Notes under the pieces: generated by a model | What the model was told of the DNA's origin: nothing | Seen by the model: the letters and a program-made list of their open reading frames with translations, nothing else | The model's database searches: none | Translations under genes and position numbers: made by a program | Origin: Patescibacteria group bacterium | GTDB taxonomy: Bacteria; Patescibacteriota; Patescibacteriia; Patescibacteriales; JAQTRU01 | DNA: 64,000 nt | Direction: 5' to 3' | Assembly (NCBI GenBank): GCA_041645555.1 | Contig: JBAZPX010000004.1 | Location: 10,334 to 74,333, forward strand | Part shown: positions 1-64,000 of the stretch, piece by piece | Position numbering within the stretch: position 1 is the first letter of the stretch | Layout of the letters: each line of letters opens with the position of its first letter

Positions 1-337
1 AACAGCTAACATAAAAGTATTACGGTTAAACATCGGCTGCCTCTTTCTTTTTAAATTTGAACGCGTTTTAGAGGAATTTCTATCAATTCCCCTTGTTTTT
101 ACATCTATCTTGGGTTTCTTTATAATTTTACTTTATTTTAAGGTATTTATTGAATTTTTAAGGTACGGCTTAGATTAATAAACACTATACCATAATTAAT
201 ATCTAGTGTCAACCACCAACCAAAAATTGCCAAAACCCCTTGCCTTAAACTTGCCGAAGGGCCCACCTTTTGCTAAAGTTAAATCATAAAATAACCATAT
301 TCGCATAATTCGCAATTCGCGGCATTCGCATTAATTT

Positions 338-384
338 GTCCCGCCACCTTATTATTGTGGGCGGGATCCCGCCATGGCGGTGAT
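338..384 (+). repeat. GC-rich two-hairpin element upstream of the methyltransferase CDS (copy 1; copy 2 at 42770-42825)
   Basis: Sequence gtcccgccac..gtgggcgggatcccgccatggcggtgat. The same arms in the same order recur upstream of trmD. The element ends 18 nt before ATG 403. Confidence 0.5.
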
Positions 385-402
385 AGATTAGCATTATTTT
401 AT

Positions 403-1620
403 ATGAAATACTTCTTCATCCTAGGCAACAATCCAACCCTATCTATAGCCGAAATTTCGGCTGTTTTTAGCCTGGGCGATAATCCAAAAGCAGAAATCCT
501 TGGCCAGGAGGTTTTTTTATTAGAAACTGAAAATAATTTTAATCCGGCCGAATTAATTAAAAAACTGGGCGGAATAATTAAAATTGGCTCGATCTCCAAT
601 GAATTTAATTTTGATAACCAAAAAATAATAGCCGAAGCGGAAAAATTAATTGATACAAATTATCAGGGAAAAATAAAATTTGGGATTTCTCATTATGGCA
701 ATAAACAACTGAATCTTAAAGTTATCGGCATGGAAATAAAAAAATGCTTGAAAGAAAAAGGCATTAGCGTCCGCTGGGTGGTAGGCCGAGATAAAGTTTT
801 ATCAAGCGTCGTGGTTGAACAAAATAAATTAATCTCACAGGGCGCGGAGATAATTTTAATTCAAAAAGATAACCACGTTTTAATCGGCAAAACTTTAGCG
901 GTCCAGCCGTTTAAAGAACTATCTTTCCGCGATTATGGCCGACCGGGCCGGGATGATTATTCCGGCATGCTCCCGCCGAAGCTGGCACAGATTATGATAA
1001 ATTTAGCCCTACCCCACCCCTCCGGCTCCTCTCTCCTAATTAGGAGAGAGGACGGGGGTGAGGTCATCCTTGACCCCTTCTGCGGCTCTGGCACGATTTT
1101 AACTGAAAGCCTGTTGATGGGCTATAAAAATTTAATCGGTTCTGATATTTCCCCGAAAGCAATTGAAGATACGAAAAAAAATGTTAAATGGATAATTGAA
1201 AATTGGAAATTGAAAATTGGAAATTTAAAATTTTATCAGCAAGATGCGCAAAAAATATCTCAGGAGATTAAATCTAACTCAATAGATTATATAATTACTG
1301 AACCCTACCTTGGCCCGCAAAGAGGGAAAATTGACATAAAAAAAATTGTCCAAGAACTAGAACAATTATATACCAAGTCATTGTCAGAATTCAGTAAAAT
1401 TTTAAAACCGGATGGATGGATAGTTATGATCTGGCCGGTCTTTCGCATAACGCATAACGTAGAACGCATAACGCCAAACATTATTGGCTTTCAAATAATC
1501 AACCCCATTCCGGAAAATTTACGGCAAGACAAGAGAATAAAATTAACCGACAGAAACACGATTATTTACGGACGTGAACAACAAAAAGTCTGGCGGGAAA
1601 TCGTGATATTAGAAAAATAA
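403..1620 (+). CDS. SAM-dependent RNA methyltransferase (Trm11/RlmL-like, THUMP-like N-terminal half)
   Basis: ORF 355-1620 trimmed to ATG 403 (MKYFFILGNNP). Class I methyltransferase motif I ILDPFCGSGT and motif IV-like ITEPYLG. Confidence 0.6.
   Translation: MKYFFILGNNPTLSIAEISAVFSLGDNPKAEILGQEVFLLETENNFNPAELIKKLGGIIKIGSISNEFNFDNQKIIAEAEKLIDTNYQGKIKFGISHYGNKQLNLKVIGMEIKKCLKEKGISVRWVVGRDKVLSSVVVEQNKLISQGAEIILIQKDNHVLIGKTLAVQPFKELSFRDYGRPGRDDYSGMLPPKLAQIMINLALPHPSGSSLLIRREDGGEVILDPFCGSGTILTESLLMGYKNLIGSDISPKAIEDTKKNVKWIIENWKLKIGNLKFYQQDAQKISQEIKSNSIDYIITEPYLGPQRGKIDIKKIVQELEQLYTKSLSEFSKILKPDGWIVMIWPVFRITHNVERITPNIIGFQIINPIPENLRQDKRIKLTDRNTIIYGREQQKVWREIVILEK
1012..1063. repeat. GC-rich palindromic element inserted in-frame in the methyltransferase CDS
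   Basis: Perfect palindrome cctctctcctaa/ttaggagagagg (1028-1051) flanked by ccccacccc and gggggtgagg. It encodes PHPSGSSLLIRREDGGEV just before motif I. Same motif set as the DUF559 gene flanks at 36531-37028. Confidence 0.6.
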
Positions 1621-2390
1621 TTTAAATTAAAAAAGCTGGATTTCTCCAGCTTTTTTGGTAAGAACGGGCCGAGGATATCGGCCGTGTTTTTTATTATAAA
1701 TTCTACTTCCTCAACTACGTTTGCGAAGACTGCCTTTAGAAAATTAACTATTACCTCGCCGTCCCAACCCATAGTCTTAAAGAAAGAAACAATGAACGAT
1801 CCGGCCGCGACCACAACCCCTAGCATCATTAAATTAAATGCGAGAAACGCAACCGTGGCAATAACGAACTTTCCGACTGACGCGCCCAGCCAAACAGCCA
1901 AACCGATAGCGGCCGCTCCTAACCCAGCCGTAAAAAGAGAACTAAGGGATATCTCGGCGGCCTTGTTTGCGCCATCAAGAATTTTGTAGGTAAAACTCCG
2001 CCCGTCATTGTACAAAAAATTCAAGGCCGGACTAATTCCGTCTCGAACAAAGGAGATGCGCACGCTCCGGCCGGATTCAATGTCTCTCGCATTTACGAAC
2101 TGCTCGCCATTTTTATTCTGGAAAGACAAAGCAAGAAAAATTTTCTTTCCCGAATCCGACACGAATTCAATGATTTTTTCCTTGCCGGGATTATCGGCAA
2201 GATACTCAATCGTTGGCCATTGCGCTTTCGCAACACTGGCGATTTGCACATCACTCCCAGAAAGGATTATATCGCTTTTCGCTTCTCTCTTTCCGTCTGG
2301 GGAAAGTATGCAACTAGAGACCAAAAGATTTAAAATTGCGCCCACCAAAAAAACACGCGCAATCTTACTCAAAGCGATTTCAAAGAACAT
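1566..2390 (-). CDS. hypothetical lipoprotein/membrane protein
   Basis: ORF 1566-2420 trimmed to Met11 (MFFEIALSK). Lipobox-like LVSSC and C-terminal hydrophobic helices. The 3' end reads through the hairpin at 1630-1657 and overlaps the convergent gene, so the true C-terminus is uncertain. Confidence 0.45.
   Translation of the reverse strand: MFFEIALSKIARVFLVGAILNLLVSSCILSPDGKREAKSDIILSGSDVQIASVAKAQWPTIEYLADNPGKEKIIEFVSDSGKKIFLALSFQNKNGEQFVNARDIESGRSVRISFVRDGISPALNFLYNDGRSFTYKILDGANKAAEISLSSLFTAGLGAAAIGLAVWLGASVGKFVIATVAFLAFNLMMLGVVVAAGSFIVSFFKTMGWDGEVIVNFLKAVFANVVEEVEFIIKNTADILGPFLPKKLEKSSFFNLNYFSNITISRQTFCCSRP
1630..1657. terminator. bidirectional intrinsic terminator
   Basis: aaaaagctgga-tttc-tccagctttttt: stem agctgga/tccagct, with an A-run on one side and a T-run on the other. 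Confidence 0.6.
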
Positions 2391-2469
2391 CACATTCCTC
2401 CTTGTAAAAATGAACGGCAATTATCGTTTCTTCTGCGTAAGTCAGCCAAAGTCCGTATTATTTGGTATT

Positions 2470-3528
2470 TTATTTATTGACTAAAAAATTGCAAATATCT
2501 CCATCCCGGACAATATAATCTTTGCCTTCCGTCCTGATAAAGCCTTTCTCCCGCGCTTTTTGCTCCCCGCCGGCTTCAATAAACTTCTGCCAATTCATTA
2601 CCTCGGCCCGGACAAAACCTTTAGTAAAATCCGTATGAATAACACCGGCGGCCTCTGGCGCTTTAACGCCCTCTTTAATAGTCCAGGCCCTGGTTTCATC
2701 CGCCCCGGTGGTAAAAAATGTTATTAAATTAAGTAATTTATAAGAAGCTTTTATAAGTTTAGCCAGTCCGCTTTCAGAAAGGCCTAGCTCTTTAATGTAT
2801 TCTCCTTGTTCTTCCTCGGGCAAATTTGAAATCTCTTCTTCTAATTTAGCGTTTAAAGCAATAATTTCTCCGTCTTCAACTTTCAATTTGTCTTTTTGAT
2901 CATCACTATTTAAAACATAAATAATCGGCTTAACCGTCAAAAGATTTAAAGATTTAACTATCCATTTTTCCTCATCAGTTAAGATAAGCTGGCGGGCCGG
3001 TTTCCCGGCGGCTAATATTTCTTTTAGGCGGGAAAGCAGACCGGCTAATTTAGCTAGCTCTTTATCTCCGCTCTTAGCTTCCTTGGAAACTTTAGCCAGT
3101 CTTTTTTCAACTGTAGCCAGGTCAGCCAGAATTAATTCAAGGCTGATAGTTTCCCGGTCATCTGCCGGGTCAATTTTGCCGCCGACGTGGATAACGTTCT
3201 CGTCAGTAAAACCCCTGATCACTTCGCAGATGGCGTCGCACTCGCGGATATGAGATAAAAACTGGTTGCCCAGGCCTTCGCCGGTGCTGGCTCCTTTTAC
3301 CAGACCGGCGATATCCACAAATTCCACAACTGTTGGAATAATTTTTTTTGGCTTGGAAATAACCGCAATTTTTTCCAGCCGCTCATCAGGAACCTTAACC
3401 ACGCCGACATTAGGATCAATCGTGCAAAAAGGATAATTAGAAGCCTCGGCCTTATTTTTTGTTAAAGCATTAAACAAAGTTGATTTTCCAACATTGGGCA
3501 GGCCGACGATGCCAATTGATAATGACAT
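2470..3528 (-). CDS. ychF: ribosome-binding ATPase YchF (Obg-like GTPase family)
   Basis: 352 aa. G1 motif [18 protein letters not shown], and the C-terminal TGS-like end [15 protein letters not shown]. Confidence 0.9.
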
Positions 3529-3620
3529 AAAATTAAATTAAAACAGATAATTGTATCTTAAGATTTAACCCAAATAAAGTCAACCACGCTTAAAAATGAG
3601 ATTTCTAACGTGGCCAAATA

Positions 3621-3650
3621 AAAAGGGGCCCAGACGGGCCCCTTCTTTTA
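3621..3650. terminator. intrinsic terminator hairpin (bidirectional)
   Basis: aaaaggggccc-agac-gggccccttctttt: 9-bp GC stem with flanking A and T runs. Confidence 0.55.
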
Positions 3651-4103
3651 TATAAAATAAATGAATTTATAGGCCGATGCTGAGCCCCAGCCCCAAAGGT
3701 TTATTCCTTAATCCATCTAAAAAGATAGACAAGAAAATCCCTTCCTTCGAGGATAAAGCTTTTTTGCTGACTTGGAAAAAGCAACTTTTTACCGATTTGC
3801 GGTAGGACCCAACTAATTTTTGCAAATTATCAGATTCCACCTCTTTTTTGTTTTTGTTTTTTAGTTTGCTACGTCAGCTTTAGCAAAAATAAATCAGTAA
3901 AAAGCAAAGAAATTTCTCAAAAAACCAATTTTTGGGGAAATCTCTTTAAAAATATTGATTTTCAAAGAATGTCCAATAATTGTCCTATTATTATAATACC
4001 ATATAAAAACCAAAGGGTCAATTATCAGCTACTTCCAAAAAATTTAGCTAAAGTAAGCTAACATTAGTCAAAATTGTTTTTCTTATTATTTTTTAAATTT
4101 TAG

Positions 4104-4177
4104 TTGTCCACACTTAAGTCTACTAATTTGTAGACTTAAGTCCTATACTTATCCACATAGATAACAAGTTATCCACA
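4104..4177. promoter_or_regulatory. DnaA-box cluster
   Basis: TTGTCCACA at 4104-4112, and perfect TTATCCACA at 4149-4157 and 4169-4177. An AT-rich tract lies immediately upstream (3841-4100). Confidence 0.4.
4112..4141. repeat. 30-bp palindrome P1 (acttaagtctac-N6-gtagacttaagt)
   Basis: Perfect 12-bp arms with a 6-nt AT spacer. One of six related palindromes in the window. Confidence 0.8.
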
Positions 4178-4188
4178 ACTTCACTCAT

Positions 4189-4218
4189 ACTTAAGTCCAC
4201 TAAAATGTGGACTTAAGT
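4189..4218. repeat. 30-bp palindrome P2 (acttaagtccac-taaaat-gtggacttaagt)
   Basis: Perfect 12-bp arms with a 6-nt spacer. Confidence 0.8.
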
Positions 4219-4265
4219 GTTTTTAATCACATTTTCTCTATCAAAAGAACAAAAGATAAAAATAT

Positions 4266-4290
4266 TTAAGTCCACTATAAACTGGACTTT
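4266..4290. repeat. palindrome P3 (ttaagtccac-tataaa-ctggacttt), imperfect
   Basis: Same half-site family. It ends 8 nt from the tRNA-Cys 3' end. Confidence 0.65.
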
Positions 4291-4298
4291 AAAAAAAG

Positions 4299-4369
4299 AG
4301 GCCTGAGCGGGAATCGAACCCGCGATTGAAGTTTTGCAGACTCCTGCCTTACCACTTGGCTATCAGGCC
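4299..4369 (-). tRNA. tRNA-Cys (GCA)
   Basis: The reverse complement folds as a cloverleaf: acceptor GGCCTGA/TCAGGCC, anticodon arm GGAGT-CTGCAAA-ACTTC, T arm GCGGG-TTCGATT-CCCGC. Confidence 0.9.
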
Positions 4370-4486
4370 GTGGATATTTATTTTATATTATAAATATATC
4401 AGAACTTCCTTTAAAAAACAAGGATAAACCCCTCCCATTTTTAAAAAAATAAAAAACCCTCTTGCAAGGGCTACTGACTGTCTAAA

Positions 4487-4513
4487 TTCGCATGTGCCGC
4501 ATTTGTAGCGCGG
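4487..4513. repeat. 27-nt hairpin motif ttcgcatgtgccgcatttgtagcgcgg (second copy at 42217-42244)
   Basis: Near-identical string at both loci; contains the hairpin ccgc-atttgtag-gcgg. Confidence 0.6.
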
Positions 4514-4575
4514 CTTTTTCCCGACCGCGTGTCGCTAAAGCTTTAGCGGTGGCGCAAGGGAAAAATAACTTAAAT

Positions 4576-5076
4576 TCAATCTAAAATCTCAATTTTTGCT
4601 AACTTTACGCCAAATGCTCGAGCATCCTGTTTTTCAACCATCCAAACATCAACTCGATCAGAAAAACGGGTGTTCATCCTATCCCGCACTATGAAGACCT
4701 TGTCCCCGAATAATTCCGGGATCCTCACCTTAGTCCCGAATTTTAAGAAATTAGCAGCAATCGTGTCTTCTTCCCCATGTTCGCAGACATTAAAACCATT
4801 AGCGGTAATACAGGGAGAATCATCACATTGCCCGACTTCCGAATTGTAAGCCGTAATGACCCGGTTTACCACCTTCTTAGCCGCCCACACGTTATTTTCC
4901 GGCAAATGGTTAACAACAACCAACCCTGGCTCATTTATCTCTTCCAGAGCAATTTCTTGAAGCATTTCCTGTGTTTGTGCCTCTTCTGCCGCTTCTAAGG
5001 CCAGCGCCGGCATAGGAAAAAGAAAGAAATCAAACAAAAATACTAAAATTAGCAAAAAAATTAACTTTTTTGCCAT
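4576..5076 (-). CDS. 3D-domain (RlpA/MltA-like) cell-wall-associated protein
   Basis: ORF trimmed to MAKKLIFLLILVF (signal/TM). The C-terminal IAANFLKFGTKVRIP..FIVRDRMNTRFSDRVDVWM fits the 3D-domain Asp pattern. Confidence 0.6.
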   Translation of the reverse strand: MAKKLIFLLILVFLFDFFLFPMPALALEAAEEAQTQEMLQEIALEEINEPGLVVVNHLPENNVWAAKKVVNRVITAYNSEVGQCDDSPCITANGFNVCEHGEEDTIAANFLKFGTKVRIPELFGDKVFIVRDRMNTRFSDRVDVWMVEKQDARAFGVKLAKIEILD

Positions 5077-5439
5077 TTTTAAGGATATAAATTTTGCCCG
5101 ATTTTGCTTTAAGGCTTCCATTTGTATATAAAAATCCCTACCTTTCCATATAGTATGAAAAAATGTAGGGATTTTCTTATCTATGTTATTATCTTATCAC
5201 AGGCAATGAAAAAAGTCAACCAAATTTTTAGAATTTTCACTAAGATTAAACAAAAATAGCTTATTTCTCTTTTGATTTCCTGCTTTGCTCAAAAAATAGC
5301 TTTAATTTCCTAAAATTCAAGATATTGACAAAAATTTTCGTTTATAGTATGATACTATAATGTTCTTTGAGAAATATGGCATTTTACTATATTCTTTACC
5401 AATAAAACAACTCGTTTCCTCTTAGAAGGAGGGTTTGAA

Positions 5440-5982
5440 ATGAAAAGGATCGCGACAATGATTTCGGTGCCGATCATGGTTTTATTAATGGTCGGCTGCG
5501 CCAGTATGCGGAGCGCAACTGTGTCAACAAGCGGAAGCAGCATAAGCTTCAAAGAAAAAAATTTCAGCTTGTTGAGCCCGTCGATTAACCCATACGAGAT
5601 GGCCGAACTGATTGACGCCCAGGCCAGGGCAGAATACATGAAAAACCTGGTCAACAAAACCGGGAGCGGAAAAAAGCTCGGCAACTATTTGATAGCAATC
5701 ATCAATAATGACCCGAGCCAGGAAGCCTATTTCTTTAATCCCGAAATCCCGGGATCGAGAATAACCCTTAAACCCAACGGCGGATTTTTTTTCTTGTCGG
5801 TCCAAACCATACCGGCGGAAATAGCCCTCTACAGGAAAAATGGGGGAAACGCCGAAATATTTTACAAGTTGTATCCGCTTGACGATATGAGTGTGGGGCG
5901 ATACAACGACAGCGTTGGATACAAAAAAAGCGTAATGGGGGTCGAAGTCGACCAAAGGTACATTATTAATAAGATCTATTAA
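5440..5982 (+). CDS. hypothetical lipoprotein
   Basis: Strong SD (aaggaggg) 6 nt upstream. Signal peptide with lipobox LMVGC. No recognisable domain. Confidence 0.6.
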   Translation: MKRIATMISVPIMVLLMVGCASMRSATVSTSGSSISFKEKNFSLLSPSINPYEMAELIDAQARAEYMKNLVNKTGSGKKLGNYLIAIINNDPSQEAYFFNPEIPGSRITLKPNGGFFFLSVQTIPAEIALYRKNGGNAEIFYKLYPLDDMSVGRYNDSVGYKKSVMGVEVDQRYIINKIY

Positions 5983-5996
5983 CGAGAACAAACGAA

Positions 5997-6026
5997 AAGG
6001 ATGCCCGCACCGGACATCCTTTTTTC
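5997..6026 (+). terminator. intrinsic terminator
   Basis: aaggatgcccg-cac-cggacatcc followed by a T-run. Confidence 0.6.
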
Positions 6027-6049
6027 ATTTTTATTATATTTTCGCTATT

Positions 6050-6520
6050 CTAACCTTTAGACACATCAGCCCCGCCAACCCAATTCATACTGTTAAACAC
6101 GAAATAAGTAATGGCATAAGCTGAAACTGTAATAATTAAGCCGATTACCGCCCGCCAGATTGTTTCTTTCGCTTCCGTCATTTTTTCTTCATTGCCGGAC
6201 GCGGTCATCCATTTATACCCGGCCGTAATCATCAAAACTAAAAAAATAACGCCCAACAATCCTAAAAAAGCCTGGATTACCACGGCCAAAATTCCCGCAA
6301 AAGATGATCCGGTGGCGGCGGCAAAACCGGATTTACCCCTAAAAGCTTCCGCCTGCTCGCTACCTGCCGGGCCAAACCCTTGGGCTAAAGCCAAATCAGC
6401 GATTCTAAAATTTAAGACAGACAACACTAAAAATGCTAAAAAATAGTTTACCCCGTTAGCCCCGCTTAGAAATTTATTTCTAACGGGGTTAATAGGGTTT
6501 GTTTTTTTATAAAAATTCAT
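6050..6520 (-). CDS. TrbC/VirB2-like (T4SS pilin-like) small membrane protein, paralog 1
   Basis: Signal region plus two TM helices. Shared loop motif ITAGYKWMTASGNEEKM. Confidence 0.7.
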   Translation of the reverse strand: MNFYKKTNPINPVRNKFLSGANGVNYFLAFLVLSVLNFRIADLALAQGFGPAGSEQAEAFRGKSGFAAATGSSFAGILAVVIQAFLGLLGVIFLVLMITAGYKWMTASGNEEKMTEAKETIWRAVIGLIITVSAYAITYFVFNSMNWVGGADVSKG

Positions 6521-6554
6521 AGAAAATTATATAAGTAATTATAACATCTGACCT

Positions 6555-7055
6555 CTACTCAAGATCAAGAATATCCTGACAATCACCTCCCCGCAGTTCT
6601 TTGCCCTCGCCGCAGGGCCCTGGCTCAACTGGTACTACTCCACTACCCGACGGAGTTAAAGTCTGCCTGGTTATCCGGTCAAAGATAAAGAAACTAATGG
6701 CATAAGACGCAACAACAATAATTAAGCCAATAACCGCAGCCTTAATTATATCCTTGGCCCTAGTGACTTCCTCTTCACTGCCCCGCGCCATCATCCATAT
6801 ATAACCGCCGTAAAGCATTAAGGCTATAAAAATAACGCCTAAAACGCTTAAGAAAGCGCTTACCGCTGTGCCGGCAATGGCTGAAACCGTAGTTTGGTTA
6901 ACATTAGTTGAATAACCGCTGGCAGTTCCCAATCCTTCAAGCCCGCTTTTTATTGTCGGGCCCTTATAACCTTCTGCCCCGAAAACAAAATAAGGAAAAA
7001 TTAAAATCAGGACCAACAAAATTAAAATGGATATTTGCTTTATTATTTTTAACAT
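6555..7055 (-). CDS. TrbC/VirB2-like small membrane protein, paralog 2 (Cys-containing C-terminal extension)
   Basis: ORF trimmed to Met31 (MLKIIKQISILILL). Motif LYGGYIWMMARGSEEEV. Extra tail ..PCGEGKELRGGDCQDILDLE. Confidence 0.7.
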   Translation of the reverse strand: MLKIIKQISILILLVLILIFPYFVFGAEGYKGPTIKSGLEGLGTASGYSTNVNQTTVSAIAGTAVSAFLSVLGVIFIALMLYGGYIWMMARGSEEEVTRAKDIIKAAVIGLIIVVASYAISFFIFDRITRQTLTPSGSGVVPVEPGPCGEGKELRGGDCQDILDLE

Positions 7056-7062
7056 ATATATA

Positions 7063-7503
7063 TTAATTAAAACCGGTAACAGCTGACTGAAAATAATTTT
7101 TAGCCAGCATATATAAGACAAAATAAGTAACGGCGTAAGCGGCAATAATAATAATTAAACCTATAACCGCGCTTGTTATCAGATCTTTAGCTTTAGTGAC
7201 CTGCTCCTGATTGCCCCGGGCATTCATCCAGAGATAACCGCCGTAAAGGGTTAAGAGTACGAAAATAACTCCCAGAACAGAAAGAAAGACCCCTATAATC
7301 CCGCCGGCAACCGTGGCTATGCTTATTTCTCCGCTTTGCACTTTTGCTGTTTCGTATTTAGCCGATTTAGCCGTTTCTTCCAATAAAGAACCGACCGAAG
7401 CCGGCTGTTCGCTCCCGGCTTGAACCGCGTTCATGGCGAATGAGCTTATTAAAACAGCTAAAATGGTAAAAATAATTTTTTTTAAAAATGTCTTATAAAC
7501 CAT
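7063..7503 (-). CDS. TrbC/VirB2-like small membrane protein, paralog 3
   Basis: Signal peptide ..MNAVQAGS. Motif LYGGYLWMNARGNQEQV. Confidence 0.7.
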   Translation of the reverse strand: MVYKTFLKKIIFTILAVLISSFAMNAVQAGSEQPASVGSLLEETAKSAKYETAKVQSGEISIATVAGGIIGVFLSVLGVIFVLLTLYGGYLWMNARGNQEQVTKAKDLITSAVIGLIIIIAAYAVTYFVLYMLAKNYFQSAVTGFN

Positions 7504-7636
7504 ATAATTTGAAACTCCCTCAAGCTAATACTCGGGGAATCTTTAACTTCGTTTCGTCGGAGTTGAAATCCGCCGAAGCGAAAAAGCTATTTATCCCTCA
7601 ATCTAACTATTGGAAAATTTCGCGAAGGCGGATAAA

Positions 7637-8071
7637 TTAGATCGTATAGCCTTCCAGGCCGGCAAAAGTTTTAACGAAGAAATAAGCCAGGAAGTATAAA
7701 ACGGAAAAAATTACGATGCCAATAACCGCGTTTCTAATTCTCTTTTTTGACAGCTGGATTTTTTCGATGTTGCCGGCGGCCGTCATCCATTCATAACCGG
7801 CTATCACTATCCTCACTATAAACATAAAACCGAGGAAAGGAGCGATAAAAAGAACTCCGCCGATATATTTAGCGATTGTCGCCGCCGCGCCCCCTTCCGC
7901 CAATTTAGTATCATAAACGCCCGTCTCCGAAACCCCTTTGTCTAAATTTTTTCCCCAATCGCCGATCTTAGGCTCTTCGGCCTGCGCCCAGCTTATATTT
8001 AACGCGAAAGCGAAAAAAAGGAAAAAAATAAGAAACCAAACCGTTATTTTTGCCGCGTCTGCCTTGCCCAT
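7637..8071 (-). CDS. TrbC/VirB2-like small membrane protein, paralog 4
   Basis: Signal peptide ..ISWAQAEE. Motif IAGYEWMTAAGNIEKI. Confidence 0.7.
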   Translation of the reverse strand: MGKADAAKITVWFLIFFLFFAFALNISWAQAEEPKIGDWGKNLDKGVSETGVYDTKLAEGGAAATIAKYIGGVLFIAPFLGFMFIVRIVIAGYEWMTAAGNIEKIQLSKKRIRNAVIGIVIFSVLYFLAYFFVKTFAGLEGYTI

Positions 8072-8074
8072 ATC

Positions 8075-8512
8075 TTAAATCTTAAAAATATTAAACCCAA
8101 CGCCGAATCCTCCGCTGGCTATGCTTAAAACAACATAAGCGAATATATAAGCGGCGAAAACTATTAAAACGCCGATCGCGCCGTTTTTTATTTTATCCTT
8201 TCCCTTTTTCACTTCTTCATCATTGCCGCCGGCGCCGACAATATCAAGCGCTCCCATCCAGATTAAAACCATAAAAACAACGCCGGTAAAAGCCATAACG
8301 GCTCCGATAATTTTTCCGATTAAAGAGGCAATCTCGGTTTTGGCTGTTGTACCCTCAGTTCCAGCTCCATAACCTATGCCTTTGCCGGTATTTTCCAAAC
8401 CGCCCAAAGGTGATTTTTCGGCACTTACCGCTCCCGCGGCCAAGAGGAAAGAAAAAACAAAAAAAGATAATATGGCCAGACTTATTAGTTTTTTGCTGTA
8501 TAAAAAAACCAT
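8075..8512 (-). CDS. TrbC/VirB2-like small membrane protein, paralog 5 (divergent loop)
   Basis: Same topology. Loop WMGALDIVGAGGNDEEV. Confidence 0.6.
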   Translation of the reverse strand: MVFLYSKKLISLAILSFFVFSFLLAAGAVSAEKSPLGGLENTGKGIGYGAGTEGTTAKTEIASLIGKIIGAVMAFTGVVFMVLIWMGALDIVGAGGNDEEVKKGKDKIKNGAIGVLIVFAAYIFAYVVLSIASGGFGVGFNIFKI

Positions 8513-8684
8513 TTCTCTATTTAGACCCGCTACTTAATAATCTTTCGTCGCGAAATGAAGAAATTTAGAGCGAAAAATTTAAAAAGCGACGATGTTTATA
8601 TGCTTATATAAGCGGAGGAGCTTTTTTAATTTTGCAGCCGAAATTTCAAATTGCAGCAGAAAAAATTATTAAGCAGCGGGTCTA

Positions 8685-9095
8685 CTATAAAACTTTGTTT
8701 AAAATCGTTTCGCCAAGGAACCTGGTGATTAAATAAGCAGTGGCTACTATAATTAAGCCGATAGAAGCTTGGGTGATTATACTGATGGCCTTGCCGACCT
8801 GCTCTTCATTGCCCCGGGCCGTCATCCAGAGATAGCCGCCGTAAATAACTAAAACAAAAAATAAAATACCGATAAAAGACAGGCCGACGCCGATAATCCC
8901 GCCGATAAGACTGGGGACATCGGTTTGGCTTGGGACTTTGCCAAATCCCTCCTTAGCCGTATCTTCCAGCCCCTTTGACGCCTTTTCTAAGCCCGTGGCA
9001 TTATCAGCCGCTTGGACCAGACAGATTTGCCCGGCAAAAACCGTGAAAGATAAAACCGCGACAAAAATTATAATGAAAATTTTCCTCATATCCAA
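8685..9095 (-). CDS. TrbC/VirB2-like small membrane protein, paralog 6
   Basis: Motif IYGGYLWMTARGNEEQV. Signal peptide ..LVQAADN. Confidence 0.7.
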   Translation of the reverse strand: MDMRKIFIIIFVAVLSFTVFAGQICLVQAADNATGLEKASKGLEDTAKEGFGKVPSQTDVPSLIGGIIGVGLSFIGILFFVLVIYGGYLWMTARGNEEQVGKAISIITQASIGLIIVATAYLITRFLGETILNKVL

Positions 9096-9199
9096 AAAAT
9101 TTAATTTCTTATTTTCCCCTTAACTTTCCACTTGCTCCGGACACAACAAATATTATGTCCAGAGGAGTGGATCCCCGCCAAAGGCGGGGAAACCACCTA

Positions 9200-9221
9200 T
9201 TCTTAAAACCGGTTTTAAGAA
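9200..9221 (-). terminator. perfect palindrome/terminator after paralog 7
   Basis: ttcttaaaacc/ggttttaagaa lies directly downstream of the stop at 9223. Confidence 0.45.
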
Positions 9222-9222
9222 T

Positions 9223-9642
9223 TTATGCTGCTCCTGCGCCAGTTTTCGTGTATAACGTGTCAATGACAAACTTGGCGATTCCCCAGGCAGCTAGAACAAT
9301 AATTAAGCCGATTATGCCGGCTGTTATTAATTTTTTGGATTCTTCCACTTTTTCTTCGTTGCCTCCGGCTGTCATCCATTTAAATCCGCCCAAGAGGATT
9401 ATAACTACGGCGATAATACCCAAAAATCCCAAGGCGACGTTAATAACACTAGCCGCTATTTCTCTCGGATCCTTGTCTCCCAAACCTATTTCACCTTGTA
9501 CAGCATCTTCCGTGCCTCCCCAAAGCAACGTATCTGCTTCTCCCGCCGCCTGCGCGACAGGCAGAGCTAAAACAAATGCCGGGGCCATAATTAGCATAAT
9601 CATGGCCGCTACGAATAGATTTTTATAAAGCTTTTCTCTCAT
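9223..9642 (-). CDS. TrbC/VirB2-like small membrane protein, paralog 7
   Basis: Motif LLGGFKWMTAGGNEEKV. Signal peptide ..PVAQAAGE. Confidence 0.7.
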   Translation of the reverse strand: MREKLYKNLFVAAMIMLIMAPAFVLALPVAQAAGEADTLLWGGTEDAVQGEIGLGDKDPREIAASVINVALGFLGIIAVVIILLGGFKWMTAGGNEEKVEESKKLITAGIIGLIIVLAAWGIAKFVIDTLYTKTGAGAA

Positions 9643-9715
9643 ATTTCACCTCCCCTCTAAATCCTGGCCAATATTTAAAATATCACCAAGAGTTATTTGT
9701 TTTAATAATAAATAT

Positions 9716-11686
9716 TTATAAACATCCTTTAACCTCGGAAATCGCCATTTTATAAGAATTCAAAGCCTCCTGATAAAGAATTTTAAATTCCGAATATTTC
9801 TGTTTTGTTGAATCTAAATTAAACGGGCTGAGGCTGATACTATCTAATTTTGCTACGGCGGCCGCAATCTTACCCTCTGAAGCGGTTATACTTGCGGAAG
9901 CCGCGGTGCAAGTCATGGTTGTCGCAACGTTTTTTATATTATTAAGATTAGCATTTAAACTATTTAACGATTTAGACCCGTTATAAAGATAGCTAAAAAC
10001 TTTATGCCCGGAATAACCATTTATTTGTTTATAGATTGCCTGCGAATCATTGGTTAAAACAACAATCTTTTTGCCGAGCGGATCAGAGCCATCCCGTAAT
10101 TCTTCCATTATTTTATCTTTTATGGCGCCCGCTTTTGTCTTTAAGGTAGCAGAAAAGAAACCGTCAATTCCTGTTTTATAATCTTCTGTTTTGGCAATAA
10201 TAGAATTAATATTGCTCAATCCCTTTAATATCACAGCCACTTGTTTATATCTGCCGTCTTTTTTTAAAGAACTATTGTCATTAGAAACCGTGGCATAGTC
10301 GTTCCAAGGCTTCCCCCCTATATATCCGTTATACAAAACTACGGAACCGTCTATTATTGTATTATAACCCGCCATTATAGTAGCCGCCGCGAAAACCTTG
10401 CTTAGATATTTTTTATTTGTATTGTTGGAATATTCCTTAAATTTAATAAGCTTCCCATTAACATTATTCACGTAATACAAAGATTCATAAACCAGTTTAG
10501 TAAGTTTATACTGGTCGTCCTTTTCTAAACTGCCGTATAAACTCTTTATAACCGTTAAATTATTAGTGGCATTAGTAATATTTGCCGTTGATAGCTTGCT
10601 GGACAAAATCTTTTTCTCAAAATTATCTCTATAATAGCTTATGGCCTTGTCTATATGCTTACCGCTGCCATTAAATTCGGCCTTTGCCGCCGCGGGAATT
10701 AAAAGGTCAGAAAAACCTCCTGCCTTAGTTCTATAACTTTCAAATTTTTCGTAATAACCATTGCACTTTGTGTAAATTTTAAGCTTATATTTTAATAATT
10801 CAACCTGAGTTTTCTGGATAGAGTCTAGAGCGGCTATTTTATTAGTAATAACTGCCGGATCTGTTCCTGACTGGACAGAAGTCAGTTCTGCCGCTAATGG
10901 CGTCAAAATCGGAGTAACCTCGTTATTAAAATCAGTGAGCGTCGCCGTCTCTAATTTTTTATTCTTCGCTATGTAATCCTTATATCCGTTTAAAGTTTTC
11001 TGTATTTGCAAATTTTTATTTTTATAGCTATCTTTTAAATTCGCAATATCTTGCACTTCGGGGGTCGTAACATTGCTACTGACAAAACCCGAGCATCCTA
11101 CATCATACCCCAGTTCGGTATCACTATTTATCTTATTGCCGTTGCACGCCTGGATTTTAATACTATATGAAGTATTAGAAACAAGGCTTCCAAGTGTAGT
11201 TGTATATGTCCCTTGGGCAATTTCCCTATAAGTATAAGTGCTGGTCGCTGTCGCTTTATAGCCAACCTGATATAAAGTTGCCCCGGTAATGGAGTCCCAA
11301 TTTAAAGTGATAGAATCTGAAGTTTTTAAAGAAGTTACCTTCGGCTTAGCCGGATTAGTCGAACAATTAATTTCAGCAAAACCAGAACACTCGCTCGCGC
11401 CGTTACAAGCCTGGACCCTGATATTATATTCTCGGCCGGATTCTAGGCCACCTATGCTAGCCGAGGTTTCAGTTGCGCTTTTCAGGGTTCCAGCGCTTCC
11501 AATCTTATACTTGTAAGACGAAGTGTCAATAACTGCGGTCCAGGTCGCTTTTATAGAGCTTAGAGTGGCCGCGGCATTATCGCACGCGAGGCCAGTCGGT
11601 AGGCCGGGAGCCGCCGCTTCCGCCACCAGGAGGGGAGAAGCGAAGAAAAAAAACCCGGCAATAAATAAAAATTTCAAAAAATTCAT
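9716..11686 (-). CDS. secreted surface protein with FN3-like repeats and a long Asn/Lys-rich C-terminal region
   Basis: 656 aa with an N-terminal signal peptide. Repeats each end ..Y.I.VQACNG..C.GF. Confidence 0.6.
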   Translation of the reverse strand: MNFLKFLFIAGFFFFASPLLVAEAAAPGLPTGLACDNAAATLSSIKATWTAVIDTSSYKYKIGSAGTLKSATETSASIGGLESGREYNIRVQACNGASECSGFAEINCSTNPAKPKVTSLKTSDSITLNWDSITGATLYQVGYKATATSTYTYREIAQGTYTTTLGSLVSNTSYSIKIQACNGNKINSDTELGYDVGCSGFVSSNVTTPEVQDIANLKDSYKNKNLQIQKTLNGYKDYIAKNKKLETATLTDFNNEVTPILTPLAAELTSVQSGTDPAVITNKIAALDSIQKTQVELLKYKLKIYTKCNGYYEKFESYRTKAGGFSDLLIPAAAKAEFNGSGKHIDKAISYYRDNFEKKILSSKLSTANITNATNNLTVIKSLYGSLEKDDQYKLTKLVYESLYYVNNVNGKLIKFKEYSNNTNKKYLSKVFAAATIMAGYNTIIDGSVVLYNGYIGGKPWNDYATVSNDNSSLKKDGRYKQVAVILKGLSNINSIIAKTEDYKTGIDGFFSATLKTKAGAIKDKIMEELRDGSDPLGKKIVVLTNDSQAIYKQINGYSGHKVFSYLYNGSKSLNSLNANLNNIKNVATTMTCTAASASITASEGKIAAAVAKLDSISLSPFNLDSTKQKYSEFKILYQEALNSYKMAISEVKGCL

Positions 11687-11728
11687 ATTTTTATTTTAAA
11701 TATCTATTAGAATCCCGCTTATTATGAA

Positions 11729-12100
11729 TTAGAGGGCGTCAATACCGCTATCGTCAATATCTTTATCTTCTTCCAGATTAACATCACTGTCGTCAATTCC
11801 CGAATCGTCAATCACCGCGTCTTCCTCTACGGCATTCGCATTCATCTTGTTAGAATTTTTCTCCAAGTCGTCTAAATATTTTTTAAGATCTTCCTTACTT
11901 TTAGGAACCTCCTTTATTGCTCCGGTCTCCCCCGCTCCGGTATCGGATTGTAAATAGCCTCTTTGCACGGGCTGGTCTTCCTGACTAGTGTCTTCCGGCG
12001 AAATAACCGTATCGGCTGGCTGATTTTTACCGCAACCGGCCAAACCAAAAACTAAAAAAGGCAAGAGGAAAAATAATAAAAGAAGTTTTTTGTTGGACAT
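11729..12100 (-). CDS. acidic lipoprotein, hypothetical
   Basis: Lipobox GLAGC. Asp/Glu-rich with repeated IDDSGIDD. Confidence 0.5.
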   Translation of the reverse strand: MSNKKLLLLFFLLPFLVFGLAGCGKNQPADTVISPEDTSQEDQPVQRGYLQSDTGAGETGAIKEVPKSKEDLKKYLDDLEKNSNKMNANAVEEDAVIDDSGIDDSDVNLEEDKDIDDSGIDAL

Positions 12101-12219
12101 ATATTTTTGAATTATTAGACTATTAACCTTATATATTTGCTATATACACCATATTTGATAAACCATAGAGGTTATCAACATTTCTTATATTTTACCATAT
12201 CTAAGAAATAAAACAAAAT

Positions 12220-12247
12220 AACCCCGCCCCCTGAGAGGGGCGGGGTT
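12220..12247 (-). terminator. intrinsic terminator
   Basis: aaccccgcccc-ctgaga-ggggcggggtt; on the minus strand it is followed by a T-rich run. Confidence 0.6.
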
Positions 12248-12370
12248 AAAAGAAGGGGCCTGTCACTGCCTACTGAAATTATCCTGTCTTTATGCCCTGC
12301 AGTAAAAAGGCACGACATTTTAATATATAAAATAAGTTTTAGCTAATAAGTTATCTCCTATATTTTTGAG

Positions 12371-13720
12371 TTAGAATAATTTATTTTCTCCAGAATTACC
12401 AGAAGAATCATCTTTTTTCTCTGCCGAAGGCGGATTTTCCGGGCTTTCTTTATTTACCCGCTGCTCCTTGACCAACTCCCTGTTCACCCAGAATATCCAG
12501 CCGATTACAGCCAATATAAATATAATAAATATTATCAGATTCATGCCCAATCCCCCTTGTCCCTGATTACTTTCATTAATCAGGCCGGGAGAGCTCTTTC
12601 CTTTTTTCGTTATCTGGCCATTCACCTCCGCCGTCTCTTTTTTAGAAACACTTTCCTTATTCTCTATGTCCCCGCTCGGAGAAATAGAGAGTGGAGATTC
12701 TTGCCCGCTTTCAGAAACCGGCTCCTCAATTTTGCCTACCAACCCATCCTTTTCTTCCCGGGCTCCCTCGCTAATAACCGGCTGGCGCACAGAAAAATAA
12801 ACAATATTTGACCGCTTGCTTTCCTTGCCGCGGCTATCAGTGGCCGTTGTATAAACGGAATGGCTTCCTCTGGCCAAACTTAAAGATTTAAAAGCAAAAT
12901 TAGCCGTGCCGGAAAGATGATTGGCTACCTCGAATTGTCCGGTTAGTTTATTATCAATAAAAACTTTTACGGAAGAATTGTTTTTGGACAAACCAACGAT
13001 AAAAGGTTGATTATATTGGGTCTGGCTGTTTACTACGGGGGAAAACAAAGTCGGAGCCGGCATCGGTTTTTGAACTAAAAACTCTAAAATATTAGAAATT
13101 CCGCTTTTTTTGCCTAAATCGTCTTCAGCTACGGCCCAAATTTTATGCGATCCTATTTCTAAATTCAGGAATGGCTTATAGGCGAAATTGGCTGTGCCTG
13201 ATTCGTGGGATAAAATTTCCGTCCGCCCGTTATAAACGCCGTCAATATAAATATAGACAAAACTCCAATTACTAACTAAGCCGGTTATATAGGGCTTGGG
13301 CTCCCCAATTATCTTTCCGGACGCCGGGCTCACTAAAGTCGGGGCGGCCAGGGGAGGAATTATATATTTCATCTCCACCGGCGGGGATAAAACCAAAGAG
13401 GTTTTATCTCGAGCAATGAGCTTTACTTCATTCCCGCCGGCCAAAGCCGTTGAATGCTCATAATAAAAGCTATCGCTAGCCGTCCCCTCGCTTTTTACCT
13501 TGGCAAAATCGGTATAAATCCCGTCAATATAAACTAAAACTTCGGTGTTAGCCGGAGTTAATCCTTTTATAAAAAGCTGGCGGGAAAATTCTTGGCCCTT
13601 TTTATCCCCTAATTGGACAATAGTCGGAGAATCAACCTGCCCAGCCAGAGCCTCGCCAGCAGAAAAGAGAATTAGAAGAGTAAAAAAAATAAAGGGGGCG
13701 GCTTTCTTTAATAAAATCAT
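12371..13720 (-). CDS. surface protein with three Ig-like repeats and a C-terminal membrane anchor
   Basis: Signal peptide. ~95-aa repeats (..V.VYIDG..SGTANFA.K...L..GSH.....A.D..GK.S..SN). TM NLIIFIIFILAVIGWIFWV near the C-terminus. Confidence 0.6.
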   Translation of the reverse strand: MILLKKAAPFIFFTLLILFSAGEALAGQVDSPTIVQLGDKKGQEFSRQLFIKGLTPANTEVLVYIDGIYTDFAKVKSEGTASDSFYYEHSTALAGGNEVKLIARDKTSLVLSPPVEMKYIIPPLAAPTLVSPASGKIIGEPKPYITGLVSNWSFVYIYIDGVYNGRTEILSHESGTANFAYKPFLNLEIGSHKIWAVAEDDLGKKSGISNILEFLVQKPMPAPTLFSPVVNSQTQYNQPFIVGLSKNNSSVKVFIDNKLTGQFEVANHLSGTANFAFKSLSLARGSHSVYTTATDSRGKESKRSNIVYFSVRQPVISEGAREEKDGLVGKIEEPVSESGQESPLSISPSGDIENKESVSKKETAEVNGQITKKGKSSPGLINESNQGQGGLGMNLIIFIIFILAVIGWIFWVNRELVKEQRVNKESPENPPSAEKKDDSSGNSGENKLF

Positions 13721-14030
13721 AAAATTATCTTCCTCCTTAATTTCTTTACTTTATTTTTCATTCTCTCAAACAATAATTATTCCTTTTTAATCATTAAATT
13801 ATTTAATCTTCTTATTTTTAATCATTGGTTAATTAGGGCTAATGGGGTGCAGATCAGCGAGGCCGATTTGACCTTTTTAGCCCTAATAACTAATGATAGT
13901 TTTACTTTATCCGGCTCCCGTTTCTCCGTCAAGTAAATAACTCGTTAATAAGCTGGGGGAAAGCCGGAAAAAACTGTGCAAAAAAATGTGGATAAAACGG
14001 GGATAAATACCCCTATATTTTGATAATATT

Positions 14031-14390
14031 TTAAATAACATCCTTATAATGTTTAATCTTAGCCATTTTTTCCTGCCGGCTGATATCGACAGAAATGAAG
14101 TCCAGCCTAACTAAATTTTCATCTAGATTATTTTCATAAATATAAAATTCCAGAGCCTTTTTCAGATTACTCAATTTTTTAGATTCAAAAGCGTCCTCGG
14201 CGCTTCCAAAAATTGATGATAATCTGGTTTTTACCTCAACAAAAATCAGCGTTTCCCCAACCCGGGCAATAATATCTATTTCCTTAAAACTAATTTTTAC
14301 ATTGATGTCTATGATCTTATAGCCATGTTTTAATAAATAGTCCCTAGCCAAATTCTCGCCAAATTTTCCCACCACCTGTTTATAATTCAT
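14031..14390 (-). CDS. yraN: YraN-family endonuclease (UPF0102)
   Basis: GENLARDYLLKHGYKII..EIDIIA..LIFVEVKTR..RLDFISV matches the YraN pattern. Confidence 0.75.
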   Translation of the reverse strand: MNYKQVVGKFGENLARDYLLKHGYKIIDINVKISFKEIDIIARVGETLIFVEVKTRLSSIFGSAEDAFESKKLSNLKKALEFYIYENNLDENLVRLDFISVDISRQEKMAKIKHYKDVI

Positions 14391-14457
14391 ATGACCAGAA
14401 AAATAAAAAGACCTTAATCGGCCTTTTTATTTTATTATTTTATTATTTTTTTATTTT

Positions 14458-14868
14458 TTAAGGTATGTATTTTTTATATTCCTTTTCCTCCTCAAGCTTT
14501 TTTTTCCTTTCCGGTATTTTCAACAGGGATTTAGCAATAAAAACAAGCCAAACCAGCATAAAAACCGCCCAAAGAAGAAGCCAAAAACGGGAGGACAGGA
14601 AGGGAATAAATTCATAATTAAAAAAAAGTAGAATTAAACCGATAAAAGCATTGGCCAGGGAGAAAGAAGAAAGCCGCCGCCAAAAAGAAGCATAAAGGCC
14701 TCCTTTTTTAGCGATAAAAAGACGGTAGAAAAGAAAAAAAACGACCAAAGCCAAAACAAAAATAATAAAAATCTTTTGGTAAATAGGCAGAAGCGCGTCC
14801 GGCCTGAGATTAAACCAAAATTTTAGTGATAAAAGATTCCCCATAATTTTAAAAATAAAATAATACAA
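14458..14868 (-). CDS. hypothetical membrane protein
   Basis: Four hydrophobic helices and a K/E-rich C-terminus. The start may be the internal Met at 14844. Confidence 0.45.
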   Translation of the reverse strand: MYYFIFKIMGNLLSLKFWFNLRPDALLPIYQKIFIIFVLALVVFFLFYRLFIAKKGGLYASFWRRLSSFSLANAFIGLILLFFNYEFIPFLSSRFWLLLWAVFMLVWLVFIAKSLLKIPERKKKLEEEKEYKKYIP

Positions 14869-14941
14869 GAATAAAATAATAAAGTAATTTATTTCAGCAT
14901 CCTATTATTTTATTTTTATATTATTTTGTTATTTTATTATT

Positions 14942-15496
14942 TTACAGCTTAACAAATAAAATCCCAAAATGATACTGGCCGGCTTCAAATTCGTCCTCTA
15001 TTTCCAACCCTAATTTCTTTGCTCCAATTTTCAAGAGATCCGGCTTAACCCTTTCTTCTGGCGGCGGCCCAAAAGGGGAAGACACGTTCTTCCACTCTAC
15101 TACTAATAATTTCGCCCCTTTTTTGAGCATCCTTATGGCTTCCCGCAAGATTTCCACTCTTTTATGGGATTGATACAAGGTATTTATAAGCAAAGCCACA
15201 TCAAGGCTGCCCGATTCTATCCTGGTGGCTTTAAAAACCTCCAAATCGCTCCAAACCGTCCTGATGTTCCCTATGTTTTCCTGCTTAACCCTTTTATCAA
15301 TTCCCCCTAAAACCGTTTTTAAAATATCAACGGCATAGACAACGCCTCTTTTGCCAACCATTTTCGCGGCGGGAAAAATAAAATGCCCGGAAGCGCCGCA
15401 GCCCAAATCAGCTACTTTTATATTTTCCGTGATTTGCGCTTTGCTTAATATAAAATCCGCGTCAAGCAAAGCATTTCCTCCTGTAACCCTAAACAT
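14942..15496 (-). CDS. class I SAM-dependent methyltransferase
   Basis: Motif I VADLGCGASGHF; 184 aa. Confidence 0.65.
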   Translation of the reverse strand: MFRVTGGNALLDADFILSKAQITENIKVADLGCGASGHFIFPAAKMVGKRGVVYAVDILKTVLGGIDKRVKQENIGNIRTVWSDLEVFKATRIESGSLDVALLINTLYQSHKRVEILREAIRMLKKGAKLLVVEWKNVSSPFGPPPEERVKPDLLKIGAKKLGLEIEDEFEAGQYHFGILFVKL

Positions 15497-15515
15497 AAAA
15501 TTAAAAATTTATATC

Positions 15516-16199
15516 TTACTCGTTCACCAATACCTGCCGATAGAGAACCGCCCCGCGACCATATTTCTTTTTGGCGGTTACGGTTATAGTATTTAACCCT
15601 GATTTTAAATTAATTCTTTCCGTGAAAAAACTCTCGTTTTCTCCGGGACTTAAAGCGACCGGCCCCCCGTTAATTTCAACTTGCGCTTCCGGCTCCGTTT
15701 TCCCGAAAACAACCACGAAATTATTATTAGTGACTGAATTATCCAGCGGCTCAATTATAAGAAGCATCGGCGGCGATATTATTTTTTTTAAACAAAAACC
15801 CAAATAAACAAAAAGGGCAAAAACAATAACGATTATAACAAAACTTCTTACGATTTTGGGAACGACTAAAAAATTATGTTTTTTCACGACCTGCTGAGAA
15901 AAAATCTCTCTGCCCTTGCTCGCCCCGCCCAAACTCCTATCCGCCTCGAGTTCTTTTAATAATTTCTTGAAGTTAAGCCCTAAATAAACGGCATATTCCC
16001 TTAAAAAATTTTTCCCATACACCCCGGCCGGTAATTTAGCATATTCTCCATTCTCCAGGGCTTCAAGATATTCATACTTTATATTTAATTTTTTGGCAAT
16101 ATCCTTAAGATTTAAATTCTTTTCCTGCCGGCGCTTGATGAGCTCTCCGGCCACCATCTCGGAAGCTGACAATATTTTATTCGGCCTGAATTCATTCAT
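15516..16199 (-). CDS. RodZ-like helix-turn-helix membrane protein
   Basis: N-terminal HTH (NLKDIAKKLNIKYEYLEALENGEYAKLP), a central TM helix and a beta-rich C-terminal domain. Confidence 0.6.
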   Translation of the reverse strand: MNEFRPNKILSASEMVAGELIKRRQEKNLNLKDIAKKLNIKYEYLEALENGEYAKLPAGVYGKNFLREYAVYLGLNFKKLLKELEADRSLGGASKGREIFSQQVVKKHNFLVVPKIVRSFVIIVIVFALFVYLGFCLKKIISPPMLLIIEPLDNSVTNNNFVVVFGKTEPEAQVEINGGPVALSPGENESFFTERINLKSGLNTITVTAKKKYGRGAVLYRQVLVNE

Positions 16200-16220
16200 A
16201 GAGGCAAATCAATAAGTAGC

Positions 16221-16673
16221 TTATTTCTTAAACCAATTGGAACTTGCCCAACGCTCGCCTCCCGGGACCCCTAAAGTAGAAAAAATAAAACCAATAATTA
16301 TATAAGCGGTAAAAACAATTACCAAACCGATAACAGCATTTTCTATAGCGTCTTTGCCTATATTAATCTTTTTATCTTTACCGCCTTCGGCCCTAGTGCT
16401 CACACCAGCTAAAATCATCATTAACCCTCCATAAATAAACATCAACAAAGCCAATGAGCCGACAATCCCCAAAATCCACTGAGTAACGCTTATGCCCACT
16501 CTAACAAAATCGTTTAAAGTAAAATCACCTTTTTCCAAAGAACCTTCGTATTTTACCGGGCTGCTGTTTCCTAGCAGAGACTGTGCCCAACACGCATTAG
16601 CAGACAAAACAATAAAACAATAAAACAATAAAACAATAAAACAAATAAATTTTTTACTTTTAATAAATTTCAT
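16221..16673 (-). CDS. TrbC/VirB2-like small membrane protein, isolated paralog 8
   Basis: ORF trimmed to MKFIKSKKF. Loop IYGGLMMILAGVSTRAEGG and the same two-TM topology. Confidence 0.6.
   Translation of the reverse strand: MKFIKSKKFICFIVLLFYCFIVLSANACWAQSLLGNSSPVKYEGSLEKGDFTLNDFVRVGISVTQWILGIVGSLALLMFIYGGLMMILAGVSTRAEGGKDKKINIGKDAIENAVIGLVIVFTAYIIIGFIFSTLGVPGGERWASSNWFKK
16606..16646. repeat. 8-bp tandem repeat (aaaacaat x4 plus one imperfect unit) inside the signal-peptide coding region
   Basis: Read directly: units at 16606, 16614, 16622 and 16630. Encodes FIVLLFYCFIVL. The unit length is not a multiple of 3. Confidence 0.85.
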
Positions 16674-16730
16674 AATTCTCCTGCCCGCTCGCAAGCTTGC
16701 CTTGCAGGCGGGTAATTCTTAATTCATGCT

Positions 16731-18143
16731 TTATAATTCTTCCTTCGTTATCGTCTGCTGGACCCTTTTCGCCCCCAAATTTAGAATTTCTTCAATTTTC
16801 CCATCGCCCGCTACCGCCGAATCAATCATCTCCCCCATAATTAGTTCAGCCGCATTGGCATCTTCGCCATGATACCAGCTTTGGGCGGTTAGAACCTGGC
16901 CGGCAAAAACGTTTACATTCTCGTCTTCAATCTGCTCATTAACTAAAGAGCGCAGAGCGGTCGGTTTTTTTGTCTTAGCCAGATATAATTTTGCCTGTTC
17001 GGCCTTAGTGGCAAATTGGATAAAATCCCAGGCTTCGTTTATATATTTGCTTTTATTAGAAACCGTCTCCACCCAATAATTGGCAAAGTTTGTATTACCT
17101 AAGTTGCCCTCTATCTGCGGCAGTTTAGCAATGGCGAAATTCAATTTCGGCGCCCTGGCCTCTATAGTCGGAAGATGGTAAGCATAGCCAAACATCAAGG
17201 CAAGTTTGCCGGCGATAAACATTTCTAGGGAATTATCCAAACTGCTGTTCCAGCTGTAAACCTCTTTGGCTGGGTTGGAAAAATCCGTATAAAAACGCAG
17301 GGCCTCCAGACCGGGGCTGTACTTCTGTTCTTTTAAAGCCTCGGGAATCAGGTTAAAAACAATGTTACCGCTTTCATCCTCCATAACTGCGCCGTTCTGC
17401 ATCATTAGGATAGACAAAATATCACCATAGCGCTCTATATTTTTGCTTCCTCCCAAAGCCACGCCTGATTGGATAATCTTCCCGGCGGTATCCTGTTTGG
17501 TCAATTTTTTTACGGTCTGTTGAAATTCCTGGTTCCAAAAAGAAGGCGGCTCGGCCACGCCGGCGTTATTAAAAAGGTCCTTGTTATAATACATGGCTAG
17601 GGTATCAAGAGCTAGGGGCAAACCGAATATTTGTTCGCTTGTTTTACCGGTCTTTGAGTCTGTAACCGGCAGGACTATATCATCATACACTACATCAACG
17701 AAATTATCTTTTACATTCCGGAAATTTATGCTTTTTGTTGTTTTTAATTCCTGTACGATTTCTTTTTTAATCGTGCCTTTTTCAACCGGATAAACCATAG
17801 TAATTTCCGCCGGCAAAGGCGCCAGTTTGCTTTGGTATTTTTTTATCCAGGTATTGTGGAGGGAAAGAATGTCCGGTCCCTTATCTTCGGCCATCGCTTC
17901 TAAGAGCGCCTGCTCATATTCGTTATAGCGCAATTTTCGATAGTTAATTGTTATGTAGGGATGAAGAGTTTTATAATTGGCCATAATTTCCTCAAAAGCG
18001 TCCGGACCGTCCCAAACCCGCCAATAATTTAAAACTACCGGCTTCATCGCCTCTTGCGTTGCCTTGTCCGCTCCCTTACAGCCAAAACCAGAGGTTAAAA
18101 GAAAAGAAAAAATAAGCAAAAGAATAAATAATTTGTTCCTCAT
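16731..18143 (-). CDS. ABC transporter substrate-binding lipoprotein (family 1, sugar-type)
   Basis: 470 aa. Lipobox SGFGC. Typical extracellular solute-binding protein layout. Confidence 0.7.
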   Translation of the reverse strand: MRNKLFILLLIFSFLLTSGFGCKGADKATQEAMKPVVLNYWRVWDGPDAFEEIMANYKTLHPYITINYRKLRYNEYEQALLEAMAEDKGPDILSLHNTWIKKYQSKLAPLPAEITMVYPVEKGTIKKEIVQELKTTKSINFRNVKDNFVDVVYDDIVLPVTDSKTGKTSEQIFGLPLALDTLAMYYNKDLFNNAGVAEPPSFWNQEFQQTVKKLTKQDTAGKIIQSGVALGGSKNIERYGDILSILMMQNGAVMEDESGNIVFNLIPEALKEQKYSPGLEALRFYTDFSNPAKEVYSWNSSLDNSLEMFIAGKLALMFGYAYHLPTIEARAPKLNFAIAKLPQIEGNLGNTNFANYWVETVSNKSKYINEAWDFIQFATKAEQAKLYLAKTKKPTALRSLVNEQIEDENVNVFAGQVLTAQSWYHGEDANAAELIMGEMIDSAVAGDGKIEEILNLGAKRVQQTITKEEL

Positions 18144-18153
18144 ATATTATTTT

Positions 18154-18247
18154 CTACAAATTACAAATCTATTACAAATTTACGAATACAATATAAAACT
18201 TTTTAGCAAGAATTTGTAAATTTGTAAGGAATTTGTAATTCGTAAGG
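18154..18247. repeat. TACRAAT hairpin element, copy E1
   Basis: ctacaaattacaaat..tacgaataca / ..tttgtaaatttgtaagg..tttgtaattcgtaagg: inverted arms built from tacaaat/tacgaat heptamers. Confidence 0.8.
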
Positions 18248-18328
18248 TATATTATTATTATAACAAATTTGAGAAAAAATAGAAAATCCAACCTTCCCAT
18301 CACCTAACACCTAATACCTAAATCTAAT

Positions 18329-19867
18329 TTACTCCACTCTCGGCCGGTACTGCAAGGCCTCGGCGATATGCGGAGTTAAAACCTTTTCCTCGCCGGCTAA
18401 ATCCGCAATGGTCCGGCCTAATTTCAAAATCCTAAAATAAGCCCGGGCGGAAAGGTGCATCTGGTCAACGGCCGCGCGCAGAAGCTCGTGCGAAGAATTG
18501 TCCACCTGGCAGAACTCTTTTACCGCTTCGGAATTCATTTCCGAATTAGTGACAAAAGGAGTATTTTTAAATCTCTCGGCCTGAATCTTCCGAGCCGCTT
18601 CAATTCTAACCTTTATAGCCTCCGAAGTTTCTCCCCGGCCCTCGCTTGTAAGCTTATCAAACTTCAGGCGCGGCACTTCAATGTGAAGGTCAATGCGGTC
18701 AATAATCGGGCCGGAAATTCTTTTGCGGTAATTTATAATCTGCCCGGGGGCGCAGGTGCATTGCCTTTCCTTATCTCCGTAAAACCCGCAAGGGCAGGGA
18801 TTCATGGCCGCCACTAAAATAAACTTAGCCGGAAACCTTAAGTTGCCCGCGGCCCGGCTCACGTTAATTACTCCGTCTTCCAGGGGCTGGCGCAGGTTTT
18901 CCAAAACCTGGCGGGGAAATTCCCCGAATTCATCCAAAAAAAGAACGCCGCGATGAGCCAAAGAGATTTCGCCCGGCCTGGGCCACGTGCCGCCGCCAAC
19001 CAAGGCCACGCCCGAAGCCGTATGATGAGGAGAGCGAAAAGGCCGGGTGGTGAGCAAAGCCGTTTCGGTCGGCAGCTGGCCGGCCACGCTATAAATTTTG
19101 GTTATTTCTAAGGCTTCATCTAAAGTTAAATTGGGTAAAATTGAAGGCATGGTCCGGGCAATTAAAGTTTTACCGGCTCCGGGCGGTCCGAACATTAAAA
19201 CATTATGAGCCCCGGCCGCGGCAATTTCTACCGCCCGCTTGGCATGCTCCTGGCCCCGGACATGAGCCATATCGGAAAAAATCTTTTCGTTGGAAAAATT
19301 AAATTCTTTATAACCGGCGGGCGGGATTGGTTCCTCCCCATTCAAATGCCGGGCCAGCTGGCCTAAATTATCAAGAGGAATAACCTCCAGCTCTTGTATC
19401 AGCTTAGCTTCGGGAGCGTTTTCTTTTGGCACAAAAATAGTCTTTATGCCGACCTGCTTAGCTTTTAGGGCAACCGGCAAAATACCATTTACGGACCGCA
19501 CCTGGCCGGACAAAGCCAGCTCCCCGACAAAAAGCATTTTCTCACTATCGGGGGGAGAAAAAATACAATTGGTTTTTACTAAAATGCTAACGGCAATCGG
19601 CAGGTCATAACTCGGCCCGTATTTTTTTAAATCCGCCGGCGCTAAATTAACCGTTACTTTTACCCTAGGAAAATTGAACCCCGAATTCTTTATCGCGCTT
19701 CTTACCCTTTCCCTTGATTCCGAAACCGCCGCATCCGGCAGGCCGACAATCGCAAAAGTGCCAAGCTGCCCGCCGCCTGTATCCGCTTCTACTTCTACCA
19801 GTTCCGCTTCCAAGCCAACCACGGCCGCCGAAATTATTTTTGAAGACATAGTCTTAGAAATTTTCAA
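18329..19867 (-). CDS. comM: YifB/ComM-family Mg-chelatase-like AAA+ ATPase
   Basis: 512 aa. Lon-like N-terminal domain, Walker A GPPGAGKT, Cys cluster CPCGFYGD..CTC. Confidence 0.85.
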   Translation of the reverse strand: MKISKTMSSKIISAAVVGLEAELVEVEADTGGGQLGTFAIVGLPDAAVSESRERVRSAIKNSGFNFPRVKVTVNLAPADLKKYGPSYDLPIAVSILVKTNCIFSPPDSEKMLFVGELALSGQVRSVNGILPVALKAKQVGIKTIFVPKENAPEAKLIQELEVIPLDNLGQLARHLNGEEPIPPAGYKEFNFSNEKIFSDMAHVRGQEHAKRAVEIAAAGAHNVLMFGPPGAGKTLIARTMPSILPNLTLDEALEITKIYSVAGQLPTETALLTTRPFRSPHHTASGVALVGGGTWPRPGEISLAHRGVLFLDEFGEFPRQVLENLRQPLEDGVINVSRAAGNLRFPAKFILVAAMNPCPCGFYGDKERQCTCAPGQIINYRKRISGPIIDRIDLHIEVPRLKFDKLTSEGRGETSEAIKVRIEAARKIQAERFKNTPFVTNSEMNSEAVKEFCQVDNSSHELLRAAVDQMHLSARAYFRILKLGRTIADLAGEEKVLTPHIAEALQYRPRVE

Positions 19868-19990
19868 TTTTAAATTTTAAATTTTCAAACACCTTATAAC
19901 TCTATAGACTTTCTGACTTTTGACTAATTCCATTATACCACAAAACAAAAAACCGCCCCGAGACTGTGGGACGATTTTTTGGCAGGTAAA

Positions 19991-20422
19991 TTATTTTTTC
20001 TTACAGATCCCGCCTGAGGAAACATTACAGACAAATTCTTCATCTAAACCGCATTTTGACCAGCACTCATCATTGCAACTATTGGGCGTAGCGACCGGGC
20101 AATTACTAGGGTCTATAACGCATGAGCCGCCTTGCGCCGGATCGCATTGGAATATTCTATTATCGCTACAATCCGCCCAGCATTCGCCGTTGCAGCTGTT
20201 AGGCGTAGCAACCGGGCAATTGCTGGCATCAGCCAGACACATTCCTCCTTGCGTTGGATCGCACTTAAATACTTTATTGGCGCCGCAATCCGACCAGCAT
20301 TGGCCGTTGCATTCATTGGGCATTCCCTCGCCGCACTTAAGCGCAGAGCCAGCGCACCCGCTCAAAATCACCGTAAAGAATAATAGCAAGATTGTCTTAA
20401 TGATTATGTTTGCTTTTTTCAT
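19991..20422 (-). CDS. Cys-rich secreted lipoprotein with three ~36-aa repeats
   Basis: Lipobox LSGC. Repeats of the form CPVATPNSCNGECWADC....F.CDP.QGG.C. G+C-richer than its neighbours. Confidence 0.6.
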   Translation of the reverse strand: MKKANIIIKTILLLFFTVILSGCAGSALKCGEGMPNECNGQCWSDCGANKVFKCDPTQGGMCLADASNCPVATPNSCNGECWADCSDNRIFQCDPAQGGSCVIDPSNCPVATPNSCNDECWSKCGLDEEFVCNVSSGGICKKK

Positions 20423-20535
20423 ATTTTTTATAAATATGAATTAATTATTTTAATTTTTTTAAAAAACTGTACATAAGCTTATGCCTCTATTTTACCAATA
20501 TTTCGCTTAAATAGCAAAACTGATTAACTGCTTAA

Positions 20536-23190
20536 CTATTTAACTAATTCGCTATTTTCAAGCTTAATAGAAAGCAACTTGCTTACCCCGTCATCGCCCA
20601 TAGTCACGCCATAAAGAATATTGGCCCGGCGCATGGACGCGCGGTTATGGGTAATAACGATAAACTGGGTTCTGTGGGAAAGATCGTCTAAAATTTTAGC
20701 CAGCCGCTCCGAGTTAGCTTCGTCTAAAGCGGCGTCCACCTCGTCTAAAACCACGAACGGCGAAGGGTTGGCGCTGATAATCGCGCAAATCAAAGCAATG
20801 GCGGTTAAAGCCCGCTCCCCGCCGGAAAGCATAGCCACGGATTTAATTTTTTTACCCGGAGGCGTGGCCTGAATTTCAATCCCGGCCAGGCCGGTGGCAT
20901 TATGCTTTCTTAAAAATTTTATTTTCTTTAAATCCAAGCCGGATTTTTCTTCCTTTTCCTTTGTGCCTCCGTCCGGGATTTTTGCTTCTAAATCGCCCGC
21001 CTCATCAGGAACTTGCTCGGGAGGTTCCTTTTCCTCCTCTTCCATTACTTTTATAATTTTAGCCACCCCGCCGTTAAATAGAATTTTAAAATATTCCTCA
21101 AATTTTCCGGAAATAATTTTAAATTCTTTATCAAATCTCTCCTTTATAGTTAAGTCCAGCTCCTCAATAATTTTTTCCAAAGATTTAATGCCGGCCATTA
21201 AATCTTTAATCTGGCCGGACAGAAAGTCAAAGCGTTCTTTAGTTTCCTTATATTCTTTAGTCGTTTCCGGATCGATCCCGCCGATTAATTCAAGCTGATG
21301 TTTCAGCTGCCCAATCTTTTCTTTAGCTTCTTCCGGATCGATGGCTCCGGAAAACTTTTTCTCCCCTACCTCCTTTAAATCGCCAAGACTATCTCTTATC
21401 TCGGCTTCTAAATCCTCAAGTCTTGTTTCAAACCGCGTAGAATTAATTTTTAAATCATTAAGCTGGCGGCTTAAATTATTAATTTCATTCTGCAGATTAT
21501 GGATTTCTTTCTGCAGGGAAAATAAGCGGTCCTTCTCTTTCTCCTCTTCAAGATTCAAATTATCAATCTTGGCGTTTATTTCCCCGACTTCAGCTTCAAT
21601 TTTTTCTAATCTTCTCTTTAACTCAATTTTTTCTTTGTCTGTTTCCTCCCGGCCGAACTCGGCTTGGTTCTGTCTTAGCTTATCTTCTATCCCCTCCGCC
21701 TCTTTCTGCCAGGCTTGTAATTTTTCCCGAAGCAGTTTCGCCCTTTCCGTCCAGGCCAAAGTCCTCAAATTATTTTCATTGATTTTTACCGCCGCCGCTT
21801 CCCCGGCCTTTGTTAATCCGATAATTTCCTTCTGCGCTTCCTCCAATCCTCCCGCATCTTCCTGGCTGAAGTCTTTTACCACCCGCCTGAATTCTTCCTT
21901 TATTTTTCTCAACACCTCCCTTAATTTTCCTTCTTCTTTCTCTTTATCCGCCGCCTCTAATTTCCCAAGCAGTTTTTCCAAAATTTCTTTTATTTTCGCT
22001 TTTGTCCCGCCGGATGAGCCCGAACTTAATTTTATTAAGTTATCATTGGCCACAGCCAGGCGCTTATCTGTCTCTTTCTTCTCCGCCTCCAGTCCGGCAA
22101 AGCCGTCTTTACTGAACTTAATATTTTTTTCCAAAGACTCAATTTCTTCCTTTACTTTTTTTATTTCCCCGGCTAACTCTTCTCTTTTATTATTAAGCCA
22201 GGACAAATCAAACTGGCCCCGGGCTTCCAGCTTTATTTCCAATTGGGCGTCTAGTCTCGCGATCTGCTTCATTACTTCTTCTTTTTTATTCTGCAGCCCG
22301 CCCAAAGACTTTTGCCACTCTTCAAACTCCGGGCTTCTCTTATCCTTTACCCTTATTTTTTCCAGCTCATGATTTAATTGCTCTAATTTTTTCTCTTTAG
22401 CCAGCTTAATTTTTTCCAGATTAAGAAACTGGTTATTAAACTCATTAAATTTATCATTTATCTCATGCCAGACCTTGCGGTAATAATTTAATTGCAATTC
22501 TTTAACCTCCGCTTCAATCTTTTCCCTTTTCTCCAATCTATTAACCTGCCGCGTCAGGCTCTTAAGGCGCGGTTCAATTTCAGAAAGGAGCAGACTGACT
22601 TGATTTAAATTTTCATAGCTCGTCTGGAGTTTGCCCAAAGAATCATCCCGCTTAATCTGAAATTGCTTAACGCCGGTCGCTTCGTCAAAAAATTCTTTCC
22701 TTTCGGTTAAACTGGTATTCAAAAACCCTTCCACCATGCCCTGGCCGATAACGCTATAGGTTTTTTGCCCGAACTTGGCTTTAGCCAAAAGCATCTGCAC
22801 ATCAGAGAGGCGGACGCGGGACTGATTTATTAAATATTCGCTGTCTCCGTCCCGAAATAGCCGGCGGGTTAAAATCACTTCGGAATAATCGATTGGAGCT
22901 TTTTTATCCTCGTTATTTAAAAACAGGGAAACTTCCGCCATGCCTAACCTGCCTTTTCTGTCCGAGCCGGAAAAGATAATATCTTCGCTTTTTTTGCCGC
23001 GCAGGGTTTTCATGCTCTGCTCCCCCAAAGCCCAGCGCACCGAGTCGGCAATATTAGACTTGCCCGAGCCGTTAGGACCGACAACAGCCGTAATGCCCCG
23101 CCGGTCCTTCGTAATCATACCGGGAAAAACCAACTTGTTTTTATTGGCGAAAGATTTAAAGCCCTGAATTTCAAGCTTTTCTAGATACAT
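20536..23190 (-). CDS. smc: SMC-like chromosome segregation ATPase, short form without a recognisable hinge
   Basis: 884 aa. Walker A GPNGSGKSN, signature LSGGERALTAIAL, Walker B VLDEVDAALD. The middle is continuous coiled coil with only LSSGSSGGT at the apex. Confidence 0.8.
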   Translation of the reverse strand: MYLEKLEIQGFKSFANKNKLVFPGMITKDRRGITAVVGPNGSGKSNIADSVRWALGEQSMKTLRGKKSEDIIFSGSDRKGRLGMAEVSLFLNNEDKKAPIDYSEVILTRRLFRDGDSEYLINQSRVRLSDVQMLLAKAKFGQKTYSVIGQGMVEGFLNTSLTERKEFFDEATGVKQFQIKRDDSLGKLQTSYENLNQVSLLLSEIEPRLKSLTRQVNRLEKREKIEAEVKELQLNYYRKVWHEINDKFNEFNNQFLNLEKIKLAKEKKLEQLNHELEKIRVKDKRSPEFEEWQKSLGGLQNKKEEVMKQIARLDAQLEIKLEARGQFDLSWLNNKREELAGEIKKVKEEIESLEKNIKFSKDGFAGLEAEKKETDKRLAVANDNLIKLSSGSSGGTKAKIKEILEKLLGKLEAADKEKEEGKLREVLRKIKEEFRRVVKDFSQEDAGGLEEAQKEIIGLTKAGEAAAVKINENNLRTLAWTERAKLLREKLQAWQKEAEGIEDKLRQNQAEFGREETDKEKIELKRRLEKIEAEVGEINAKIDNLNLEEEKEKDRLFSLQKEIHNLQNEINNLSRQLNDLKINSTRFETRLEDLEAEIRDSLGDLKEVGEKKFSGAIDPEEAKEKIGQLKHQLELIGGIDPETTKEYKETKERFDFLSGQIKDLMAGIKSLEKIIEELDLTIKERFDKEFKIISGKFEEYFKILFNGGVAKIIKVMEEEEKEPPEQVPDEAGDLEAKIPDGGTKEKEEKSGLDLKKIKFLRKHNATGLAGIEIQATPPGKKIKSVAMLSGGERALTAIALICAIISANPSPFVVLDEVDAALDEANSERLAKILDDLSHRTQFIVITHNRASMRRANILYGVTMGDDGVSKLLSIKLENSELVK

Positions 23191-23369
23191 GGTAAAAAAA
23201 TAAAAAATAAAAATGAAAAATTTTTCATTCCATCTCTATTATAGAACAAATTGCGATTTTTTAAAAATGCCCCCCCCTCGTTAAAGGGGGACTAAGGGGG
23301 ATTTTCTTGCTTTAAGTGAAATTATATGGTGAAATTATAATATAAGATAACTTTAGAATACAAAAATAT

Positions 23370-23960
23370 ATGATAATCTCTATCAGCGGCACCTCGGGTT
23401 CGGGCAAAAGCACAGTCGCTAAAAAATTGGCAAAAAAATTAAAGTGGTCCCGTTATTATATGGGGGGTATGAGAAGAGAATTGGCAAAAAAACGAGGTCT
23501 GACTTTGGCCGAATATAATAAACTTGGGGAAAAAGACCCAGTGACTGATTTAGAAGTAGATAAATACCAAAAAAAATTAGGAGAGACTAAGGATAATTTT
23601 GTTATTGAGGGCCGAACTTCCTGGTATTTTATCCCCCATTCCTTAAAAATTTATCTTGACGTGGGCGAAAAAGTTGCCGCGGAGCGCATTTTTAAAGAAC
23701 TAAAAGGCAAGCATAGCCGGAACGAAGATAAAAATTTAGAAACCGTGGCTCAGGTTTTAAAGAGCCAACGGGCGAGAAAAAAAAGTGATAAAAAACGGTA
23801 CATGAAATATTATAAAATTGATGTCTATGATAAAAAAAATTATGATTTTATTTTAGATACGACCAAGTTAAACAAAAATCAGGTTTTTGCTAAAGTTTAC
23901 GGTTTTATTAAATCCAAGCCAAATCTTGACCCCACTCCGCCTCACTGTTGCTCGGCTTAG
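23370..23960 (+). CDS. cmk: cytidylate kinase, archaeal/short type
   Basis: MIISISGTSGSGKSTVAKKLA..., EGR motif, KRY..YKIDV.D...YD.ILDT. The last ~12 codons run into a repeat (atcttgaccccactccg). Confidence 0.75.
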   Translation: MIISISGTSGSGKSTVAKKLAKKLKWSRYYMGGMRRELAKKRGLTLAEYNKLGEKDPVTDLEVDKYQKKLGETKDNFVIEGRTSWYFIPHSLKIYLDVGEKVAAERIFKELKGKHSRNEDKNLETVAQVLKSQRARKKSDKKRYMKYYKIDVYDKKNYDFILDTTKLNKNQVFAKVYGFIKSKPNLDPTPPHCCSA

Positions 23961-24128
23961 AGGGGCGAGAAGAAGCGGCATGGAATCTGAATTTTAAAAA
24001 CAGGCTATTCGCGTGCGACCGAGCGGTATTTCGAACGCCTTGACAAAAGATAATTTTTATTATAGGATTAGACAAGAATTAAGAATTAAAAATCTCGCCT
24101 TAAGCGGCGATATTTATTTTAAAAATAT

Positions 24129-24467
24129 ATGAGCGAAGAAAAAAAGAAAATTCCGGAAATAAAACCCGGCATGACGGTTCGCATTTTCCAAAAAATCAAA
24201 GAGCAAAATATTAAGGGCGAAGAAAAAGAAAGAACCCAATATTTTGAAGGCATTATTATCGCCAAAAAGCACGGGAAGGAAAAAGGCGGAACCATAACGG
24301 TTAGGAAAGTTTCTGACGGAGTGGGCGTGGAAAAAATATTTCCGCTCAACCTTCCAACTATAGAAAAAATCGAGATTAAAAAACAGGAAAAGGTAAAGCG
24401 GGCCAAACTCTATTTCTTAAGAAAAGGATATAAGAAGAAACTCAAAGAGGTAAAAATTTCTCAATAA
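24129..24467 (+). CDS. rplS: 50S ribosomal protein L19
   Basis: IKPGMTVRIFQKI..GEEKERTQYFEGIIIAKKH..ITVRK...GVGVEKIFPL. Confidence 0.9.
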   Translation: MSEEKKKIPEIKPGMTVRIFQKIKEQNIKGEEKERTQYFEGIIIAKKHGKEKGGTITVRKVSDGVGVEKIFPLNLPTIEKIEIKKQEKVKRAKLYFLRKGYKKKLKEVKISQ

Positions 24468-24489
24468 CTCCAAAATCGCCATAGATTTG

Positions 24490-24575
24490 GGGCGGATGGC
24501 GGAACTGGTAGACGCGCAAGCTTGAGGGGCTTGTGGCCGAAAGGTCGTGGAGGTTCAAGTCCTCTTCCGCCCACC
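24490..24575 (+). tRNA. tRNA-Leu (GAG), long variable arm
   Basis: Acceptor GGGCGGA/TCCGCCC, anticodon arm CAAGC-TTGAGGG-GCTTG, T arm GGAGG-TTCAAGT-CCTCT. A partial CC follows the discriminator. Confidence 0.9.
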
Positions 24576-24747
24576 GCTGAGATTTTAAATTTTCGATTTC
24601 AGATTGCCGATTTAATTTTCTAAATAACTGGTTCTAAAATTATTGGCACACAGCGAAACAACTTCTCACTAAGCTAAAATAAAAATTCAGTTTAACAGGC
24701 ATAAATTGATACTTGCAAATCGTTAATCGCCAATCGCGAATCGGCAC

Positions 24748-24932
24748 GGGCGCATAGCTTCCTCCTTCGTCCCGCCAAAGGCGGGACTTCGGACGGACAA
24801 GCAGTTGGCCCGCCTCGCCGAGCTGAAGCTCGGCTTCAGCGAGGCGGGTTAGAGCATCTCGTTTACACCGAGAGGGCCCTGGGTTCGTCGGGTCATCCGA
24901 CCCGACGCCCAGCCGGATGACTGGGCGAATCC
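24748..24932 (+). pseudogene. tRNA-Val(TAC)-like copy interrupted by three ~40-nt GC-rich hairpin insertions and lacking the 3' acceptor strand
   Basis: Segments gggcgcatagct / cagttgg / ttagagcatctcgtttacaccgagagggccctgggttcg / aatcc are identical to the intact gene at 24977-25050. Inserts lie at 24760-24801, 24809-24848 and 24888-24927. Confidence 0.75.
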
Positions 24933-24976
24933 GCCGTAATAATTTATTAAATAGTTAAAAAAATTAATCATAAGTT

Positions 24977-25050
24977 GGGCGCATAGCTCAGTTGGTTAGA
25001 GCATCTCGTTTACACCGAGAGGGCCCTGGGTTCGAATCCTAGTGCGCCCA
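24977..25050 (+). tRNA. tRNA-Val (TAC)
   Basis: Acceptor GGGCGCA/TGCGCCC, anticodon arm TCTCG-TTTACAC-CGAGA, T arm CTGGG-TTCGAAT-CCTAG. Confidence 0.9.
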
Positions 25051-25057
25051 CATAAAA

Positions 25058-25090
25058 AACAGCTCCGAGCGCTCGGGGTTGTTTTTTTAT
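25058..25090 (+). terminator. intrinsic terminator after the tRNA cluster
   Basis: cagctccgagcgctcggggttg followed by ttttttt. Confidence 0.6.
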
Positions 25091-25126
25091 CTTTATTTTT
25101 TGAAGAAAATAAACTACAATTAAACT

Positions 25127-25609
25127 ATGAAGAAAATAATAACCAATTCGGAAAAAAAAACTTTGGCCTTGGCTAAAAAATACGCCAAAACTTTAAAAAG
25201 CGGGACAATACTGGGCTTAATCGGAAATTTAGGCGCGGGTAAAACCGTTTTTATTAAAGGCCTAGCCCAAGGTTTGGGGCTTAAAAAAAATATTACCAGC
25301 CCGACTTTTGTAATAATGAAGGTTTACCCTATTAAATCGCGCTCAACGCGAATTTTGCCAAAGGCAAAATTATTTGACGGGGCATACCCCATTAAAAAGG
25401 GAAAAATTAAAAACCTTGTCCATATTGACGCTTACCGCCTTAAATCGGCCGGGGATTTAATCGCTATCGGCGCGGGAGAGTACTTTAACCGGACCGGGAC
25501 CTTAACCGTAATTGAATGGGCGGACAAGATTAAAAAAGTCTTGCCAAAAAGGACAAAATACGTTAAGATAAAAATCTTAGAAGGTAATAAAAGGGAAATT
25601 AAATATTAA
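25127..25609 (+). CDS. tsaE: tRNA t6A biosynthesis ATPase TsaE
   Basis: GNLGAGKTVFIKGLAQGLG..SPTF..HIDAYRL. Carries a 20-codon insertion (separate feature). Confidence 0.8.
   Translation: MKKIITNSEKKTLALAKKYAKTLKSGTILGLIGNLGAGKTVFIKGLAQGLGLKKNITSPTFVIMKVYPIKSRSTRILPKAKLFDGAYPIKKGKIKNLVHIDAYRLKSAGDLIAIGAGEYFNRTGTLTVIEWADKIKKVLPKRTKYVKIKILEGNKREIKY
25325..25396. repeat. 60-nt in-frame insertion in tsaE bounded by a 12-nt direct repeat
   Basis: taccctattaaa (25325-25336), then a 48-nt segment with hairpins tcgcg-ctcaa-cgcga and ttttgcc-aaa-ggcaaaa, then taccccattaaa (25385-25396). Duplicates the peptide YPIK. Confidence 0.7.
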
Positions 25610-25611
25610 TT

Positions 25612-26463
25612 ATGTTCAGAGAAAATTTTTTAGCCCAACTTAACGAAGACGAACAATTAACAGCCGCCGAAGATAAAGTTTGCGATGAAATGAGAAGAGT
25701 TAAAGAACCGAGCCTTAAAGAAAAAGATTTTGAAGGGATTTATTCAAAGACGGAAGTAGAAAGAGACCTTGAATTAACCCAGAAATTAGAAAAGGGGCAT
25801 GTTCTCCGCACGGAAAGAGGGGAAATATTGGAAAAAGTTTTACGACGGGAAATTTATAATTCCTGCTGGTTTGGCGACAACTGCGAAACGGTCCAGACTA
25901 CAAAGTTTGATGATTATGTTAACCATACGGATTTCGTAATTGAGTTGGACACTGACGACAGGATTAAACTGGCGGTTGACACTACCGTGACTAATGATAC
26001 GGAGGTAATAGAAAAAAAAGTTATAAAAATAAAAAATGAGCTTGATAGAAAAATAGGAACAACTATTAAATACTTCCAATCTAATTTAACCTGGGAAGAT
26101 AATCCGGAGAAAGGCGAAATTAAGGATATCCCTAGCGTTATCATCGCTTTTGATTATGAGAATTTACAAAAAATGTGTGAAATCATGGCTGGTCCCGGCG
26201 GGAAAGAAAAATTAGGAAGAACATCACTCCAAATATATATTTTAGAAGACGTAATCAACCAGCTTGAAATCCAGGGAGAATACTTGGAAAAAAATATAAA
26301 AGGCGGAAGCGACACAAATATCTATAAAAATATCAAAAGAGCAGAGGAATATTTGAGAGAAATTCTTGAGAGTAAAAGAGAATCAGCTGAAATCGAAAAT
26401 AAGGGAAACGTCAGAAACGAGTCTATCTCGGCAAGGGAAAAAATTACCCTTTTGGCCGCATAA
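25612..26463 (+). CDS. hypothetical protein (283 aa, acidic, no recognisable domain)
   Basis: Long ORF starting 3 nt after the tsaE stop, with coding-like composition. Confidence 0.5.
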   Translation: MFRENFLAQLNEDEQLTAAEDKVCDEMRRVKEPSLKEKDFEGIYSKTEVERDLELTQKLEKGHVLRTERGEILEKVLRREIYNSCWFGDNCETVQTTKFDDYVNHTDFVIELDTDDRIKLAVDTTVTNDTEVIEKKVIKIKNELDRKIGTTIKYFQSNLTWEDNPEKGEIKDIPSVIIAFDYENLQKMCEIMAGPGGKEKLGRTSLQIYILEDVINQLEIQGEYLEKNIKGGSDTNIYKNIKRAEEYLREILESKRESAEIENKGNVRNESISAREKITLLAA

Positions 26464-26684
26464 TAAAAACCCCTGCTTCTTGGTGAAAACAGGAGTTTCT
26501 CTTTATCCTTCCTCCTTTTGGGCCGGAGGAATTAACACTTTTTTAAAAATTCTGCCCACACCCAAGGGCCTAGGTTCATCTCTCCTGGTTTCTTTACCGG
26601 GCGGTAAATCCCCAGGTCCAGTTTCGGGGGGTTTTTTTTTAATTTTTTCTTCCAACCTTCCCTCCCTTGCAAAGGACGAATATT

Positions 26685-27140
26685 TTAATTTCTCTTTTTA
26701 TAAAAAATTAAGGCTAGTCCCAAAACTCCGCCCACTATCATCGCATCTGCAATATTAAAGACCGTAAAATATTTCAGGTCTAAATAATCAACCACAAATC
26801 CATACCTTAAACGATCTAGCATATTACTTATAGCACCAAATATAATAAATGTCAAGAGGGCGACCTTACCCCACTCCTGCCTTTGCCCTAAAAACAGCAG
26901 TTCATACAGCAAAAAAATGATTATCAGGATAATCAGAATATTCAAAAAAATTCCGGAAAGGGGCAGGGAAAAGGCGATATTATAATTAGGGATAAAATTA
27001 AATTTAAAAAAATCTCCGGCAATTGAAATAGATTTATCAAAATAACCGCCATAAGCTAAAAATTTAAAAAACCGGTCTAAGATAACAAAAAACATGGCCA
27101 ATAAAATCCAGGAAGCCATGTTTTTTTTGTATTTTAACAT
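26685..27140 (-). CDS. lspA: lipoprotein signal peptidase II
   Basis: Four TM helices, NIAFSL (NxGAAF-like) and FNIADAMI motifs. The start is ambiguous (Met at 27140 or 27119); the longest ORF would overlap the upstream gene. Confidence 0.75.
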   Translation of the reverse strand: MLKYKKNMASWILLAMFFVILDRFFKFLAYGGYFDKSISIAGDFFKFNFIPNYNIAFSLPLSGIFLNILIILIIIFLLYELLFLGQRQEWGKVALLTFIIFGAISNMLDRLRYGFVVDYLDLKYFTVFNIADAMIVGGVLGLALIFYKKRN

Positions 27141-27151
27141 AAAAGCAAAAT

Positions 27152-27553
27152 TTAACTGTTTTGCAGTTTGGTTTTGCATTCCACGCAAGCGCTCGCTACC
27201 GGCCGGGCCAGCATTCTCTTTTTGCCAATCGGATTTTTACAATACTTGCAGATGCCGTAAGTGCCTTTTTCTATTCTGTCTAAGGAATTTTCAATATCGC
27301 GCAAAGTATTTTCCAAAACTTTTTCCGTGGCTAAATTAGTGGTATATTCACCGATTTCCTGCGCGTTCTCATCCGGTTTTTCGCCGTAATCGGGAAATAA
27401 GGCTTTATGCTCATCTTTATCATGCTTATCTTTGCCGGTTATATCTCCCAAATCCTCTAATATCTGCCTTTTTCTGGTTAGCAAATCCTTTCTTATCCCC
27501 TCAAGGGTCTTTTTATCTATGTCATTATCTCCTTGTTTTTTCACCGCTGTCAT
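27152..27553 (-). CDS. DksA/TraR-family C4 zinc-finger protein
   Basis: C-terminal CKYCKNPIGKKRMLARPVASACVECK preceded by a coiled-coil region. Confidence 0.7.
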   Translation of the reverse strand: MTAVKKQGDNDIDKKTLEGIRKDLLTRKRQILEDLGDITGKDKHDKDEHKALFPDYGEKPDENAQEIGEYTTNLATEKVLENTLRDIENSLDRIEKGTYGICKYCKNPIGKKRMLARPVASACVECKTKLQNS

Positions 27554-27750
27554 ATGTTTGCTTTCGGTTCGACTGCTCTAGTCTTGAACCGCTCTAAATT
27601 AAAATAAAAACCAATAATATATTGGTCAATTTGACTAACTCCAGTATACCTCAAATCCAATTTTTTGGCAAGGGTTTTTGCCAAAATAAACTCCGCCCAA
27701 GTTTCCTGTAGAAGCAAGACTTTATACGGGATGGACGGGACTTAAAAAAC

Positions 27751-28452
27751 CTATTTTGGCAATTTTGAAAAGAGGGGCCGGTACATATCCTCTTGAATAT
27801 CAATATGCAGTTCCTGGCGGTTAATTTTATCGCAAAATTCAATCGGCGCCTTTTCAATAATTGCCAAGGGTTGCTGTTCGTCCCCTTCGCCCATTACGAA
27901 AACGGCAGCCGTGGCCAGACTGTCAGCGACATCGGTGCGGGAAAATTTAAATTTTCTCCCGAAAATATCAGGTGTGCCGCGATAGTCTTTAATTCCGCGG
28001 AAACCAGCATATCCAAGAGCCACTCCGGTTACACCAGCCCGGAGAGGTATCGTGCGGCTGTCGGTAATAAGAACGCCTAGTTGCTTAACGCCGTATTCTT
28101 TCTGCAATTTTTTGCGCAAAAGACGGGCGGTATTAAAACTGTCTTTTGGCAAAAGTATGAGTTTGCCCTTGGCGTTAGATTCGTCAATTCCGGCCGAAGC
28201 CATTACCATGCCGTCTTTAATAGTAAGCCAAACATACTTAGTCGGTATGGCCAGCTCGCTTTCGGCGCGAATCAACTTTTCTTTAGTCTTATTATTTTTT
28301 ACGACAGCCGTTCGTTTTTCTGCCAAAGCGACAATCTTAGAGGTAACAACAACCACGGACCGCTCCGGAAGCTTCTTAAAATAAAGCATGATGAAAGTAA
28401 AGAGGCCCTCGCCTTCTTGAAAGACACGAGTTTTAATCGGTTTGATAATCAT
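27751..28452 (-). CDS. CofE-like (F420-0:gamma-glutamyl ligase family) protein
   Basis: VVVVTSKIVALAEKR..SAGIDESNA..ITDSRT.PLR.G..GVALGYAG..DYRG..D.FGR family pattern. Confidence 0.6.
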   Translation of the reverse strand: MIIKPIKTRVFQEGEGLFTFIMLYFKKLPERSVVVVTSKIVALAEKRTAVVKNNKTKEKLIRAESELAIPTKYVWLTIKDGMVMASAGIDESNAKGKLILLPKDSFNTARLLRKKLQKEYGVKQLGVLITDSRTIPLRAGVTGVALGYAGFRGIKDYRGTPDIFGRKFKFSRTDVADSLATAAVFVMGEGDEQQPLAIIEKAPIEFCDKINRQELHIDIQEDMYRPLFSKLPK

Positions 28453-29120
28453 ATTTTGTTGGTTAATAGCGCATGATTTTCTTTATTATGTTCTTGAAGC
28501 AAATAAATACCAATATAGCAAAGCGGGGTATAGAGCGCGCCCATCGCTACTTTATAAAGCCACCAGGAGATAATTATACTGATGAGAGTACGGGTTGAGT
28601 ACACGCCCGCGAACGCTATGACCATAAAGACTGTCGCATCAAGCAGCTGCGACCAAAGATTGGATAGAAGCGAGCGCAGCCAGAAATATTTTATTTTTAA
28701 TTTCTCGCGAAAAAAGAAAAAAGAAAAAACGTCCTGATACCCAGCGATTAGAAACGCCGCGAGCGAAGCAATGGCCATGCGCACCGAGACGCCAAAAATC
28801 TGATTATACCCCTGCCTTGCCCATTCGCCGTCAGCCGACCAGGGCAGAGCCAGCGACAGAAACGAATAGGCGATGAACAACGCCGTGCTGATAAACCCGA
28901 TCTTAACAAATAATTTTGCCGCGGGCCGGCCGTAAACTTCCCCGATAACATCGGTCATAAGAAACACAACCGGAAAAGAAAATACCGCGACCGACAGATG
29001 GGAGCCGAAGATAAACGGCATTATCTTTAGCCCGAGAGTGTTCGCCGCGAAAAGCGAAGTTAAATATATAGCCAGCGCAATTAGTAATTTTTTGAAAGAA
29101 TGTTCAGTAAGTTGAATCAT
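28449..29120 (-). CDS. yhhQ: queuosine-precursor transporter YhhQ (VUT family)
   Basis: Six TM helices and FPVVFLMTDVIGEVYG motif. 4-nt overlap with the downstream cofE-like gene. Confidence 0.7.
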   Translation of the reverse strand: MIQLTEHSFKKLLIALAIYLTSLFAANTLGLKIMPFIFGSHLSVAVFSFPVVFLMTDVIGEVYGRPAAKLFVKIGFISTALFIAYSFLSLALPWSADGEWARQGYNQIFGVSVRMAIASLAAFLIAGYQDVFSFFFFREKLKIKYFWLRSLLSNLWSQLLDATVFMVIAFAGVYSTRTLISIIISWWLYKVAMGALYTPLCYIGIYLLQEHNKENHALLTNKI

Positions 29121-29150
29121 AACTATAATTTTTTAAGTTAATAAGACAAA

Positions 29151-29176
29151 CAAAAAACCGCCCGATAGGGCGGGAG
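29151..29176 (-). terminator. intrinsic terminator inside the yhhQ 5' leader (possible attenuator/riboswitch expression platform)
   Basis: Minus strand reads ctcccgccc-tatc-gggcgg-tttttt, ~35 nt upstream of ATG 29120. Confidence 0.45.
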
Positions 29177-29378
29177 CAAATATAAAAATCAACTCTTGCC
29201 CTACCGGTTGAGAAAGACCTTGTAAATAAAACCAGACCAGGTTTTTATTAAATGATTGTAAAGCATAAAAGTTGAATCACATAAAAAATTTTAGCATGTT
29301 TATAATAACCCTGCTTTCGTTCGTCTTTGCGGACTGTGTCCGCCGTAGTCGATCCCGCTTGAGCGGGAGAGGCGAAGG

Positions 29379-29452
29379 CGGAGCGGACGGGACTCGGACC
29401 CGCGACCTCCTGCGTGACAGGCAGGCGTTCTAACCAACTGAACTACCGCTCC
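29379..29452 (-). tRNA. tRNA-Asp (GTC)
   Basis: Reverse complement: acceptor GGAGCGG/CCGCTCC, anticodon arm CCTGC-CTGTCAC-GCAGG, T arm GCGGG-TCCGAGT-CCCGT. Confidence 0.85.
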
Positions 29453-29583
29453 AAAATAAAAATAGTTTTTCAACTATTAAAAATCCTTAGCTAAACAATA
29501 ACAAAAAATAAGGTAATAGTCAATATAAGCCAATATAAAAAATCCCGCCAGAATTCAGCGGGATTTCAAAAGACTCTTTTTTA

Positions 29584-29934
29584 CTAATTTGGGATCATGA
29601 ACTTGCCACAACGGCACTTTACTAATTTCCTCTCTCCCATGCCATCAATATCAACGGTGATTGTGGGATTCGGAGAATGTCCACAATACCAGCATTGGCC
29701 GTCGTAATCTCTGGCATAAGACAGGCCGCAAAATTCTGAATAGCTTATTCTTGGTTTCTCCGGCGCTTTTGGCTTTGCTGGTTCCTTTTTCCGGAAAAAG
29801 GAAAGCGGAATCGGCGTGGTTGAACCGATTGGAAAAAATTTTTCGCCGCACACATAGCCGAAACGGCGGCCACCGTCTTTTGGCATCTTACCATTGTGCG
29901 TAATTACTATGATCTGCGCTCCAGCGTCTGACAT
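29584..29934 (-). CDS. hypothetical small Cys-containing protein (zinc-ribbon-like C-terminus)
   Basis: 116 aa. CWYCGH...CRCG. G+C-richer than the surroundings. A G9 tract lies 4 nt upstream of the ATG. Confidence 0.45.
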   Translation of the reverse strand: MSDAGAQIIVITHNGKMPKDGGRRFGYVCGEKFFPIGSTTPIPLSFFRKKEPAKPKAPEKPRISYSEFCGLSYARDYDGQCWYCGHSPNPTITVDIDGMGERKLVKCRCGKFMIPN

Positions 29935-29938
29935 GCTA

Positions 29939-29947
29939 CCCCCCCCC
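29939..29947. repeat. homopolymer C9 (G9 on the coding strand) 4 nt upstream of the start codon
   Basis: Read directly: gacatgcta-ccccccccc-tg. Confidence 0.9.
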
Positions 29948-30135
29948 TGTTTAAGAGAAAAATGAACAATTTTTCTTTACCTTAAACCATTATTTTTAAA
30001 ATGTCAACTGAAAAATAATTTTCCCTTGACCTTTCTTCTGGATTATGTTAATTTTATAATATTCTAATAACTTAATATCTAATGACCTTTTCTTGGATAT
30101 GGCTTGGCGCCCATTTCTCGGATAAGGCAAAAACT

Positions 30136-30525
30136 ATGCTTACCAGAAAAGACAAGCAAAAAATCATCGCTAAATTCAGAACCCATGATAATGACACGGG
30201 TTCGCCCCAGGTCCAGATTGCAATTTTAACTGAAGAAATTAAGCAACTGACCGAACATTTAAAAAACCATAAGCATGACCATTCTTCCCGGCGCGGACTT
30301 TTAAAGAAGGTCGGGGAAAGAAGAAGATTATTAAAATATCTGCAGAAGGAAGATGAAAAATCTTTTAAGGATTTAACAGGCCGGCTTAAATTAAAAATCG
30401 CCAAAAGAATGCAGGAAGAGGAAGACGAAAGAATAAGGATAGAAGAAGAACTGAATAAAAAAGATGAAATAAAAGTAGAGGAAGAAGAAGCGGTTGAGCC
30501 GGCTAAAGAAGACGAAGAAGAATAA
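30136..30525 (+). CDS. rpsO: 30S ribosomal protein S15 with a ~40-aa acidic C-terminal extension
   Basis: ORF trimmed to MLTRKDKQKII. GSPQVQIAILTEEI..L..HLK.HKHDHSSRRGLL then ..EEEDERIRIEEE..EEEE. Confidence 0.85.
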   Translation: MLTRKDKQKIIAKFRTHDNDTGSPQVQIAILTEEIKQLTEHLKNHKHDHSSRRGLLKKVGERRRLLKYLQKEDEKSFKDLTGRLKLKIAKRMQEEEDERIRIEEELNKKDEIKVEEEEAVEPAKEDEEE

Positions 30526-30601
30526 TTCTAGGAAATCCCGTTTTTTCAGATTATTAACCTAATATCTAATAAGAAGTTACACGGTTCGCCAAATTTTAAT
30601 T

Positions 30602-30698
30602 CCCACAAATCAACAAATCTTTTCACAAATTTACAAATACGCTATAAAACGTTTCTACAAAAATTTGTAAATTTGTAATAAATTCGTAATTTGTAAAG
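30602..30698. repeat. TACRAAT hairpin element, copy E2
   Basis: cccacaaatcaacaaat..cacaaatttacaaatac / ctacaaaaatttgtaaatttgtaataaattcgtaatttgtaaag. It ends 1 nt before ATG 30700. Confidence 0.75.
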
Positions 30699-30699
30699 T

Positions 30700-31194
30700 A
30701 TGATAAAGCATGAAGAACAGCGGGTGGGTGTTTTTGTTGATGTGTCCAACATGTACCATTCCGCCAAGAATCTTTACAGTAAGAAAGTTAATTTCAAAGA
30801 AATCCTGAAAGATGCGGTGGCCGGGCGGAAACTAATCCGGGCTACCGCTTATGTTATAAAAACGGAAAGTGAGGAAGAATTGCACTTTTTTGAGGCCTTA
30901 AGCCAGCAGGGCTTTGAAGTCAGGATGAAAGACTTGCAGATTTTTGCCGGGGGCATAAAAAAAGCGGACTGGGACGTAGGCATAGCGGTTGACGCCATAA
31001 AGTTAGGAGATAAGCTTGACGTCATAATTTTAGTTTCAGGAGACGGCGATTATTTGCCCTTAATGAGTTATCTGCAAAATACCAAGGGGTGCCTGGTGGA
31101 AGTAATGGCTTTCCGGCAGACCGCCTCTTCAAAATTAATAGAAGAGTCAGACGATTTCACAAATTTAAGCGATAATAGAAAATATCTAAGATAA
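30700..31194 (+). CDS. NYN-domain (LabA/DUF88-like, PIN-related) putative RNase
   Basis: VGVFVDVSNMYHSA..ATAYV..DWDVGIAVDAI...DVIILVSGDGDYLPL. Confidence 0.75.
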   Translation: MIKHEEQRVGVFVDVSNMYHSAKNLYSKKVNFKEILKDAVAGRKLIRATAYVIKTESEEELHFFEALSQQGFEVRMKDLQIFAGGIKKADWDVGIAVDAIKLGDKLDVIILVSGDGDYLPLMSYLQNTKGCLVEVMAFRQTASSKLIEESDDFTNLSDNRKYLR

Positions 31195-31200
31195 TAACTC

Positions 31201-31292
31201 CTACAAATTACGAATTTATTACGAATTTACAAATATAATATAAAACGTTTTAATGAAAATTCGTAAATTTGTATAAGATTTGTAATTCGTAG
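31201..31292. repeat. TACRAAT hairpin element, copy E3
   Basis: ctacaaattacgaatttattacgaatttacaaata / aattcgtaaatttgtataagatttgtaattcgtag. Confidence 0.8.
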
Positions 31293-31326
31293 ATAATAAA
31301 TTACTAATTAACTAATTACTAACTTA

Positions 31327-31389
31327 CCTTGGCCGTTAGATAGATAGCGCTGTGAGTGCTCCTCATAGTTCTGTAATCTAGCGGTCAGG
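31327..31389 (+). promoter_or_regulatory. pnp 5' leader stem-loop
   Basis: ccttggccgttagat (31327-31341) pairs with atctagcggtcagg (31376-31389). The pairing includes three G-U pairs that work only on the + (mRNA) strand. It ends 9 nt before the ATG. Confidence 0.45.
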
Positions 31390-31398
31390 ACTAAAAAA

Positions 31399-33678
31399 AT
31401 GAAACAAGAAGAACAAGTTTTTGAAACGAAGTGGCTTGACCGCCCACTCACTATTAAAACGGGCAAATTAGCTAAACAGGCAGATGCCGCCGTTACCGTC
31501 CAGTACGGGGAAACGGTAGTTATGGCTACGGTCGTGGAATCAAAAGGAGAAAGAGAGGGAATTGATTATTTCCCTTTGATGGTCGATTTTGAAGAACGGC
31601 TTTATGCCGCCGGAATTATTAAGGGTTCGCGCTGGATAAAAAGAGAAGGCCGGCCTTCGGATGAGGCGGTTTTAACCGGCCGGATGATAGACCGGGCAAT
31701 CCGGCCTCTTTTTAACGAAGCGTCCCGAAAAGACGTCCAGGTTATTATTACGGTCCTGTCCGTTGACCAGGAAAACGATTATGATATCGCTTCTTTAGTC
31801 GCCGCTTCCGCGGCCCTGTCTATTGCCGGCGTTAATTGGAACGGTCCGATTGCCGGTATAAGGGTCGGCCGTCTTGAGGGCAAATTTATTTTTAATCCGA
31901 CCTATGAAGAAAGAATAAAAAGCGACCTTGATTTAATCGTGGCCGGAACAGAGAAAAAAGTAATAATGCTAGAAGCCGGAGCGAGCGAAGTAAAAGAAGA
32001 AGAAATAGAAAAAGCTATTATGGCCGGGCAGAAGAATCTTCAGGAAGCGATAAAGTTAATTAAAAAAATGGTTAGCGCAGTTAAGCCAGAAGCAAAAATA
32101 GCCAAAAATAAATTAAAAAGCCAGGAAGAGATAGAAGCGGAAAAAGAAAAAGAAAAACTATTCACGGAAACGAAAAAATGGCTTAAAGAAAATATCGCTC
32201 CGATTCTTTTTGATAAAACTTATTATACTAAAGGAGAGAGAAAAGCAGCTGTCAAAGCGATTGAGGAAAAACTGGACGAATATCTTTTCTCGTCCGGCAT
32301 CGGACGCGACCGCCGGCAGGAAATAATTAAAAAACTGGTTTCTCCGGCAGTTGAAGCTGAGGTCACAACGGCAATTTTAGAAAATAAAAAACGAGTTGAC
32401 GGAAGGAAACTTGATGAAATAAGACCTTTGACGGCCGAAGCCGGGATCCTCCCGCGCAATCACGGTTCCGGACTCTTTTCCCGCGGCGAAACCCAGATTA
32501 TGTCTATTGTCACTTTGGGCGCGCCCGGATTAGAGCAGTCTTTAGAAGGCCTTGAAGGCAACAGTAAAAAAAGATTCATGCACCATTATAATTTTCCGCC
32601 CTATAGCGTCGGTGAAGTAAGCCCCTTGAGAGGAGCGGGCCGAAGAGAAATCGGGCATGGCGCTTTGGCGGAAAAAGCTTTAATGACTCTTATCCCAGCT
32701 AAAGAAGATTTTCCCTATACGATCAGATTGGTGAGCGAAACCCTTGGTTCAAACGGATCTTCTTCTATGGGCTCAACTTGCGCCTCCAGCTTAGCCATGA
32801 TGGACGCCGGCGTGCCAATTAAAAAAGCCGTAGCCGGAATTGCTATGGGCCTGGCTTCTAACGCCGACATGAGCCAATGGGAAATATTAACCGACATCCA
32901 GGATTTAGAAGACGGTAAAGGCGGCATGGACTTTAAAGTCGCCGGGACTCGAGACGGTTTAACCGCCATTCAGCTTGATACTAAAACCGACGGTCTGTCT
33001 GAAGAAATAATTAAAAAAACTTTAAAGCAGGGAAGGATAGCTTTAGATAAAGTTTTGGCAGTTATGGAAAAAGAGATTAAGGAACCGCGGCCGGAACTGT
33101 CTAAATACGCTCCCCGCATTATTTCTTTCCGCATTGATCCGGAGAAAATCGGTTCAGTTATCGGTCCGGGCGGAAAAATTATTAATAAAATAATCGCGGA
33201 AACGGAAGTAACGATTGATATCGAAGACGACGGCTTAGTGATGATTTGCGGCCTTAACCCGGAAAAATGCCAGGAAGCGGCTAAGCAGGTAAAAGACATA
33301 GTCCGGGAATTCGCGGCCGGAGAAATCTTTACCGGCAAAGTTGTCCGGATGCTTGATTTCGGAGCCTTCATTGAATTAGTCCCGGGCCATGACGGCATGG
33401 CGCACGTGAGCGAACTGGCGCCTTACCGCATCGGCAAGCCAAGCGATTTCTTAAAAGTCGGGGATACAGTCACGGTTAAAATTAAAGAGATAGACGAGCA
33501 GGGCCGGGTTAACTTAACTTTGAAAGGTTTGCCGGAAAACGAGCATCTCTGGAAAGACGGTAAAGGTAAATCTGAAGGCAACGGATTCGGGGGCGGCGAT
33601 GGAAGGCCAAGATTCGGAGGCGGAGGCGGACGAGACAAATTCTCCGGACGCGGAGGCGGAGGCGGACGAAGGTTCTAA
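31399..33678 (+). CDS. pnp: polynucleotide phosphorylase with a Gly/Arg-rich C-terminal tail
   Basis: 759 aa. Two RNase PH domains, KH and S1 (FTGKVVRMLDFGAFIEL). Tail GGGDGRPRFGGGGGRDKFSGRGGGGGRRF. Confidence 0.9.
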   Translation: MKQEEQVFETKWLDRPLTIKTGKLAKQADAAVTVQYGETVVMATVVESKGEREGIDYFPLMVDFEERLYAAGIIKGSRWIKREGRPSDEAVLTGRMIDRAIRPLFNEASRKDVQVIITVLSVDQENDYDIASLVAASAALSIAGVNWNGPIAGIRVGRLEGKFIFNPTYEERIKSDLDLIVAGTEKKVIMLEAGASEVKEEEIEKAIMAGQKNLQEAIKLIKKMVSAVKPEAKIAKNKLKSQEEIEAEKEKEKLFTETKKWLKENIAPILFDKTYYTKGERKAAVKAIEEKLDEYLFSSGIGRDRRQEIIKKLVSPAVEAEVTTAILENKKRVDGRKLDEIRPLTAEAGILPRNHGSGLFSRGETQIMSIVTLGAPGLEQSLEGLEGNSKKRFMHHYNFPPYSVGEVSPLRGAGRREIGHGALAEKALMTLIPAKEDFPYTIRLVSETLGSNGSSSMGSTCASSLAMMDAGVPIKKAVAGIAMGLASNADMSQWEILTDIQDLEDGKGGMDFKVAGTRDGLTAIQLDTKTDGLSEEIIKKTLKQGRIALDKVLAVMEKEIKEPRPELSKYAPRIISFRIDPEKIGSVIGPGGKIINKIIAETEVTIDIEDDGLVMICGLNPEKCQEAAKQVKDIVREFAAGEIFTGKVVRMLDFGAFIELVPGHDGMAHVSELAPYRIGKPSDFLKVGDTVTVKIKEIDEQGRVNLTLKGLPENEHLWKDGKGKSEGNGFGGGDGRPRFGGGGGRDKFSGRGGGGGRRF

Positions 33679-33726
33679 ATAACAAAATAATATAAAAATA
33701 AAATAATAAAATAAAATTTGTATAAA

Positions 33727-33764
33727 CGTAGGGGCAGCACAATATGCTGCCCCTACGTGTTTTT
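33727..33764 (+). terminator. intrinsic terminator after pnp
   Basis: cgtaggggcagca-caata-tgctgcccctacg followed by tgttttt. Confidence 0.75.
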
Positions 33765-33798
33765 ATACTATTTTGTTATTCTCTATTTTATCTCCTTA

Positions 33799-33838
33799 CT
33801 TGACATAATGTTTAAAGTATGATATGATTAAATATTAA
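33799..33838 (+). promoter_or_regulatory. sigma70-type promoter, cassette A (40-nt copy identical to 35740-35779)
   Basis: TTGACA (33800-33805), 17-nt spacer, TATGAT (33823-33828). Confidence 0.65.
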
Positions 33839-33899
33839 TTGTACATTACATTTCATAACAATTTTTTATAGCACAACAATTTTTCTGATGAGGTGTGAG

Positions 33900-34124
33900 A
33901 TGAAAGACTGGCGAGACGTACTGCTCCTAATTTTAGTCGTTTTTGTCATCGCCTCAACTGTGATGACTGTCTTTGGATTGTATTTGCCGATGTATTTGCC
34001 TCATTTAACTATGGCGAAAACATTCCCCATCATAGCAAAATTTTCCCAGATATGGAGCTTCGGATTTATGCTTATGGGGGTCATCCGTCTTATACATTAC
34101 TTAAGTACAAAAATGAAGGAGTAA
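33900..34124 (+). CDS. small membrane protein (74 aa), cassette A only
   Basis: SD gaggtg upstream of ATG 33900. Two or three hydrophobic helices. Confidence 0.45.
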   Translation: MKDWRDVLLLILVVFVIASTVMTVFGLYLPMYLPHLTMAKTFPIIAKFSQIWSFGFMLMGVIRLIHYLSTKMKE

Positions 34125-34169
34125 AACTGTAAACTGCTGATAATCCGTTGGAAAACCAAGGAGGAGAAC

Positions 34170-34634
34170 GTGAAAAAGAGACTGCAAATCCGCATGCAAA
34201 CCGACAACAACAGCGTTCGGGCCAGCCAGGCCGGTATTAACCGCTATTATGAGGGAAAATACCTTATTTCCGATATTACTTCGATAACCGACGTCTTCTG
34301 CGGCTCCACCATCGCCAGTCTTCAAACGACTTTGGCCGCCTGTTGTGCAAATGGCATGAAGCTCCCCTTGCACGAAACCGACCTCAGCAGCCTCGGAACA
34401 ACCGAGGAAATGCCCGCGGCCGATCTCGTCCAGGCGGCTATCCGAGATGCTTTCACCAAAATCAAGAACGGCGGTCACGGTCTTATCTTCTGCGACCTCC
34501 GGACCATTCAGGTGATTATTTCCTCGTTCGGCCTTAATATTATCGACACTCATCCCAGACCCTGCGAAGGTTTCATGTTCGAGCAGGACGACCAGGACGA
34601 AATCACCGTCCCCGGAATCCTCCGGATACTTTAA
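34170..34634 (+). CDS. GC-rich Cys/His-rich protein of unknown family, paralog A (154 aa)
   Basis: SD ccaaggagga plus a GTG start. Shares MKKRLQIR, TDVFCGS, ACCANG, GHGLIF and CEG.M.EQDD..ITV.GIL with paralog B, and many aligned codons differ only at the third position. Confidence 0.7.
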   Translation: MKKRLQIRMQTDNNSVRASQAGINRYYEGKYLISDITSITDVFCGSTIASLQTTLAACCANGMKLPLHETDLSSLGTTEEMPAADLVQAAIRDAFTKIKNGGHGLIFCDLRTIQVIISSFGLNIIDTHPRPCEGFMFEQDDQDEITVPGILRIL

Positions 34635-34665
34635 CTCCACTACCCATCAAACAGATCATGGGCAT

Positions 34666-34717
34666 GGACCGAAGTTGAAAAGCGAGAAACTTTGCTTTTC
34701 AACTTCGGTCCTTTTTT
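34666..34717 (+). terminator. long-stem intrinsic terminator, cassette A
   Basis: ggaccgaagttgaaaagc-gagaaacttt-gcttttcaacttcggtcc followed by tttttt. Confidence 0.8.
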
Positions 34718-34733
34718 ATATTATTTTATTATT

Positions 34734-35747
34734 TTATAACGTCGTAATCGGCCGAGACTGGGTAATATAAAATTTTCCTTTTTCCAAAGCCCACTCTATA
34801 TCCTGCGGCTTTTTATAATGCTTTTCAATCTTGGCGCAAAGTTTAGCCAGCTCTATAATTTCCTTACCGGTTAAAGTCTGCTTGCCCTGGTCCGCTTTCG
34901 GAACTTTCTTCCAGATATTTCCGCCCCGCATGTTTTGCACCAGCATTTTTTCCTGCTCGGAGACGTTTATATCAGACAAGCTAAAATCCCGTTTATCAAT
35001 TACATAAGTGTCTGGGGTAATTTGGCCGGAGACGATGGCTTCGCCTAAGCCATACCCGGCTTCAATTACCATCTGGTTTCTGTCTTTCGTAATCGGATGG
35101 ACCGTAAAGCAAATTCCGGAAATTTCCGACTGGACCATTTTCTGAATTACCACGGCCACTGACACTTTCTGGTCAACCATTTTTTTTTCAAAGCGGTAAA
35201 AAATCGCCCGCGGGGTAAAAAGAGACGACCAGCATTTTTTCACGTTGGTAAGCAATCCTTTTTCTTCGGTATTAAGATAAGTTTCCAACTCTCCGGCCCA
35301 GGAAGCGATAGAAGAATCTTCGGCCGTGGCTGAAGACCTGACGGCCACGTACTTAGCTTTAAGTTTTTTAAACTCAGTTGTAATTTCCTTAGCCAGTGGT
35401 CCCGGAATCATCGTGTCCTGCATAATATCGCGGATAACGTTTGAAGCCTGGTCAATGGAATTAGTGTCGTCGTAATTCACTTTGGAAATCTGGGCTTCTA
35501 TATCCAAGCCGGTTTCAGAGGCCGGAGACTTTGGCGTGTTAACCATGAAATAATCAAAAGCCGGAGCCAAAATTACGAATCCAGGTGGAACCGGGTTTGA
35601 TTTAGCCTGCCCGCCGCCCGCCTGCCGGCGAGGCAGGAAGAGGTGGGTCATTTCCCCTAAAGAAGCGCCTTTGCCTCCAGCAATCCCAACATTTTTTTTG
35701 CTAATTTTAGAGAAATCTTTAATAAATTCCTGTTTTTTCCTTGACAT
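34734..35747 (-). CDS. stand-alone PEP/pyruvate-binding ATP-grasp domain protein (PPDK_N, N-terminal module of PEP synthase/RPH-type dikinases)
   Basis: VGIAGGKGASLGEM..VPPGFVI..VAVRSSATAEDS..SFAG-like..QDIEWALEKGKFYITQSRPIT. No swivel or PEP-binding TIM-barrel domain in this ORF. Confidence 0.8.
   Translation of the reverse strand: MSRKKQEFIKDFSKISKKNVGIAGGKGASLGEMTHLFLPRRQAGGGQAKSNPVPPGFVILAPAFDYFMVNTPKSPASETGLDIEAQISKVNYDDTNSIDQASNVIRDIMQDTMIPGPLAKEITTEFKKLKAKYVAVRSSATAEDSSIASWAGELETYLNTEEKGLLTNVKKCWSSLFTPRAIFYRFEKKMVDQKVSVAVVIQKMVQSEISGICFTVHPITKDRNQMVIEAGYGLGEAIVSGQITPDTYVIDKRDFSLSDINVSEQEKMLVQNMRGGNIWKKVPKADQGKQTLTGKEIIELAKLCAKIEKHYKKPQDIEWALEKGKFYITQSRPITTL
35605..35649. repeat. GC-rich hairpin stretch inside the ATP-grasp CDS
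   Basis: gcctgcccgccgcccgcctgccggcgaggcagg, with hairpin cctgcc-ggcga-ggcagg. It encodes LPRRQAGGGQA between the conserved GEM and VPPGF blocks. Confidence 0.5.
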
Positions 35748-35779
35748 AATGTTTAAAGTATGATATGATTAAATATTAG
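35740..35779 (+). promoter_or_regulatory. sigma70-type promoter, cassette B (40-nt copy identical to 33799-33838)
   Basis: TTGACA (35741-35746), 17-nt spacer, TATGAT (35764-35769). The -35 box overlaps the ATG (35745-35747) of the divergent ATP-grasp gene. Confidence 0.65.
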
Positions 35780-35881
35780 TATATTTTGTTTTTTACAATT
35801 CGCAATCGTAATAATAGCAACAAAACCAGTAGCAAAAACCACAACCGCTGGTAAATTGCCGGCAAAACCAAGGAGGAAACC

Positions 35882-36439
35882 TTGAAGAAGAGACTGCAAA
35901 TTCGTAGACACACCGACAAGAACGGCGAGCAGGCCAGCCAGGCCGGACTTGGCCGTTTCCGCCACGAAAATCTCGTCGACGCTCCCAAAACCGTCACCGA
36001 TGTTTTCTGTGGCTCCCATCTCAGCCGAACCGCCCAGACCGCCCTCGGTGCCTGTTGCGCCAACGGCATCAAGGCCTGTGTCCATGAAGCCGATCCGAGA
36101 TTCGGCACCTCCGAGATGTTCGACGGCTGGAAAGCCAGAGGGCTCCTCGACAAAGTCAAGGCAGCCGGAAGCCTGTACGCCGCGCTCCTGCTGATTCTCG
36201 ACGAGAAGGAACTCGACCTGGTTCGGACCGCCCTCAAGAACGCGACCGAAGAGGCCTTCTGCAAGATCGAAGATGATGGACACGGGCTCATCTTCCACCA
36301 TTCGCCCTTGGTGGAACTGACCGCCACGATCTTCGGCTATCCCGCCGAAACCCTCAAGCTCGCTTCCTGCGAGGGGATCATGCTTGAACAGGACGATGAC
36401 GGCGACATCACCGTCACCGGAATCCTTTACGCCGCCTGA
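35882..36439 (+). CDS. GC-rich Cys/His-rich protein of unknown family, paralog B (185 aa)
   Basis: SD ccaaggagga plus a TTG start. Same conserved blocks as paralog A, plus a ~30-aa internal insertion. Confidence 0.7.
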   Translation: MKKRLQIRRHTDKNGEQASQAGLGRFRHENLVDAPKTVTDVFCGSHLSRTAQTALGACCANGIKACVHEADPRFGTSEMFDGWKARGLLDKVKAAGSLYAALLLILDEKELDLVRTALKNATEEAFCKIEDDGHGLIFHHSPLVELTATIFGYPAETLKLASCEGIMLEQDDDGDITVTGILYAA

Positions 36440-36461
36440 TCCCTCGGCACAACATCATGAA

Positions 36462-36517
36462 GACCGATTCTTCTAAGCAAGAAACATTTGCTTTAGGAGA
36501 CTCGGTCCTTTTTTTTT
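36462..36517 (+). terminator. long-stem intrinsic terminator, cassette B
   Basis: gaccgattcttctaagcaa-gaaacat-ttgctttaggagactcggtc followed by ttttttttt. The loop region is similar to the cassette A terminator. Confidence 0.75.
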
Positions 36518-36530
36518 ATCCAAACACCGC

Positions 36531-37028
36531 ACCTCACCCCCCGTCCAAACTACCTCACCCCCGACCCCTCCCCTAGTCAGGGGAGGGGGAATTAAATAAA
36601 TCTTTTCTGATTTTATTTAAAACTGCTTCTATATTATTCTCAACTTCTTTATTTTTAAATCTTATAATTTTATAGCCGGCTTGCTTTAAGATATCTTCTC
36701 TAATTAAGTCCACTTCTTTTATCTCCCTTTTATTATGAACTCCGCCGTCAATTTCTATTATCAATCTTTTTTGGGGACAATAAAAATCAATAATAAAATT
36801 ATAAACTCCCAAAACCAATGGCTCCTGCCGCCTAAATCTAAAGCCTAATTTTCCATCCCCTAGTTCTCTCCAAAGTATTTTTTCGGCTTTGGTCATATCC
36901 TGCCGAAGCGCTTTAGCTATATATAATATTTTTGTATTTCCCGACATATAGATATCATCTCCCCCGGCCCCTCTCCTGACTAGGAGAGGGGAAGCGATCC
37001 GCCAGCTGGCGGAGAGACGGGGTGAGGT
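36531..37028. mobile_element. DUF559 endonuclease gene unit bounded by inverted GC-rich ends (putative selfish element)
   Basis: acctcacccc (36531-36540) is the exact reverse complement of ggggtgaggt (37019-37028). Internal palindromes cccctcccc-tagtca-ggggagggg (36565-36588) and cccctctcctgac/taggagagggg (36968-36991). Confidence 0.45.
36573..36947 (-). CDS. DUF559 (Vsr/restriction-endonuclease-like) domain protein
   Basis: ORF trimmed to MSGNTKILY. LR...T.AE..LW..L......FRRQ....Y..DFYC....L.IE.DG..H, then IIRF.N.EV. Confidence 0.7.
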   Translation of the reverse strand: MSGNTKILYIAKALRQDMTKAEKILWRELGDGKLGFRFRRQEPLVLGVYNFIIDFYCPQKRLIIEIDGGVHNKREIKEVDLIREDILKQAGYKIIRFKNKEVENNIEAVLNKIRKDLFNSPSPD

Positions 37029-37041
37029 GCGGGCCGTAAAA

Positions 37042-37977
37042 TCACCCAACAATCGAAATTTTCGTTCCATCAATCACAACCTCATCTCCATTTTTTAAAA
37101 TCTTAGTCGCATTTTTAACGTTCACCAGGCAGGGTTTTTTTGCCTCCCGCGCCAAAGTCGCGACGTGGCAGGTCAAACTTCCTCTTTCTATAATAAAGCC
37201 AGAGATATGGCTGCGCAAGGTCGGCAATAATTTCATATCTGAATCAGGCAAAACTACAATATCTCCTTTAACAACTTTATTTTTATCTTTAGCGGTTTTT
37301 ATAATTCTAACTTTGCCTTTGGCCTTGCCGGGTGCGGCCAAAACTCCGGATAACTCTTTAAAAGGACTAGCCCTTAATTCTTTCTCCAATTCTTTTTTCA
37401 TATTTTTAAAATCTTTTATTAAAATGGTTTTTATGCCCATTCTTTTAGCGTCAATCAAATTACTCTCATTATCATCTATATAAATTACTTCTTCCGGTTT
37501 TACCTTAAACCTTTTTAAGACTAACCTCAAGGTCTCTTCGCTCGCTTTAGGCAAATTAAGCTCCCAGGTATTGATAATATTTTTAAATATTTTTTTTAAA
37601 CCAAATTTTTTTGTTACGTCCGCCAGCTGGCTGCGGGTATTTTTGGAAAGAAGCAAGGTCTTATAACCCCCTTTATTAAGCTCCCGATTTAATTTAACCG
37701 TTTCTTTATTAAGTTTCATTAAGCTATAATGCAATTTTTTAATTTCCGGCAGAGAAATCGGCAATTTAAAATAATCAATCGGTTCAAGCCAGGCTTGTTT
37801 CTGCGTGATCTTCCTGGTGGCAGCTAAATTCATATATTTATGATAAAAAACCTTGTGGTAATCCTGCCAGCGGCCGCCGAATTCCTTAGCCAAAGCTTTG
37901 GCGGTATTGGGATAACCCTCATTTAAAACTAAACCATAGCAATCAAAAATAATAAGCTTTATTTTATTCTTTCCCAT
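37042..37977 (-). CDS. HAD-like hydrolase fused to a PEP-utilising phosphohistidine swivel domain
   Basis: HAD motifs IIFDCYG, LLLSKNT and YIDDNESN. C-terminal GSLTCHVATLAREAKKPCLV. Confidence 0.7.
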   Translation of the reverse strand: MGKNKIKLIIFDCYGLVLNEGYPNTAKALAKEFGGRWQDYHKVFYHKYMNLAATRKITQKQAWLEPIDYFKLPISLPEIKKLHYSLMKLNKETVKLNRELNKGGYKTLLLSKNTRSQLADVTKKFGLKKIFKNIINTWELNLPKASEETLRLVLKRFKVKPEEVIYIDDNESNLIDAKRMGIKTILIKDFKNMKKELEKELRASPFKELSGVLAAPGKAKGKVRIIKTAKDKNKVVKGDIVVLPDSDMKLLPTLRSHISGFIIERGSLTCHVATLAREAKKPCLVNVKNATKILKNGDEVVIDGTKISIVG

Positions 37978-37979
37978 AA

Positions 37980-39533
37980 TTATTTAATAATTCTTACTAA
38001 ACCCTTGTCCGCGTCCACCTCTACCCTATCTCCATCTTTTAAAACTTTAGTGGCGATTTTCGTCCCGACCACGCAGGGAATTTTTAATTCCCGAGCCACA
38101 ATCGCCGCGTGGCAGGTCAAGCCGCCGATATTAGTGACAATGGCCGCGGCTTTTTTCATAGCCGGCACCAAGGCCGGATAAGTGGTTTCCGAAAGCATAA
38201 TGTCCCCTGGCTTCATTTTCGGCATATCTTCAATCGTTTCTATAATTTTTACTATTCCCCGGGCTTTGCCAGGAGAAGCGGTCTGGCCGGAAAGCTCATT
38301 AACTTTCTTAATTTTTTCTTTCTCCCACTTCGTCTTTTTTAAAAAATCATGCGCCCTTTTCCCGGAATAAACATAAACTTTTTTCCAGGTGCCGTGCATA
38401 ACAGAAAATTTAGGTCTTTCGTCCAGGTCCCTGGTGTTAAATTTACCAGCCAGGAGCGCTTCCCCAAACTCTTCCCTGGTCATAAATTCCGCCTGCTTGT
38501 AGCTTATAAACAACCGCCGGGCAATTTCTTTAACAAACTGGTTGGCCACATAAGCGCCAAAATACATGCAATCCTTGCGGTAAGCTTTCAGCCAGACAAT
38601 ATAGCGGGCCTCCCTAAAAAGTTCTTCGCGCTTGGCATCAAATTTTAATTTAGCCAGAAAATTTTTCTGCTCTTTTTTTAGCTTGCTATATTTAACTTCT
38701 GATTCTTTAAGATACTCTCTAGTTTTTCCTTCCCGAATAAGGCCTCGCCAAACCTCAAGGAAATAATCAAATTCCAAAATCGGCCCGCGATAATTATAAT
38801 GAAGCCAAAACCATTTTTTCTGATGATTTTCTATCTTTTTAAATAAAGCTGGTTTTTGCTTTTTAAGCTCCTTCTCTATTTTAAAAACGTCATCATTCTT
38901 CTTAAAAGTCAGAGCGGCTTTTTTATCTTTAGAAATTTCATAAGCCATTTTTAGGCTTTCCTGATTTTCAATTTCTACAAAACTGGGGCGTAAGGGCGTG
39001 GTAACAAGAGGAAAAACGCTGGACGGCTCAAGCTTTAATTTATCTTTTTTAATTTTGTCTTTTAAATAATTAAAAAGGTAATTGGAAAATAACTGGTAAT
39101 CGGCATCAATCAGCCAGGTCGTGGCCTGGCCGAAGCCGTGGCTTCTGATCTGCAATTCAAGCAACCGGTCAAATTTTTTTATCAACTGTGCGTCGGATAA
39201 TTTTTTTAAATTAAAATTCAATAAAGATTTAGAAAAAAGCAAATATTCTTTGGCAAAAATTTCCACATTCCTATTCATCTTTGCCAGCCAGGGCAAATCC
39301 GTTGTCGCTTTGAAAAAAATATTTTTTACCATTTTATCAAATTCTCTCCGCACGTAACAAAGATTAAAAACCCCGTCTCTTATCACCCAAATTAGCTGCT
39401 TGAGAGCGTCTCCCAACCCTTGTTGCTTCAAACGTCTGCCATAATCAATAAAAACATTATAGGTCATAATATAATTAGCATCCGGAATTCTTTCCGCCAC
39501 AAACCAGATGGTTTGTTTCTTGTTTTTTGCCAT
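37980..39533 (-). CDS. unknown helical domain fused to a C-terminal PEP-utilising swivel domain
   Basis: 517 aa. C-terminus PGKARGIVKII..MKPGDIML..GGLTCHAAIVARELKIPCVVGT. Confidence 0.7.
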   Translation of the reverse strand: MAKNKKQTIWFVAERIPDANYIMTYNVFIDYGRRLKQQGLGDALKQLIWVIRDGVFNLCYVRREFDKMVKNIFFKATTDLPWLAKMNRNVEIFAKEYLLFSKSLLNFNLKKLSDAQLIKKFDRLLELQIRSHGFGQATTWLIDADYQLFSNYLFNYLKDKIKKDKLKLEPSSVFPLVTTPLRPSFVEIENQESLKMAYEISKDKKAALTFKKNDDVFKIEKELKKQKPALFKKIENHQKKWFWLHYNYRGPILEFDYFLEVWRGLIREGKTREYLKESEVKYSKLKKEQKNFLAKLKFDAKREELFREARYIVWLKAYRKDCMYFGAYVANQFVKEIARRLFISYKQAEFMTREEFGEALLAGKFNTRDLDERPKFSVMHGTWKKVYVYSGKRAHDFLKKTKWEKEKIKKVNELSGQTASPGKARGIVKIIETIEDMPKMKPGDIMLSETTYPALVPAMKKAAAIVTNIGGLTCHAAIVARELKIPCVVGTKIATKVLKDGDRVEVDADKGLVRIIK

Positions 39534-39542
39534 ATCAAAAAA

Positions 39543-41420
39543 TTAACTCTTTTTTAATATTTTTACTAAGCCCTTATCCGCATCCACCTCTACTATATCC
39601 CCATCTTTTAAAACTTTAGTGGCGATTTTCGTGCCGATAACGCAGGGGGTATTTATCTCCCGGGCGACAATCGCGGCGTGCGAAGTTACTCCGCCCTGGT
39701 CTGTGACAAAAGCCGCGGCTTTTTTCATGGCCGGCAATAAATCCGGCTGGGTGGAGATGGAAACTAAAATATCTCCCGGTTTCATCTTCCCCATATCACG
39801 AATTACATTTATAATTCGAACCACTCCTTTGGCATACCCCCTGGCCCCGCATTGGCCCTTTATTTCCGAGACCTCCTTTATTTCATCTGGCTCTATATAT
39901 TTTACTATTTTTTTGGCCTCCTCGCCACTATAGAAAAGATGCTCACCCTTAGCCGTGTAATAAACGGAAAAGTTAACTCTTTTTTTTATCTCTCCTTTAT
40001 CTAAAACACCGCTAAATAAACCGTTATAAATTTCTTCGCTGGTCATGAACTTTACCTCCTTTAAGGAGAGACCCAGGCGCCGGCCAATTTCGGAAAGCAC
40101 CGGCACCATCCGATAAATAGCAAAAATCTGGGCATAGCGCCGATAAATTTTTGTTACCATAAACTCGCCCCAGGCGTTAAAAAATTTCAGGAGCCGGCCT
40201 TCTATTTTTAATTTTTTAATCAGCAATTCCCGCTCGAGCCAGTCCTTTTTCCGTTTAGCCTCGCTTTCCTTAAATGCCTTGGCCAAATTATTATTATTGC
40301 TGACCAACCTCACTAAAGCTTTTAAATAATGCTCGAGGCTATAAATGCCCTGCTCTTCGGTAAAGAGAAATTTAGTATAAAAATATTTAGTATAATGGCT
40401 TTCCAAATCGTCTAATATGTCCTTTCTGATTTTGCCTTTCAACTGCCTTACTTTTTCTTCAAATTTCTCTTCGTATTCGGGGCTGTGGGCGTATAAATCG
40501 AATTTCTTTACTTCCTCGTCCTTGAATCTTTTAAAAAGTTCCCTGAATAAATTAAGCTGCTTTTTATCTTCCTGAATTTTGATGCCTATTTTTATAAGAT
40601 CATTTTCTTCTATCGCGAGCAAAGATAATTTTTCCGGCTGGGCAAGAATTACTAAGCTCTGGCCGATATTTTTTTCCGATACCCCCAGGCCGGTTAAGAT
40701 TTTTTCTCCCCGGCCGGTTAAATTATTAGAAAACATATCCGCTGCGACCGGAATCCAGCCCCATTGGTAATATTCGGTATGGATGTCTTCATGGCCCTTA
40801 TACAAATTCCAAAGCTCCTTATCGGATAATTTTCCCAAATTATCTTCGGGCAGTTTAGAAACATACTGCCGGAGCTTATCAGAATGATTGACAATTTCTT
40901 TATTGACCTTGTCCATAAAATCCTGATCGCTCTCGAATTTATCAACCAGATGCTCCCCCACTTCATAAGCGTCTTTTTTATCATAATAAAACCAGAGATT
41001 GTATTTCTTATGGACCGAGACCACTTTTTTATAAGCCCGGCCGCCCGGAGAAGCAAATTCATCCACGAAACAGTTGGCAAATATTTGGTAAAAAAACGGG
41101 TCAGTATTCTTTAATTCTTCGGCCAGCAGCCACTCGGTCTCAAATTTACTTTTTGAGTCACCGGCCCTGTTTTTATTAAATAAATTTATCAGCTCTTTCG
41201 CGGAGTTAAAATTAGAATTTAGGCCATAATATTTTTTATTGCCTTTGCTAATTACTTTTATTACTTCCTCTCGGGCTAATTTCGTAAGCTCCCTGGTAAT
41301 ATTAGCCGGGTCTTTGCTTAACTTTGAGGCAATCTCTGATAAATAAAAAGTCTTGCCTTGATTTTGGGTTAATAAATCAAGGATTTCGTAAGAAGTTTTG
41401 GATTTAAATAAATTTTTCAT
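39543..41420 (-). CDS. winged-HTH domain plus unknown helical domain plus C-terminal PEP-utilising swivel domain
   Basis: ORF trimmed to MKNLFKSK. N-terminal wHTH (YLSEIASKLSKDPANITRELTKL). C-terminal GGVTSHAAIVAREINTPCVIGT. Confidence 0.7.
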   Translation of the reverse strand: MKNLFKSKTSYEILDLLTQNQGKTFYLSEIASKLSKDPANITRELTKLAREEVIKVISKGNKKYYGLNSNFNSAKELINLFNKNRAGDSKSKFETEWLLAEELKNTDPFFYQIFANCFVDEFASPGGRAYKKVVSVHKKYNLWFYYDKKDAYEVGEHLVDKFESDQDFMDKVNKEIVNHSDKLRQYVSKLPEDNLGKLSDKELWNLYKGHEDIHTEYYQWGWIPVAADMFSNNLTGRGEKILTGLGVSEKNIGQSLVILAQPEKLSLLAIEENDLIKIGIKIQEDKKQLNLFRELFKRFKDEEVKKFDLYAHSPEYEEKFEEKVRQLKGKIRKDILDDLESHYTKYFYTKFLFTEEQGIYSLEHYLKALVRLVSNNNNLAKAFKESEAKRKKDWLERELLIKKLKIEGRLLKFFNAWGEFMVTKIYRRYAQIFAIYRMVPVLSEIGRRLGLSLKEVKFMTSEEIYNGLFSGVLDKGEIKKRVNFSVYYTAKGEHLFYSGEEAKKIVKYIEPDEIKEVSEIKGQCGARGYAKGVVRIINVIRDMGKMKPGDILVSISTQPDLLPAMKKAAAFVTDQGGVTSHAAIVAREINTPCVIGTKIATKVLKDGDIVEVDADKGLVKILKKS

Positions 41421-41640
41421 ATTAATTCGGATGAGCGCAATTTGTAGAATGCGCATTTAATACTTATTTTTGTTTAATAAACAATAATTTTTGTCTATTA
41501 AACATAATACCTCTCTTCTCGCCTAAATGTCAAGACCGAAAAAGGAACTTGACTTCTATTAAAGATTAAGTTAATATCAAACTATTAAATCATTAAAGGC
41601 AGTCTATATTTCTAGCTCTCTAGGAAGCTGCAAAATAATT

Positions 41641-42021
41641 ATGTTGATAATAAGATTATCAAGAATCGGAAAAAAGAATAAGCCGATGTATCGCTTAATA
41701 ATATCGGAAAAGAGCCGCGATTTATACGGCCAGTCTTTAGAAATTCTGGGCTCTTATAACCCCCATAGCAAGGAATTACAAGCCAAGGCGGAAAGAATAA
41801 ACTATTGGCTGGGTAAAGGCGCCGGCATGTCTCCCACAGTTAATAATCTCCTAATTGAAAAGGGGATAATTAAAGGTGAAAAAATCAAAGCTTCTAAAGC
41901 CGGGAAAAAGGGCGAGGCAGCCCCGGTTGCGGCTCAAACACCAAAAGAAATTAAGGAAGTAAAACCAGCAGAGGTAGAGGTGAAAGAAGAAAAGGGAACC
42001 GAGCCGGAAAAGACTGAATAA
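41641..42021 (+). CDS. rpsP: 30S ribosomal protein S16 with a Lys/Glu/Ala-rich C-terminal extension
   Basis: MLIIRLSRIGKKNKPMYRLII...LG.YNP........INYWL.KGA..S. Confidence 0.85.
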   Translation: MLIIRLSRIGKKNKPMYRLIISEKSRDLYGQSLEILGSYNPHSKELQAKAERINYWLGKGAGMSPTVNNLLIEKGIIKGEKIKASKAGKKGEAAPVAAQTPKEIKEVKPAEVEVKEEKGTEPEKTE

Positions 42022-42216
42022 GTAAACACCTATTGACAAATGTTTATAATGTGTTATAATAGTAATATCCTAGAACTTGCTGAATTTATATAAGGTCCCA
42101 CATCTTTCAAGAAAGATACGGGGCAAGCAAGCAGTAATAATTAACCGTGAGCTCTTTCAAATCTGACAGATACAAAAATGCGAGTTAATATCATTTACAG
42201 AGATTCAGTCTCTGCA

Positions 42217-42244
42217 TTCGCATGTCCCGCATTTGTAGTGCGGG
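42217..42244. repeat. hairpin motif ttcgcatgtcccgcatttgtagtgcggg (copy of 4487-4513)
   Basis: Near-identical to the copy downstream of the 3D-domain gene. This copy lies in the rpsP-khpA spacer. Confidence 0.6.
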
Positions 42245-42288
42245 TTGCCGAAGGCAATAACGTCAATTTGGAAGAAAAAGAAAAAACT

Positions 42289-42624
42289 ATGGCGAAAGTT
42301 GAACAAGACAAGGAGTTCTTGGAAATGATCGTAAAAACCATTGTCTCCAACCCTGACAAGGTAAAAGTGGAAAGGACAGTGGACGAAATGGGCGTTCTTT
42401 TGACCTTAAAAGTTGACCCGTCTGACATGGGTTACGTAATAGGTCGAAAAGGACAAACCGCTCAAGCAGTTAGAACTCTCTTAAAGATTGTCGGAGCTAA
42501 AAACAACGCTCGGGTCAATTTAAAAATTTTTGACCCAGAAGGAGCTCAAAGGCCAGCGGGTGGCAGAAGGGATTCCAGAAGCGCTGACATTGATACTTCA
42601 TCTGTTGATGATTTAAAAATCTAA
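42289..42624 (+). CDS. khpA: KH-domain RNA-binding protein KhpA with a C-terminal extension
   Basis: ORF trimmed to MAKVEQDKEF. VDPSDMGYVIGRKGQTAQAVRTLLK. Sits in the rpsP-khpA-trmD order typical of this operon. Confidence 0.8.
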   Translation: MAKVEQDKEFLEMIVKTIVSNPDKVKVERTVDEMGVLLTLKVDPSDMGYVIGRKGQTAQAVRTLLKIVGAKNNARVNLKIFDPEGAQRPAGGRRDSRSADIDTSSVDDLKI

Positions 42625-42645
42625 AACAAAATTAGATAGATAAAC

Positions 42646-42684
42646 AAAAAACCACAACTTCTTAGCTAGTGGTTTTTTGTTTTA
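42646..42684 (+). terminator. intrinsic terminator after khpA
   Basis: aaaaaccac-(13-nt loop)-gtggtttttt followed by gtttt. Confidence 0.55.
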
Positions 42685-42769
42685 ATATGATATAATTTAT
42701 ATATGAATAACCAATAACCAAATTCCAATAATCAAATAATAAATAATTGAATATTGCTTATTTAATATT

Positions 42770-42825
42770 GTCCCGCCACTTTATTATAAAATTAATTGAG
42801 GGCGGGATCCCGCTAAAGCGGTGAT
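42770..42825 (+). repeat. GC-rich two-hairpin element upstream of trmD (copy 2 of 338-384)
   Basis: gtcccgccac..gagggcgggatcccgctaaagcggtgat. It ends 32 nt before ATG 42858. Confidence 0.5.
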
Positions 42826-42857
42826 TTGGAATTTAATTATTGGTTATTAAAATTTTT

Positions 42858-43556
42858 ATGCAATTTCACATCATCACAATTTTTCCTGAAATTTTTGCCT
42901 CATACTTCAATGAGTCAATTTTAAAGCGGGCGCAAAAAAATAAAATCGTAGATATTAAAATCCACGACTTGCGACAATGGGCAGAGGGCAAGCACCGGAC
43001 TGTTGATGATACCCCTTATGGCGGCGGCGCCGGCATGGTTATGAAAATAGAACCGATCTTTAAGGCCCTGCTGGCTTTAAAATTCCAAATTTCAAATTCC
43101 AAATTTCAAACAAAATCCAAAATCCAAATTTCAAAAACTAAAACTGTTTTATTATCAGCTAAGGGGAAAAAATGGGACCAGCAGCTGGCGAGAAAATATT
43201 CCAAGCTTGATGAAATAATTCTAATCTGCGGGCGCTACGAAGGAGTGGATGAAAGAGTAAAAAAATTCGTTGACGAGGAAATTTCTATCGGCGATTACGT
43301 TTTAACCGGCGGAGAAATCCCGGCTATGGCGATAGTCGATTCTATCACCCGCCTCCTGCCGGGCGTTCTAGGCAATGCTTCAAGCGCTAAAGACGAGTCG
43401 CATTCCGTTCCCGGAGTTTTAGAATACCCGCAATATACCCGGCCGGAAATTTTTACAGCCAAAGGGAAAAAATACCAGGTACCAAAGATCCTCTTATCTG
43501 GAAATCACAAAAAGATAGAGCAATGGCGAAGGGGAAAACAAAAAAGATTAAAATAA
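42858..43556 (+). CDS. trmD: tRNA (guanine37-N1)-methyltransferase
   Basis: ORF trimmed to [26 protein letters not shown] and [10 protein letters not shown] motifs. Confidence 0.9.
43078..43143. repeat. AT-rich low-complexity insertion (ttccaaatttcaaa-type) inside trmD
   Basis: aaaattccaaatttcaaattccaaatttcaaacaaaatccaaaatccaaatttcaaaaac encodes [22 protein letters not shown] similar string in the other orientation lies at 1198-1232. Confidence 0.55.
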
Positions 43557-43604
43557 TAAAAAGGTGCGCTCTAACTAACGTACCTTTTTTATATTATTTT
43601 ATTT

Positions 43605-44612
43605 TTATATTATTTTAAAATGGTTGCCTTCTTTTTCTATTTTCCCTTCTAAGACAAACCCGGAAGCCTTGGTATGCCCCCCGCCTCCTAACTTATTGGC
43701 CAGGGTGGAAACATCCACTTTCGGGTGCGCGCTGCGCAGGCTTCCTTTTAATTTTCCTCCTTTTTCTTCCCGCAAAAACAAAACTCCTTTCACCCCGTAT
43801 AAATTGCTTAAGAATCCGGAGATGGAATCAAAAACATCTTCATTGTCGTCCGGGGAAAATTTTTCTATTTCGGCTAAAGTCAAAACGGAAAAAGCGAAAT
43901 TATATTTTTTGTTTATTTTTAAATTATTTAAAGCCAGGCCCCAGACTTTCATGGCCGGCAGGCTTTTATTATACAAAGTGTTTTTCACAATCCGGGGAAA
44001 CCTGGCTCCGCAAAGAAGCATTTCCGAGGCGATATTAATTGATTTTTGCGAAGTCGCGGAATAGAGAAAATTGCCGGTATCGGTTAAGATCCCGGTTAAA
44101 ACACAATCAGCAATATTTTTATTTATTTTTATTTTATTAGCCTTGAAAAAATAATAGAGAATTTCAGTGGTGGCGACCGCTTCGGGTTTTCTTATTTCTA
44201 AATCCGAGCGGTTGCCGTTTTTCAGATGGTGGTCAAGTTCGATGAAAAACTGGTTAAAGCCCCTGCCTTCTATTTCTTTTCCCAGTCCGGTCCGCTCTAA
44301 GCTGCCGCAGTCCAAAGCGATTATTAAGGTAAAATCCCCAAAGTCCAGCTGCGGGTTTCCCGAAGAAAACGCTAGCTTATCGAAAATAATTTTTTCCGTA
44401 TGGGGGAGAAACGAATACTGATTGATGGGCTCGCCCGGGCAGAAAGCCGTATATTTTTTGCCCAAACCTTTGCATAGCTCAATCATCGAGCAAAGCGAAG
44501 ATACCGCATCGCCGTCAGCGCGCTCGTGAGTCACTAAAAGAATATTTTCCGCTTCTTTTATTTTCTGATAAACTTCCAGAAATTTAGCGGTTATAGCTTT
44601 ATCTAGATTCAT
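43605..44612 (-). CDS. nrnA: DHH/DHHA1 phosphoesterase (NrnA-like oligoribonuclease/pAp phosphatase)
   Basis: HERADGDAVSS, DHH motif ELDHH, GGGGHTKASGF. Confidence 0.75.
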   Translation of the reverse strand: MNLDKAITAKFLEVYQKIKEAENILLVTHERADGDAVSSLCSMIELCKGLGKKYTAFCPGEPINQYSFLPHTEKIIFDKLAFSSGNPQLDFGDFTLIIALDCGSLERTGLGKEIEGRGFNQFFIELDHHLKNGNRSDLEIRKPEAVATTEILYYFFKANKIKINKNIADCVLTGILTDTGNFLYSATSQKSINIASEMLLCGARFPRIVKNTLYNKSLPAMKVWGLALNNLKINKKYNFAFSVLTLAEIEKFSPDDNEDVFDSISGFLSNLYGVKGVLFLREEKGGKLKGSLRSAHPKVDVSTLANKLGGGGHTKASGFVLEGKIEKEGNHFKII

Positions 44613-44704
44613 AAAGATTTTCTATCATAACAAAAAAGAACCAAAAAGGCAAGGGACTGTCTTCTTGGTTCTTTCTTTATTTAGAGACGCATAATTATGC
44701 GTCT

Positions 44705-45037
44705 CTACATTTCTTTTATTTCTTCCAATAATTTTTCAATCTTACTGGCTTCTTCCTCGGTTGAATCAATCACCCAGCCAAATTTCGGGATATGCCTTAA
44801 GCGGGTTTTCTTTTTTAAAATTCCGGTAAATAAGCTTGAATGCCCCCTTAAAACTTTTAAAGCCGTGCCGGAGAGATTAACCGGCAGAACGGAAATTCCG
44901 ATTTTGGCCCTGGTTAAATCAGGGGAGCAATCGACAAAACTCACTGTGATCAGGCCGTCCTTTAAATAAACCTCCCGGTTGATTAAATCGGCTATATTTC
45001 TTTTTATCAGCTCATTAACTCGTTCTGGTTGGGGCAT
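44705..45037 (-). CDS. rbfA: ribosome-binding factor A
   Basis: 110 aa. RVNELIKRNIADLI... Immediately downstream of infB, as in the nusA-infB operon. Confidence 0.8.
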   Translation of the reverse strand: MPQPERVNELIKRNIADLINREVYLKDGLITVSFVDCSPDLTRAKIGISVLPVNLSGTALKVLRGHSSLFTGILKKKTRLRHIPKFGWVIDSTEEEASKIEKLLEEIKEM

Positions 45038-45047
45038 ATAAATAGCT

Positions 45048-45140
45048 CTACGAATTACGAATTTTTTACGAATGTACGAATACTAATATAAACATTCTTA
45101 ATATAAAATTCGTATATTTGTACTTATTCGTAATTCGTAG
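45048..45140. repeat. TACRAAT hairpin element, copy E4
   Basis: ctacgaattacgaattttttacgaatgtacgaatac / aattcgtatatttgtacttattcgtaattcgtag. Fills the infB-rbfA spacer. Confidence 0.8.
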
Positions 45141-45144
45141 TAAA

Positions 45145-47124
45145 TTAAATTTTTTCTTTCACTTTCTCTGTTTTATAGAACTGCAGGATATCGCCTTCTT
45201 TTATTATTGGCTTGCCTTCATACTGCAACCCGCATTCCTGGTTCTCTTCCGCCGAATCAATATTTTTCTTGTTTAATTGCAAACGGATTACTTTGCCTTT
45301 TTCAATCACCTCGCCTCCCCGCGTTACTTCCGCTAAACTGTTAGCCTCTATCCGGCCGGATAAGACTTTACCGCCGACAATTTGGCTTCCCGGGTCGGTT
45401 CGGAAAATCGCCAGGACTTTTAAGCGCCCCAAATCAACCATTTTTATTTCCGGTTCCACTAATTTTTCCATCTCCTCTTTAATATAATCAAGCAAATCAT
45501 AAATTATTTTAAAAACATTAACTTTAATTTCTTTTTCTCTGATTAAATTTTCAATTGTCGGCGGAATCTTGACGTTAAACCCGATTACTTGAGCCCCCGA
45601 ATCTTCCGCTTTCTTTATATCCCCCTCGGTAATATTACCCAGCCCCTTGCTTATAATTTTAACTTTTATATTCTCGCCGCTTATCTTAGCCAGAGACTCT
45701 TCAATCGCCTCGGCCGAGCCCAAAACATCGCTCTTTATAACCAAATTGACTTTTCTAACCTCATCATCGCCGTTTTCGGCCTGCTGGACGACATTGGTCT
45801 TTCCCCGCCTTACTTTTGACTCAAGGGAATGAACGTTTTTCATTCTCTCTCCTTCCCCGACTTCTAAAATATCCCCGACGGCCGGCGAAACTTTTAAGCC
45901 TAGGACCCGGGCCGGATTGGAAGGCCCGGCTTCGGTAATATTCTCGCCCTTATAATTTTTTAAAGCCCGCACCTTGCCGTAAGCGTTATTATTAAAGCAA
46001 AGGCTGTCGCCCACCCTTAAAGTTCCGTTCTGGATTAAAATCGTGGCCACCGGACCGGCGCCTTTGTCGACATGGGATTCAATGACGGTTCCGGCCGCGG
46101 CCGAATCCGGATTGGCTTTCATATTGCCGGCTTCCATGTCCGCCACGAGTAAAATCATATCCAGCAAATCTTCCACGCCCTGGCCGGTCTTAGCCGAAAC
46201 CGGGGCGCAGATAATTTTTCCGCCCCAGTCTTCGGGCTGAATATTAAGCTGAGCGGCCAATTCCTGCTTAGTTTTATTTATATCGACTTCCGGTTTGTCT
46301 ACTTTGTTTATGGCGACGACAAAAGGGATATGAGCCGCTTCAATAATCCGGAAAGCTTCAACCGTCTGCGGCTTTACTCCGTCGTCAGCCGCCACAACCA
46401 GGATAGCAATGTCAGCGACGCGAGCGCCGCGGCTGCGCATCGCCGTGAAAGCTTCATGCCCGGGAGTATCAATAAAAGTAATGGCCCGGTTTTTTCTCAT
46501 TACCTGGTAAGCTCCTATATGCTGGGTTATGCCTCCGGCTTCACCGGCCACCACGTCGGTTTTTCTGATAGCGTCTAAAAGCTTTGTTTTGCCATGGTCA
46601 ACATGGCCCATAACCACAATTACCGGCGCCCGGTTCTGCAGGTTTTTTTTCTCTTCCCGGCCTAAAATTTCGCCTAATTTATTTTCTCGGTTGTCCTCTT
46701 CCCCTTCTTTTCTTTCATCAAACTTAATTTCTAAACCCAAATTTTCCCCGACAATCGCCGCTGTGTCAAAATCAATTTTTTCATTCATGGAAGTAAAAAT
46801 CCCGTTTTTCATCAGTTCAGCCAAAACTTTATTAACCGGCAGGCCGGCCAAAGCGGCAAAATCCCTGACAATAATAAAATTAGGCACTAAAACAATTTTT
46901 TTCTCCTCAACTTTTTTTTCTTCTATAACCTCCTCTTTATTTTCCGCCTCTTTCTCCCTTTTAAGCTGCCTCATCAGACCCGGCCATTCTTTAATAATTT
47001 TTTGCGCTTCCCGATTATCAATCTTAATAGCTTTTTGGCCAATATGAAAACCGAGCTGCGGCAAGAGGTCGCGCAGTTCCTGCGGATTAACTTTTAGGAT
47101 TCTGGCTAATTCAGTTACATTCAT
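45145..47124 (-). CDS. infB: translation initiation factor IF-2
   Basis: 659 aa. [17 protein letters not shown] and NKVDK G-motifs. Confidence 0.9.
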
Positions 47125-47179
47125 AATTTATTTAACTTTACAACAATTTTTGCCTTTCGTCAATGATTAAAATAACCCC

Positions 47180-47254
47180 AAAAAAAGTTGCCCTCCTTGT
47201 AAAGGAGGGATGGGGAGGTTTTTAAACCCCCTTTGTCCCCCTTTCGAAGGGGGA
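47180..47254 (-). terminator. tandem GC hairpins (terminator region) between the 91-aa gene and infB
   Basis: ccctcctt-gtaa-aaggaggg (47191-47209) is followed on the minus strand by caacttttttt. A second hairpin gtccccctt-tcg-aagggggac lies at 47235-47254. Confidence 0.5.
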
Positions 47255-47320
47255 CATTTTAAAAGTAAACAATAAAAAATAACCCCCAGTCTTAAGGATC
47301 ATTTTTACATCGCAAAAAAA

Positions 47321-47596
47321 CTATTTTTTCCCTTCCCAATATTTTTCGGCCTCTTTTTCTAATTTTTCCAGCCGAGTGTAGTAATCAGGAAATTCATTAA
47401 GATGCGCCAAGGCGATTTTTCCGGTTATAAGGGAATCGCTATTAGTAACATTAGTATGCTGGCTTACTAGGCCGTGTTCTAATTCAACGTCCAGGCCGGC
47501 CCGGAATTGCTCTACGTCAAATTTATCCCACTTAATTCCCAAAGCTTCGCCGATATTTTTCGCTTCCTCGTTGGTAAAATTTTTTTTGTCGGTCAT
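47321..47596 (-). CDS. hypothetical small protein (91 aa)
   Basis: Clean ORF with coding-like composition. No domain recognised with certainty. Confidence 0.5.
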   Translation of the reverse strand: MTDKKNFTNEEAKNIGEALGIKWDKFDVEQFRAGLDVELEHGLVSQHTNVTNSDSLITGKIALAHLNEFPDYYTRLEKLEKEAEKYWEGKK

Positions 47597-47672
47597 AATT
47601 TTAAATAATAAAAATTAATTTACTTTTTATTATCTTGATGCCTAAATTCGCTTGGAGCGAAGTCGCAACCCT

Positions 47673-47713
47673 GTCATTGCGAGTCCTGCCCGCAGGCGGG
47701 GCGAAGCAATCTC
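47673..47713. repeat. gtcattgcgag...cgaagcaatc element, copy a
   Basis: gtcattgcgagtcctgcccgcaggcggggcgaagcaatctc, with an internal hairpin cctgcccgc-a-ggcgggg. Confidence 0.7.
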
Positions 47714-47806
47714 TGGTTATTTAGAAATAACAAAAAAATTAAAAAATATTATTTTACCCTAGCGAATATTGATTATAGCCATTTAATAAAATTAGGCTTC
47801 GTGCCT

Positions 47807-48466
47807 TTAAACCTGAGATTGCTTCGTCGCTACGCTCCTCGCAATGACATGCGCCACACCAGCCACTGGCCCGAAACTAAAACGATGAATCGGGCAGGGC
47901 CCGTATTTTTTTAAATTCTCCAAATGCAATTTAGTGCCATAGCCTTTATGCCGGTCAAAGCCGTACTGCGGATACTGTTCATGGAATTTTTTCATCAATC
48001 TGTCCCGGGTTACTTTGGCGATAATGGAAGCGGCCGCAATGGAAAAAACAAGGCTGTCCCCCTTTATAATATTTTTCTGCTCACCAGAATAATTGGGGAT
48101 TTTAAATCCGCCGTCAAGCAAAACGAAATCCGGTTTTTCCTTTAAAGCCCCCAAAGCTTTTTTCATGGCCAAAAAAGTCGCCTGAAAAATATTTATTTTA
48201 TCAATGGTTTTATTGTCGCAAATGCCGATTCCGATTCCAAATTGCTCTTCAATAACAGAGAACAGTTCTTCCCGCCGGGAAGCGTTTAAAATTTTAGAAT
48301 CCGCTATCAGTTTTAATTTCTCATCTTCGGCAATAAATCCGGCCGGCAAAACCACGCAGGCGGCCACGACCGGGCCGGCTAAAGGCCCCCGACCGGCTTC
48401 GTCCAGGCTGGCGATTAGTTTATAACCTAAAGAAAATAAATTTTTTTCTTCTAATAAATCCAACAT
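47807..48466 (-). CDS. rnhB: ribonuclease HII
   Basis: DEAGRGPLAGPVVAA and DSK motifs. The last ~14 codons come from the repeat element. Confidence 0.85.
   Translation of the reverse strand: MLDLLEEKNLFSLGYKLIASLDEAGRGPLAGPVVAACVVLPAGFIAEDEKLKLIADSKILNASRREELFSVIEEQFGIGIGICDNKTIDKINIFQATFLAMKKALGALKEKPDFVLLDGGFKIPNYSGEQKNIIKGDSLVFSIAAASIIAKVTRDRLMKKFHEQYPQYGFDRHKGYGTKLHLENLKKYGPCPIHRFSFGPVAGVAHVIARSVATKQSQV
47815..47848. repeat. gtcattgcgag...cgaagcaatc element, copy b (inverted; forms the rnhB C-terminal tail)
   Basis: gagattgcttcgtcgctacgctcctcgcaatgac encodes ..VIARSVATKQSQV at the end of rnhB. Confidence 0.7.
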
Positions 48467-48472
48467 AAATTA

Positions 48473-49912
48473 TTAGCGATTTTTTTTCAAGACCCTGACG
48501 ATGCCCTTATTAGCGTCAACCTCTATTAAATCGCCATCTCTTAAAATTTCAGTAGCGACTTTCGTACCGACGATACATGGGATACCTAACTCCCTGGAGA
48601 TAATAGCGGTGTGGCAGATAATACCCCCTTCATCCGTGACGATAGCTTTGGTTTTTCTCATAGCCGGAACAAAATCCTGCCTGGTCACGGCGGCCACCAT
48701 AATATCGCCCCTTTTTACTTTATCTAAGTCTTTATTGGTATAAACTACTTTTACTCTGCCTCTGGCAAATCCTTGGCAGGCGATAACTCCTTTTATTTCC
48801 TTTGATCTTCTGGCTCTGCTAAAATCTAACTCGTTTTTAAACTTACTTGCAGCCTGGCTACCGGAATAAATTTTTACTTTGTTTCCCTTTTGGATCAATA
48901 AATAATTTTTTTCTCTTTTTTTTGTCTCTCCTCTCGGAAACTTCTTATGGCTTTTTAAATACCCAATAATTTCGTCATTCGTTAAAACTGCTGCTTCTTT
49001 TACCCCCAAACCCAACCGTTTTCCAGCTTCAGAATAAAATTCCCTTAGCTCAAGATTTAATTTTTGCCTGATCATGTCCCGATAATCCCTTAAAAAAACA
49101 TTCTCTTTCAAAAATTGAAGCAAATTTTTTAATTTTTTATCCGGTTTTATCTCTCTTGTTATTTTTTTAAAATTTTTCCGGTTTTTCAGGAATAATCTTT
49201 TTAATTTTCCCAATTCCTTATCTGGATTTTTTATATCTTTTAACTCTTGCAAAAAATGGCTTGCCGTATATGGCTCATGGTCAAAATCAAACATCGGAAT
49301 ATGCTGATATTTTTTAGTATGCCTCTTTATCCTCTCTAAAAACTCCCTTTTGCTTAACTTATTTTTTGCCCTAGCTAATTCCAAAATATCAATTCTTTCT
49401 TCCAAAACATTATTCGGGGTTAATTGAGAAGATAACTTTAAAAGATACTCATCCGTCTTACTTTTATCTCCTAAAGGTCTCCCTGATTCCTTTTTAAAAA
49501 TAACCGCTAAGGGCTCGGCAATATTAAAAACCGTCCACATTCTTGCATAAAACTGCTCTACGTTCGGCAACAGAAAATTTACATATATTTTTAATAATTC
49601 TGCATCAGACAACTCTGATAAATTTCTATTAAATTTTTTTTCTATATCTTCCAATATACCTTCTAATTTACTTCTAGCTTCCTTGTGAAAATTTTTAACA
49701 AATTTCTCATTGCGCAATAGTCTATATAAACCTTCCTCATAGTTTTCGTATTGCTTTTTATCAACATAATATTCTGTTTTATTAGAATCCCTAAAAATCA
49801 GAGTGTTTTCCAAAGAAACTCCATAAACTTTTTTCATTGCCTTGCCCCAGCCGAAATTCCAGGCTTGGGCCACCTGAACGGCCAGCCTTCTTGTAATATA
49901 TTTAGACCACAT
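48473..49912 (-). CDS. unknown helical domain fused to a C-terminal PEP-utilising swivel domain (fourth swivel paralog)
   Basis: 479 aa. C-terminus GFARGRVKVVY..VKRGDIMV..GGIICHTAIISRELGIPCIVGT. Confidence 0.7.
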   Translation of the reverse strand: MWSKYITRRLAVQVAQAWNFGWGKAMKKVYGVSLENTLIFRDSNKTEYYVDKKQYENYEEGLYRLLRNEKFVKNFHKEARSKLEGILEDIEKKFNRNLSELSDAELLKIYVNFLLPNVEQFYARMWTVFNIAEPLAVIFKKESGRPLGDKSKTDEYLLKLSSQLTPNNVLEERIDILELARAKNKLSKREFLERIKRHTKKYQHIPMFDFDHEPYTASHFLQELKDIKNPDKELGKLKRLFLKNRKNFKKITREIKPDKKLKNLLQFLKENVFLRDYRDMIRQKLNLELREFYSEAGKRLGLGVKEAAVLTNDEIIGYLKSHKKFPRGETKKREKNYLLIQKGNKVKIYSGSQAASKFKNELDFSRARRSKEIKGVIACQGFARGRVKVVYTNKDLDKVKRGDIMVAAVTRQDFVPAMRKTKAIVTDEGGIICHTAIISRELGIPCIVGTKVATEILRDGDLIEVDANKGIVRVLKKNR

Positions 49913-49917
49913 AATTA

Positions 49918-50871
49918 TTATTTCTTTTCCTCAATCTGCAAATACTGATAAGCGCCCAGAGCCGCGATCGCTCCTTGGGCCGCCGCGGTTATAATCTGCT
50001 TAAAATTGCTCCCGTTCGTAAAATCCCCGGCCGCGAAGAGGCCCTTAGTCTTAGTCATTTGGTTTTTATCCACGGTTATAAAATTTTCCGGGTCAAGATC
50101 GATAAAATTTTCCAAGATCTCGGTATTCGCGGCGCGCCCGATTTCAATCAAGACTCCGTCCAGGGTTATTTCCCGCTCGCCGCCGGCCTTTATATTTTCC
50201 ACAATAATTTTTTTAACCTTATCCGCCCCGATTATTTCTTTAATTTTAGAATCTAAAACCAACTCAATATTTTCCCTCTTTTTAACCTCATCAATTAAAT
50301 ACTCAAAACCCTTAAATTCCTGATGGCGATGAATTAAATAGGCCTTGTTCGCTATTTTCGATAAAATTTCCGCGGCGTCCAAAGCCGCATTGCCTCCGCC
50401 GACTACCGCCACTATTTTCCCTTTAAAAAACGGCCCATCGCAATTGGCGCAATAGGAAACTCCTTTTCCGTTAAGTTCTTTTTCTCCGGGCACGCCCAGT
50501 TTGCGCGGGGCCATGCCCAGGCACGCGATTATGGTTTTCGCTTCGTACTCCTTGCCGCCGGCTTTCAATAAGAAAGTTTTATCTTTTTGCTCCATAATTG
50601 AACTTACTTCTCCCGTTATTATTTCCACGCCCACGTTTTTTACCTGCGCCTGCATTTTCGTTATCAGGTCAAAACTTTCAATTGATAAAAATCCCGGATA
50701 ATTTTCAATTGCCGAAGCCCAGGCCATCTGCCCGCCCAATTCTTTGCCGATTACTAAAGTTTTCATTTCCCGCCTGGCCGCGTAAATAGCCGCGGTCATT
50801 CCGGCCGGCCCGGAACCGATTATTACTGTGTCAAAAACCCCATTAGAAATTTTGTCATTTTTTTTCTCCAT
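49918..50871 (-). CDS. trxB: thioredoxin-disulfide reductase
   Basis: VIIGSGPAGMTAAIYAAR, redox CANC(DG), GGGNAALDAA, AAGD. Confidence 0.85.
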   Translation of the reverse strand: MEKKNDKISNGVFDTVIIGSGPAGMTAAIYAARREMKTLVIGKELGGQMAWASAIENYPGFLSIESFDLITKMQAQVKNVGVEIITGEVSSIMEQKDKTFLLKAGGKEYEAKTIIACLGMAPRKLGVPGEKELNGKGVSYCANCDGPFFKGKIVAVVGGGNAALDAAEILSKIANKAYLIHRHQEFKGFEYLIDEVKKRENIELVLDSKIKEIIGADKVKKIIVENIKAGGEREITLDGVLIEIGRAANTEILENFIDLDPENFITVDKNQMTKTKGLFAAGDFTNGSNFKQIITAAAQGAIAALGAYQYLQIEEKK

Positions 50872-51052
50872 AAAATAATATTTTTATATTTTAATATCCC
50901 CCGCATTAACCCAGCCCAAAATTATTTCTAACGGGGCACGTTATCCTTTTATTATCTTAATTATAAATTTATTGTATATTTTTTTATATTTTTAGGCAAG
51001 AAAAAACCCCGAGAGAGAATCCCCCGGGGTTTTACGCAATTTATGCAGGCAG

Positions 51053-51508
51053 TCATTTTTTTACAAAAAAATTGAAAATTATAGGAGGATAAACAATAAC
51101 AATGTTTGTAGGTCCTGAAGAGGAAATAACATCCTCTGACGGTTGTACCTTTCTCAACATTCTTGAGCGTATATACTCCTCAGTCACAAAACCCAACACC
51201 GCAGTCAGTTCGGAGACCGGAAGATGGTATCGGCCGGGGTTAGAAAAGTCAAAATAAAGGATCAAAGTCCCAAATAACCACCAGATAACCACCCACCAAC
51301 CACCAGGCCTGTTCATCGTGGGGATATTTAGCTGCCTTTTCGCGTTATTGGCAGTAACATACTCCCTTAGGAAACCAATAAACACAACTACGAGAATACC
51401 AGATGCTGGGTCGTTAATATAGCAATTGAATTTCAGCCAGAGAAAAATAAGGGTCGAAATACTCCAAACATCAATCATCCGGAAAAATCTTTTATTCTTG
51501 TCCAACAT
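51053..51508 (-). CDS. hypothetical membrane protein (orphan, SD-led)
   Basis: SD ggagg 7 nt upstream. Three or four hydrophobic helices. G+C-richer than the core genes. Confidence 0.45.
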   Translation of the reverse strand: MLDKNKRFFRMIDVWSISTLIFLWLKFNCYINDPASGILVVVFIGFLREYVTANNAKRQLNIPTMNRPGGWWVVIWWLFGTLILYFDFSNPGRYHLPVSELTAVLGFVTEEYIRSRMLRKVQPSEDVISSSGPTNIVIVYPPIIFNFFVKK

Positions 51509-51832
51509 GGCGGACCTCCATTTTCTATTGTTTTACCTTTTTAATGTACCTGTTAATGTGCCCGCATAAACATTACACTATACCAAAGTTTCTTTCTTTT
51601 GTCAAGGATTATGTACACCCTGGTACCAAGCGCGAGAACTTGTTTTAAAACCTTAGGTTATATATTGCTTCGTCTCGTCCCCGCGCCATCGCCAAAGCTA
51701 TAGCGGCGTGCGATCGAAGTCCCGCAGCATTGTGGGACGGAGTGGGGTCAAGATATTTATAAAATTAAATCATGCTTTCCCCAGGTTATCCACGGCTATA
51801 ATTTTAGCTAACATTAGCAAAAATAAAAAGAA

Positions 51833-51854
51833 AAGTCCACTAAAACGTGGACTT
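51833..51854. repeat. palindrome P4 (aagtccac-taaaac-gtggactt)
   Basis: Same half-sites as P1-P3. Flanked by the DnaA-box-like TTATCCACG (51786-51794) and TTATCCCCA (51853-51861). The string agctaacattag is shared with 4058-4069. Confidence 0.7.
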
Positions 51855-51874
51855 ATCCCCAATTTATAAAAAAT

Positions 51875-51906
51875 GACTTAAGTCTACAAAAACGTGGACT
51901 AAAGTC
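51875..51906. repeat. palindrome P5 (gacttaagtctac-aaaaac-gtggactaaagtc), imperfect
   Basis: Same family, with two arm mismatches. Confidence 0.6.
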
Positions 51907-51915
51907 TTAACAAAT

Positions 51916-51948
51916 GTCATTGCGAGGAGTGTAGCGACGAAGCAATCT
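51916..51948. repeat. gtcattgcgag...cgaagcaatc element, copy c
   Basis: gtcattgcgaggagtgtagcgacgaagcaatct. Confidence 0.7.
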
Positions 51949-52002
51949 AACGAATGATGTGTGGGCACAAAATAACATTTTTAGATTAAAATCATTGTGC
52001 GT

Positions 52003-52055
52003 GAGATTGCTTCGTCAGTCGTCCCGAAGGCTCGGGACTCCTTCCTCGCAATGAC
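52003..52055. repeat. gtcattgcgag...cgaagcaatc element, copy d (inverted, with a nested hairpin insertion)
   Basis: gagattgcttcgtc-[agtcgtcccgaaggctcgggactcc]-ttcctcgcaatgac. Confidence 0.65.
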
Positions 52056-52154
52056 ATGATAAATGTTCTACGAAAAACAATTAGCCAAAAAACAAAAAAG
52101 CCCACCTATCAGTTTTTACTGAAGTGGACTTTTACATTTACGAAGACTGGCAGA

Positions 52155-52319
52155 TCAGGAATAACGTTTCTCTCCGGTTGCGTCATTCCATTCCGGATGC
52201 CTACCGTCCCGAAGACGACCCTCAATACAGCGGTACCAACCAGTAGCGAAACATTTACCAGGCCTCCAAACAAACTGGTGTTCATACTGGCCAATAGGAA
52301 GCCACTCAATCACGCCCAT
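52155..52319 (-). CDS. possible small protein (54 aa, Trp/Arg/Cys-containing), below the ORF-track cutoff
   Basis: aaggatgaaatat-ATG. MGVIEWLPIGQYEHQFVWRPGKCFATGWYRCIEGRLRDGRHPEWNDATGEKRYS. A hairpin plus T-run lies downstream (52090-52140 on the minus strand). Confidence 0.35.
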   Translation of the reverse strand: MGVIEWLPIGQYEHQFVWRPGKCFATGWYRCIEGRLRDGRHPEWNDATGEKRYS

Positions 52320-52455
52320 ATATTTCATCCTTTTAAAGGGTTAATCCAATACGGGAAAAAACATGACTTTGTATGATGTAAAATATAAAAATCTTTGTCA
52401 ATATAAATATCGCTAAAAAGTTCTACAAAGAACTTTTATTCAATATTAGCCAAAA

Positions 52456-52695
52456 TCATACTAAATGCTTATTAGTAAAAGCACAACCAGAACTTGATTT
52501 TAGATATTTCTCAAATTTATAAGCTTTTTGTTTCTCAGCAAAAGCGGAATACCATCTTAGTATATAAGGTCGCCTTGTGCTTGAATATCGCGCATTCCCG
52601 GAATTATGCTCTTCTAATCTTCGTTTTAAATCAGAAGTCACGCCAATATAGCGGCTTTCATCCTTTTTGCTCTGCAATATATAAGTATAATACAT
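52456..52695 (-). CDS. GIY-YIG nuclease-family protein (UPF0213/YhbQ-like)
   Basis: YYTYILQS..SRYIGVTSDLKRRLEEHN. Confidence 0.75.
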   Translation of the reverse strand: MYYTYILQSKKDESRYIGVTSDLKRRLEEHNSGNARYSSTRRPYILRWYSAFAEKQKAYKFEKYLKSSSGCAFTNKHLV

Positions 52696-52823
52696 ACATT
52701 TTGCGGCCCCACTCCGTCAAGACTCCGCGGGGCACCACTTCGCCTATTTTATGTTTGTTATACTTAATCAATTTTATATGTGCTGTGCACCGCGAAGCTC
52801 CGAGGTTAAACCGAGGAGCGAAG

Positions 52824-52900
52824 TGGTGGACCTTAAGGGATTCGAACCCTTGACCCCTTCCATGCCATGGAAGTGCTCTAGCCAGCTGAGCTAAAGGCCC
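52824..52900 (-). tRNA. tRNA-Ala (GGC), CCA encoded
   Basis: Reverse complement: acceptor GGGCCTT/AAGGTCC with the G3-U70 identity pair, anticodon arm CTTCC-ATGGCAT-GGAAG, T arm AAGGG-TTCGAAT-CCCTT. Confidence 0.9.
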
Positions 52901-53030
52901 GGACATTAACCATTAACTTTTAACAGTTAACAATTAACAGATTAATGTTCTACGTAAAACTTTTAAATGGTTATAACTAACTTTTTGGCTAATATTAAAT
53001 AAAAAACTAATAAAACGTTATCAAATTATG

Positions 53031-53057
53031 ACTTTAGTCTACAATAATGTGGACTTT
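53031..53057. repeat. palindrome P6 (actttagtctac-aataat-gtggacttt)
   Basis: Same half-site family. Lies between tRNA-Ala and the tRNA-Arg fragment. Confidence 0.6.
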
Positions 53058-53127
53058 ACCGATTTACAAACCAAATTCAGAAAAAACGGTTTGACCTCTG
53101 TAATCCCGCCAAGGGCGGGACGAAAGT

Positions 53128-53196
53128 GGGTGCTCTTGGCAGGAACCCCACAGTAATATTCACTTCGTTCATATTGCGCGGGGCAAGTCGAACCTG
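53128..53196 (-). pseudogene. duplicated tRNA-Arg 3' fragment (T arm plus acceptor strand) carrying a 42-nt insertion in the T loop
   Basis: gggtgctcttggcaggaa (53128-53145) and tcgaacctg (53188-53196) match 53243-53269 of the intact gene. The insert ccccacag...cgcggggcaag lies at 53146-53187. Confidence 0.7.
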
Positions 53197-53242
53197 AAAA
53201 TCAGGCCAAAAGGCCTCTGCCCTCCCCACCTGCCATCGCCTG

Positions 53243-53314
53243 TGCTCTTGGCAGGAATCGAACCTGCATCTAGGGCTTAGGAGTCCCTTGTTCTATCCAT
53301 TGAACTACAAGGGC
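53243..53314 (-). tRNA. tRNA-Arg (CCT)
   Basis: Reverse complement: acceptor GCCCTTG/CAAGAGC (one C-A mismatch at 3:70), anticodon loop CTCCTAA, T arm GCAGG-TTCGATT-CCTGC. Confidence 0.75.
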
Positions 53315-53611
53315 GAGAAAAAATCAAATTGCTTAAAAATAAAAAGTTTACCCCGTTAGAAAAATACCTTTGACTAAGTCGAAGGTATATAATATTCTAT
53401 CGCAATTAGCAATAAAAAGCTACTGGGAAACAACGCATTTCTAATGGGGTGAATTAGAAATCCACAGTCTAAATACCATCTTAACCTATATTTTTACTTT
53501 TGACAAACCCCCCTCATTAACCTACAATTAACTAGAAGGAGGATCTTAAAATGATAACTCTAAAAGGCAAATAAACTCGGGTAAAAAGGGGGATTTGCCT
53601 GCCTAAAAACT

Positions 53612-53986
53612 ATGTTTAAATCACAGGGCGACAAAGAAAAAATCAAGGAGGTGGAAACGATCATCGGGCCGTCAATCAAGGTCAAGGGCAATTTTAACGG
53701 CCAGGGCAATATCGTCGTGGAAGGAATCCTGGAGGGGAGCTTAAAAACCAACGGCGACGTCTTTATTGGAGACAAGGCCAAAATCGCCGCTACCATTGAA
53801 GCGCACGAAGCCAGAATCGGCGGCGAAGTTTCGGGCAACATAAAAATTAAAAAGTATGTGGAAATTGCCGCTTCCGCCAAAATCTTCGGGGATATTGAAT
53901 GCGCCTCCATGTCTGTTGAAAGGGGAGCAATCTTAAACGGCAAATGCACTATGATCCCGGAAAGAAAAGATGAGGTGAAAAGTTAA
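53612..53986 (+). CDS. bactofilin-family cytoskeletal protein
   Basis: Repeated beta-helix pattern: IKVKGNFNGQGNIVVEGILEGSLKTNGDVFIGDKAKI...IGGEVSGNI. Confidence 0.75.
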   Translation: MFKSQGDKEKIKEVETIIGPSIKVKGNFNGQGNIVVEGILEGSLKTNGDVFIGDKAKIAATIEAHEARIGGEVSGNIKIKKYVEIAASAKIFGDIECASMSVERGAILNGKCTMIPERKDEVKS

Positions 53987-54057
53987 GTTAATCATTCTTG
54001 CTTTATTAAAAAAGTTCCAACTTTTAACTTTTGAATTTTAACTTTTGATTTTTTTGT

Positions 54058-54831
54058 ATGCATATTTACATTTACGACGATTACGTAAATACAAAAAAAT
54101 ACGATAACGCTTTGGCGCGCATTGAAACCCGGATTACGGACCTGGGACTAAACGGAAAAATTATCCGCCTGGGTCTTTTGCGGAACATTAACGAAGCCGT
54201 GGAGAACGAAATAAAGAGGGGAGCCAAGACCATTGTCGCGGTCGGCAATGACGGAACGGTCAATAAAATAATCAACGCCATTATCAGCGCGGGAATAAAC
54301 AACCAGATGGACGTTGAGGTGCCTTTGGGCATTATTCCGGTTGGAAACGAGGGCAACCTAATCGCCGAAACTTTAGGAATCGGCAAAGAAGAAGAAGCCG
54401 GAGACGTTTTGTCCGCCCGCCGGATTGAAAAATTAGATATTGCCCAAGCGGGCAATAGTTTTTTTATCTCCCAAGCGAGAATCGCGAGCCAGGGCACGAC
54501 TTTAGAAATTGAAAAAAATTATTCCATAGAAATAATGGAGCCGGGAGAAATAAACGTTATTAATCTTTCAGTCTTTTCCGACCTCCCCGAGGAAGCGCAA
54601 GCCAACCCACGGGACGGAATTTTAGAACTCTATATAAAAACCAAAGCCGGAAGGAAACTCACTAAATTAAACCCTTCCTCTAACCAAAGTCTTTTTTCTT
54701 TAAAAAAACTAACGATTATAAACAAAAAATACCCAATTATCCTGGATAACGCCATTGAAATTTCCACCCCGGCTGAAATAAGCGTCAACAGGAGTTTGAA
54801 TGTGATTGTGGGGAAGGAACGACGATTCTAG
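54058..54831 (+). CDS. diacylglycerol/lipid kinase catalytic-domain protein (YegS/BmrU-like)
   Basis: IVAVGNDGTVNKIINAI (GGDGT-like motif), then IPVGNEGN. Confidence 0.55.
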   Translation: MHIYIYDDYVNTKKYDNALARIETRITDLGLNGKIIRLGLLRNINEAVENEIKRGAKTIVAVGNDGTVNKIINAIISAGINNQMDVEVPLGIIPVGNEGNLIAETLGIGKEEEAGDVLSARRIEKLDIAQAGNSFFISQARIASQGTTLEIEKNYSIEIMEPGEINVINLSVFSDLPEEAQANPRDGILELYIKTKAGRKLTKLNPSSNQSLFSLKKLTIINKKYPIILDNAIEISTPAEISVNRSLNVIVGKERRF

Positions 54832-54927
54832 GTTTTGGGTTTTGGATGTTGGATGCTAGGTTTTAGGATTTAGAAAATAAAGAAGTTCGGATAAAAATGA
54901 GTTAAGTGAAACAATTTTAATATTTTT

Positions 54928-55473
54928 ATGAAAACGATTTTGGTTATAGCTCTGCTTATACCCACAATAGTATTTGCTCAAAAAAACGATAATTATGAGT
55001 GTATCGCTGAAACAATATTACAAGATTGCAAAGACCGTCTTATTCTGACATCTTCGGGCGATGAACTATGGTGGCCAATAAGTGAACAAAATAGAAATGT
55101 TACCTTTCTAACTCAATATATAATCAATAAAGAAGCGGGGTACCGAGAAAAATACAAAAATATTATTGACATAGGCTGGTTTGATTTTGTTTTATATTGC
55201 GAAAAACCAGGAGAAGGTGTAGTAACACATAAAAATAATACATTGAGCTACAACCAAAATCATTTTTTATGGTTAGATAGACCTATTGATTGTGCAGTTA
55301 AAAAATACGAGGAAAGCAACTTTATTAAATTTGAACCATCGATTAGTTTTTTTAGCTTTGCCCCCTTCTCAATCAATTTTTTTCCTATCTCAATAATTGG
55401 AGGCATAGCTGTTCTATTTTTTATTAATCGTAAGTATCAATTTATACAGATTAACATAAATAAAAAGAATTAA
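54928..55473 (+). CDS. hypothetical secreted/membrane protein
   Basis: N-terminal signal peptide and a C-terminal TM helix. Very AT-rich. Confidence 0.45.
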   Translation: MKTILVIALLIPTIVFAQKNDNYECIAETILQDCKDRLILTSSGDELWWPISEQNRNVTFLTQYIINKEAGYREKYKNIIDIGWFDFVLYCEKPGEGVVTHKNNTLSYNQNHFLWLDRPIDCAVKKYEESNFIKFEPSISFFSFAPFSINFFPISIIGGIAVLFFINRKYQFIQININKKN

Positions 55474-55534
55474 AATTGCATCGCCTAACACGGCATATTT
55501 GGTTCGCGAGCTAAATAAAATTATTTTGTAAAAT

Positions 55535-55912
55535 ATGGAAATACTAGGATATATACTTTACGCGATCCTCCTATTTGTCACGGCAGTGTGGATGTATGGC
55601 GTAAGAAAAAAAGTGGATGTAATGTACCCAACAGTGCTTGGCAGTATTTACTTTGTAATTGTAAGCATAATTTTCCCGCTGTATAATATTAATTTCCTGC
55701 ACATTTTATGGGTCGGACCGCTTATCTATATATCCATCATAACCATAAATACCTTATTTTTCATAATAAAAATTCCTTTGATTTATGATCTACTACGTTT
55801 TATTTGCGATCTGTATACCTCAATATTAAGAATAGGACTGGACAAAAACAAAATAAAGCATCAACAGGAAAAATTAGATAAGGAATTTGTAGAAAATTAT
55901 TTTAAAAAATAA
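55535..55912 (+). CDS. hypothetical membrane protein
   Basis: Three hydrophobic helices. Very AT-rich. Confidence 0.45.
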   Translation: MEILGYILYAILLFVTAVWMYGVRKKVDVMYPTVLGSIYFVIVSIIFPLYNINFLHILWVGPLIYISIITINTLFFIIKIPLIYDLLRFICDLYTSILRIGLDKNKIKHQQEKLDKEFVENYFKK

Positions 55913-55999
55913 GATTTTCCCGTTGCGGCAGAGTCTCTCACGGAGGACTCTGCCGATAATTTACACCAAACAATAATAATTTATCCTTTAATTATAAAT

Positions 56000-56563
56000 A
56001 TGGAAAAAACAATTTCTTATTTAAACAGCAAGATTTGGTATAGATTAGTAAAAGTCGCATACATTTTTTCTTTTCTAGCAGCGTGCGCTTTAACGGTTTT
56101 TATATTATTCTCGTTTTGTTATAAAACCTCTGAAGTTATTGATAATCCCAACACTAAAATAATTTGTCAGACAGGAAACAAGAAACAATTTTTAATAAAA
56201 GATGTTTTTAGTAATAATGACATACCAACTACTATACCAGATTATTATGTTGCAACTGATAAATTTTCTAAAAAAATATCCAACTTTTGTATAACGCCGC
56301 TTGACCCGGAAAAGAAATCATACACCTTGGAAGAATTACAAGCCTCCTCTCTAGAAGAATTACAAGCCGTAGGTGCAAAACCTAAAGATGGATTTATTCC
56401 TTATCCATACAGAATTGAAAAAAAGTATATAGAGGTCAAGGAAGGTGCTACAATATCAGTAATTTATTCACTAATCGGCTTGATTATAATGGCTCTTATT
56501 TTTGAAACTCTGAAACGAGTGTTTTATTATGTTGTACTTGGAACAATAAAACCTAAAAAATAA
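56000..56563 (+). CDS. hypothetical membrane protein
   Basis: N-terminal and C-terminal TM helices. Internal repeat LEELQA x2. Confidence 0.45.
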   Translation: MEKTISYLNSKIWYRLVKVAYIFSFLAACALTVFILFSFCYKTSEVIDNPNTKIICQTGNKKQFLIKDVFSNNDIPTTIPDYYVATDKFSKKISNFCITPLDPEKKSYTLEELQASSLEELQAVGAKPKDGFIPYPYRIEKKYIEVKEGATISVIYSLIGLIIMALIFETLKRVFYYVVLGTIKPKK

Positions 56564-56580
56564 AATTCTCCCGAATAATA

Positions 56581-56620
56581 CTGCCGCCGGCTCCAAGCTC
56601 CGCGTGGAGCTGACGGGGCG
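56581..56620 (+). repeat. direct-repeat element R1 (ctgccgccggctccaagctccgcgtggagctgacgggg)
   Basis: Hairpin agctcc-gcgt-ggagct. Copies in the same orientation at 57569 and 59337, each just after a gene end. Confidence 0.7.
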
Positions 56621-56709
56621 AAACACATAATTTATTACCACCGGATTTTTGTCCTTTGACAGAATGTTTTTAAAAGATTACCCCCAAATAAAACAACAGG
56701 AGGCGCGAC

Positions 56710-56874
56710 ATGGCACAATTAGTTAAAAAAGATCAACTTTCAGGAAAATCTGGTTTGGTGGCTACAAGCCGAACCCCCTTTCCCGAAGACGAGATTCGCA
56801 GATTAACCGCCAAACTGGAAAGATTTGCCCTCGTGCAAGAGGATGAAGATCTTTTCCAAATTTTCGGTGAATAA
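56710..56874 (+). CDS. small protein (54 aa), SD-led, below the ORF-track cutoff
   Basis: caggagg-N7-ATG. MAQLVKKDQLSGKSGLVATSRTPFPEDEIRRLTAKLERFALVQEDEDLFQIFGE. A terminator follows directly. Confidence 0.45.
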   Translation: MAQLVKKDQLSGKSGLVATSRTPFPEDEIRRLTAKLERFALVQEDEDLFQIFGE

Positions 56875-56883
56875 ACTTCACCC

Positions 56884-56910
56884 GGGGACGGAACATCGTC
56901 CCCGTCTTTT
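56884..56910 (+). terminator. intrinsic terminator
   Basis: ggggacg-gaacat-cgtcccc followed by gtctttt. Confidence 0.65.
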
Positions 56911-56976
56911 AAAAGCATTTTGTTATTTCTCTTTATCTACGGTTCTTATTTTAGAAACGGCAAAAAGGCGAAAAAC

Positions 56977-57006
56977 TGCTCTTCAAAACGAATATTTTTA
57001 GGAAGC
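56977..57006 (+). promoter_or_regulatory. 30-nt conserved upstream box, copy 1 (tgctcttcaaaacgaatatttttaggaagc)
   Basis: Differs by a 1-nt substitution and a 1-nt indel from 57169-57198. Both copies lie 32-33 nt upstream of an SD-led ATG. Confidence 0.45.
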
Positions 57007-57039
57007 TAACTAATCCAACAATTTAAAAGGAGGGGCGCC

Positions 57040-57159
57040 ATGCCTACTTTTTTGACTATAACGGCTATTACACTGGGTGTGGTTGCCGTTTTGGCAATCA
57101 TATTCCGCGAAAAAATCGGGGAAGCCTGGGAGTGGTTTTCTTACACGGCTGGATGGTGA
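57040..57159 (+). CDS. small hydrophobic peptide (39 aa), SD-led
   Basis: aaggagg-N6-ATG. MPTFLTITAITLGVVAVLAIIFREKIGEAWEWFSYTAGW has a single TM helix. Confidence 0.4.
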   Translation: MPTFLTITAITLGVVAVLAIIFREKIGEAWEWFSYTAGW

Positions 57160-57168
57160 GAGAAAATT

Positions 57169-57198
57169 TGCTCTTCAAAACTAATATTTTCAGGAAGC
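57169..57198 (+). promoter_or_regulatory. 30-nt conserved upstream box, copy 2
   Basis: tgctcttcaaaactaatattttcaggaagc. Confidence 0.45.
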
Positions 57199-57230
57199 GA
57201 AAACAACAAATGAAATGAAGGGAGGGCCGT

Positions 57231-57494
57231 ATGGCAGATCTAACAAGACTAAATGAAGCGCGTGTCCAAGATGGAGCTGGCGGAACCAGATTAGTCGGGC
57301 CGGGAGACCAGGTAAATTTATCGCCCGAGATGGATATTGAATCCGCGCGTGAGTGGCTCGGCCAGGGGCCGTATACTATCTTATGGATAGGCCAATGGCC
57401 ATGTGGCCAAGTAATGCTCCACCTAAAGACCACGGGCGGGCAGAATAGCGGAGAGGTAAACGCTCCTGCCTCTGAGTTCAAATGCGCTGCATAA
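57231..57494 (+). CDS. hypothetical small protein (87 aa), SD-led, G+C-rich
   Basis: gggaggg-N4-ATG. A terminator follows. The antisense 137-aa ORF is judged an artefact. Confidence 0.5.
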   Translation: MADLTRLNEARVQDGAGGTRLVGPGDQVNLSPEMDIESAREWLGQGPYTILWIGQWPCGQVMLHLKTTGGQNSGEVNAPASEFKCAA

Positions 57495-57520
57495 CAGCGA
57501 TCTCCATTCAATCTATGACA

Positions 57521-57551
57521 TGGGGAGACAATTTTCGTCTCCCCACTTTCT
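57521..57551 (+). terminator. intrinsic terminator
   Basis: tggggagac-aattttc-gtctcccca followed by ctttct. Confidence 0.6.
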
Positions 57552-57568
57552 AAAAGTATTTGTTTTAA

Positions 57569-57598
57569 CTGCCGTCGGCTTTAGCTCCGCGTGGAGCT
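57569..57598 (+). repeat. direct-repeat element R2
   Basis: ctgccgtcggctttagctccgcgtggagct. Confidence 0.7.
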
Positions 57599-57609
57599 AG
57601 AGAGATAAA

Positions 57610-57745
57610 CCCCACCTCACCTCCGCCTCGGCAAGCCTCCGGCCCGCTTCTCCGCCAGCTGGCGGATTCAGCGAGGCGAGCGAGACGGGCTAGCCCTCTC
57701 CTTAAATCCCCCTTACCCCCTTTACCGAAAGGGGGTATAAAAAGG
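57610..57745. repeat. composite of GC-rich palindromic modules
   Basis: cccacctcacc, ccgcctcggcaagcc, tccgccagctggcgga (also at 36998-37013), ttcagcgaggcg (also in tRNA-Val insert 2), and the cccctttaccgaaaggggg hairpin. Confidence 0.6.
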
Positions 57746-57757
57746 GGGCAAAATAAT

Positions 57758-58135
57758 ATGGAAAATAAAATTAGTAAAAGTTTATACTGGACGCCAAGAA
57801 TTTTATCAATAATCTTCTTATTGTTCCTCGCGATGTTCTCATTGGACGTTTTTGAAACGGGATTGACCGCCGGGCAAATAGCCATCGGTTTATTTATGCA
57901 TAATATCCCTGTTTTTATTCTGGCGATTGTCCTTTTGATATCATGGAAATACGAAATTGTCGGAGGGATAGGATTTATTCTGGCCGGGCTGGTTTATATC
58001 GCTCTGCTTATGAGAAACCCATTCCAGTGGTATATGTTATCCTGGGCTATCCAAATTTCCGGAATGGCTTTTTTAACAGGAATATTATTTCTTATCGGCT
58101 GGTTTAAAAAAAATAAAAAAAGCCTTCCTTTATAG
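57758..58135 (+). CDS. hypothetical membrane protein (4 TM)
   Basis: 125 aa with four hydrophobic helices. Confidence 0.5.
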   Translation: MENKISKSLYWTPRILSIIFLLFLAMFSLDVFETGLTAGQIAIGLFMHNIPVFILAIVLLISWKYEIVGGIGFILAGLVYIALLMRNPFQWYMLSWAIQISGMAFLTGILFLIGWFKKNKKSLPL

Positions 58136-58157
58136 AAGGCGGCGGGACAAAAAAAAT

Positions 58158-58553
58158 ATGAAAAAAAATTTTTGTTCAGGTATTCATATCCTAATTCAAA
58201 AAGGAAATCAATATCTTCTCTTATATAGAAACCCCAAAGACAAAGAAGATCCTAAATGCTGGGATTTGCCCGGAGGCGGTATTCATTTCGGAGAACAACC
58301 GCTCAAAGCGGCTATCCGAGAAGCGAAAGAAGAAACGGGAATTGATATAAAAATTACAAAGATTCTCGCCCTTGGAGCTATGCCTTATAGAGGGGCCTGG
58401 TCAATTGGGACGACAGTGGCCGGGAAGTATTGCCGTGGTAAAATTAGACTAAGCAAGGAACACACCGATTACAAATGGGTTAGTAAGCGCGAATTGCGTT
58501 CAATAAAACCGAAAAGCGAAAACCTTGAGTCCCTGTTTAAATATTCATTGTAA
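58158..58553 (+). CDS. NUDIX hydrolase
   Basis: Nudix box GGGIHFGEQPLKAAIREAKEETGI. Confidence 0.8.
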   Translation: MKKNFCSGIHILIQKGNQYLLLYRNPKDKEDPKCWDLPGGGIHFGEQPLKAAIREAKEETGIDIKITKILALGAMPYRGAWSIGTTVAGKYCRGKIRLSKEHTDYKWVSKRELRSIKPKSENLESLFKYSL

Positions 58554-58576
58554 AAATTTAATCCGCCCTGAATAAT

Positions 58577-58936
58577 ATGTTAATAAAAGATTTACAAAAT
58601 TGTGAAGAAATAATTGCCGGAGATAAGACAATCCTCCGCGAAGTTTTGCATCCAAAAAATAAGGATTTACAGATTCGCTATAGTTTAGCTCATTCAATTG
58701 TAAAACCCGGCGAAACTTCATCGCCTCATAAACTTAAAACTTCTGAAGTTTATTATATTCTGGAAGGGGAGGGTATAATGTATATTGAAAATGAATCGGA
58801 AAAGGTTCATTCTGGCCAAGCTGTCTATATTCCGCCGAACGCCAAACAATATATTAAAAATACCGGAAATTTAGACTTAAAATTTTTATGCATCGTGGAC
58901 CCGGCTTGGAGGCCGGAGGATGAAGAAGTTGTTTAG
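58577..58936 (+). CDS. cupin-domain protein
   Basis: G.TSSPHKLKTSEVYYILEGEG......E...V..G.AVYIPPNA. Confidence 0.7.
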   Translation: MLIKDLQNCEEIIAGDKTILREVLHPKNKDLQIRYSLAHSIVKPGETSSPHKLKTSEVYYILEGEGIMYIENESEKVHSGQAVYIPPNAKQYIKNTGNLDLKFLCIVDPAWRPEDEEVV

Positions 58937-58960
58937 ACATAAAATAAGCAGATAACAGCT

Positions 58961-59335
58961 ATGAAAATTATTAAAAGAGAAGAATCTTTATCCGCGGAAA
59001 AACCCGAGGGAATAAACGTCCGCTATTATTTACGCGATGAATACGAAGTGCATTATAACGAGCAGGCGGCGGGTTCAACGCAAACCTGGCACCATCACGA
59101 TAAAATCCTGGAGACTTTGTACATTATCAAAGGCGAATTAATCGCTAAATGGAGAATAGGCGATAAAATTGAGCAGCAGATTGTTGAAACCGGCGACCTG
59201 GTTGAAACGGAAAACACCCCGCATACTTTTATTAACAACACGGATAAAGTTGTAAAATTTATTGTTATAAAACAAGTGCCAACGGGAATAAATAAGAAGG
59301 ATATTTTAAAGGGAGATAAAGTAATTGACCAATAA
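58961..59335 (+). CDS. cupin-domain protein
   Basis: TQTWHHHDKILETLYIIKGEL...GDLVETENTPHTFIN. Confidence 0.65.
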   Translation: MKIIKREESLSAEKPEGINVRYYLRDEYEVHYNEQAAGSTQTWHHHDKILETLYIIKGELIAKWRIGDKIEQQIVETGDLVETENTPHTFINNTDKVVKFIVIKQVPTGINKKDILKGDKVIDQ

Positions 59336-59336
59336 A

Positions 59337-59374
59337 CTGCAGTCGGCTCCTTGCTCCGTATAGAGCTGACGGGG
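59337..59374 (+). repeat. direct-repeat element R3
   Basis: ctgcagtcggctccttgctccgtatagagctgacgggg, followed by ctccgcctcggcaagcc, which is shared with 57621-57637. Confidence 0.65.
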
Positions 59375-59448
59375 AAATCCCCCCCAACCCTCCGCCTCGG
59401 CAAGCCGATAGGCGAGATGGGCCTTTATCAAGGGGGCAATAAAATAAT

Positions 59449-59958
59449 ATGGAACAACCAAAAACTTACGAAAACTACCCCGGCTGTATAATCTTCGCTT
59501 CTAATTTCGTTTCTATCGCAACCTACCTTATCGGCGCCTTTATTATGGCACAAATCGGCCTTATCTGGCTGGTTTTATATTTATTGTATATAGCGGGGCT
59601 AGAAATAAGATTGATGAAATGGCACTGTACCAGTTGTTATTATTACGGAAAATATTGCGCTTTTGGCAAAGGCAAAATCAGCTCCTGGTTTTTTAAAAAA
59701 GGCGACCCTAATAATTTCCTAAGAAATAAAATTACCTTTAAAGATATCCTGCCGGATTTTTTAGTTTCCATAATTCCCTTAATCGCCGGCCTTGTTTTAT
59801 TAATCTCAAATTTCAACTGGCTGATTCTAGCTTTAATTATTTTACTGGTAATCCTCGCTTCGGCCGGAAGCGGATTTGTCCGCAAAAATTTAGCCTGTAA
59901 ATTCTGCAAACAAAGGGAAATCGGCTGCCCGGCTGAACAATTATTTAATAAAAAATAA
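59449..59958 (+). CDS. hypothetical membrane protein with Cys motifs
   Basis: Four TM helices. WHCTSCYYYGKYCAFGKG and CKFCKQREIGCP. Confidence 0.5.
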   Translation: MEQPKTYENYPGCIIFASNFVSIATYLIGAFIMAQIGLIWLVLYLLYIAGLEIRLMKWHCTSCYYYGKYCAFGKGKISSWFFKKGDPNNFLRNKITFKDILPDFLVSIIPLIAGLVLLISNFNWLILALIILLVILASAGSGFVRKNLACKFCKQREIGCPAEQLFNKK

Positions 59959-60022
59959 AAGGCCATGCGGAATTGTTCACGCATGACCCTTGAAAAAAAA
60001 CTGATTTTGAAAGGGAAGGGCC

Positions 60023-60319
60023 TTAGTAAGCAAGTTGCTGTACGACCCCGAACCCCTTGCTTCGCAGGAAGTCAATTGCCTCAAGTTCGGTCCTGCATCC
60101 CAATACGGAAAATCCGATAAAACCGCGCTTGGGCTTTTTTGCCTTCCTGACGCCGTTGAATTTTCGGCTAAAAACGGCAACGAGCCGATTAAAAAGTTGC
60201 GGCCTCCGGCCTCCGGCGCAACGGACCTTCACGGCCAGAATAACCCCTCTCGGAACGCCATCATCACGGATGACGCGCGTTGACACTCTCGTCTCAATAC
60301 CATTTACCAAAAGATTCAT
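60023..60319 (-). CDS. hypothetical basic protein (98 aa), SD-led, G+C-rich
   Basis: gggaggtg-N5-ATG on the minus strand. Chosen over three overlapping ORFs that lack start signals. Confidence 0.45.
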   Translation of the reverse strand: MNLLVNGIETRVSTRVIRDDGVPRGVILAVKVRCAGGRRPQLFNRLVAVFSRKFNGVRKAKKPKRGFIGFSVLGCRTELEAIDFLRSKGFGVVQQLAY

Positions 60320-60430
60320 TTTTCACCTCCCAGGGTTCAAGCGTTGTCCGGCAATCAAATTAATTTATTACCTTACAGGAAAATATAAAAAAAGTCAAGG
60401 TTATTAATAAACAAAAATTCTCTAACCGCC

Positions 60431-60919
60431 ATGGAGAAAAAAATATTGAAAGAATTGAATAATTTTTTGGGAAAAGCCGCTTTGGCCACCTATGCCGGCG
60501 GCGGACCCGAAGTTGACCCGGAAGAACCGGGTTTTAAAGAACTGGGATTTGGAGAGGGCCGATGGCGCTATAAAGACAGCTACACGGGATTTTTCCAGTC
60601 CTTCGGCCAAGAAACGGTTTGGTTTAAGGGTAAGCCCTTCTGGACCCAAATTTACGGCGGCGGAATGGAAAAAAATTTTTGCCATGACGCCAAATTCGCC
60701 CATCAAACTTTCGCCTTTTTAAAAAAAGCCCTGTCCGCGGGAGAAAAACAAAAAAAATTCCAGCCGCGCGGCCCGAAAAAATTCGCTGATAGCGGCTGGG
60801 AATATTATTGCCGGTGGCAGGGTGATATTACAAAATTCAAAGGCCAAGAAAAAATTTTATTTAAGAAAAAAATCGTATTTACGCACGACTTTCTGGGAAG
60901 TTTAATTATTTCAGGATAG
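60431..60919 (+). CDS. hypothetical conserved protein (162 aa)
   Basis: Clean ORF. The Trp/Gly/Tyr-rich motif W.YKDSYTGFF...G.E.VW..GKPFW...YGGGM suggests a conserved domain that I cannot name with confidence. Confidence 0.5.
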   Translation: MEKKILKELNNFLGKAALATYAGGGPEVDPEEPGFKELGFGEGRWRYKDSYTGFFQSFGQETVWFKGKPFWTQIYGGGMEKNFCHDAKFAHQTFAFLKKALSAGEKQKKFQPRGPKKFADSGWEYYCRWQGDITKFKGQEKILFKKKIVFTHDFLGSLIISG

Positions 60920-60941
60920 CACAACCTTTTAAGTAATTAAT

Positions 60942-61997
60942 ATGATGTTTAATCCAAACAATTTAGAAAGTATGCTCAGCGGCAGCTTTGTGAACTTTAA
61001 AAAACGGGAACGCCCGCCGCTTTCAGAACCGGAACGCGAATTTAAATTAAAAAACGAAAAAAAGCTAAAGGAAGGAATCGGAGTCTTGCGAAAATTAAGA
61101 ACCCAGGCGCTAGATGAAGAGGACCCTGCCGAGCAACAGAATATTTTAGAAGAAGCCCACCAACTTTCTAGCAAGATGGCGGAAGTGATTTTAAGCCAGT
61201 CTTTAGGAGACAAACCGTCCCCGATTGACCCCTCTTTCTTAGAAACGCTCCGGCAAGCGCGGAGCAAGCACGTTGATAAAGACGCCGGCTCCGGACATGG
61301 TCTTCCCCCGCAATTTTCAATCCAAAATCTTTTTCGCGCCACAGACGACATGCTTGCCCGCATTGAGGAAAAAGCCCAATCAATCGAAACACCGGACCAC
61401 AAATTAACGCCAGGAGAAATGAGGTATGTGCTCCAGGAATTTTTAAGAGGAACGAACGACCTGACCGTCAACACCATAGAAAAATTTTTTGAAAAAGATA
61501 CAAAGGTAGGCGGTATTTTGAGCGGCGGAAGCGTTTATGTTGAATTGGTTAAAAAAATCGTTGAGAGATACGGCGACCCCTCTCTTAAAGTCAATTCTTT
61601 TGCTATTGCCGTAGATAAGGAAAATAAAAAAGCGGTCTTTGAGGCAAGCGAATCCGATGCGGCCACTCAAGCCGTTATTGTAACGGATGATATAATTGAT
61701 AAAGGCGGCACTGTCCTGACCGCTCTCTGGGCGGCCGGGGAGCAATTCCCCAACGCCATCATATATTCCGGCAAAGGCACGGACCACTCCGGCGGCTTTG
61801 AAAAACGCCGGGCAGAATTACACCTGGGCCATCTCACGGGTTTGTTCCAAGATTTCGCGGATCTTTCCGAAGAGGGGCGAAACGATGAAGCGCTGGCTAT
61901 TTTCAGGCAAGCCGAAGAATACGCCAAAGAAAATAAAGTCAAATTGCAACCGGGCTGGTATAAGCGAAAAGAATGTATAGAAAAAAGCATAAAATAA
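60942..61997 (+). CDS. phosphoribosyltransferase-like protein with an unknown N-terminal domain
   Basis: PRPP-binding-type motif AVIVTDDIIDKGGTV in the C-terminal half. Confidence 0.5.
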   Translation: MMFNPNNLESMLSGSFVNFKKRERPPLSEPEREFKLKNEKKLKEGIGVLRKLRTQALDEEDPAEQQNILEEAHQLSSKMAEVILSQSLGDKPSPIDPSFLETLRQARSKHVDKDAGSGHGLPPQFSIQNLFRATDDMLARIEEKAQSIETPDHKLTPGEMRYVLQEFLRGTNDLTVNTIEKFFEKDTKVGGILSGGSVYVELVKKIVERYGDPSLKVNSFAIAVDKENKKAVFEASESDAATQAVIVTDDIIDKGGTVLTALWAAGEQFPNAIIYSGKGTDHSGGFEKRRAELHLGHLTGLFQDFADLSEEGRNDEALAIFRQAEEYAKENKVKLQPGWYKRKECIEKSIK

Positions 61998-62005
61998 ATA
62001 ATCAT

Positions 62006-62497
62006 ATGGCAAATAAAATTATCATCTATTATTCTTTGGAAGGCAGCACAAGATTGATGGCCGAAACCATGGCCGAGACCATAGACGCGGATATTTTAGA
62101 ATTAAAACCCCTTAAAGAAATAAATCCGAACGGATTTTTAAAATATTTTTGGGGCGGACGACAGGTAGTTTTTAAAGAAAAGCCAAAACTGGAAATTTTT
62201 GATAAAAATCCTTTGGATTATGATATAGTTATAATAGGCACCCCGGTCTGGGCTTTTACTTACGCCCCGCCCCTGAGGTCGTTTTTTAAGCGGGTGAAGC
62301 TAAGAGATAAAAAAATCGGAATATTTTGCTGCCATGAAGGCAATCCCGGGAAAACTTTAGAAAATTTAATTAAAGAATTAGCGGGGAATACGATTGTCGG
62401 GCAAACGGATTTTTTAAACGTAAAAAAAGACCAGGAAAAAAATATAGAGAAAGCTAAAGATTGGGCGCTAAAAATAAAGCAGCAGTCCTTCTGCTAA
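62006..62497 (+). CDS. flavodoxin-like fold protein
   Basis: ORF trimmed to MANKIIIYYSLEGSTRLMAE. IIIGTPVWAF. Confidence 0.6.
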   Translation: MANKIIIYYSLEGSTRLMAETMAETIDADILELKPLKEINPNGFLKYFWGGRQVVFKEKPKLEIFDKNPLDYDIVIIGTPVWAFTYAPPLRSFFKRVKLRDKKIGIFCCHEGNPGKTLENLIKELAGNTIVGQTDFLNVKKDQEKNIEKAKDWALKIKQQSFC

Positions 62498-62522
62498 AGA
62501 GACTGCTGCTGGGCGGAAAAAT

Positions 62523-62972
62523 ATGATTTATCTTGCTTCAGACCACGCCGGGTTTGAATTAAAAAAAGAAATAGCTTCTTTTTTAAAACAAGCCAACCTT
62601 GATTTTATAGATATCGGCCCCCACCGATACGATGAATCTGACGATTACCCGGATTATATAATTCCGGCAGCCCAGAAAGTAGCTGAAAATCCGGACGGAA
62701 ATAAAGGAATTATTTTAGGAGGATCGGGCCAGGGCGAGGCCCTTGCCGCCAATAAAGTAAAGGGTGTTAAAGCGGCCCTCTTTTACGGCGGGCCAAAGGA
62801 AATAGTCTCTCTGGCAAAAACCCATAATAATACCAACATACTATCGCTTGGCGCAAGGTTTTTAGATAAAGAAGAAGCTATTGGGGCAGTAAAACTTTGG
62901 CTTGAAACCGGCTTTTCGAACGAGGCCAGGCATAAAAGAAGAATCAAAAAAATAAACGATTATGAAAAATAA
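62523..62972 (+). CDS. rpiB: ribose-5-phosphate isomerase B
   Basis: IYLASDHAGFELKKEI..GIILGGSGQGEALAANKVKGVKAAL. Confidence 0.85.
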   Translation: MIYLASDHAGFELKKEIASFLKQANLDFIDIGPHRYDESDDYPDYIIPAAQKVAENPDGNKGIILGGSGQGEALAANKVKGVKAALFYGGPKEIVSLAKTHNNTNILSLGARFLDKEEAIGAVKLWLETGFSNEARHKRRIKKINDYEK

Positions 62973-63477
62973 TCCGAGAGAAAAAGAATATAAATTCTGC
63001 CCTTCTTGTACTACCAAACTTTCAAGAAAACTTATAGACAAACAAAAATTATTATCCTGCCCTAAATGCGGCTTTGTTTTTTGGAATAATCCCAAGCCGG
63101 TGGTTAGCGTCATTCTTAATAAAGAAGGAAAAATCCTCCTGATAAAACGGGCACAAAAACCGCTTATCGGCTATTGGTGTCTGCCCGGAGGTTATGTTGA
63201 TTATTATGAAAAACCCGAAGAGGCAACCATCCGGGAAGTTAAAGAGGAAACCAATCTAAACGTCAAAATTAAAAAATTAATCGGCGTTTATCAGATAGAT
63301 AATGACCCGCGGGGAATAAACTTAGATATAATCTATTCCGGTTTGATAACGAAAGGGGAAATCAAACTCAACGAAGAATCGCAGGAATTCAAATTCTTCA
63401 CGATAGACAAATTGCCGCGATTGATCGCTTATAAACACAGGCAGGCGATACGAGATTGGAAAAAAATTAAAAAATAA
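62962..63477 (+). CDS. NUDIX hydrolase with an N-terminal zinc ribbon (NudC-like layout)
   Basis: CPSC...CPKCG, then the Nudix box GGYVDYYEKPEEATIREVKEETNL. 11-nt overlap with rpiB. Confidence 0.7.
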   Translation: MKNNPREKEYKFCPSCTTKLSRKLIDKQKLLSCPKCGFVFWNNPKPVVSVILNKEGKILLIKRAQKPLIGYWCLPGGYVDYYEKPEEATIREVKEETNLNVKIKKLIGVYQIDNDPRGINLDIIYSGLITKGEIKLNEESQEFKFFTIDKLPRLIAYKHRQAIRDWKKIKK

Positions 63478-63487
63478 ACGAAAAACC

Positions 63488-63790
63488 ATGAACAAAAAAA
63501 TCCATAAATTAATTAAATATTCTCCGGGCGGAATTTTAAGCAAGGTTATTGAAAAAAATGAAAAAATGGACATTACTTTATTTTGCCTGGCCGCTAGAAC
63601 GGAAATTTCCGAGCATACTTCCACAAAACCGGGCTTTGTTTATGTTATTGAGGGAGACGGAATTTTTAATCTTCGGGGAAAAGCCATAATTATGAGCCCC
63701 GGAACGTTAATTTACATGGAAAAAAACGCTGTCCATTCTTTAAGAGCCAATAAGAACACGAGTTTTTTGCTCGCGCTCGCGAATAATTAG
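63488..63790 (+). CDS. cupin-domain protein
   Basis: ISEHTSTKPGFVYVIEGDG......G...YMEKNAVHSL. Confidence 0.6.
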   Translation: MNKKIHKLIKYSPGGILSKVIEKNEKMDITLFCLAARTEISEHTSTKPGFVYVIEGDGIFNLRGKAIIMSPGTLIYMEKNAVHSLRANKNTSFLLALANN

Positions 63791-63793
63791 AAT

Positions 63794-64000
63794 ATGAAAA
63801 TAGAAGTCCATAAATATGTTTTAGAAATAGCGGTGTTTATCTGCGGCGCGGTTGTTATGGTGTTTGAGCTTGTCGGCTCAAGAGTGCTCGGCCCGTATTT
63901 GGGAACTTCTATTTTCGTCTGGACCAGTTTAATCGGCATAATCCTCGGAAGCCTTAGCCTCGGCTACTGGCTGGGCGGGAAAATTGCCGATAAAAAATCC
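63794..64000 (+). CDS. partial CDS: membrane N-terminus of a spermidine-synthase-like/polyamine aminopropyltransferase-type protein (runs off the window)
   Basis: ATG 63794. MKIEVHKYVLEIAVFICGAVVMVFELVGSRVLGPYLGTSIFVWTSLIGIILGSLSLGYWLGGKIADKK, open to the window end. Confidence 0.5.
   Translation, partial: MKIEVHKYVLEIAVFICGAVVMVFELVGSRVLGPYLGTSIFVWTSLIGIILGSLSLGYWLGGKIADKKS

Follow-up and report, generated by a model that had tools for sequence, protein, structure and literature searches.

How does a tRNA gene come to lie in pieces beside its own intact twin? In the window (the whole stretch of DNA analysed here, 64,000 nucleotides), the 5' part of a tRNA-Val(TAC) gene is interrupted three times by GC-rich sequence and stands shortly ahead of a complete tRNA-Val(TAC) (Table 1). 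The initial annotation read this as a duplicated tRNA gene that had served as a landing pad for small palindromic mobile elements and then decayed. We instead lean towards the view that 24748-24932 is a dead, 3'-truncated tRNA-Val duplicate representing the left-hand relic of a tRNA-associated selfish cassette with a GIY-YIG nuclease gene.

A truncated tRNA-Val duplicate with three inserts

With its three inserts removed, 24748-24932 gives the first 63 nt of the intact tRNA-Val(TAC) at 63/63 identity across the four joined pieces of Table 1, confirming the earlier description of four colinear identical pieces separated by inserts of 42, 40 and 40 nt. The region of the third piece forms a 41-nt exact repeat with 24994-25034 and retains an intact anticodon stem-loop with TAC, the variable loop, the 5' strand of the T stem and TTCG of the T loop. 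The 3' end of tRNA-Val (TAGTGCGCCCA) was found solely in the intact copy when the 64-kb window was searched, also with a permuted or split gene in mind, in agreement with the earlier statement that the broken copy lacks it. The proposed tRNA-finder check (tRNAscan-SE or ARAGORN) was run with ARAGORN, which called the intact copy alone and, with introns allowed, made zero calls in the fragment. A permissive Rfam scan of the locus (E <= 10) likewise called the intact copy and gave no match for the broken one, and a scan of the whole window at gathering thresholds returned six intact tRNAs only, with nothing for the fragment or for the GIY-YIG leader described below. The view that this is a non-functional partial duplicate therefore holds. 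The locus is not an assembly artefact, because it occurs at 100% identity in three independent assemblies (one JGI metagenome contig and contigs from two ENA assemblies).

Table 1. Positions of the tRNA-Val locus and of related features in the window.
Feature	Position	Strand	Evidence or remark
tRNA-Leu(GAG), first gene of the conserved L19 - tRNA-Leu - tRNA-Val array	24490..24575	+	ARAGORN; Rfam 51 bits
Broken copy, tRNA-Val positions 1-12 (5' acceptor strand, U8-A9, first 3 nt of D stem)	24748..24759	+	identical to 24977-24988
Insert 1, 42 nt, 64% GC, between positions 12 and 13	24760..24801	+	fold -22.6 kcal/mol, z -4.3
Broken copy, positions 13-19 (CAGTTGG)	24802..24808	+	match to intact copy
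Insert 2, 40 nt, 75% GC, D loop, hairpin CCCGCCTCGC...GCGAGGCGGG	24809..24848	+	fold -29.8 kcal/mol, z -5.0
Broken copy, positions 20-58 (rest of D arm through TTCG of T loop)	24849..24887	+	
Insert 3, 40 nt, 72% GC, T loop, two hairpins	24888..24927	+	fold -24.6 kcal/mol, z -4.4
Broken copy, positions 59-63 (AATCC), where tRNA similarity stops	24928..24932	+	
AT-rich spacer, 44 nt	24933..24976	+	
Intact tRNA-Val(TAC)	24977..25051	+	ARAGORN; Rfam 71.2 bits
Intrinsic-terminator-like hairpin at end of tRNA array	25054..25087	+	
Hairpin module abutting tRNA-Asp 3' end, CCGCCTTCGCC-(TCCCGC-TCAA-GCGGGA)-..CGACTACGGCGG	29340..29381	-	
GIY-YIG gene, 79 aa, Slx1/UPF0213-like	52456..52695	-	tblastn; Pfam PF01541 E 2.9e-17
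Structured leader between tRNA-Ala and GIY-YIG gene	52696..52823	-	covariance model R1: 110.5 bits
CTTTCG plus hairpin TCCCGCC-CTTG-GCGGGA, directly after tRNA-Arg fragment	53098..53129	-	
tRNA-Arg(CCT) 3' fragment (T arm and 3' acceptor strand)	53130..53197	-	43 nt downstream of intact gene

Removal of the inserts restores tRNA sequence exactly and the inserts lie in or beside loops, as would suit a functional split or multi-intron tRNA gene from which the hairpins are spliced out. However, the 3' T-stem and acceptor strand occur nowhere nearby, so that the exons amount neither to the full tRNA of archaeal-type multi-intron or split genes, which are marked by bulge-helix-bulge junctions and a splicing endonuclease, nor to the complete cloverleaf of a functional gene. 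At 40-42 nt the inserts fall far below the length of group I introns (roughly 200 nt upwards; these also have a catalytic core, RF00028, and a U at the 5' splice site) and have no Rfam match, the host genome is bacterial by its bL19, TsaE and LspA genes, and an identical intact gene lies 44 nt away. In relatives, moreover, the hairpins replace 6-7 nt of tRNA sequence, so their removal cannot restore a tRNA there. A spliced tRNA, which the initial annotation had also thought unlikely, is scarcely credible at this locus.

Each insert folds much better than its shuffles (0/200 folded as well for each of the three), and GC content is 64-75% in the inserts compared to 40% in the whole window; the interruptions are thus the discrete GC-rich hairpin units described at the outset. 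Some details of that description needed correction. Inserts 2 and 3 lie in the D loop and T loop as stated, but insert 1 falls in the 5' strand of the D stem, at 12/13. Nor does each insert hold one hairpin: insert 3 has two adjacent ones (TCGGGTC-ATCC-GACCCGA, then CGCCCAG-CCGGATGA-CTGGGCG), and insert 1 is a composite in which an outer stem encloses a core hairpin, GTCCCGCC-AAA-GGCGGGAC (24769-24787), with CTTCG on each flank, located by a scan for the pattern CTTCG-hairpin-CTTCG.

The landing-pad explanation holds that independent REP- or MITE-like palindromes entered a neutral local tRNA-Val duplicate that is now decaying, and that GIY-YIG genes are unrelated to it. It gains from the discreteness of the hairpins and from the several hairpin cores that are multi-copy in the window: TCCCG..CGGGA hairpins number 6 (5 outside the broken copy) and CCCGCC..GGCGGG hairpins 7 (6 outside), both counts being per 64 kb of this window. 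At the inserts, however, target-site duplications and terminal inverted repeats are not apparent, only a 2-nt ambiguity at the borders of insert 2 (GG) and insert 3 (CG), and GC-rich non-terminator hairpins are concentrated near tRNA genes (~10x enrichment at distances up to 200 nt; p = 5.6e-5) rather than spread across intergenic DNA. The zero substitutions across 63 nt of tRNA-derived sequence are also unlike a decaying pseudogene. As whole units the inserts are single-copy in the window; only the core of insert 1 is partly matched elsewhere, at 9174 and 53104, the hairpin at 53104-53120 differing from it in the loop alone (18 nt, 94% identical). A pattern scan of viral contigs for the insert-1 junction GCATAGCTTCCKCCTTCG gave two chance matches within coding regions.

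The orthologous locus in related Patescibacteria

The L19-tRNA-Leu-tRNA-Val synteny is kept in nearly all of about 80 related Patescibacteria, and in most of the 80 species the Leu-Val spacer measures 5-50 nt. About 17 of the 80 carry tRNA-Val or tRNA-Leu fragments at the orthologous site. At 9-11 nt, pooled k-mer screens returned mostly chance matches, and the count admits only colinear sets or fragments of at least ~14 nt. Most of these ~17 relatives have GC-rich hairpins at the same few places in the tRNA: positions 12/13, 17-22, 26-32 and the T loop. The frame of insert 1 has the same position in two loci, L008 and L009. L008, L009 and L064 have hairpins of the insert-2 type (CCCGCC...GGCGGG) at positions 21/22, L050, L080 and L139 have them at 17/18, and the layout of insert 3, a hairpin followed by CGCCC..GGGCG between GGTTCG and AWTCC, is found in L020, L030 (both Val) and L150 (Arg) with differing stem sequences. 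The tRNA-Leu fragments of L028 and L032 bear a comparable hairpin pair in the T loop. A search of all fetched loci with the inserts, spacers and fragment matched only tRNA-derived parts and the L008 insert-1 frame; inserts 2 and 3 have no close sequence relative in any fetched locus and share layout only.

Hairpin positions are therefore stereotyped across species and tRNA identities, and the hairpins stand immediately 5' of GIY-YIG ORFs (see below), which argues against random arrival followed by decay. Two observations favour the landing pad nonetheless. In L063 two tandem repeat units differ by a clean 28-nt hairpin insertion, and nearly the same double hairpin occurs in the Val fragment of L030 and the Arg fragment of L150. 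Taking these together with the evidence from the window, we consider the landing pad unlikely. The initial annotation had proposed that an insert-bearing architecture conserved across distant relatives would speak for function rather than decay; such an architecture does to a large extent recur, and it does so across several different tRNAs.

Selection by the host on a structured RNA, for example an element for processing or stability of the tRNA-Leu/tRNA-Val transcript or a decoy, could in principle maintain the fragment. The broken copy lies within the tRNA operon with no terminator ahead of it, compensatory changes preserve the pairing of the hairpins, and the insert-1 frame of L008 matches that of the window without a difference over at least 26 nt, compared to 84% identity in the flanking genes. 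Such conservation is as compatible with selection on the fragment itself as with a selfish relic. Against a host function, the fragment is wholly absent from most relatives (about 60/80), inserts 2 and 3 are not conserved in sequence, and no part of the tRNA is consistently kept: a hairpin takes the place of the anticodon stem in L009, L010 and L032, and the end point of the fragment varies from position 10 to 63 across loci. The hairpin stems in the window are, in addition, all perfect Watson-Crick palindromes, which would serve equally well as hairpins at the DNA level. A functional RNA under host-level selection seems to us quite improbable.

tRNA and tmRNA genes are classic integration sites, and the broken copy might alternatively be what integrase-mediated integration or excision at tRNA-Val left behind, as an att-site duplication. 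A tyrosine-recombinase-like ORF abuts tRNA-Val in L009, and in L010, L025 and L030, as at tRNA-Arg in the window, the intact tRNA is followed by short 3' fragments. At the window's Val locus, by contrast, it is the 5' part (1-63) that is duplicated, and upstream, whereas integrases duplicate the 3' part, downstream; only 44 nt separate the copies, leaving no integrase element between them; and no integrase stands among the neighbours, which are the conserved housekeeping genes L19 and tsaE. This origin is very improbable.

GIY-YIG nuclease genes beside tRNA genes

At the Val locus, 5 of the 80 relatives (L010, L032, L050, L064 and L080) carry a small single-domain GIY-YIG ORF. These five are the only GIY-YIG ORFs found in roughly 370 kb of loci; every one adjoins tRNA-Val and has a broken, hairpin-bearing tRNA-Val at its flank (Fisher p = 2.6e-4, on approximate counts made by hand), which speaks against the landing pad. 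In 5/5 the ORF lies between fragment and intact tRNA; in relatives it takes the place of the window's 44-nt spacer, and its stop codon TAG is made by tRNA positions 8-10. The proteins comprise 79-83 aa with the GIY-YIG domain alone and no DNA-binding domain. The gene occupies 5/80 sites and is found there in either orientation, and its proteins share only 26-74% identity, a pattern that indicates repeated gain at this orthologous locus.

Metagenome loci chosen by their GIY-YIG protein alone displayed the same association. A six-sequence GIY-YIG alignment proved too divergent for the locus search, which was run with an alignment of three sequences. A tRNA or tmRNA gene lies within 300 nt of the GIY-YIG gene in 43/80 loci, and those nearby are co-oriented with the ORF without exception (55/55). 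Their density is 1.24 per kb near the ORF compared to 0.16 further out and 0.09 in the window. The architecture of fragment and GIY-YIG gene recurs in these loci with Val, Ser, Cys and Leu tRNAs. The Val fragment of L133 spans 1-57 and stops at GGTTCG, like that in the window; L139 (Ser) has hairpins at 17/18; in L155 (Cys) and L115 (Ser) two hairpins stand at 12/13, distinguished from each other by a compensatory T-A to C-G change; and L140 (Leu) has the same arrangement. The insert-1 core, TCCCGCC-AAA-GGCGGGA, matches TCCGCC-AAA-GGCGGA in the L080 leader and its variants in L050, L115, L155 and L032, and belongs to a TCC(C)GCC-loop-GGC(G)GGA family present in GIY-YIG leaders (L050, L080, L115, L155). 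A GIY-YIG scan of viral contigs returned one locus, L166, in which the end of the ORF overlaps tRNA-Cys.

The window has a GIY-YIG gene of its own, 128 nt downstream of tRNA-Ala, whose protein has the UPF0213 structures PDB 1zg2/1ywl and SLX1 as its closest solved structures. In the first helix of its leader the tRNA 3' tail plus CTTCGC is paired with GCGAAGTGGTG; the leader also contains a terminal hairpin, which has GAA/GAA internal loops, and a CTTCG-hairpin-CTTCG module. Covariation among 23 sequences strongly supports this structure (96% paired; 18/25 pairs changed on both sides; 0/500 shuffles), and its G-U pairs lie on the sense strand, which lends weight to a functional RNA. A search of the window with covariance model R1 found one full copy only, and the Val fragment is therefore not a copy of the whole R1 motif. 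A broken tRNA-Arg lies close to this GIY-YIG gene and carries a 42-nt T-loop insert (53146-53187), between A58 and U59, that resembles the terminal hairpin of the leader. The module at tRNA-Asp overlaps the last 5 nt of that gene, and its outer frame matches insert 1 of L009.

A candidate cassette and its known counterparts

The reading we lean towards would connect these observations as follows. A complete cassette, as found in relatives, consists of a hairpin-interrupted 5' part of a given tRNA, a gene for a single-domain Slx1-like GIY-YIG protein of about 80 aa and the intact copy of that tRNA; a mirror form begins with the intact tRNA and ends with the fragment. Lying inside a tRNA operon, it would presumably be expressed through read-through transcription, and the host would tolerate it because one intact tRNA copy always remains. 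We infer that the cassette spreads in a homing-like manner, the nuclease breaking a tRNA gene that is then repaired by copying from a cassette-bearing allele. The hairpins may break up a direct repeat that would otherwise delete the cassette, may provide a structured 5' leader for the nuclease mRNA, or both. At the Val locus of the window the nuclease ORF would have been lost, or was never there, leaving the hairpin-bearing fragment and the 44-nt spacer, with the three inserts as members of a hairpin repertoire shared among cassettes and not unrelated transposons.

Several points weigh against this cassette. The window's Val locus has no GIY-YIG ORF beside its tRNA and tblastn found no remnant of one there, including in the spacer, as the landing pad would have it; the link is one of architecture and hairpin family membership, and inserts 2 and 3 share no more than layout with the fetched loci. 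An 80-aa catalytic domain with no DNA-binding domain is unlike characterised GIY-YIG homing endonucleases, and site-specific cleavage of tRNA genes by the protein is putative. The tRNA association could instead mean a role in tRNA or RNA metabolism; a GIY-YIG fusion to a TrmH-like methyltransferase is on record (PMC1564403). Nor does the cassette explain how hairpins reach the same positions in different tRNAs.

More tentatively, Patescibacteria may harbour a new class of selfish cassette at tRNA and tmRNA genes, combining a minimal Slx1-like GIY-YIG protein with a structured RNA leader, of which the Val relic would be a fossil. The leader would take one of two forms, either base-pairing with the 3' tail of an upstream tRNA or tmRNA or consisting of the hairpin-interrupted 5' part of a downstream tRNA. 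Because the nuclease has no DNA-binding domain, targeting of tRNA genes might lie in the RNA or DNA hairpins, as a structure- or RNA-assisted process, and not in the protein. The literature searched, on GIY-YIG proteins in connection with tRNA, tmRNA or Patescibacteria, on fragments of tRNAs and on hairpins of REP or MITE type, yielded no description of this arrangement, and the pairing of a GIY-YIG gene with a hairpin-laden tRNA fragment is apparently undescribed. If the proposal is right, the tRNA and tmRNA genes of these highly reduced genomes would be recurrent homes of a very small selfish unit, made of one 80-aa nuclease and structured hairpins. Such a unit would remodel tRNA loci, duplicate tRNA genes or replace them, and cause metagenome assemblies to break there. 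A class of 'tRNA pseudogenes' would find an explanation, as would GC-rich islands in AT-rich genomes from the candidate phyla radiation; the bacterial Slx1/UPF0213 GIY-YIG proteins, widespread but of obscure function, would gain a testable genomic behaviour; and a new covarying RNA motif that pairs with a tRNA 3' end would be added. Annotation pipelines should then expect hairpin-interrupted tRNA fragments beside real tRNAs in these lineages.

The nearest precedent is phage T4 SegB, a freestanding GIY-YIG homing endonuclease gene in the T4 tRNA gene cluster (PMC2330249). Here too a GIY-YIG gene is lodged among tRNA genes and sporadic in otherwise colinear relatives, and flanking tRNA sequence appears to travel with it, since the fragment and the adjoining intact tRNA match. 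Unlike SegB, the nuclease is an 80-aa Slx1/UPF0213-type catalytic domain with no DNA-binding domain, and its genes are bacterial and chromosomal, not carried by a phage, with partial tRNA duplications and GC-rich hairpins.

Short palindromes are familiar from REP/REPIN elements with RAYT transposases and from the GC-rich palindromic clusters and double-hairpin elements of AT-rich fungal mitochondrial genomes. REP elements are the subject of two reviews (PMC3733652, PMC3337134). The hairpins are similar in being short (16-40 nt), GC-rich, present in several copies in an AT-rich genome and inserted as discrete, sometimes nested, units. They differ in being concentrated at stereotyped tRNA positions in tRNA-gene fragments and in GIY-YIG leaders, with a GIY-YIG protein and not an HUH/Y1 transposase as the candidate nuclease and with no conserved GTAG/CGTC tag seen. 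Some integrative elements insert at tRNA or tmRNA genes and bring along a copy of the part that they displace, which makes the gene whole again. The cassette resembles them in its insertion in or beside such a gene and in the pairing of one intact with one displaced partial copy, but it is about 0.3-0.5 kb long (the relic <0.25 kb), has no integrase and often duplicates the 5' part, with breakpoints in the D arm, anticodon loop or T loop.

Group I introns have been described in tRNA genes of Patescibacteria, in papers that leave GIY-YIG genes and hairpin-bearing fragments unmentioned (PMC13011429; bioRxiv 10.1101/2025.07.03.662931). Common to both cases are the phylum and interrupted tRNA genes missed by standard tools; the inserts of the Val fragment differ in measuring 40 nt, in having no ribozyme core and in not being splice-competent. 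A group I intron remnant was also considered for a split at 35/36 in L008, L019 and L026 and rejected, the insertion being too short and position 35 an A, not a U. The cassette reading gains from L026 and L008, where the insertion that splits an older tRNA-Val brings in another, complete and different tRNA-Val; ARAGORN calls a tRNA-Val from the rejoined halves of the older gene once two missing anticodon-loop bases (CA) are added.

The broken tRNA-Val copy

The fragment lies between tRNA-Leu(GAG) and the intact tRNA-Val(TAC) (table). When 24748-24759, 24802-24808, 24849-24887 and 24928-24932 were joined, they reproduced tRNA-Val nucleotides 1-63 with 63/63 identity, bearing out the four colinear identical pieces described in the initial annotation. 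The T-stem 3' strand and the 3' acceptor strand were absent, as had also been stated, and TAGTGCGCCCA was not found elsewhere nearby. The three inserts (42, 40 and 40 nt) had a GC content of 64-75%, compared to 40% for the window, and each folded far better than its shuffled versions (z -4.3 to -5.0; 0/200 shuffles). Insert 1, previously placed in the D loop, sits at tRNA position 12/13 in the D stem and consists of a core hairpin between CTTCG repeats, enclosed by an outer stem. The positions of inserts 2 and 3 held, with each border ambiguous by 2 nt. The description of one GC-rich hairpin per insert was correct as to GC-rich folding but not as to number, since insert 3 forms two hairpins.

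Coordinates of features around the two broken tRNA genes of the window
Feature	Position	Strand	Remark
L19 gene	24129-24467		
tRNA-Leu(GAG)	24490-24575		followed by an AT-rich stretch up to the fragment
Broken tRNA-Val fragment	24748-24932		
AT-rich spacer	between fragment and intact tRNA-Val		44 nt
tRNA-Val(TAC), intact	24977-25051		
Terminator-like hairpin	25054-25087		
tsaE	25127-25609		
GIY-YIG ORF	52456-52695	minus	79 aa; 128 nt downstream of tRNA-Ala
Leader, full copy	52695-52835	minus	covariance model 110 bits; follows tRNA-Ala, 128-nt spacer
tRNA-Ala	52824-52900	minus	same tRNA cluster as tRNA-Arg
tRNA-Arg(CCT) 3' fragment	53130-53197	minus	43 nt downstream of intact gene
tRNA-Arg(CCT), intact	53242-53314	minus	

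ARAGORN, a check proposed in the initial annotation, and Rfam called the intact tRNA-Val and not the fragment, even at E <= 10, and permitting introns in ARAGORN did not rescue it. It is secure that this copy is no longer a working tRNA gene. One JGI metagenome contig carried the 659-nt intergenic sequence with 100% identity, and parts of it were matched exactly by contigs from two ENA assemblies; because the locus is identical in these independent contigs, the fragment is real and not an assembly artefact.

Interrupted tRNA genes in relatives

An L19-protein scan, with one genome per species, gave 80 loci from Parcubacteria/Falkowbacteria-type Patescibacteria (fetched loci carry L numbers). 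The order L19 - tRNA-Leu(GAG) - tRNA-Val(TAC) was kept in nearly all 80, with a Leu-Val spacer usually of 5-50 nt, and long spacers usually contained broken tRNA copies of the kind seen in the window. Copies of the tRNA-Val 5' part broken by GC-rich hairpins were present in L008, L009 (two copies), L010, L020, L021, L050, L064 and L080, uninterrupted tRNA-Val halves in L008, L019 and L026, 3' fragments downstream of the intact tRNA-Val in L008, L010, L019, L020, L025, L026, L030, L032, L046 and L063, and hairpin-bearing broken tRNA-Leu copies upstream of tRNA-Leu in L028 and L032. This comparison with related genomes, also proposed initially, thus found roughly 17/80 species affected, counting fragments of at least about 14 nt or colinear sets, with shorter k-mer matches at chance level. 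The spacers of L022, L027 and L037 (~670-680 nt) hold an ordinary-looking ORF, HD-domain-like by eye, and no tRNA fragments, so a long spacer is not always a broken-tRNA phenomenon. A tyrosine-recombinase-like ORF (L009, 1137-1724, minus) adjoins tRNA-Val beside the two broken copies. Several of the JGI/ENA contigs matching the window terminate within the locus, and contigs of independent assemblies terminate within or just past the tRNA-Leu/tRNA-Val locus in L001, L002, L004 and L005 (one species) and in L024, L034, L043, L070 and L080, which suggests assembly-breaking repeats or strain heterogeneity there.

In L026, L008 and L019 an older tRNA-Val was split at position 35/36, and in L020 in the D loop. 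The splitting insert of the first three has inverted-repeat ends (TTCACCCCGTTA... / ...TAACGGGGCAAG) and carries an entire tRNA-Val, set apart from the split gene by compensatory changes in pairs; the L026 and L008 halves, rejoined with the two absent anticodon-loop bases (CA) added, were called as tRNA-Val(TAC) by ARAGORN. The broken copy in L008 and L021 was similar to the window tRNA-Val and not to the intact gene adjacent to it. These nested splits indicate that tRNA-Val at this locus is repeatedly interrupted by DNA bringing a replacement copy. A window hairpin at 6447-6493 (GTTTACCCCGTTAG...CTAACGGGGTT) has arms resembling the inverted repeats that terminate the L008/L019/L026 insertion (CACCCCGTTA / TAACGGGG), and may be an empty element or merely a terminator; a similar GTTTACCCCGTTAGA occurs at about 53345-53360.

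Block mapping and inspection of the loci placed the hairpins at recurring tRNA positions: 12/13 or 13/14 (window, L008, both L009 copies, L020, L064, and Cys and Ser fragments in L155 and L115), 17-19 (window, L050, L080, L139), 21/22 (L008, L009, L064), in place of ~24-32, the anticodon-stem 5' strand (L009, L010, L032), and in the T loop after GGTTCG (window, L020, L030, L032, L150, and the window tRNA-Arg fragment). The insert-1 frame (TCCTCCTTCG...CTTCGG.G.GACAAG) recurred in L008 around another core hairpin (TCCCGAGCCTTCGGGA), itself present in the window at 52022-52037, and more loosely in L009. The insert-1 core (TCCCGCC-AAA-GGCGGGA) is a member of a TCC(C)GCC-loop-GGC(G)GGA family found directly upstream of GIY-YIG ORFs in L050, L080, L115 and L155. 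T-loop inserts shared a two-hairpin layout in which the second hairpin, CGCCC...GGGCG, lies immediately 5' of AWTCC, with stems that differ in sequence among the window, L020 and L030; the L030 unit had an almost identical copy within the L150 tRNA-Arg fragment.

One 16-nt hairpin occupied two sites in L032, substituting for 6-7 nt of tRNA at each, the two tandem repeat units of L063 differed by a clean 28-nt hairpin, and the L155 and L115 hairpins differed by one compensatory T-A to C-G change. The hairpins are therefore discrete, kept paired and not spliceable introns, which the L032 substitutions rule out; together with the absent 3' end, this agrees with the initial judgement that a functional multi-intron tRNA was unlikely. 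Across these loci, non-terminator GC-rich perfect hairpins were ~10-fold denser close to tRNA genes (up to 200 nt away) than elsewhere (8 in 38.6 kb vs 7 in 321 kb, p = 5.6e-5), and 4/8 such hairpins in the window fell in the tRNA-adjacent 3.7% of sequence. GC-rich hairpin modules flank tRNA-Asp on both sides (29340-29381 and 29543-29563), the downstream one, CCGCCTTCGCC..[TCCCGC-TCAA-GCGGGA]..CGACTACGGCGG, having its outer frame in common with insert 1 of the L009 broken tRNA-Val. An ATTGC-TTCG-GCAAT hairpin is also present within broken tRNA-Val of L009, and a motif GTCATTGCGAGG...CGAAGCAATCTC (ATTGC/GCAAT stem) occurs in the window at 47655-47712, 47810-47845 and 52000-52056, in both orientations, sometimes with a GC hairpin nested in it and sometimes not.

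GIY-YIG genes and their leaders

Tblastn with GIY-YIG ORFs spotted in long spacers found five GIY-YIG genes in the 80 L19 loci, all abutting tRNA-Val. In L010, L050, L064 and L080 the ORF follows a hairpin-bearing 5' fragment and precedes the intact tRNA-Val, and its TAG stop coincided with tRNA positions 8-10 in 3/3 ORFs read to the stop codon (L010, L050, L064); in L032 the ORF begins 1 nt past the intact tRNA-Val and extends into a hairpin-bearing 3' fragment. By hand counts, 5/5 loci with the gene had a hairpin-bearing fragment compared to about 12/75 without it (Fisher p = 2.6e-4). A metagenome scan with the GIY-YIG protein as sole query gave 80 further loci; in 43 of these a tRNA or tmRNA gene lies no more than 300 nt from the ORF. 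All 55 tRNA/tmRNA genes near these ORFs were on the ORF strand, at a density of 1.24 per kb near the ORF vs 0.16 per kb farther away in the same loci. The three-part layout with a tRNA close behind the ORF recurred in L133 (Val), L139 (Ser), L140 (Leu), L155 (Cys) and L115 (Ser); the L133 Val fragment spans positions 1-57 and ends in GGTTCG, just where window insert 3 starts. On a viral contig (L166, IMGVR_UViG_2713897301_000001), the end of a GIY-YIG ORF at 16-329 overlaps the start of tRNA-Cys.

The window GIY-YIG gene encodes a one-domain protein (GIY-YIG, Pfam E 2.9e-17), with bacterial UPF0213 proteins and SLX1 as nearest solved structures. The nearby tRNA-Arg fragment reads TCAGGTTCGA, a 42-nt T-loop insert, then TTCCTGCCAAGAGCAC, after which come CTTTCG and a TCCCGCC-CTTG-GCGGGA hairpin (region 53098-53241, minus); the plus-strand 53104-53121 hairpin is 94% identical to the insert-1 core over 18 nt, differing in the loop alone.

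When the ORF lies behind a tRNA (tRNA-Ala in the window), the 90-180 nt between them form a conserved structure. In helix 1, the 3' tail of the tRNA and (N)CTTCGC are paired with GCGAAG and the tail complement, varying in step with the tRNA end (e.g. CACACCTTCG/CGAAGGTGTG after tRNA-Tyr). Behind helix 1 lie a CTTCG-hairpin-CTTCG module, then a small hairpin, and last a terminal hairpin whose internal loops are GAA/GAA. In an alignment of 23 metagenome and genome sequences, fitted to the model itself, the leader showed strong covariation: 96% of cells were paired and 18/25 pairs had both-side changes; 0/500 shuffles reached the observed value and slid controls were ~40% paired. Sense-strand G-U pairs suggest that the leader folds as RNA. 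A covariance model located it in further loci, including directly behind tmRNA genes (L093, L097, L101) and twice in L094; in the window it found one full copy and no whole-leader copy in the Val fragment. Insert 1 and the leader have the CTTCG-hairpin-CTTCG build in common. A second leader type lies upstream of the GIY-YIG ORF in L122, L127, L149, L157 and L162, formed by a pair of AT-rich hairpins whose arms read ACGT..AAATTT; the first hairpin takes in the upstream tRNA's terminal GCCA and varies with the tRNA end. Neither type has an Rfam family.

Origin of the fragment

Taking the data together, the most economical account is that the fragment would be the relic of a tRNA-associated GIY-YIG cassette comprising a hairpin-bearing partial tRNA, a GIY-YIG gene and an intact tRNA. 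This is because relatives have the layout at the orthologous locus, it occurs elsewhere at other tRNAs, the window has it minus the ORF, the insert-1 core belongs to the hairpin family of GIY-YIG leaders, and an active-looking GIY-YIG gene and a second broken tRNA lie 28 kb away in the same genome. Against this, tblastn found no ORF remnant at the window Val locus, inserts 2 and 3 have relatives by architecture only among the fetched loci, and the 80-aa nuclease is without a DNA-binding domain. Selection on the fragment itself is possible, because between the window and L008 the insert-1 frame is more conserved than its 84%-identical flanks. If the cassette account holds, the nuclease would break a tRNA gene and copying from a cassette-bearing allele would follow, resulting in spread, with a variable left junction leaving the displaced tRNA part behind. 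Expression would come from read-through from the tRNA promoter, and the hairpins may persist either by interrupting a direct repeat that would otherwise lead to loss of the cassette or as the mRNA leader of the nuclease.

The closest precedents fall into three groups: freestanding GIY-YIG homing endonucleases, one of them T4 SegB of the phage tRNA cluster (PMC2330249); REP/REPIN-type palindromes and mitochondrial GC clusters; and integrative elements that rebuild the tRNA gene into which they insert. The arrangement is a member of none of these families: the nuclease, unlike the first, has no DNA-binding domain; hairpin positions, unlike those of the second, are stereotyped, and no RAYT was seen; and, in contrast to the third, there is no integrase and 5' parts are duplicated. 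Recent work surveying interrupted tRNA genes of Patescibacteria deals with group I introns and makes no mention of the broken-tRNA/GIY-YIG pattern, and our literature search found no description of the hairpin-broken arrangement. We rate it as an extension of what is known of selfish nuclease cassettes and of palindromic repeats at tRNA genes, with a real chance that the GIY-YIG gene and leader would constitute a new element class.

A further candidate for a small selfish nuclease gene is the small ORF at 36573-37073 (minus; region 36527-37073), whose C-terminal part by eye resembles DUF559/Vsr-type endonucleases. It is bracketed by perfect 14-nt inverted repeats (36527-36540 / 37019-37032), with palindromic units of 24 nt at 36565-36588 and 36968-36991.

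Follow-up and report, generated by a model that had tools for sequence, protein, structure and literature searches.

A 60-nt insertion within the tsaE gene of the 64-kb stretch of DNA analysed here (the window) is very probably a single copy of a small palindromic repeat that is dispersed and non-autonomous. The gene (25127..25609, + strand) encodes a product of 160 residues that is intact apart from the insertion, matches Pfam PF02367 at 2e-33 and keeps the Walker A (GNLGAGKT), SPTF, HIDAYR and EWAD motifs of TsaE. The PF02367 match is made in two stretches, with the break at residue 70. The insert is in frame and free of stop codons (filled-allele stretch across the insert, SRSTRILPKAKLFDGAYPIK). 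Exactly 60 nt are missing at this point from tsaE of a syntenic close relative, L002, in which both flanks align cleanly, confirming the in-frame insertion proposed by the initial annotation. The gene order rplS - tRNAs - tsaE - 283-aa ORF - lspA - dksA is shared by the window, L002 and L001, the last of which carries a filled allele.

Filled and empty alleles are also distinguished by the distance between the SPTF and HxDxYR motifs, which among the best 120 homologues falls into two classes, 17–19 residues in about half of them and about 26–47 residues in the others. Removal of the 20 codons restores the short spacing, as had been anticipated. Against the solved TsaE of B. subtilis, 28 window residues (68–95) stand opposite 5. 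The closest empty alleles (P0009, P0010, P0012 and P0015, sequence VYPVKKGKIKNF) are 77–81% identical, and empty alleles are interleaved with filled ones among the homologues. The window and L003 agree at 88% of positions in the insert, compared with 70.9% in the gene flanks and 51% at third codon positions; such high conservation could also mean that the structure has a function within the tsaE mRNA. For the window and L001, identity is 78% in the insert and 88% in the flanks; the L001 copy is decaying, with two mismatches in its second hairpin and the second 12-mer (see below) lost.

The insert is organised as two hairpins within paired ends. On the left, the terminal inverted repeat that supplies the 5′ strand of the outer stem occupies 25323..25337 (+ strand, TTTACCCTATTAAAT) and was aligned by cmsearch to the family consensus uucACCCUGUUAAAU. 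It includes the first of two 12-mers (taccctattaaa, 25325-25336) and overlaps the native V-Y-P-I-K codons; the empty allele of L002 reads GTTTACCCTGTTAAG at this position. Inner hairpin 1, tcgcg-ctcaa-cgcga (25337..25351, + strand), is followed by inner hairpin 2, aattttgcc-aaa-ggcaaaatt (25351..25371, + strand), which has a perfect 9-bp stem and is almost identical to the copies in L109 (attttgccgaaggcaaaat) and L081. The right terminal inverted repeat (25372..25386, + strand, ATTTGACGGGGCATA) is eroded, with 11 of 15 positions still pairing with the left end, as read off the NC marks of the cmsearch alignment; the 3′ strand of the outer stem is TTTGACGGGGC (25373-25383). Beyond it lies a second copy of the left-end motif (25385..25396, + strand, TACCCCATTAAA), coincident with the second 12-mer (taccccattaaa, 25385-25396). 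The two 12-mers are identical at 11 of 12 positions, with an offset of 60 nt and 48 nt between them; both they and the hairpins had been placed correctly from the outset. A third hairpin, absent from the initial annotation, tttgacgggg-cata-ccccattaaa (25373-25396), contains the second 12-mer, which pairs with 25373-25382. The RNA fold of 25318-25402 has an energy of -27 kcal/mol (z = -3.8), and 0 of 200 shuffles were as stable.

The first 12-mer could be recognised as the 5′ strand of the outer stem because L007 carries a second element, between cmk and rplS, that reads GACCCCGTTAAA - hairpin - hairpin - ATTTAACGGGGTTGAC. The canonical element is 58–66 nt long and is composed of TTY-ACCCYGTTAAA, a short GC-rich hairpin, a longer hairpin and TTTAACRGGGT-RAA. 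Its ends, of about 14 nt each, are inverted repeats, and their pairing produces a perfect three-way junction that has no unpaired bases. The ends hardly vary and the TTY and RAA extensions are conserved (flanking positions 3 and 2 nt out: T in 105/120 on the left; A in 106/120 and 103/120 on the right), and the interior is almost always made up of two adjacent hairpins of variable sequence. The gapped pattern used for scans, ACCCYRTTAAA-N(18-48)-TTTAACRGGGT, matched the filled tsaE loci L003-L006, L008 and L009 and the cmk-rplS copy of L007, but not L001. Nearly all of the pattern matches listed, unfiltered, fold into the outer stem with two hairpins, and the tsaE copy shares this arrangement of two inner hairpins within the inverted-repeat ends of the ACCCYGTTAAA...TTTAACRGGGT family.

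A covariance model, R1, was built from 26 oriented copies, all from other genomes; among its training copies inside long ORFs, none has a TsaE context. In these 26 copies 90% of cells are paired, compared with 34–45% in slid registers, and changes on both sides of a pair are seen in 5/5 pairs of hairpin 1 and 7/9 pairs of hairpin 2. The covariation score was reached by 0 of 500 shuffles, a statistic inflated by the pre-selection of the 26 copies for two-hairpin folding; unfiltered matches fold alike. R1 matched the element proper in tsaE at 25322..25387 on the plus strand over model positions 1-65 of 65, with 52.6 bits (E = 5.2e-10), in the middle of the family's score range, whereas the minus strand at the same site reached only 20.1 bits.

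Two weaker variants, both related copies, were located elsewhere in the window. One is intergenic (6446..6493; 24.9 bits, E = 0.0025), with arms built from ACCCCGTTAG / CTAACGGGGT; the other adjoins tRNA-Arg (53346..53454; 23.7 bits, E = 0.0047) and has ends GTTTACCCCGTTAGAAA ... TTTCTAATGGGGTGAAT around an interior of about 75 nt. The ends of both are of the form ACCCCGTTAGAAA / TTTCTAAYGGGGT. The sole gapped-pattern match within the window lies at 6450-6498, where 0 were expected; with one strong copy and two weak variants only, the window barely samples dispersal in the host genome. A search for the 33-nt core (up to 3 mismatches), together with short-word BLAST, retrieved only the tsaE copy from the window and the first loci. 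Taken alone this suggested a single-copy feature, a view that recognition of the inverted-repeat ends overturned. For the 9-mer TTAACGGGG the window shows no enrichment (15 matches versus 24 expected).

Scanning one genome per prokaryotic species for the exact pattern yielded at least 120 loci, compared with about 17 by chance (estimated for 19 fixed and 3 two-fold positions, 31 gap lengths and 1.2e12 positions), and an R1 search of the same loci returned further copies. Patescibacteria are most of the hosts among the matches listed, represented by Parcubacteria, Saccharibacteria and Nealson-, Nomura-, Moran-, Doudna-, Magasanik-, Kuenen-, Kaiser-, Niyogi- and Komeilibacteria; the other hosts among these matches belong to Omnitrophota, WOR-3, Cloacimonadota, Desulfobacterota, Bacteroidales, Calditrichaceae and Marinimicrobia, and several genomes hold multiple copies on different contigs. 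Outside tsaE the element occupies more than 100 unrelated sites, within other ORFs and between operon genes. Copies in operon spacers are frequent, for example in ftsX-ftsE-prfB of L042, and in Nomurabacteria-like genomes the element is positioned in 5′ leaders in a fixed orientation. Viral contigs contributed only 4 matches, and BLAST of the consensus against plasmid and phage collections gave none. Rfam 15 contains no family matching the tsaE site at gathering or permissive thresholds, nor any matching 15 loci with consensus-like copies, and the L109 copy had no match under the E-value threshold. In the searchable literature, which is incomplete, the end strings occurred only in unrelated papers, and no such element was described for CPR/Patescibacteria.

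Conservation among filled tsaE alleles follows the DNA. In L007 a different frame runs through the conserved DNA motif TTATTTNAYGGGG and gives SFRGSERNSTKSGVISWG instead of SRS...AKLFDG; the frames used by different lineages turn the same motif into unrelated peptides, SFRGSERNSAKSGVISRGK being an example. The TsaE of L005 is about 52–55% identical to that of the window, and its gene keeps all three hairpins with entirely different stem sequences; this copy is near consensus (79.9 bits with the covariance model). In these comparisons, selection is on the nucleic acid of the insert and not on its peptide.

At the tsaE site the element is found in both orientations, in different lineages. For the window, L001, L003, L005 and L007 the plus strand scores best with R1, whereas for L008 it is the minus strand that does (61.3 bits, versus 36.3 for the plus strand), so that the site has been hit at least twice. 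The empty site of L002, GTT TAC CCT GTT AAG, agrees with the extended left end GTTCACCCTGTTAAA in 13 of its 15 positions. Across the 80 metagenomic tsaE loci sampled, empty alleles differ from one another by synonymous changes in the YP(V/I)K codons (TATCCAATTAAG and TACCCCGTAAAA among others), which identifies these as native codons rather than excision scars. The native GTT TAC CCT GTT AAR (VYPVK) would mimic the left end, and this mimicry probably makes the site one at which landing or recombination recurs. In filled alleles the left end is followed by the hairpins, the right end, 2 nt and a left-end motif, and the same junction of right end, 2 nt and left end is found at tandem elements (L106, L020 and L066); mimicry by VYPVK would account for the second left-end motif after the insert, as at these tandem junctions. 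Owing to the repeat, the exact insertion junction in tsaE is ambiguous, and either copy may be the native YPxK.

The AF2 model of the window TsaE has a mean pLDDT of 84.8 and was matched by Foldseek to solved TsaE structures with TM 0.71–0.78. The inserted residues are located between strands 64–68 and 96–101; residues 70–90 lack secondary structure and have pLDDT values of 53–57, compared with 84–95 elsewhere. For the insert the prediction is a disordered loop on the surface that the enzyme tolerates; the initial annotation had proposed to check this placement on a structure. The element sits at the tip of the β-hairpin between the SPTF and HxDxYR motifs and, if simply translated, would add 20 residues to TsaE. 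Judged by topology, the loop should be on the side of the sheet remote from the ATP site, because both flanking strands start or end at catalytic motifs. Unrelated tandem-repeat expansions in the same loop in other lineages (L131, L144, L149, L163, L185 and L186) mark it as permissive.

In-frame copies are not confined to tsaE. Among the matches listed, 18 of 125 (about 14%) fall inside long stop-free ORFs, although a few of the 18 are probably not truly in genes, the L016 element being more likely upstream of the true start. Their usual reading is (V)[HYN]PVK-x9-15-[QL]FN[RG]V. Ten hosts were confirmed with Pfam: an amidase (GatA), GatB, an rRNA adenine dimethylase (KsgA), two glycosyltransferases, DNA polymerase I, a class-V aminotransferase, FtsZ, a SAM methyltransferase and ribosomal protein L18; in 3 of the 10 the domain match is split at the element. 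No gene interrupted out of frame by the element was found among the loci examined, which fits translation with purifying selection rather than removal of the element from the message. Two candidates for splicing or bypass, TyrS/PheS and alanine racemase/acetolactate synthase, proved to be merely adjacent genes. In TyrS, the element supplies the last residues, HPVK, and the stop codon. In the opposite orientation, the consensus interior places TAA directly after PVK, which explains why most in-gene copies have one orientation. Selection would retain in genes only those copies with an interior length that is a multiple of three and an orientation that avoids TAA.

No autonomous form of the element emerged: about 1 Mb of loci contained no convincing pair of ends 0.4–4 kb apart enclosing a transposase, and clustered copies have no transposase nearby, their neighbours being housekeeping genes (ftsX, ftsE, prfB, murJ, dnaB and similar). 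Flanking target-site duplication in the two-hairpin class is not above chance (120 copies). A WOR-3 subclass with a non-hairpin interior has 8-bp flanking direct repeats, ATCTGCGT. Mismatches of the G.U and A.C types are symmetric in the three helices (49/39, 9/7 and 12/17), which argues for a palindrome at the DNA level and against selection on one RNA strand. With no target-site duplication, no nearby transposase and no strand bias in mismatches, movement would be a DNA-level process dependent on the inverted-repeat ends, favoured over an RNA intermediate. Possible routes are mobilisation in trans by some enzyme, or exchange between end-like sequences through recombination or template switching. 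Sites of the attC and dif/Xer types, considered for the GTTAAAT/ATTTAAC within the ends, were set aside by reasoning only, the polarity being inside-out relative to attC and only a single arm being present; hammerhead and other ribozymes were rejected as the junction has no unpaired core. More tentatively, and with the balance of probability against it, the family may be an undescribed, phylum-crossing mobile DNA, a perfect three-way junction of about 60 nt with invariant 14-nt inverted ends. It may spread without target-site duplication through a host-encoded or replication-associated enzyme, homing to end-like sequences and thereby colonising tsaE, gatA, gatB, ftsZ, polA and rplR of ultra-small genomes.

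Other origins of the insert have to be weighed against a dispersed repeat. The three-hairpin structure might work in cis as a functional RNA within the tsaE message (for example by pausing translation, as an RNase site or as a stability element) and be kept by selection here irrespective of its origin, a reading suggested by the 88% identity that the window and L003 share in the insert while their third codon positions have fallen to 51%, by the wholesale compensatory replacement that preserved the hairpins in L005, by the fold z-score of -3.8 and by the fixed 5′-leader position in Nomurabacteria-like genomes. We consider it improbable, given that the same element stands at more than 100 unrelated sites, that its mismatches do not favour G.U on one strand, that the L001 copy is decaying and less conserved than its flanks (78% versus 88%), that L008 carries the opposite orientation and that close relatives such as L002 manage without the element. 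Slightly less probable again is a classical miniature inverted-repeat element moved by cut-and-paste, with the 12-nt direct repeat as its target-site duplication, which is how the initial annotation had understood that repeat. An 11/12 direct repeat around 48 nt, terminal inverted repeats, multiple copies, a size too small for a transposase gene and the 8-bp repeats of the WOR-3 subclass would all suit such an element. The duplication itself is not supported, however: the first 12-mer aligns to the element's own left inverted repeat and pairs with 25372-25386 rather than belonging to flanking DNA, and the 120 copies of the two-hairpin class show no flanking duplication above chance. Other in-ORF copies, with L014 as a possible exception, lack a second left-end motif after the element, and at 60 nt the insertion falls short of the canonical unit once the TTY/RAA extensions are counted.

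A local event in a repeat-prone loop, whether slippage during replication or template switching, unrelated to any dispersed element, would find a parallel in the six loci in which the same TsaE loop has undergone unrelated tandem-repeat expansion, which shows the site to be unstable as well as permissive. It is nevertheless very unlikely, as a covariance model trained on foreign copies matches the insert over its full length (E = 5e-10), which argues strongly against it, and as hairpin 2 is almost identical to the L109 and L081 copies. The least credible origin, to which we give next to no weight, is an ancestral, lineage-specific protein loop under protein-level selection, with the hairpins incidental. 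The peptide SRSARILPKAKLFNGVNPVK does recur in TsaE proteins only 56–69% identical to that of the window, and the initial annotation had regarded the same 20 residues in distant orthologues as the mark of an ancestral loop. Such orthologues exist, which formally counts against an insertion, but the ancestral loop does not follow from them: the existence of close empty alleles, the orientation in L008, the 88% versus 51% identity and the hundreds of copies outside tsaE identify a conserved or re-inserted element instead. The reading of one DNA motif in different frames as unrelated peptides, together with the non-tsaE copies, essentially refutes protein-level ancestry, and the interleaving of empty with filled alleles, the predicted disorder of the loop and the presence of the same DNA within unrelated genes and intergenic regions point the same way.

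Among known systems, the element is closest in behaviour to the Rickettsia palindromic elements (RPEs), reportedly introduced by Ogata et al. in 2000. Like them it is palindromic, dispersed and of non-coding origin, is found both intergenically and in frame within conserved genes at tolerant sites, is read in more than one frame and inhabits small, reduced genomes. The resemblance to RPEs drawn in the initial annotation accordingly stands as regards an in-frame, palindromic, dispersed repeat that leaves the gene intact, but not as regards family membership, because length and host phyla differ. RPEs are about 105–146 bp long and confined to Rickettsia (PMC3184786), in contrast to the 58–66 nt of the tsaE element; the two are set apart by length and host. 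The tsaE element further differs in having ends conserved across phyla and a perfect three-way junction, and in re-inserting at a site that mimics its own end.

MITEs (miniature inverted-repeat transposable elements) are defined by terminal inverted repeats around a short core, the lack of a transposase, multiple copies, and empty and filled sites in relatives (PMC3184786). The tsaE element resembles MITEs such as Correia, RUP and Nezha in all these features and in its long stem-loop. It has the terminal inverted repeats of a MITE without the target-site duplication, which is missing from its two-hairpin class, and the loci examined yielded no parent insertion sequence sharing its ends; it is also much shorter than most MITEs, and its interior is conserved as structure, in covarying hairpins, rather than as sequence. 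REPs are extragenic single hairpins of about 35 nt (PMC3184786). With REPs and BIMEs the element shares short GC-rich hairpins, many copies, a presence in operon spacers and the absence of target-site duplication, but it forms a three-way junction with conserved 14-nt inverted ends, is also found within genes and is not a single extragenic palindrome of about 35 nt. The element is thus RPE-like in behaviour, nearest in architecture to a MITE without target duplication and REP-like in its intergenic habit, and lacks a defining feature of each.

To our knowledge, in-frame selfish palindromes in protein genes are textbook material only for Rickettsia. RPE-like behaviour is now seen in Patescibacteria and several uncultivated phyla, in an element that is much smaller and has ends conserved across phyla. 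It explains puzzling length variants of housekeeping proteins in the CPR (Candidate Phyla Radiation), which carry inserts of 15–20 residues of the form xPVK...FNRV, and the covariance model R1 can be used to mask such inserts in alignments and phylogenies. A 60-nt three-way junction that moves without target duplication in transposase-poor genomes is a mechanistic puzzle, and the recurrent insertions in two orientations at the end-mimicking tsaE site provide a natural system for the study of target choice.

The window has a GC content of 40%, and GC-rich hairpins recur within it, at positions 36565-36588, 36968-37013, 57651-57682, 24808-24847, 9172-9190 and 53104-53120. Perfect GC-rich hairpins were called 68 times, compared with about 8 times in shuffled sequences, some of the calls being alternative stem and loop assignments of the same hairpin. 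Several motifs are repeated among these hairpins: TCCGCCAGCTGGCGGA, CCCCTCYCCT-N4-AGGRGAGGGG and TTCAGCGAGGCG are each present in two copies and CCCGCCAAAGGCGGG in two to three. The TTCAGCGAGGCG motif also forms the second insert (SFSEAS) in the filled tsaE of another locus, L009.

A nested GC-rich hairpin at 1013-1076 (-38 kcal/mol), with the sequence CCCACCCC..TCCTCTCTCCTAATTAGGAGAGAGGA..GGGGGTGAGG, lies in frame inside a methyltransferase gene (ORF 355-1620, + strand), where it encodes the peptide PHPSGSSLLIRREDGGE, positioned directly N-terminal to the VILDPFCGSGT motif. This hairpin may be another in-frame insertion, belonging to a family other than that of the element in tsaE.

Upstream of the genuine tRNA-Val (24977-25051) lies a second tRNA-Val-like sequence (24748-24930), which matches the 5' two-thirds of that gene, lacks the 3' acceptor strand and was called by neither ARAGORN nor Rfam. 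Three blocks 40-42 nt long, each a GC-rich hairpin, break it up; they follow GCATAGCT, CAGTTGG and GGGTTCG. The first block is retained in the relatives' loci L001-L003 with compensatory changes in its stem (GTCCCGCC...GGCGGGAC, GTCCGCCG...CGGCGGAC and GTCCCAAA...TCGGGAC). In L001 (9690-9900) and L002 (9780-9880), a complete tRNA-Val, flanked by the same end motifs, CACCCCGTTAAATTTT ... AAAAATTAACGGGG, is nested at the would-be anticodon loop of an outer tRNA-Val-like sequence, the 3' half of which (GGCCCTGGGTTCGAGCCCTAGTGCGCCCAC) follows the nested tRNA-Val. Directly downstream of tsaE, after a gap of 2 nt, a 283-residue ORF (25612-26463) has no Pfam match; its synteny is kept in L001 and L003.

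Length change has a general hot spot in the β-hairpin loop of TsaE. In a sample of metagenomic tsaE loci, unrelated expansions of short tandem repeats occupy the same loop in other lineages (L131, L144, L149, L163, L185 and L186); examples are (AATCCGA)n, (CAATCAC)n and (AATGTCA)n.

Loci from the pattern scan for the element, which covered one genome per prokaryotic species, include a WOR-3 subclass (L062, L065, L069, L110, L112, L122 and L125) that keeps the element's ends around a hairpin-free interior of 41-47 nt (TAGAGNCGCCTTATAGCAAC...). These copies are bordered on both sides by 8-bp direct repeats, ATCTGCGT or the complement ACGCAGAT, which look either like a genuine duplication of the target site or like a fixed target. 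In L106 (2403-2649), a 47-nt version forms a tandem array with a period of 47, its identical units separated by TC and partly masked by runs of N.

Copies in Nomurabacteria-like genomes (L040, L043, L044, L048 and L117; L101, L105 and L111) keep a fixed orientation and lie 30-40 nt 5' of start codons; the genes that follow include a translational GTPase and an apparent ribosomal protein L9. Further inverted repeats, GAGCGAAGCGAAT ... TCGCTTCGCTC, enclose these copies, and the element may therefore have been co-opted in these genomes as a 5'-leader structure.

Follow-up and report, generated by a model that had tools for sequence, protein, structure and literature searches.

Genes and hairpin elements of the window

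The window, a 64,000-nt stretch of contig JBAZPX010000004.1 from a Patescibacteria group bacterium, encodes S15 (rpsO, 30082-30525), a NYN-domain protein (Pfam PF01936, 30700-31194) and PNPase (pnp, 31399-33678) in consecutive order. The rpsO-NYN spacer holds the palindromic element E2 (30602-30698; left arm 30602-30638, right arm 30663-30695), and the NYN-pnp spacer holds E3 (31201-31292; left arm 31201-31234, loop 31235-31258, right arm 31259-31292). Two further copies lie elsewhere in the window. E1 (18154-18247; left arm 18154-18187, right arm 18212-18246) is located between the minus-strand genes of a ComM-type Mg-chelatase (comM, 18329-19867) and a solute-binding protein (16731-18143), and E4 (45048-45140) between those of IF-2 (infB, 45145-47124) and RbfA (rbfA, 44705-45037), which are also on the minus strand. 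The initial annotation had reported four hairpin elements of about 95 bp at these positions, and all of them were recovered, as palindromes of about 92 nt. Pfam confirmed that co-oriented gene pairs flank all four elements. NYN is closely bracketed, as had been described: E2 ends 1 nt 5' of its ATG and E3 starts 6 nt past its stop codon. GC skew, tried as an indicator of replication direction, tracks gene orientation and was uninformative.

The proposed architecture of four TACRAAT heptamers per arm, at steps of 7, 11 and 8 nt, also holds and is far beyond chance. The window copies follow the plan (t)C-TACRAAT-TACRAAT-n4-TACRAAT-n-TACRAAT, a loop of 24-26 nt, and an inverted arm ending in GTAG; ATATAAA(A)C is common to the loops of all four. 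Seven window arms agree with the template at 28/28 fixed positions, versus at most 21/28 when the window was Markov-shuffled 20 times. Both arms of E1 and of E3 and the left arm of E4 score 28/28, and the right arm of E4 has a 3-nt spacer. In E2, the right arm is perfect and the left arm reads CACAAAT, CAACAAAT, CACAAAT and TACAAAT; this copy is visibly decaying. The window contains 43 TACRAAT sites (21.3 +/- 4.2 expected), 29 of them inside E1-E4, and the arm-template scan detected no fifth copy in the window, including degenerate ones.

As RNA, the elements fold with -14 to -35 kcal/mol and z-scores of -4.0 to -8.1 relative to dinucleotide shuffles (E1: -26.1 kcal/mol, z = -6.7 on the plus strand and -27.4 kcal/mol, z = -6.9 on the minus strand; E2: -14.2 kcal/mol, z = -4.0; E3: -24.8 kcal/mol, z = -5.8; E4: -35 kcal/mol, z = -8.1). 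Sigma-70 promoters and intrinsic terminators were searched for between 29900 and 31500. The scan gave nothing above shuffles, so the elements are neither canonical promoters nor canonical terminators. In an Rfam scan of the window, tRNAs alone reached the gathering threshold; between 30500 and 31420 the best E-value was 3.8, with no family match.

The rpsO-NYN-pnp order and its spacers in related genomes

The gene order rpsO-NYN-pnp was found in all nine lineages examined. In E. coli, no gene separates rpsO and pnp, and this, together with the close bracketing of NYN by E2 and E3, would suit a composite mobile insertion of NYN and both elements into an ancestral rpsO-pnp operon, as the initial annotation had considered. 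Comparison of rpsO-pnp synteny, which it had suggested as a check, found NYN in place in relatives without the elements. Both E2 and E3 are missing around the same gene order in L120, L121 and L122, whose NYN proteins are 98% identical; in one close relative of this kind, the element-free spacers measure 17 nt and 95 nt. L126, L127, L131, L133 and L134 show the same order with one element or with other repeats. NYN shares more amino-acid identity with its counterpart in L115 than pnp does (84% versus 69%) and shows at least 83% identity across the best 120 clusters; by this measure it appears to be a very conserved core gene. E2 and E3 resemble each other no more than any other pair of elements, and their arms form neither a direct nor an inverted composite. 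A composite insertion is contradicted by these observations, and we give it next to no probability.

The spacers themselves are polymorphic. The E2 site is empty in L120, L121, L122, L127 and L134, where the spacer measures 3-20 nt, and L126 holds the same decayed copy as the window, with a different repeat at the E3 site. E3 is absent from L120, L131, L133 and L134; its site is occupied by elements with other loops in L127, L129 and L115. Between them, the rpsO-NYN and NYN-pnp spacers of L127, L129, L131 and L115 carry independent copies, which in L131 include nested hairpins. Insertion polymorphism between related genomes extends to other sites: the spacer orthologous to that of E1 contains a GC-rich, different repeat and no TACRAAT element in L107, and upstream of smc L107 has a TACGAAT element that the window lacks. 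E4 has an ortholog in the infB-rbfA spacer of the close relative L064 (1039-1129). No target-site duplication was detected in the filled and empty sites compared for E2 and E3 or in flank frequencies, where diverged flanks could mask 1-2 bp, and a metagenome scan gave no match to an empty E3 site within the same species. Turnover could in part reflect deletion or recombination rather than insertion. The intact heptamers with diverged loops in the NYN-pnp spacers of L115, L127 and L129 and in the infB-rbfA spacer of L064 could point to selection at the level of the host.

It had also been suggested that the NYN nuclease acts on the elements. Specific recognition or cleavage of the hairpins by this PIN-like protein would agree with the physical adjacency in the window and in L115, with the nuclease fold of NYN domains (Pfam PF01936), and with the conserved partnership of NYN with rpsO and pnp, which makes a role in RNA metabolism likely. 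However, among at least 119 other loci with the element, NYN adjoins it only at L115, the ortholog of the window locus. Close relatives retain NYN without flanking elements. Genuine Bacteroidota contigs also carry the element, which would count against the suggestion if their genomes lack this NYN protein. The nearest solved structure, 2QIP, is without assigned function, and we know of no precedent for sequence-specific recognition by NYN proteins. The suggestion found no support, and we consider it highly improbable. Independently of the repeats, the conserved gene order makes the NYN protein a candidate RNA-decay partner of PNPase.

In E. coli, a hairpin in the rpsO-pnp spacer is an RNase III site that controls pnp. 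E2 and E3 are similar to this leader in being long stem-loops between an upstream gene and pnp, but their position is not conserved. Directly 5' of pnp, a conserved and covarying stem-loop of a different sequence is located at 31328-31389. It is kept in L120, L126, L131, L133 and L134, where E3 is missing or replaced, and it is more likely the counterpart of the E. coli hairpin than E2 or E3. The two elements do not appear to be a conserved control device of the operon, because they are dispensable in close relatives. The initial annotation had read them as transcribed processing or stability hairpins; conserved operon control is not borne out, and transcription and possible processing of the hairpins remain plausible, with indirect support from the rRNA-associated copies described below.

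Distribution of the TACRAAT repeat family

Perfect arms were found at no fewer than 119 loci in other genomes, mostly Patescibacteria. This count is a lower bound from the matches listed; the other genomes were sampled as 8-kb pieces. About 140 other copies in all are present among the matches listed, as single arms and as inverted dimers with variable spacers, mostly between unidirectional genes. The loop ranges from 0 to more than 110 nt, and only the heptamers and a flanking C at position -1 are conserved across the family. Copies in the metagenome-assembled genome (MAG) JACRNW01 share one common loop in both orientations. Among the loci listed, the neighboring genes are housekeeping genes only (ribosomal proteins, EF-G/Tu, ATP synthase, pilus genes, glycolysis, NusG). 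When about 1000 ORFs from these loci were clustered all-against-all and 107 adjacent ORFs annotated with Pfam, no neighbor family was enriched. Strict arm ends abut start codons in 59 cases and stop codons in 50, at a median distance of about 7-9 nt. A start-proximal 5'-UTR or promoter module was considered and rejected on these numbers, unpaired arms being distributed 24:15, which is not significant. Genes between separated arms occur in L024 (GxxExxY-type by eye) and L048 (a Cys-rich ORF) and are unrelated.

Carriers outside the Patescibacteria include contigs labelled Omnitrophota and genuine Bacteroidota contigs, the latter kept because they encode TamL and GldB. The labels 'uncultured Gammaproteobacteria/Bdellovibrionales' of binchicken MAGs were judged unreliable, since L015 matches a Patescibacteria contig at 96% identity and shows synteny with further ones, and these MAGs were left out of the cross-phylum evidence.

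Several copies lie within rRNA operons. In L006, two are inserted in the 23S rRNA gene at 540-621 and 1155-1234 (E. coli numbering), in the helix 25 and helix 45 regions, and a third is found in the 23S-5S spacer, where L001/L016 and L041 also carry copies. The three L006 copies have near-identical heptamers and related loops, and two of the three are identical in arms and 4-nt spacers. The helix-25 and helix-45 sites are the two classical intervening-sequence (IVS) sites from which RNase III excises segments of 23S rRNA. To our knowledge, no classical 23S IVS has been recognized as belonging to an intergenic repeat family that extends genome-wide. The L006 copies resemble such IVSs as extended hairpins that replace the helix-25 and helix-45 tips, unlike the four window copies, which lie in mRNA spacers.

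A further seven single arms are located in frame inside real ORFs, among them ileS and a gene predicted to encode an rRNA adenine dimethylase (named by eye from motifs). Each has the stop-free TACRAAT orientation and encodes the peptide ..TNYE.xTNI.ITN... Rickettsia palindromic elements (RPEs), which have no known transposase and add a short peptide to protein-coding genes, are a comparable case: selfish palindromes of about 100 bp in spacers, RNA genes and, in frame, in coding genes. They differ in sequence and host range, and the in-frame copies of the present family are single arms of modular heptamers in one orientation and frame.

No transposase and no RAYT/IS200-like gene was found among the ~1000 ORFs of the at least 119 loci and the window; an IS200 TnpA query also had no match. 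No autonomous version or parent IS with the same ends was detected in the loci, viral contigs, phage or plasmid records. Viral contigs and phage records gave 0 matches to the element, and in plasmid records the only hits were chance matches of 31 nt within Borrelia genes. Literature searches with exact strings (TACGAATTACGAAT and related) had no match, and those for MITE or palindromic repeats in the candidate phyla radiation (CPR) returned nothing relevant. The family of E1-E4 is previously undescribed.

Constraints on the folded form and nature of the repeat

Pairing was evaluated in 29 distinct copies. Stem positions are paired in 96%, and the 1-nt spacer forms 21 A-U, 7 U-A and 1 C-G pairs, with none broken; the flank pair beside the arm ends covaries as well. 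The 4-nt spacer is paired in only 28%, with Watson-Crick pairs at 16/112 positions versus 27.4 +/- 3.6 when its letters were shuffled. These frequencies indicate that the 4-nt spacer is kept unpaired and that the internal loop is actively maintained, giving a conserved geometry of a 14-bp stem, a 4x4 internal loop and a 15-bp stem. Covariation between arms at the R/Y positions was no better than within-element permutation, and E3 has no Watson-Crick pair at any of its four R/Y positions. When folded as DNA, single arms reach -0.1 to -1.6 kcal/mol (z = -0.8 to +0.9) and have no fold of their own. The internal loop and the perfect covariation of the 1-nt spacer indicate a constraint on the folded form, which fits a functional RNA and a hairpin-recognizing mobility factor equally well.

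A functional RNA could consist of host-selected punctuation, that is, signals for processing by RNase III or another enzyme, or for stability, which uncouple cistrons and are excised from rRNA, mobility being secondary. Nearly all copies lie between co-oriented genes, fitted tightly into the gap from a stop codon to the following ribosome-binding site; copies occupy the classical RNase III-excised 23S IVS sites and the 23S-5S spacers; and diverged genomes are also occupied at NYN-pnp and infB-rbfA. The 96% stem pairing, the covariation of the unrecognized 1-nt spacer and the conserved internal loop agree with this role. The uncharacterized short insertions that CPR bacteria have at these 23S sites have been regarded as probable RNase III IVSs (PMC11270868). 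Against host-selected punctuation, E2 and E3 are missing in relatives whose NYN is 98% identical, other repeat families can take their place at these sites, and E2 is decaying. Mismatches show no sense-strand G-U preference (21 versus 16, which is uninformative on RNA selection), and loop orientation is independent of transcription (two copies each way in the window). RNase III can act without a conserved 7-mer, and single arms, which do not fold, are retained within ORFs as well as upstream of Bacteroidota genes. Host-selected punctuation is rather unlikely to be the main explanation.

The heptamers could instead be sites of a conserved DNA-binding regulator or nucleoid protein on double-stranded DNA, for which the heptad-binding omega and CtsR and the NarL heptamers are precedents. 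A strict 7-mer with a tolerated R, variable spacers and direct repeats within an arm would suit such operator arrays, as would the half-elements whose outer end lies 1-5 nt from the start codon in 4/7 Bacteroidota loci. On the other hand, the neighboring genes form no coherent regulon, arms adjoin stop and start codons equally often, 23S rRNA genes and ORFs contain copies, and no promoter-like signal exceeds chance. The covariation of the 1-nt spacer and the non-complementarity of the 4-nt spacer point to the folded form and not to independent duplex sites. Operator arrays are very unlikely.

The reading that we favor, and consider fairly probable, is that the interspersed, non-coding repeat family of E1-E4 is a mobile hairpin repeat similar to REP, RPE or ERIC elements, with no special tie to NYN. 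Its unit is the ~34-bp arm of four direct TACRAAT heptamers, usually present as an inverted pair around a loop. As selfish DNA, it would spread and turn over within genomes via a trans-acting factor that reads the heptamers. This factor probably acts on the folded hairpin, because the arrangement of two stems and an internal loop is conserved. Copies persist where a stem-loop or a short polar peptide does no harm: in short spacers of housekeeping operons, in rRNA spacers, at the 23S helix-25 and helix-45 tips and, as single arms, in frame in putative surface loops. The window would then record four landings in four intercistronic spacers, two of which flank NYN by happenstance. The copies must be transcribed together with their operons and should then form long hairpins. 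By analogy with 23S IVSs, REP/BIME, ERIC and Correia elements, these are probably RNase III-sensitive, and would be cut by this enzyme or block 3' exonucleases. Any effect on the expression of rpsO, NYN, pnp, infB or rbfA would be a side-effect rather than conserved design. Several observations weigh against a selfish repeat: neither a mobilizing enzyme nor an autonomous version was found in the loci listed (8-kb pieces), no target-site duplication is visible at E2 and E3, and no transposition event was observed among the genomes compared. REP-like families, moreover, are normally lineage-specific, and one 7-mer across phyla is unusual for them.

REP sequences have GTAG ends, form inverted dimers, vary in copy between strains and in part lie inside genes (PMC3733652). 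The present family is similar to REP/REPIN in all of these respects, as well as in being short and non-coding, with dozens of copies per genome in unidirectional gene spacers near stop codons, and in occurring either singly or as inverted dimers, which have variable spacers and fold as a single long hairpin. In contrast, a REP unit is itself a 20-40 bp stem-loop, whereas the arm described here consists of four direct heptamers with no own fold. The GTAG tag of REPs is unpaired; here it stands at the outer end of most copies and pairs with CTAC of the other arm, and the adjacent position covaries. REP/REPIN sequences also have a RAYT partner, which was not seen near the copies at the loci listed. 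The terminal inverted repeats (inverted arms, stems paired to 96%) are MITE-like, as is the insertion polymorphism, and no MITE-like target-site duplication is visible at E2 and E3. ERIC and Correia/NEMIS elements are imperfect palindromes of about 100-150 bp, co-transcribed as hairpins that alter mRNA stability, and Correia elements are cut by RNase III. Their internal insertions at fixed points may be compared with the nested hairpins of L131. The present family is unrelated in sequence and shows no duplication or promoter signal, whereas TA target duplications, IHF sites and outward promoters are typical of Correia elements.

More tentatively, the four-heptamer arm may be the recognition module of an undiscovered hairpin-reading protein and thereby mark a new hairpin-dependent mobilization or processing system in Patescibacteria, Bacteroidota and Omnitrophota-labelled contigs, which would also be the source of the short 23S IVSs of CPR bacteria and of in-frame peptides in core proteins. 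The conserved 7-mer, the covarying position and the maintained internal loop together imply a sequence- and structure-specific partner, which should be findable, as the gene sets of the hosts are very small. Such a system would be functionally akin to attC/IntI or REP/RAYT, with neither enzyme. Integron attC sites likewise lie between co-oriented genes and fold into a hairpin, in which an unpaired central spacer separates two duplex boxes of protein size and the terminal loop is variable; the present elements differ from them in having direct rather than inverted boxes, no GTTRRRY/RYYYAAC boxes, no integrase or cassette array, and core genes as neighbors.

For annotation, TACRAAT hairpins should not be read as locus-specific regulators, even where, as in the window, a probable true pnp leader adjoins one. 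Many Patescibacteria spacers are filled by these hairpins and by sister families built on other short repeats. A single repeat family links intergenic palindromes, insertions at the 23S IVS sites of CPR bacteria and in-frame peptides of core enzymes, which are commonly discussed apart from one another. Its presence in Bacteroidota as well hints at DNA exchange with these episymbionts.

The TACRAAT hairpin family

Four copies of a TACRAAT hairpin, two arms of four heptamers inverted around a loop, are found in the window at 18154-18247 (E1), 30602-30698 (E2), 31201-31292 (E3) and 45048-45140 (E4). They align end to end, and the positions and shared architecture proposed in the initial annotation are borne out. 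The left arm reads (t)C-TACRAAT-TACRAAT-n4-TACRAAT-n-TACRAAT and the right arm, ending in GTAG, is its inverted copy; the loops (24-26 nt) have ATATAAA(A)C in common. Seven of the eight arms match 28 of 28 fixed template positions, compared with a best score of 21 (of 28) in 20 Markov shuffles of the window. The sole departure of the E4 right arm is a 3-nt spacer, and the E2 left arm is mutated at several positions. There are 43 TACRAAT heptamers in the window (21.3 +/- 4.2 expected), 29 of these within E1-E4, and no further element copy is present in the 64 kb. RNA folds of E1-E4 have energies of -14 to -35 kcal/mol (z-scores -4 to -8). Loop orientation is not tied to transcription, with two copies each way.

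The element is a widespread family and not a feature peculiar to the window locus. An exact-pattern scan for the arm, restricted to a single genome from each species, found at least 119 loci, for an estimated chance expectation from base composition of <1 match; comparison genomes were seen as 8-kb chunks or as flanks of at most 10 kb around a queried gene. The majority of loci belong to Patescibacteria (Moran-, Falkow-, Parcu-, Berkel-, Buchanan- and Roizmanbacteria, among others). One MAG labelled 'uncultured Gammaproteobacteria/Bdellovibrionales' (L015) shares 96% identity with the Patescibacteria contig L078, and others so labelled are syntenic with Patescibacteria contigs; judged by identity and gene order, these MAGs are mislabelled Patescibacteria and their labels unreliable. 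The MAGs so labelled, all of the binchicken series, have Patescibacteria-like genes (L001, L004, L006, L015, L027, L030, L061, L090 and others). Among the matches listed, seven loci are from Bacteroidota, two of them encoding phylum-specific proteins (TamL in L070, GldB in L031) and the remaining ones tested encoding proteins of free-living metabolism, and four carry the label Omnitrophota. No copy turned up among viral contigs or in records of phages and plasmids, no Rfam family matched, and no literature on the arm strings was found.

Across 141 arms, only the heptamers, a C at -1 and, more weakly, a T at -2 are conserved; spacers are free to vary, and loops range from 0 to >110 nt. Because loop sequences are alike within one genome and unlike between genomes, the elements are copied intragenomically, as an interspersed repeat family.

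The folded geometry is conserved. In 29 distinct elements, compared with their loops swapped for a fixed tetraloop, the two stems are 96% paired. The 1-nt spacer between heptamers 3 and 4 is variable, yet its pair is never broken (21 A-U, 7 U-A, 1 C-G), and the position immediately outside the first heptamer covaries too. In the 4-nt spacers, pairing occurs in 28% of cells, G-U included, and Watson-Crick pairs in 16 of 112, against 27.4 +/- 3.6 with letters shuffled and 39 +/- 5 with partners exchanged; these statistics are weakened by common descent of related copies, the spacers nevertheless being very diverse. Since this pairing lies below that of the shuffles, neither arm is a copy of the other, and the 4x4 internal loop is kept open. 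Together with the covariation at the 1-nt spacer, it follows that the selected object is the folded hairpin (14 bp, internal loop, 15 bp, variable loop); constraint extends to the sequence of the stem. At the heptamer R positions, covariation is no greater than element composition gives (0 of 4 are Watson-Crick paired in E3), and stem mismatches show no sense-strand G-U preference (21 vs 16).

Arms in L131 (1310-1490), L032 and L094 (380-400) have other small GC-rich hairpins, for instance CCTGCCTACCGGCAGGCAGG, nested within them. Those of L131 lie exactly at the unpaired 4-nt spacers, which suggests that unpaired hairpin parts are insertion targets.

Placement in operons, rRNA and coding sequence

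As initially annotated, all four window copies lie between co-oriented genes, assigned by Pfam to S15, NYN, PNPase, solute-binding protein, ComM-type chelatase, RbfA and IF-2. The majority of ~146 arms or elements in the listed loci likewise have co-oriented genes on both sides. The distance from an outer end to a stop or start codon is typically 0-14 nt; strict arms adjoin stop codons in 50 cases and start codons in 59, about equally. The neighbours are housekeeping operons (S10/S12/S7/L14, EF-G/Tu/IF-2, NusG, ATP synthase, type IV pilus genes, glycolysis). In the listed loci, no gene family is enriched among the neighbours and no transposase was found near element copies; an approximate IS200 query had no match.

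Copies are also found in rRNA. The rRNA operon of L006 (23S 2078-6187, 5S 1770-1888) has a 23S gene of 4110 nt, compared with a 2925-nt model. It contains an intron with a LAGLIDADG homing-endonuclease ORF (3028-3492) and two near-identical TACGAAT hairpins. Intron aside, these hairpins fill the only two large gaps in the alignment with E. coli 23S, at 540-621 (helix 25 region) and 1155-1234 (helix 45 region). These are the sites from which RNase III classically excises intervening sequences. Such sequences are summarized in PMC11270868, where many uncharacterised short insertions of CPR bacteria at these sites are guessed to be intervening sequences and their sequence is not described. L006 has a third copy between 23S and 5S, and this spacer is occupied in L001/L016 and L041 too. 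In the 23S gene of L094, both helix sites are occupied by hairpins of a different short-repeat family, with AATCCCAA/TTGGAAAT arrays, whose motif is present in the window too.

Seven single arms are located inside long, real ORFs. In ileS, the arm is found at a variable loop before the WTTTPWTLP motif (L035 1673-1713, L100 1828-1861), with a decayed trace at the same site in L022 (~4560-4620). Other core genes host the arm too, among them a predicted rRNA dimethylase, identified from motifs judged by eye; in-frame arms also occur in L042, L089, L037 and L015/L078. All seven have an orientation that is stop-free in every frame and share one common frame, translated ..TNYE.xTNI(R/Q)ITN..

The element is thus tolerated in mRNA spacers, rRNA helices and protein loops. 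A regulatory purpose tied to one locus would hardly account for the rRNA and ORF placements; they are typical of selfish repeats filtered by selection. Rickettsia palindromic elements are selfish repeats with comparable in-gene placements. REPs inside genes offer a further precedent (PMC3733652).

Single unpaired arms in Bacteroidota, a phylum without Shine-Dalgarno use, have their outer end 1-5 nt upstream of a start codon in four of seven loci (L051, L079, L072, L031) and 26 and 35 nt away in two more; the start-proximal arms could have a 5'-UTR role. These half-sites and the heptamer logic would fit an operator recognized as duplex DNA, but the rRNA and ORF copies and the covariation do not, and we regard this model as improbable.

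The rpsO-NYN-pnp locus

According to the initial annotation, the NYN gene (LabA-like, PIN-related) and its flanking copies might form a composite insertion into the rpsO-pnp operon. The locus (window 30082-33678) was retrieved from eight further lineages and is conserved in nine Patescibacteria lineages; the order rpsO-NYN-pnp is kept in every lineage retrieved, with or without the element (L120, L121, L126, L127, L129, L131, L133, L134, L115). Both spacers are highly variable. The window has a decayed copy, E2, in the rpsO-NYN spacer and E3 in the NYN-pnp spacer. STD1_219 (L120) and the MAGs L121 and L122, with 98% identical NYN, have a 17-nt rpsO-NYN spacer without element; the NYN-pnp spacer, covered in L120 and L121, is 95 nt and also element-free. 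STB_181 (L126, NYN 97%) shares the decayed E2, and its E3 site is occupied by an unrelated repeat of ~270 nt whose arms are of the CCAAATC type. L127 has an empty rpsO-NYN spacer of 20 nt and a TACAAAT element with a different loop before pnp, and L129 a copy of its own in each spacer. In L131, the first spacer holds a copy whose 4-nt spacers contain other, nested small hairpins; the second lacks a TACRAAT element and runs from NYN through the pnp leader hairpin to another palindromic repeat. L133 has a TACGAAA/TGCGAAA variant and L134 only 3 nt between rpsO and NYN, and both have an extra small ORF before pnp.

Because the gene order is constant while both spacers vary, the composite insertion is refuted and retains next to no probability. 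Gain and loss at orthologous sites are rapid, and some copies are decaying; from the spacers compared, E2 and E3 are dispensable fillers, gained or lost repeatedly. Elsewhere, the comM-SBP spacer of L107 has a GC-rich repeat in place of E1, and a TACGAAT element lies upstream of its smc gene, at a site that lacks one in the window and in L120. E4 is common to a close relative (L064 1039-1129). A metagenome scan for an empty E3 site gave 0 matches.

The suggestion that the NYN nuclease acts on the hairpins is unsupported and very improbable: in a tblastn of window proteins against all loci, NYN adjoins an element only in L115 among the matches listed, and L115 is the ortholog of this same region. 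Conservation of NYN itself, a core protein, is high: the best 120 clusters, among >7,900 homologues, show at least 83% identity. Its nearest solved structure is 2QIP, a protein of unknown function. NYN is more conserved than pnp between L115 and the window (84% vs 69% identity). This conservation and the conserved gene order make the NYN/PIN-like protein a candidate RNA-decay partner of PNPase.

In E. coli, the rpsO-pnp spacer contains a regulatory hairpin. Its likely counterpart here is not E3 but a stem-loop at 31328-31389, which immediately precedes the pnp start codon (31399) and is probably the genuine leader or autoregulatory hairpin of pnp. It is kept in all eight aligned sequences (window and seven relatives) irrespective of the surrounding repeats, and RNAalifold predicts 19 pairs, three with compensatory changes.

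The S15 ORF (30082-30525) encodes 147 aa with the Pfam domain at residues 25-104 and a Glu/Lys-rich C-terminal tail of ~45 residues, present in relatives too; its true start may be an internal Met at residue 19. Immediately 3' of the NYN stop, L126 (1995-2045) and L133 (1990-2040) have a triple 8-10-nt repeat (CGCGGACTA..CGCGGACTAAT..CTGACTGACGCGGA), yet another short-repeat array of this spacer.

Propagation, known systems and other repeats

A selfish hairpin repeat propagated by a hairpin-recognising factor is the best explanation of the whole, and we consider it probable, with some reserve. A sequence-specific factor would bind the arms, recognise the hairpin as single-strand DNA or RNA and propagate the element. 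Copies landing in operons would be transcribed, and the ~29-bp interrupted duplex could plausibly be cut by RNase III or block 3' exonucleases; 23S intervening sequences, REP/BIME, ERIC and Correia elements are precedents for such processing or stability effects. The window copies could change how stable the rpsO, NYN, pnp, infB and rbfA messages are relative to one another, which would not be built-in control because relatives without copies exist. The main rival, that the hairpins are RNA punctuation selected by the host, is rather unlikely, although compatible with the repeat reading.

In the way it works, the element comes closest to REP/REPIN dimers, RPEs and ERIC/Correia elements, and by position it literally is a 23S intervening sequence in one genome (L006). 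It differs from REPs sensu stricto: its unit is not a stem-loop because single arms do not fold, its GTAG takes part in pairing, and a RAYT gene was not observed in the listed loci or the window. Neither a target duplication at the E2 and E3 sites compared nor a parent IS in the listed loci or in viral, phage and plasmid records was found, so a MITE is not demonstrable, and the element is not an attC site. It is distinguished from known systems by its modular four-heptamer arm, maintained internal loop, single-arm use and one 7-mer common to several phyla.

Other repeats occur in the window. A second short-repeat family, AATTGGAAATTGAAAA/AATTCCAAATTTCAAA, forms single arrays at 1179-1244 and 43073-43140, inside long ORFs (355-1620, 42840-43556). 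Paired arrays of this family form the helix-25 and helix-45 hairpins of 23S rRNA in L094 (1700-1900, 2690-2850), and one array lies at the E3 site of L126 (1995-2270). A small hairpin, ACTTAAGTCCAC-n6-GTGGACTTAAGT, has six copies near tRNA genes (4110-4290, 51827-51910, 53029-53056). With two perfect DnaA boxes (TTATCCACA) at 4149 and 4169, this region may be a replication origin or DnaA-controlled; in the former case, E1-E4 would all lie on one replichore in the same orientation. A 35-nt inverted repeat, AGATTGCTTCGTCGCTACGCTCCTCGCAATGACAT (47816-47850, 51914-51948; 97% complementary, 4 kb apart), brackets ~4 genes. A/T-only arrays with an 8-nt period (ATAAAATA/TATTTTAT), some as inverted pairs, are found in the spacers at 14420-14960, 33678-33730 and 43585-43625.
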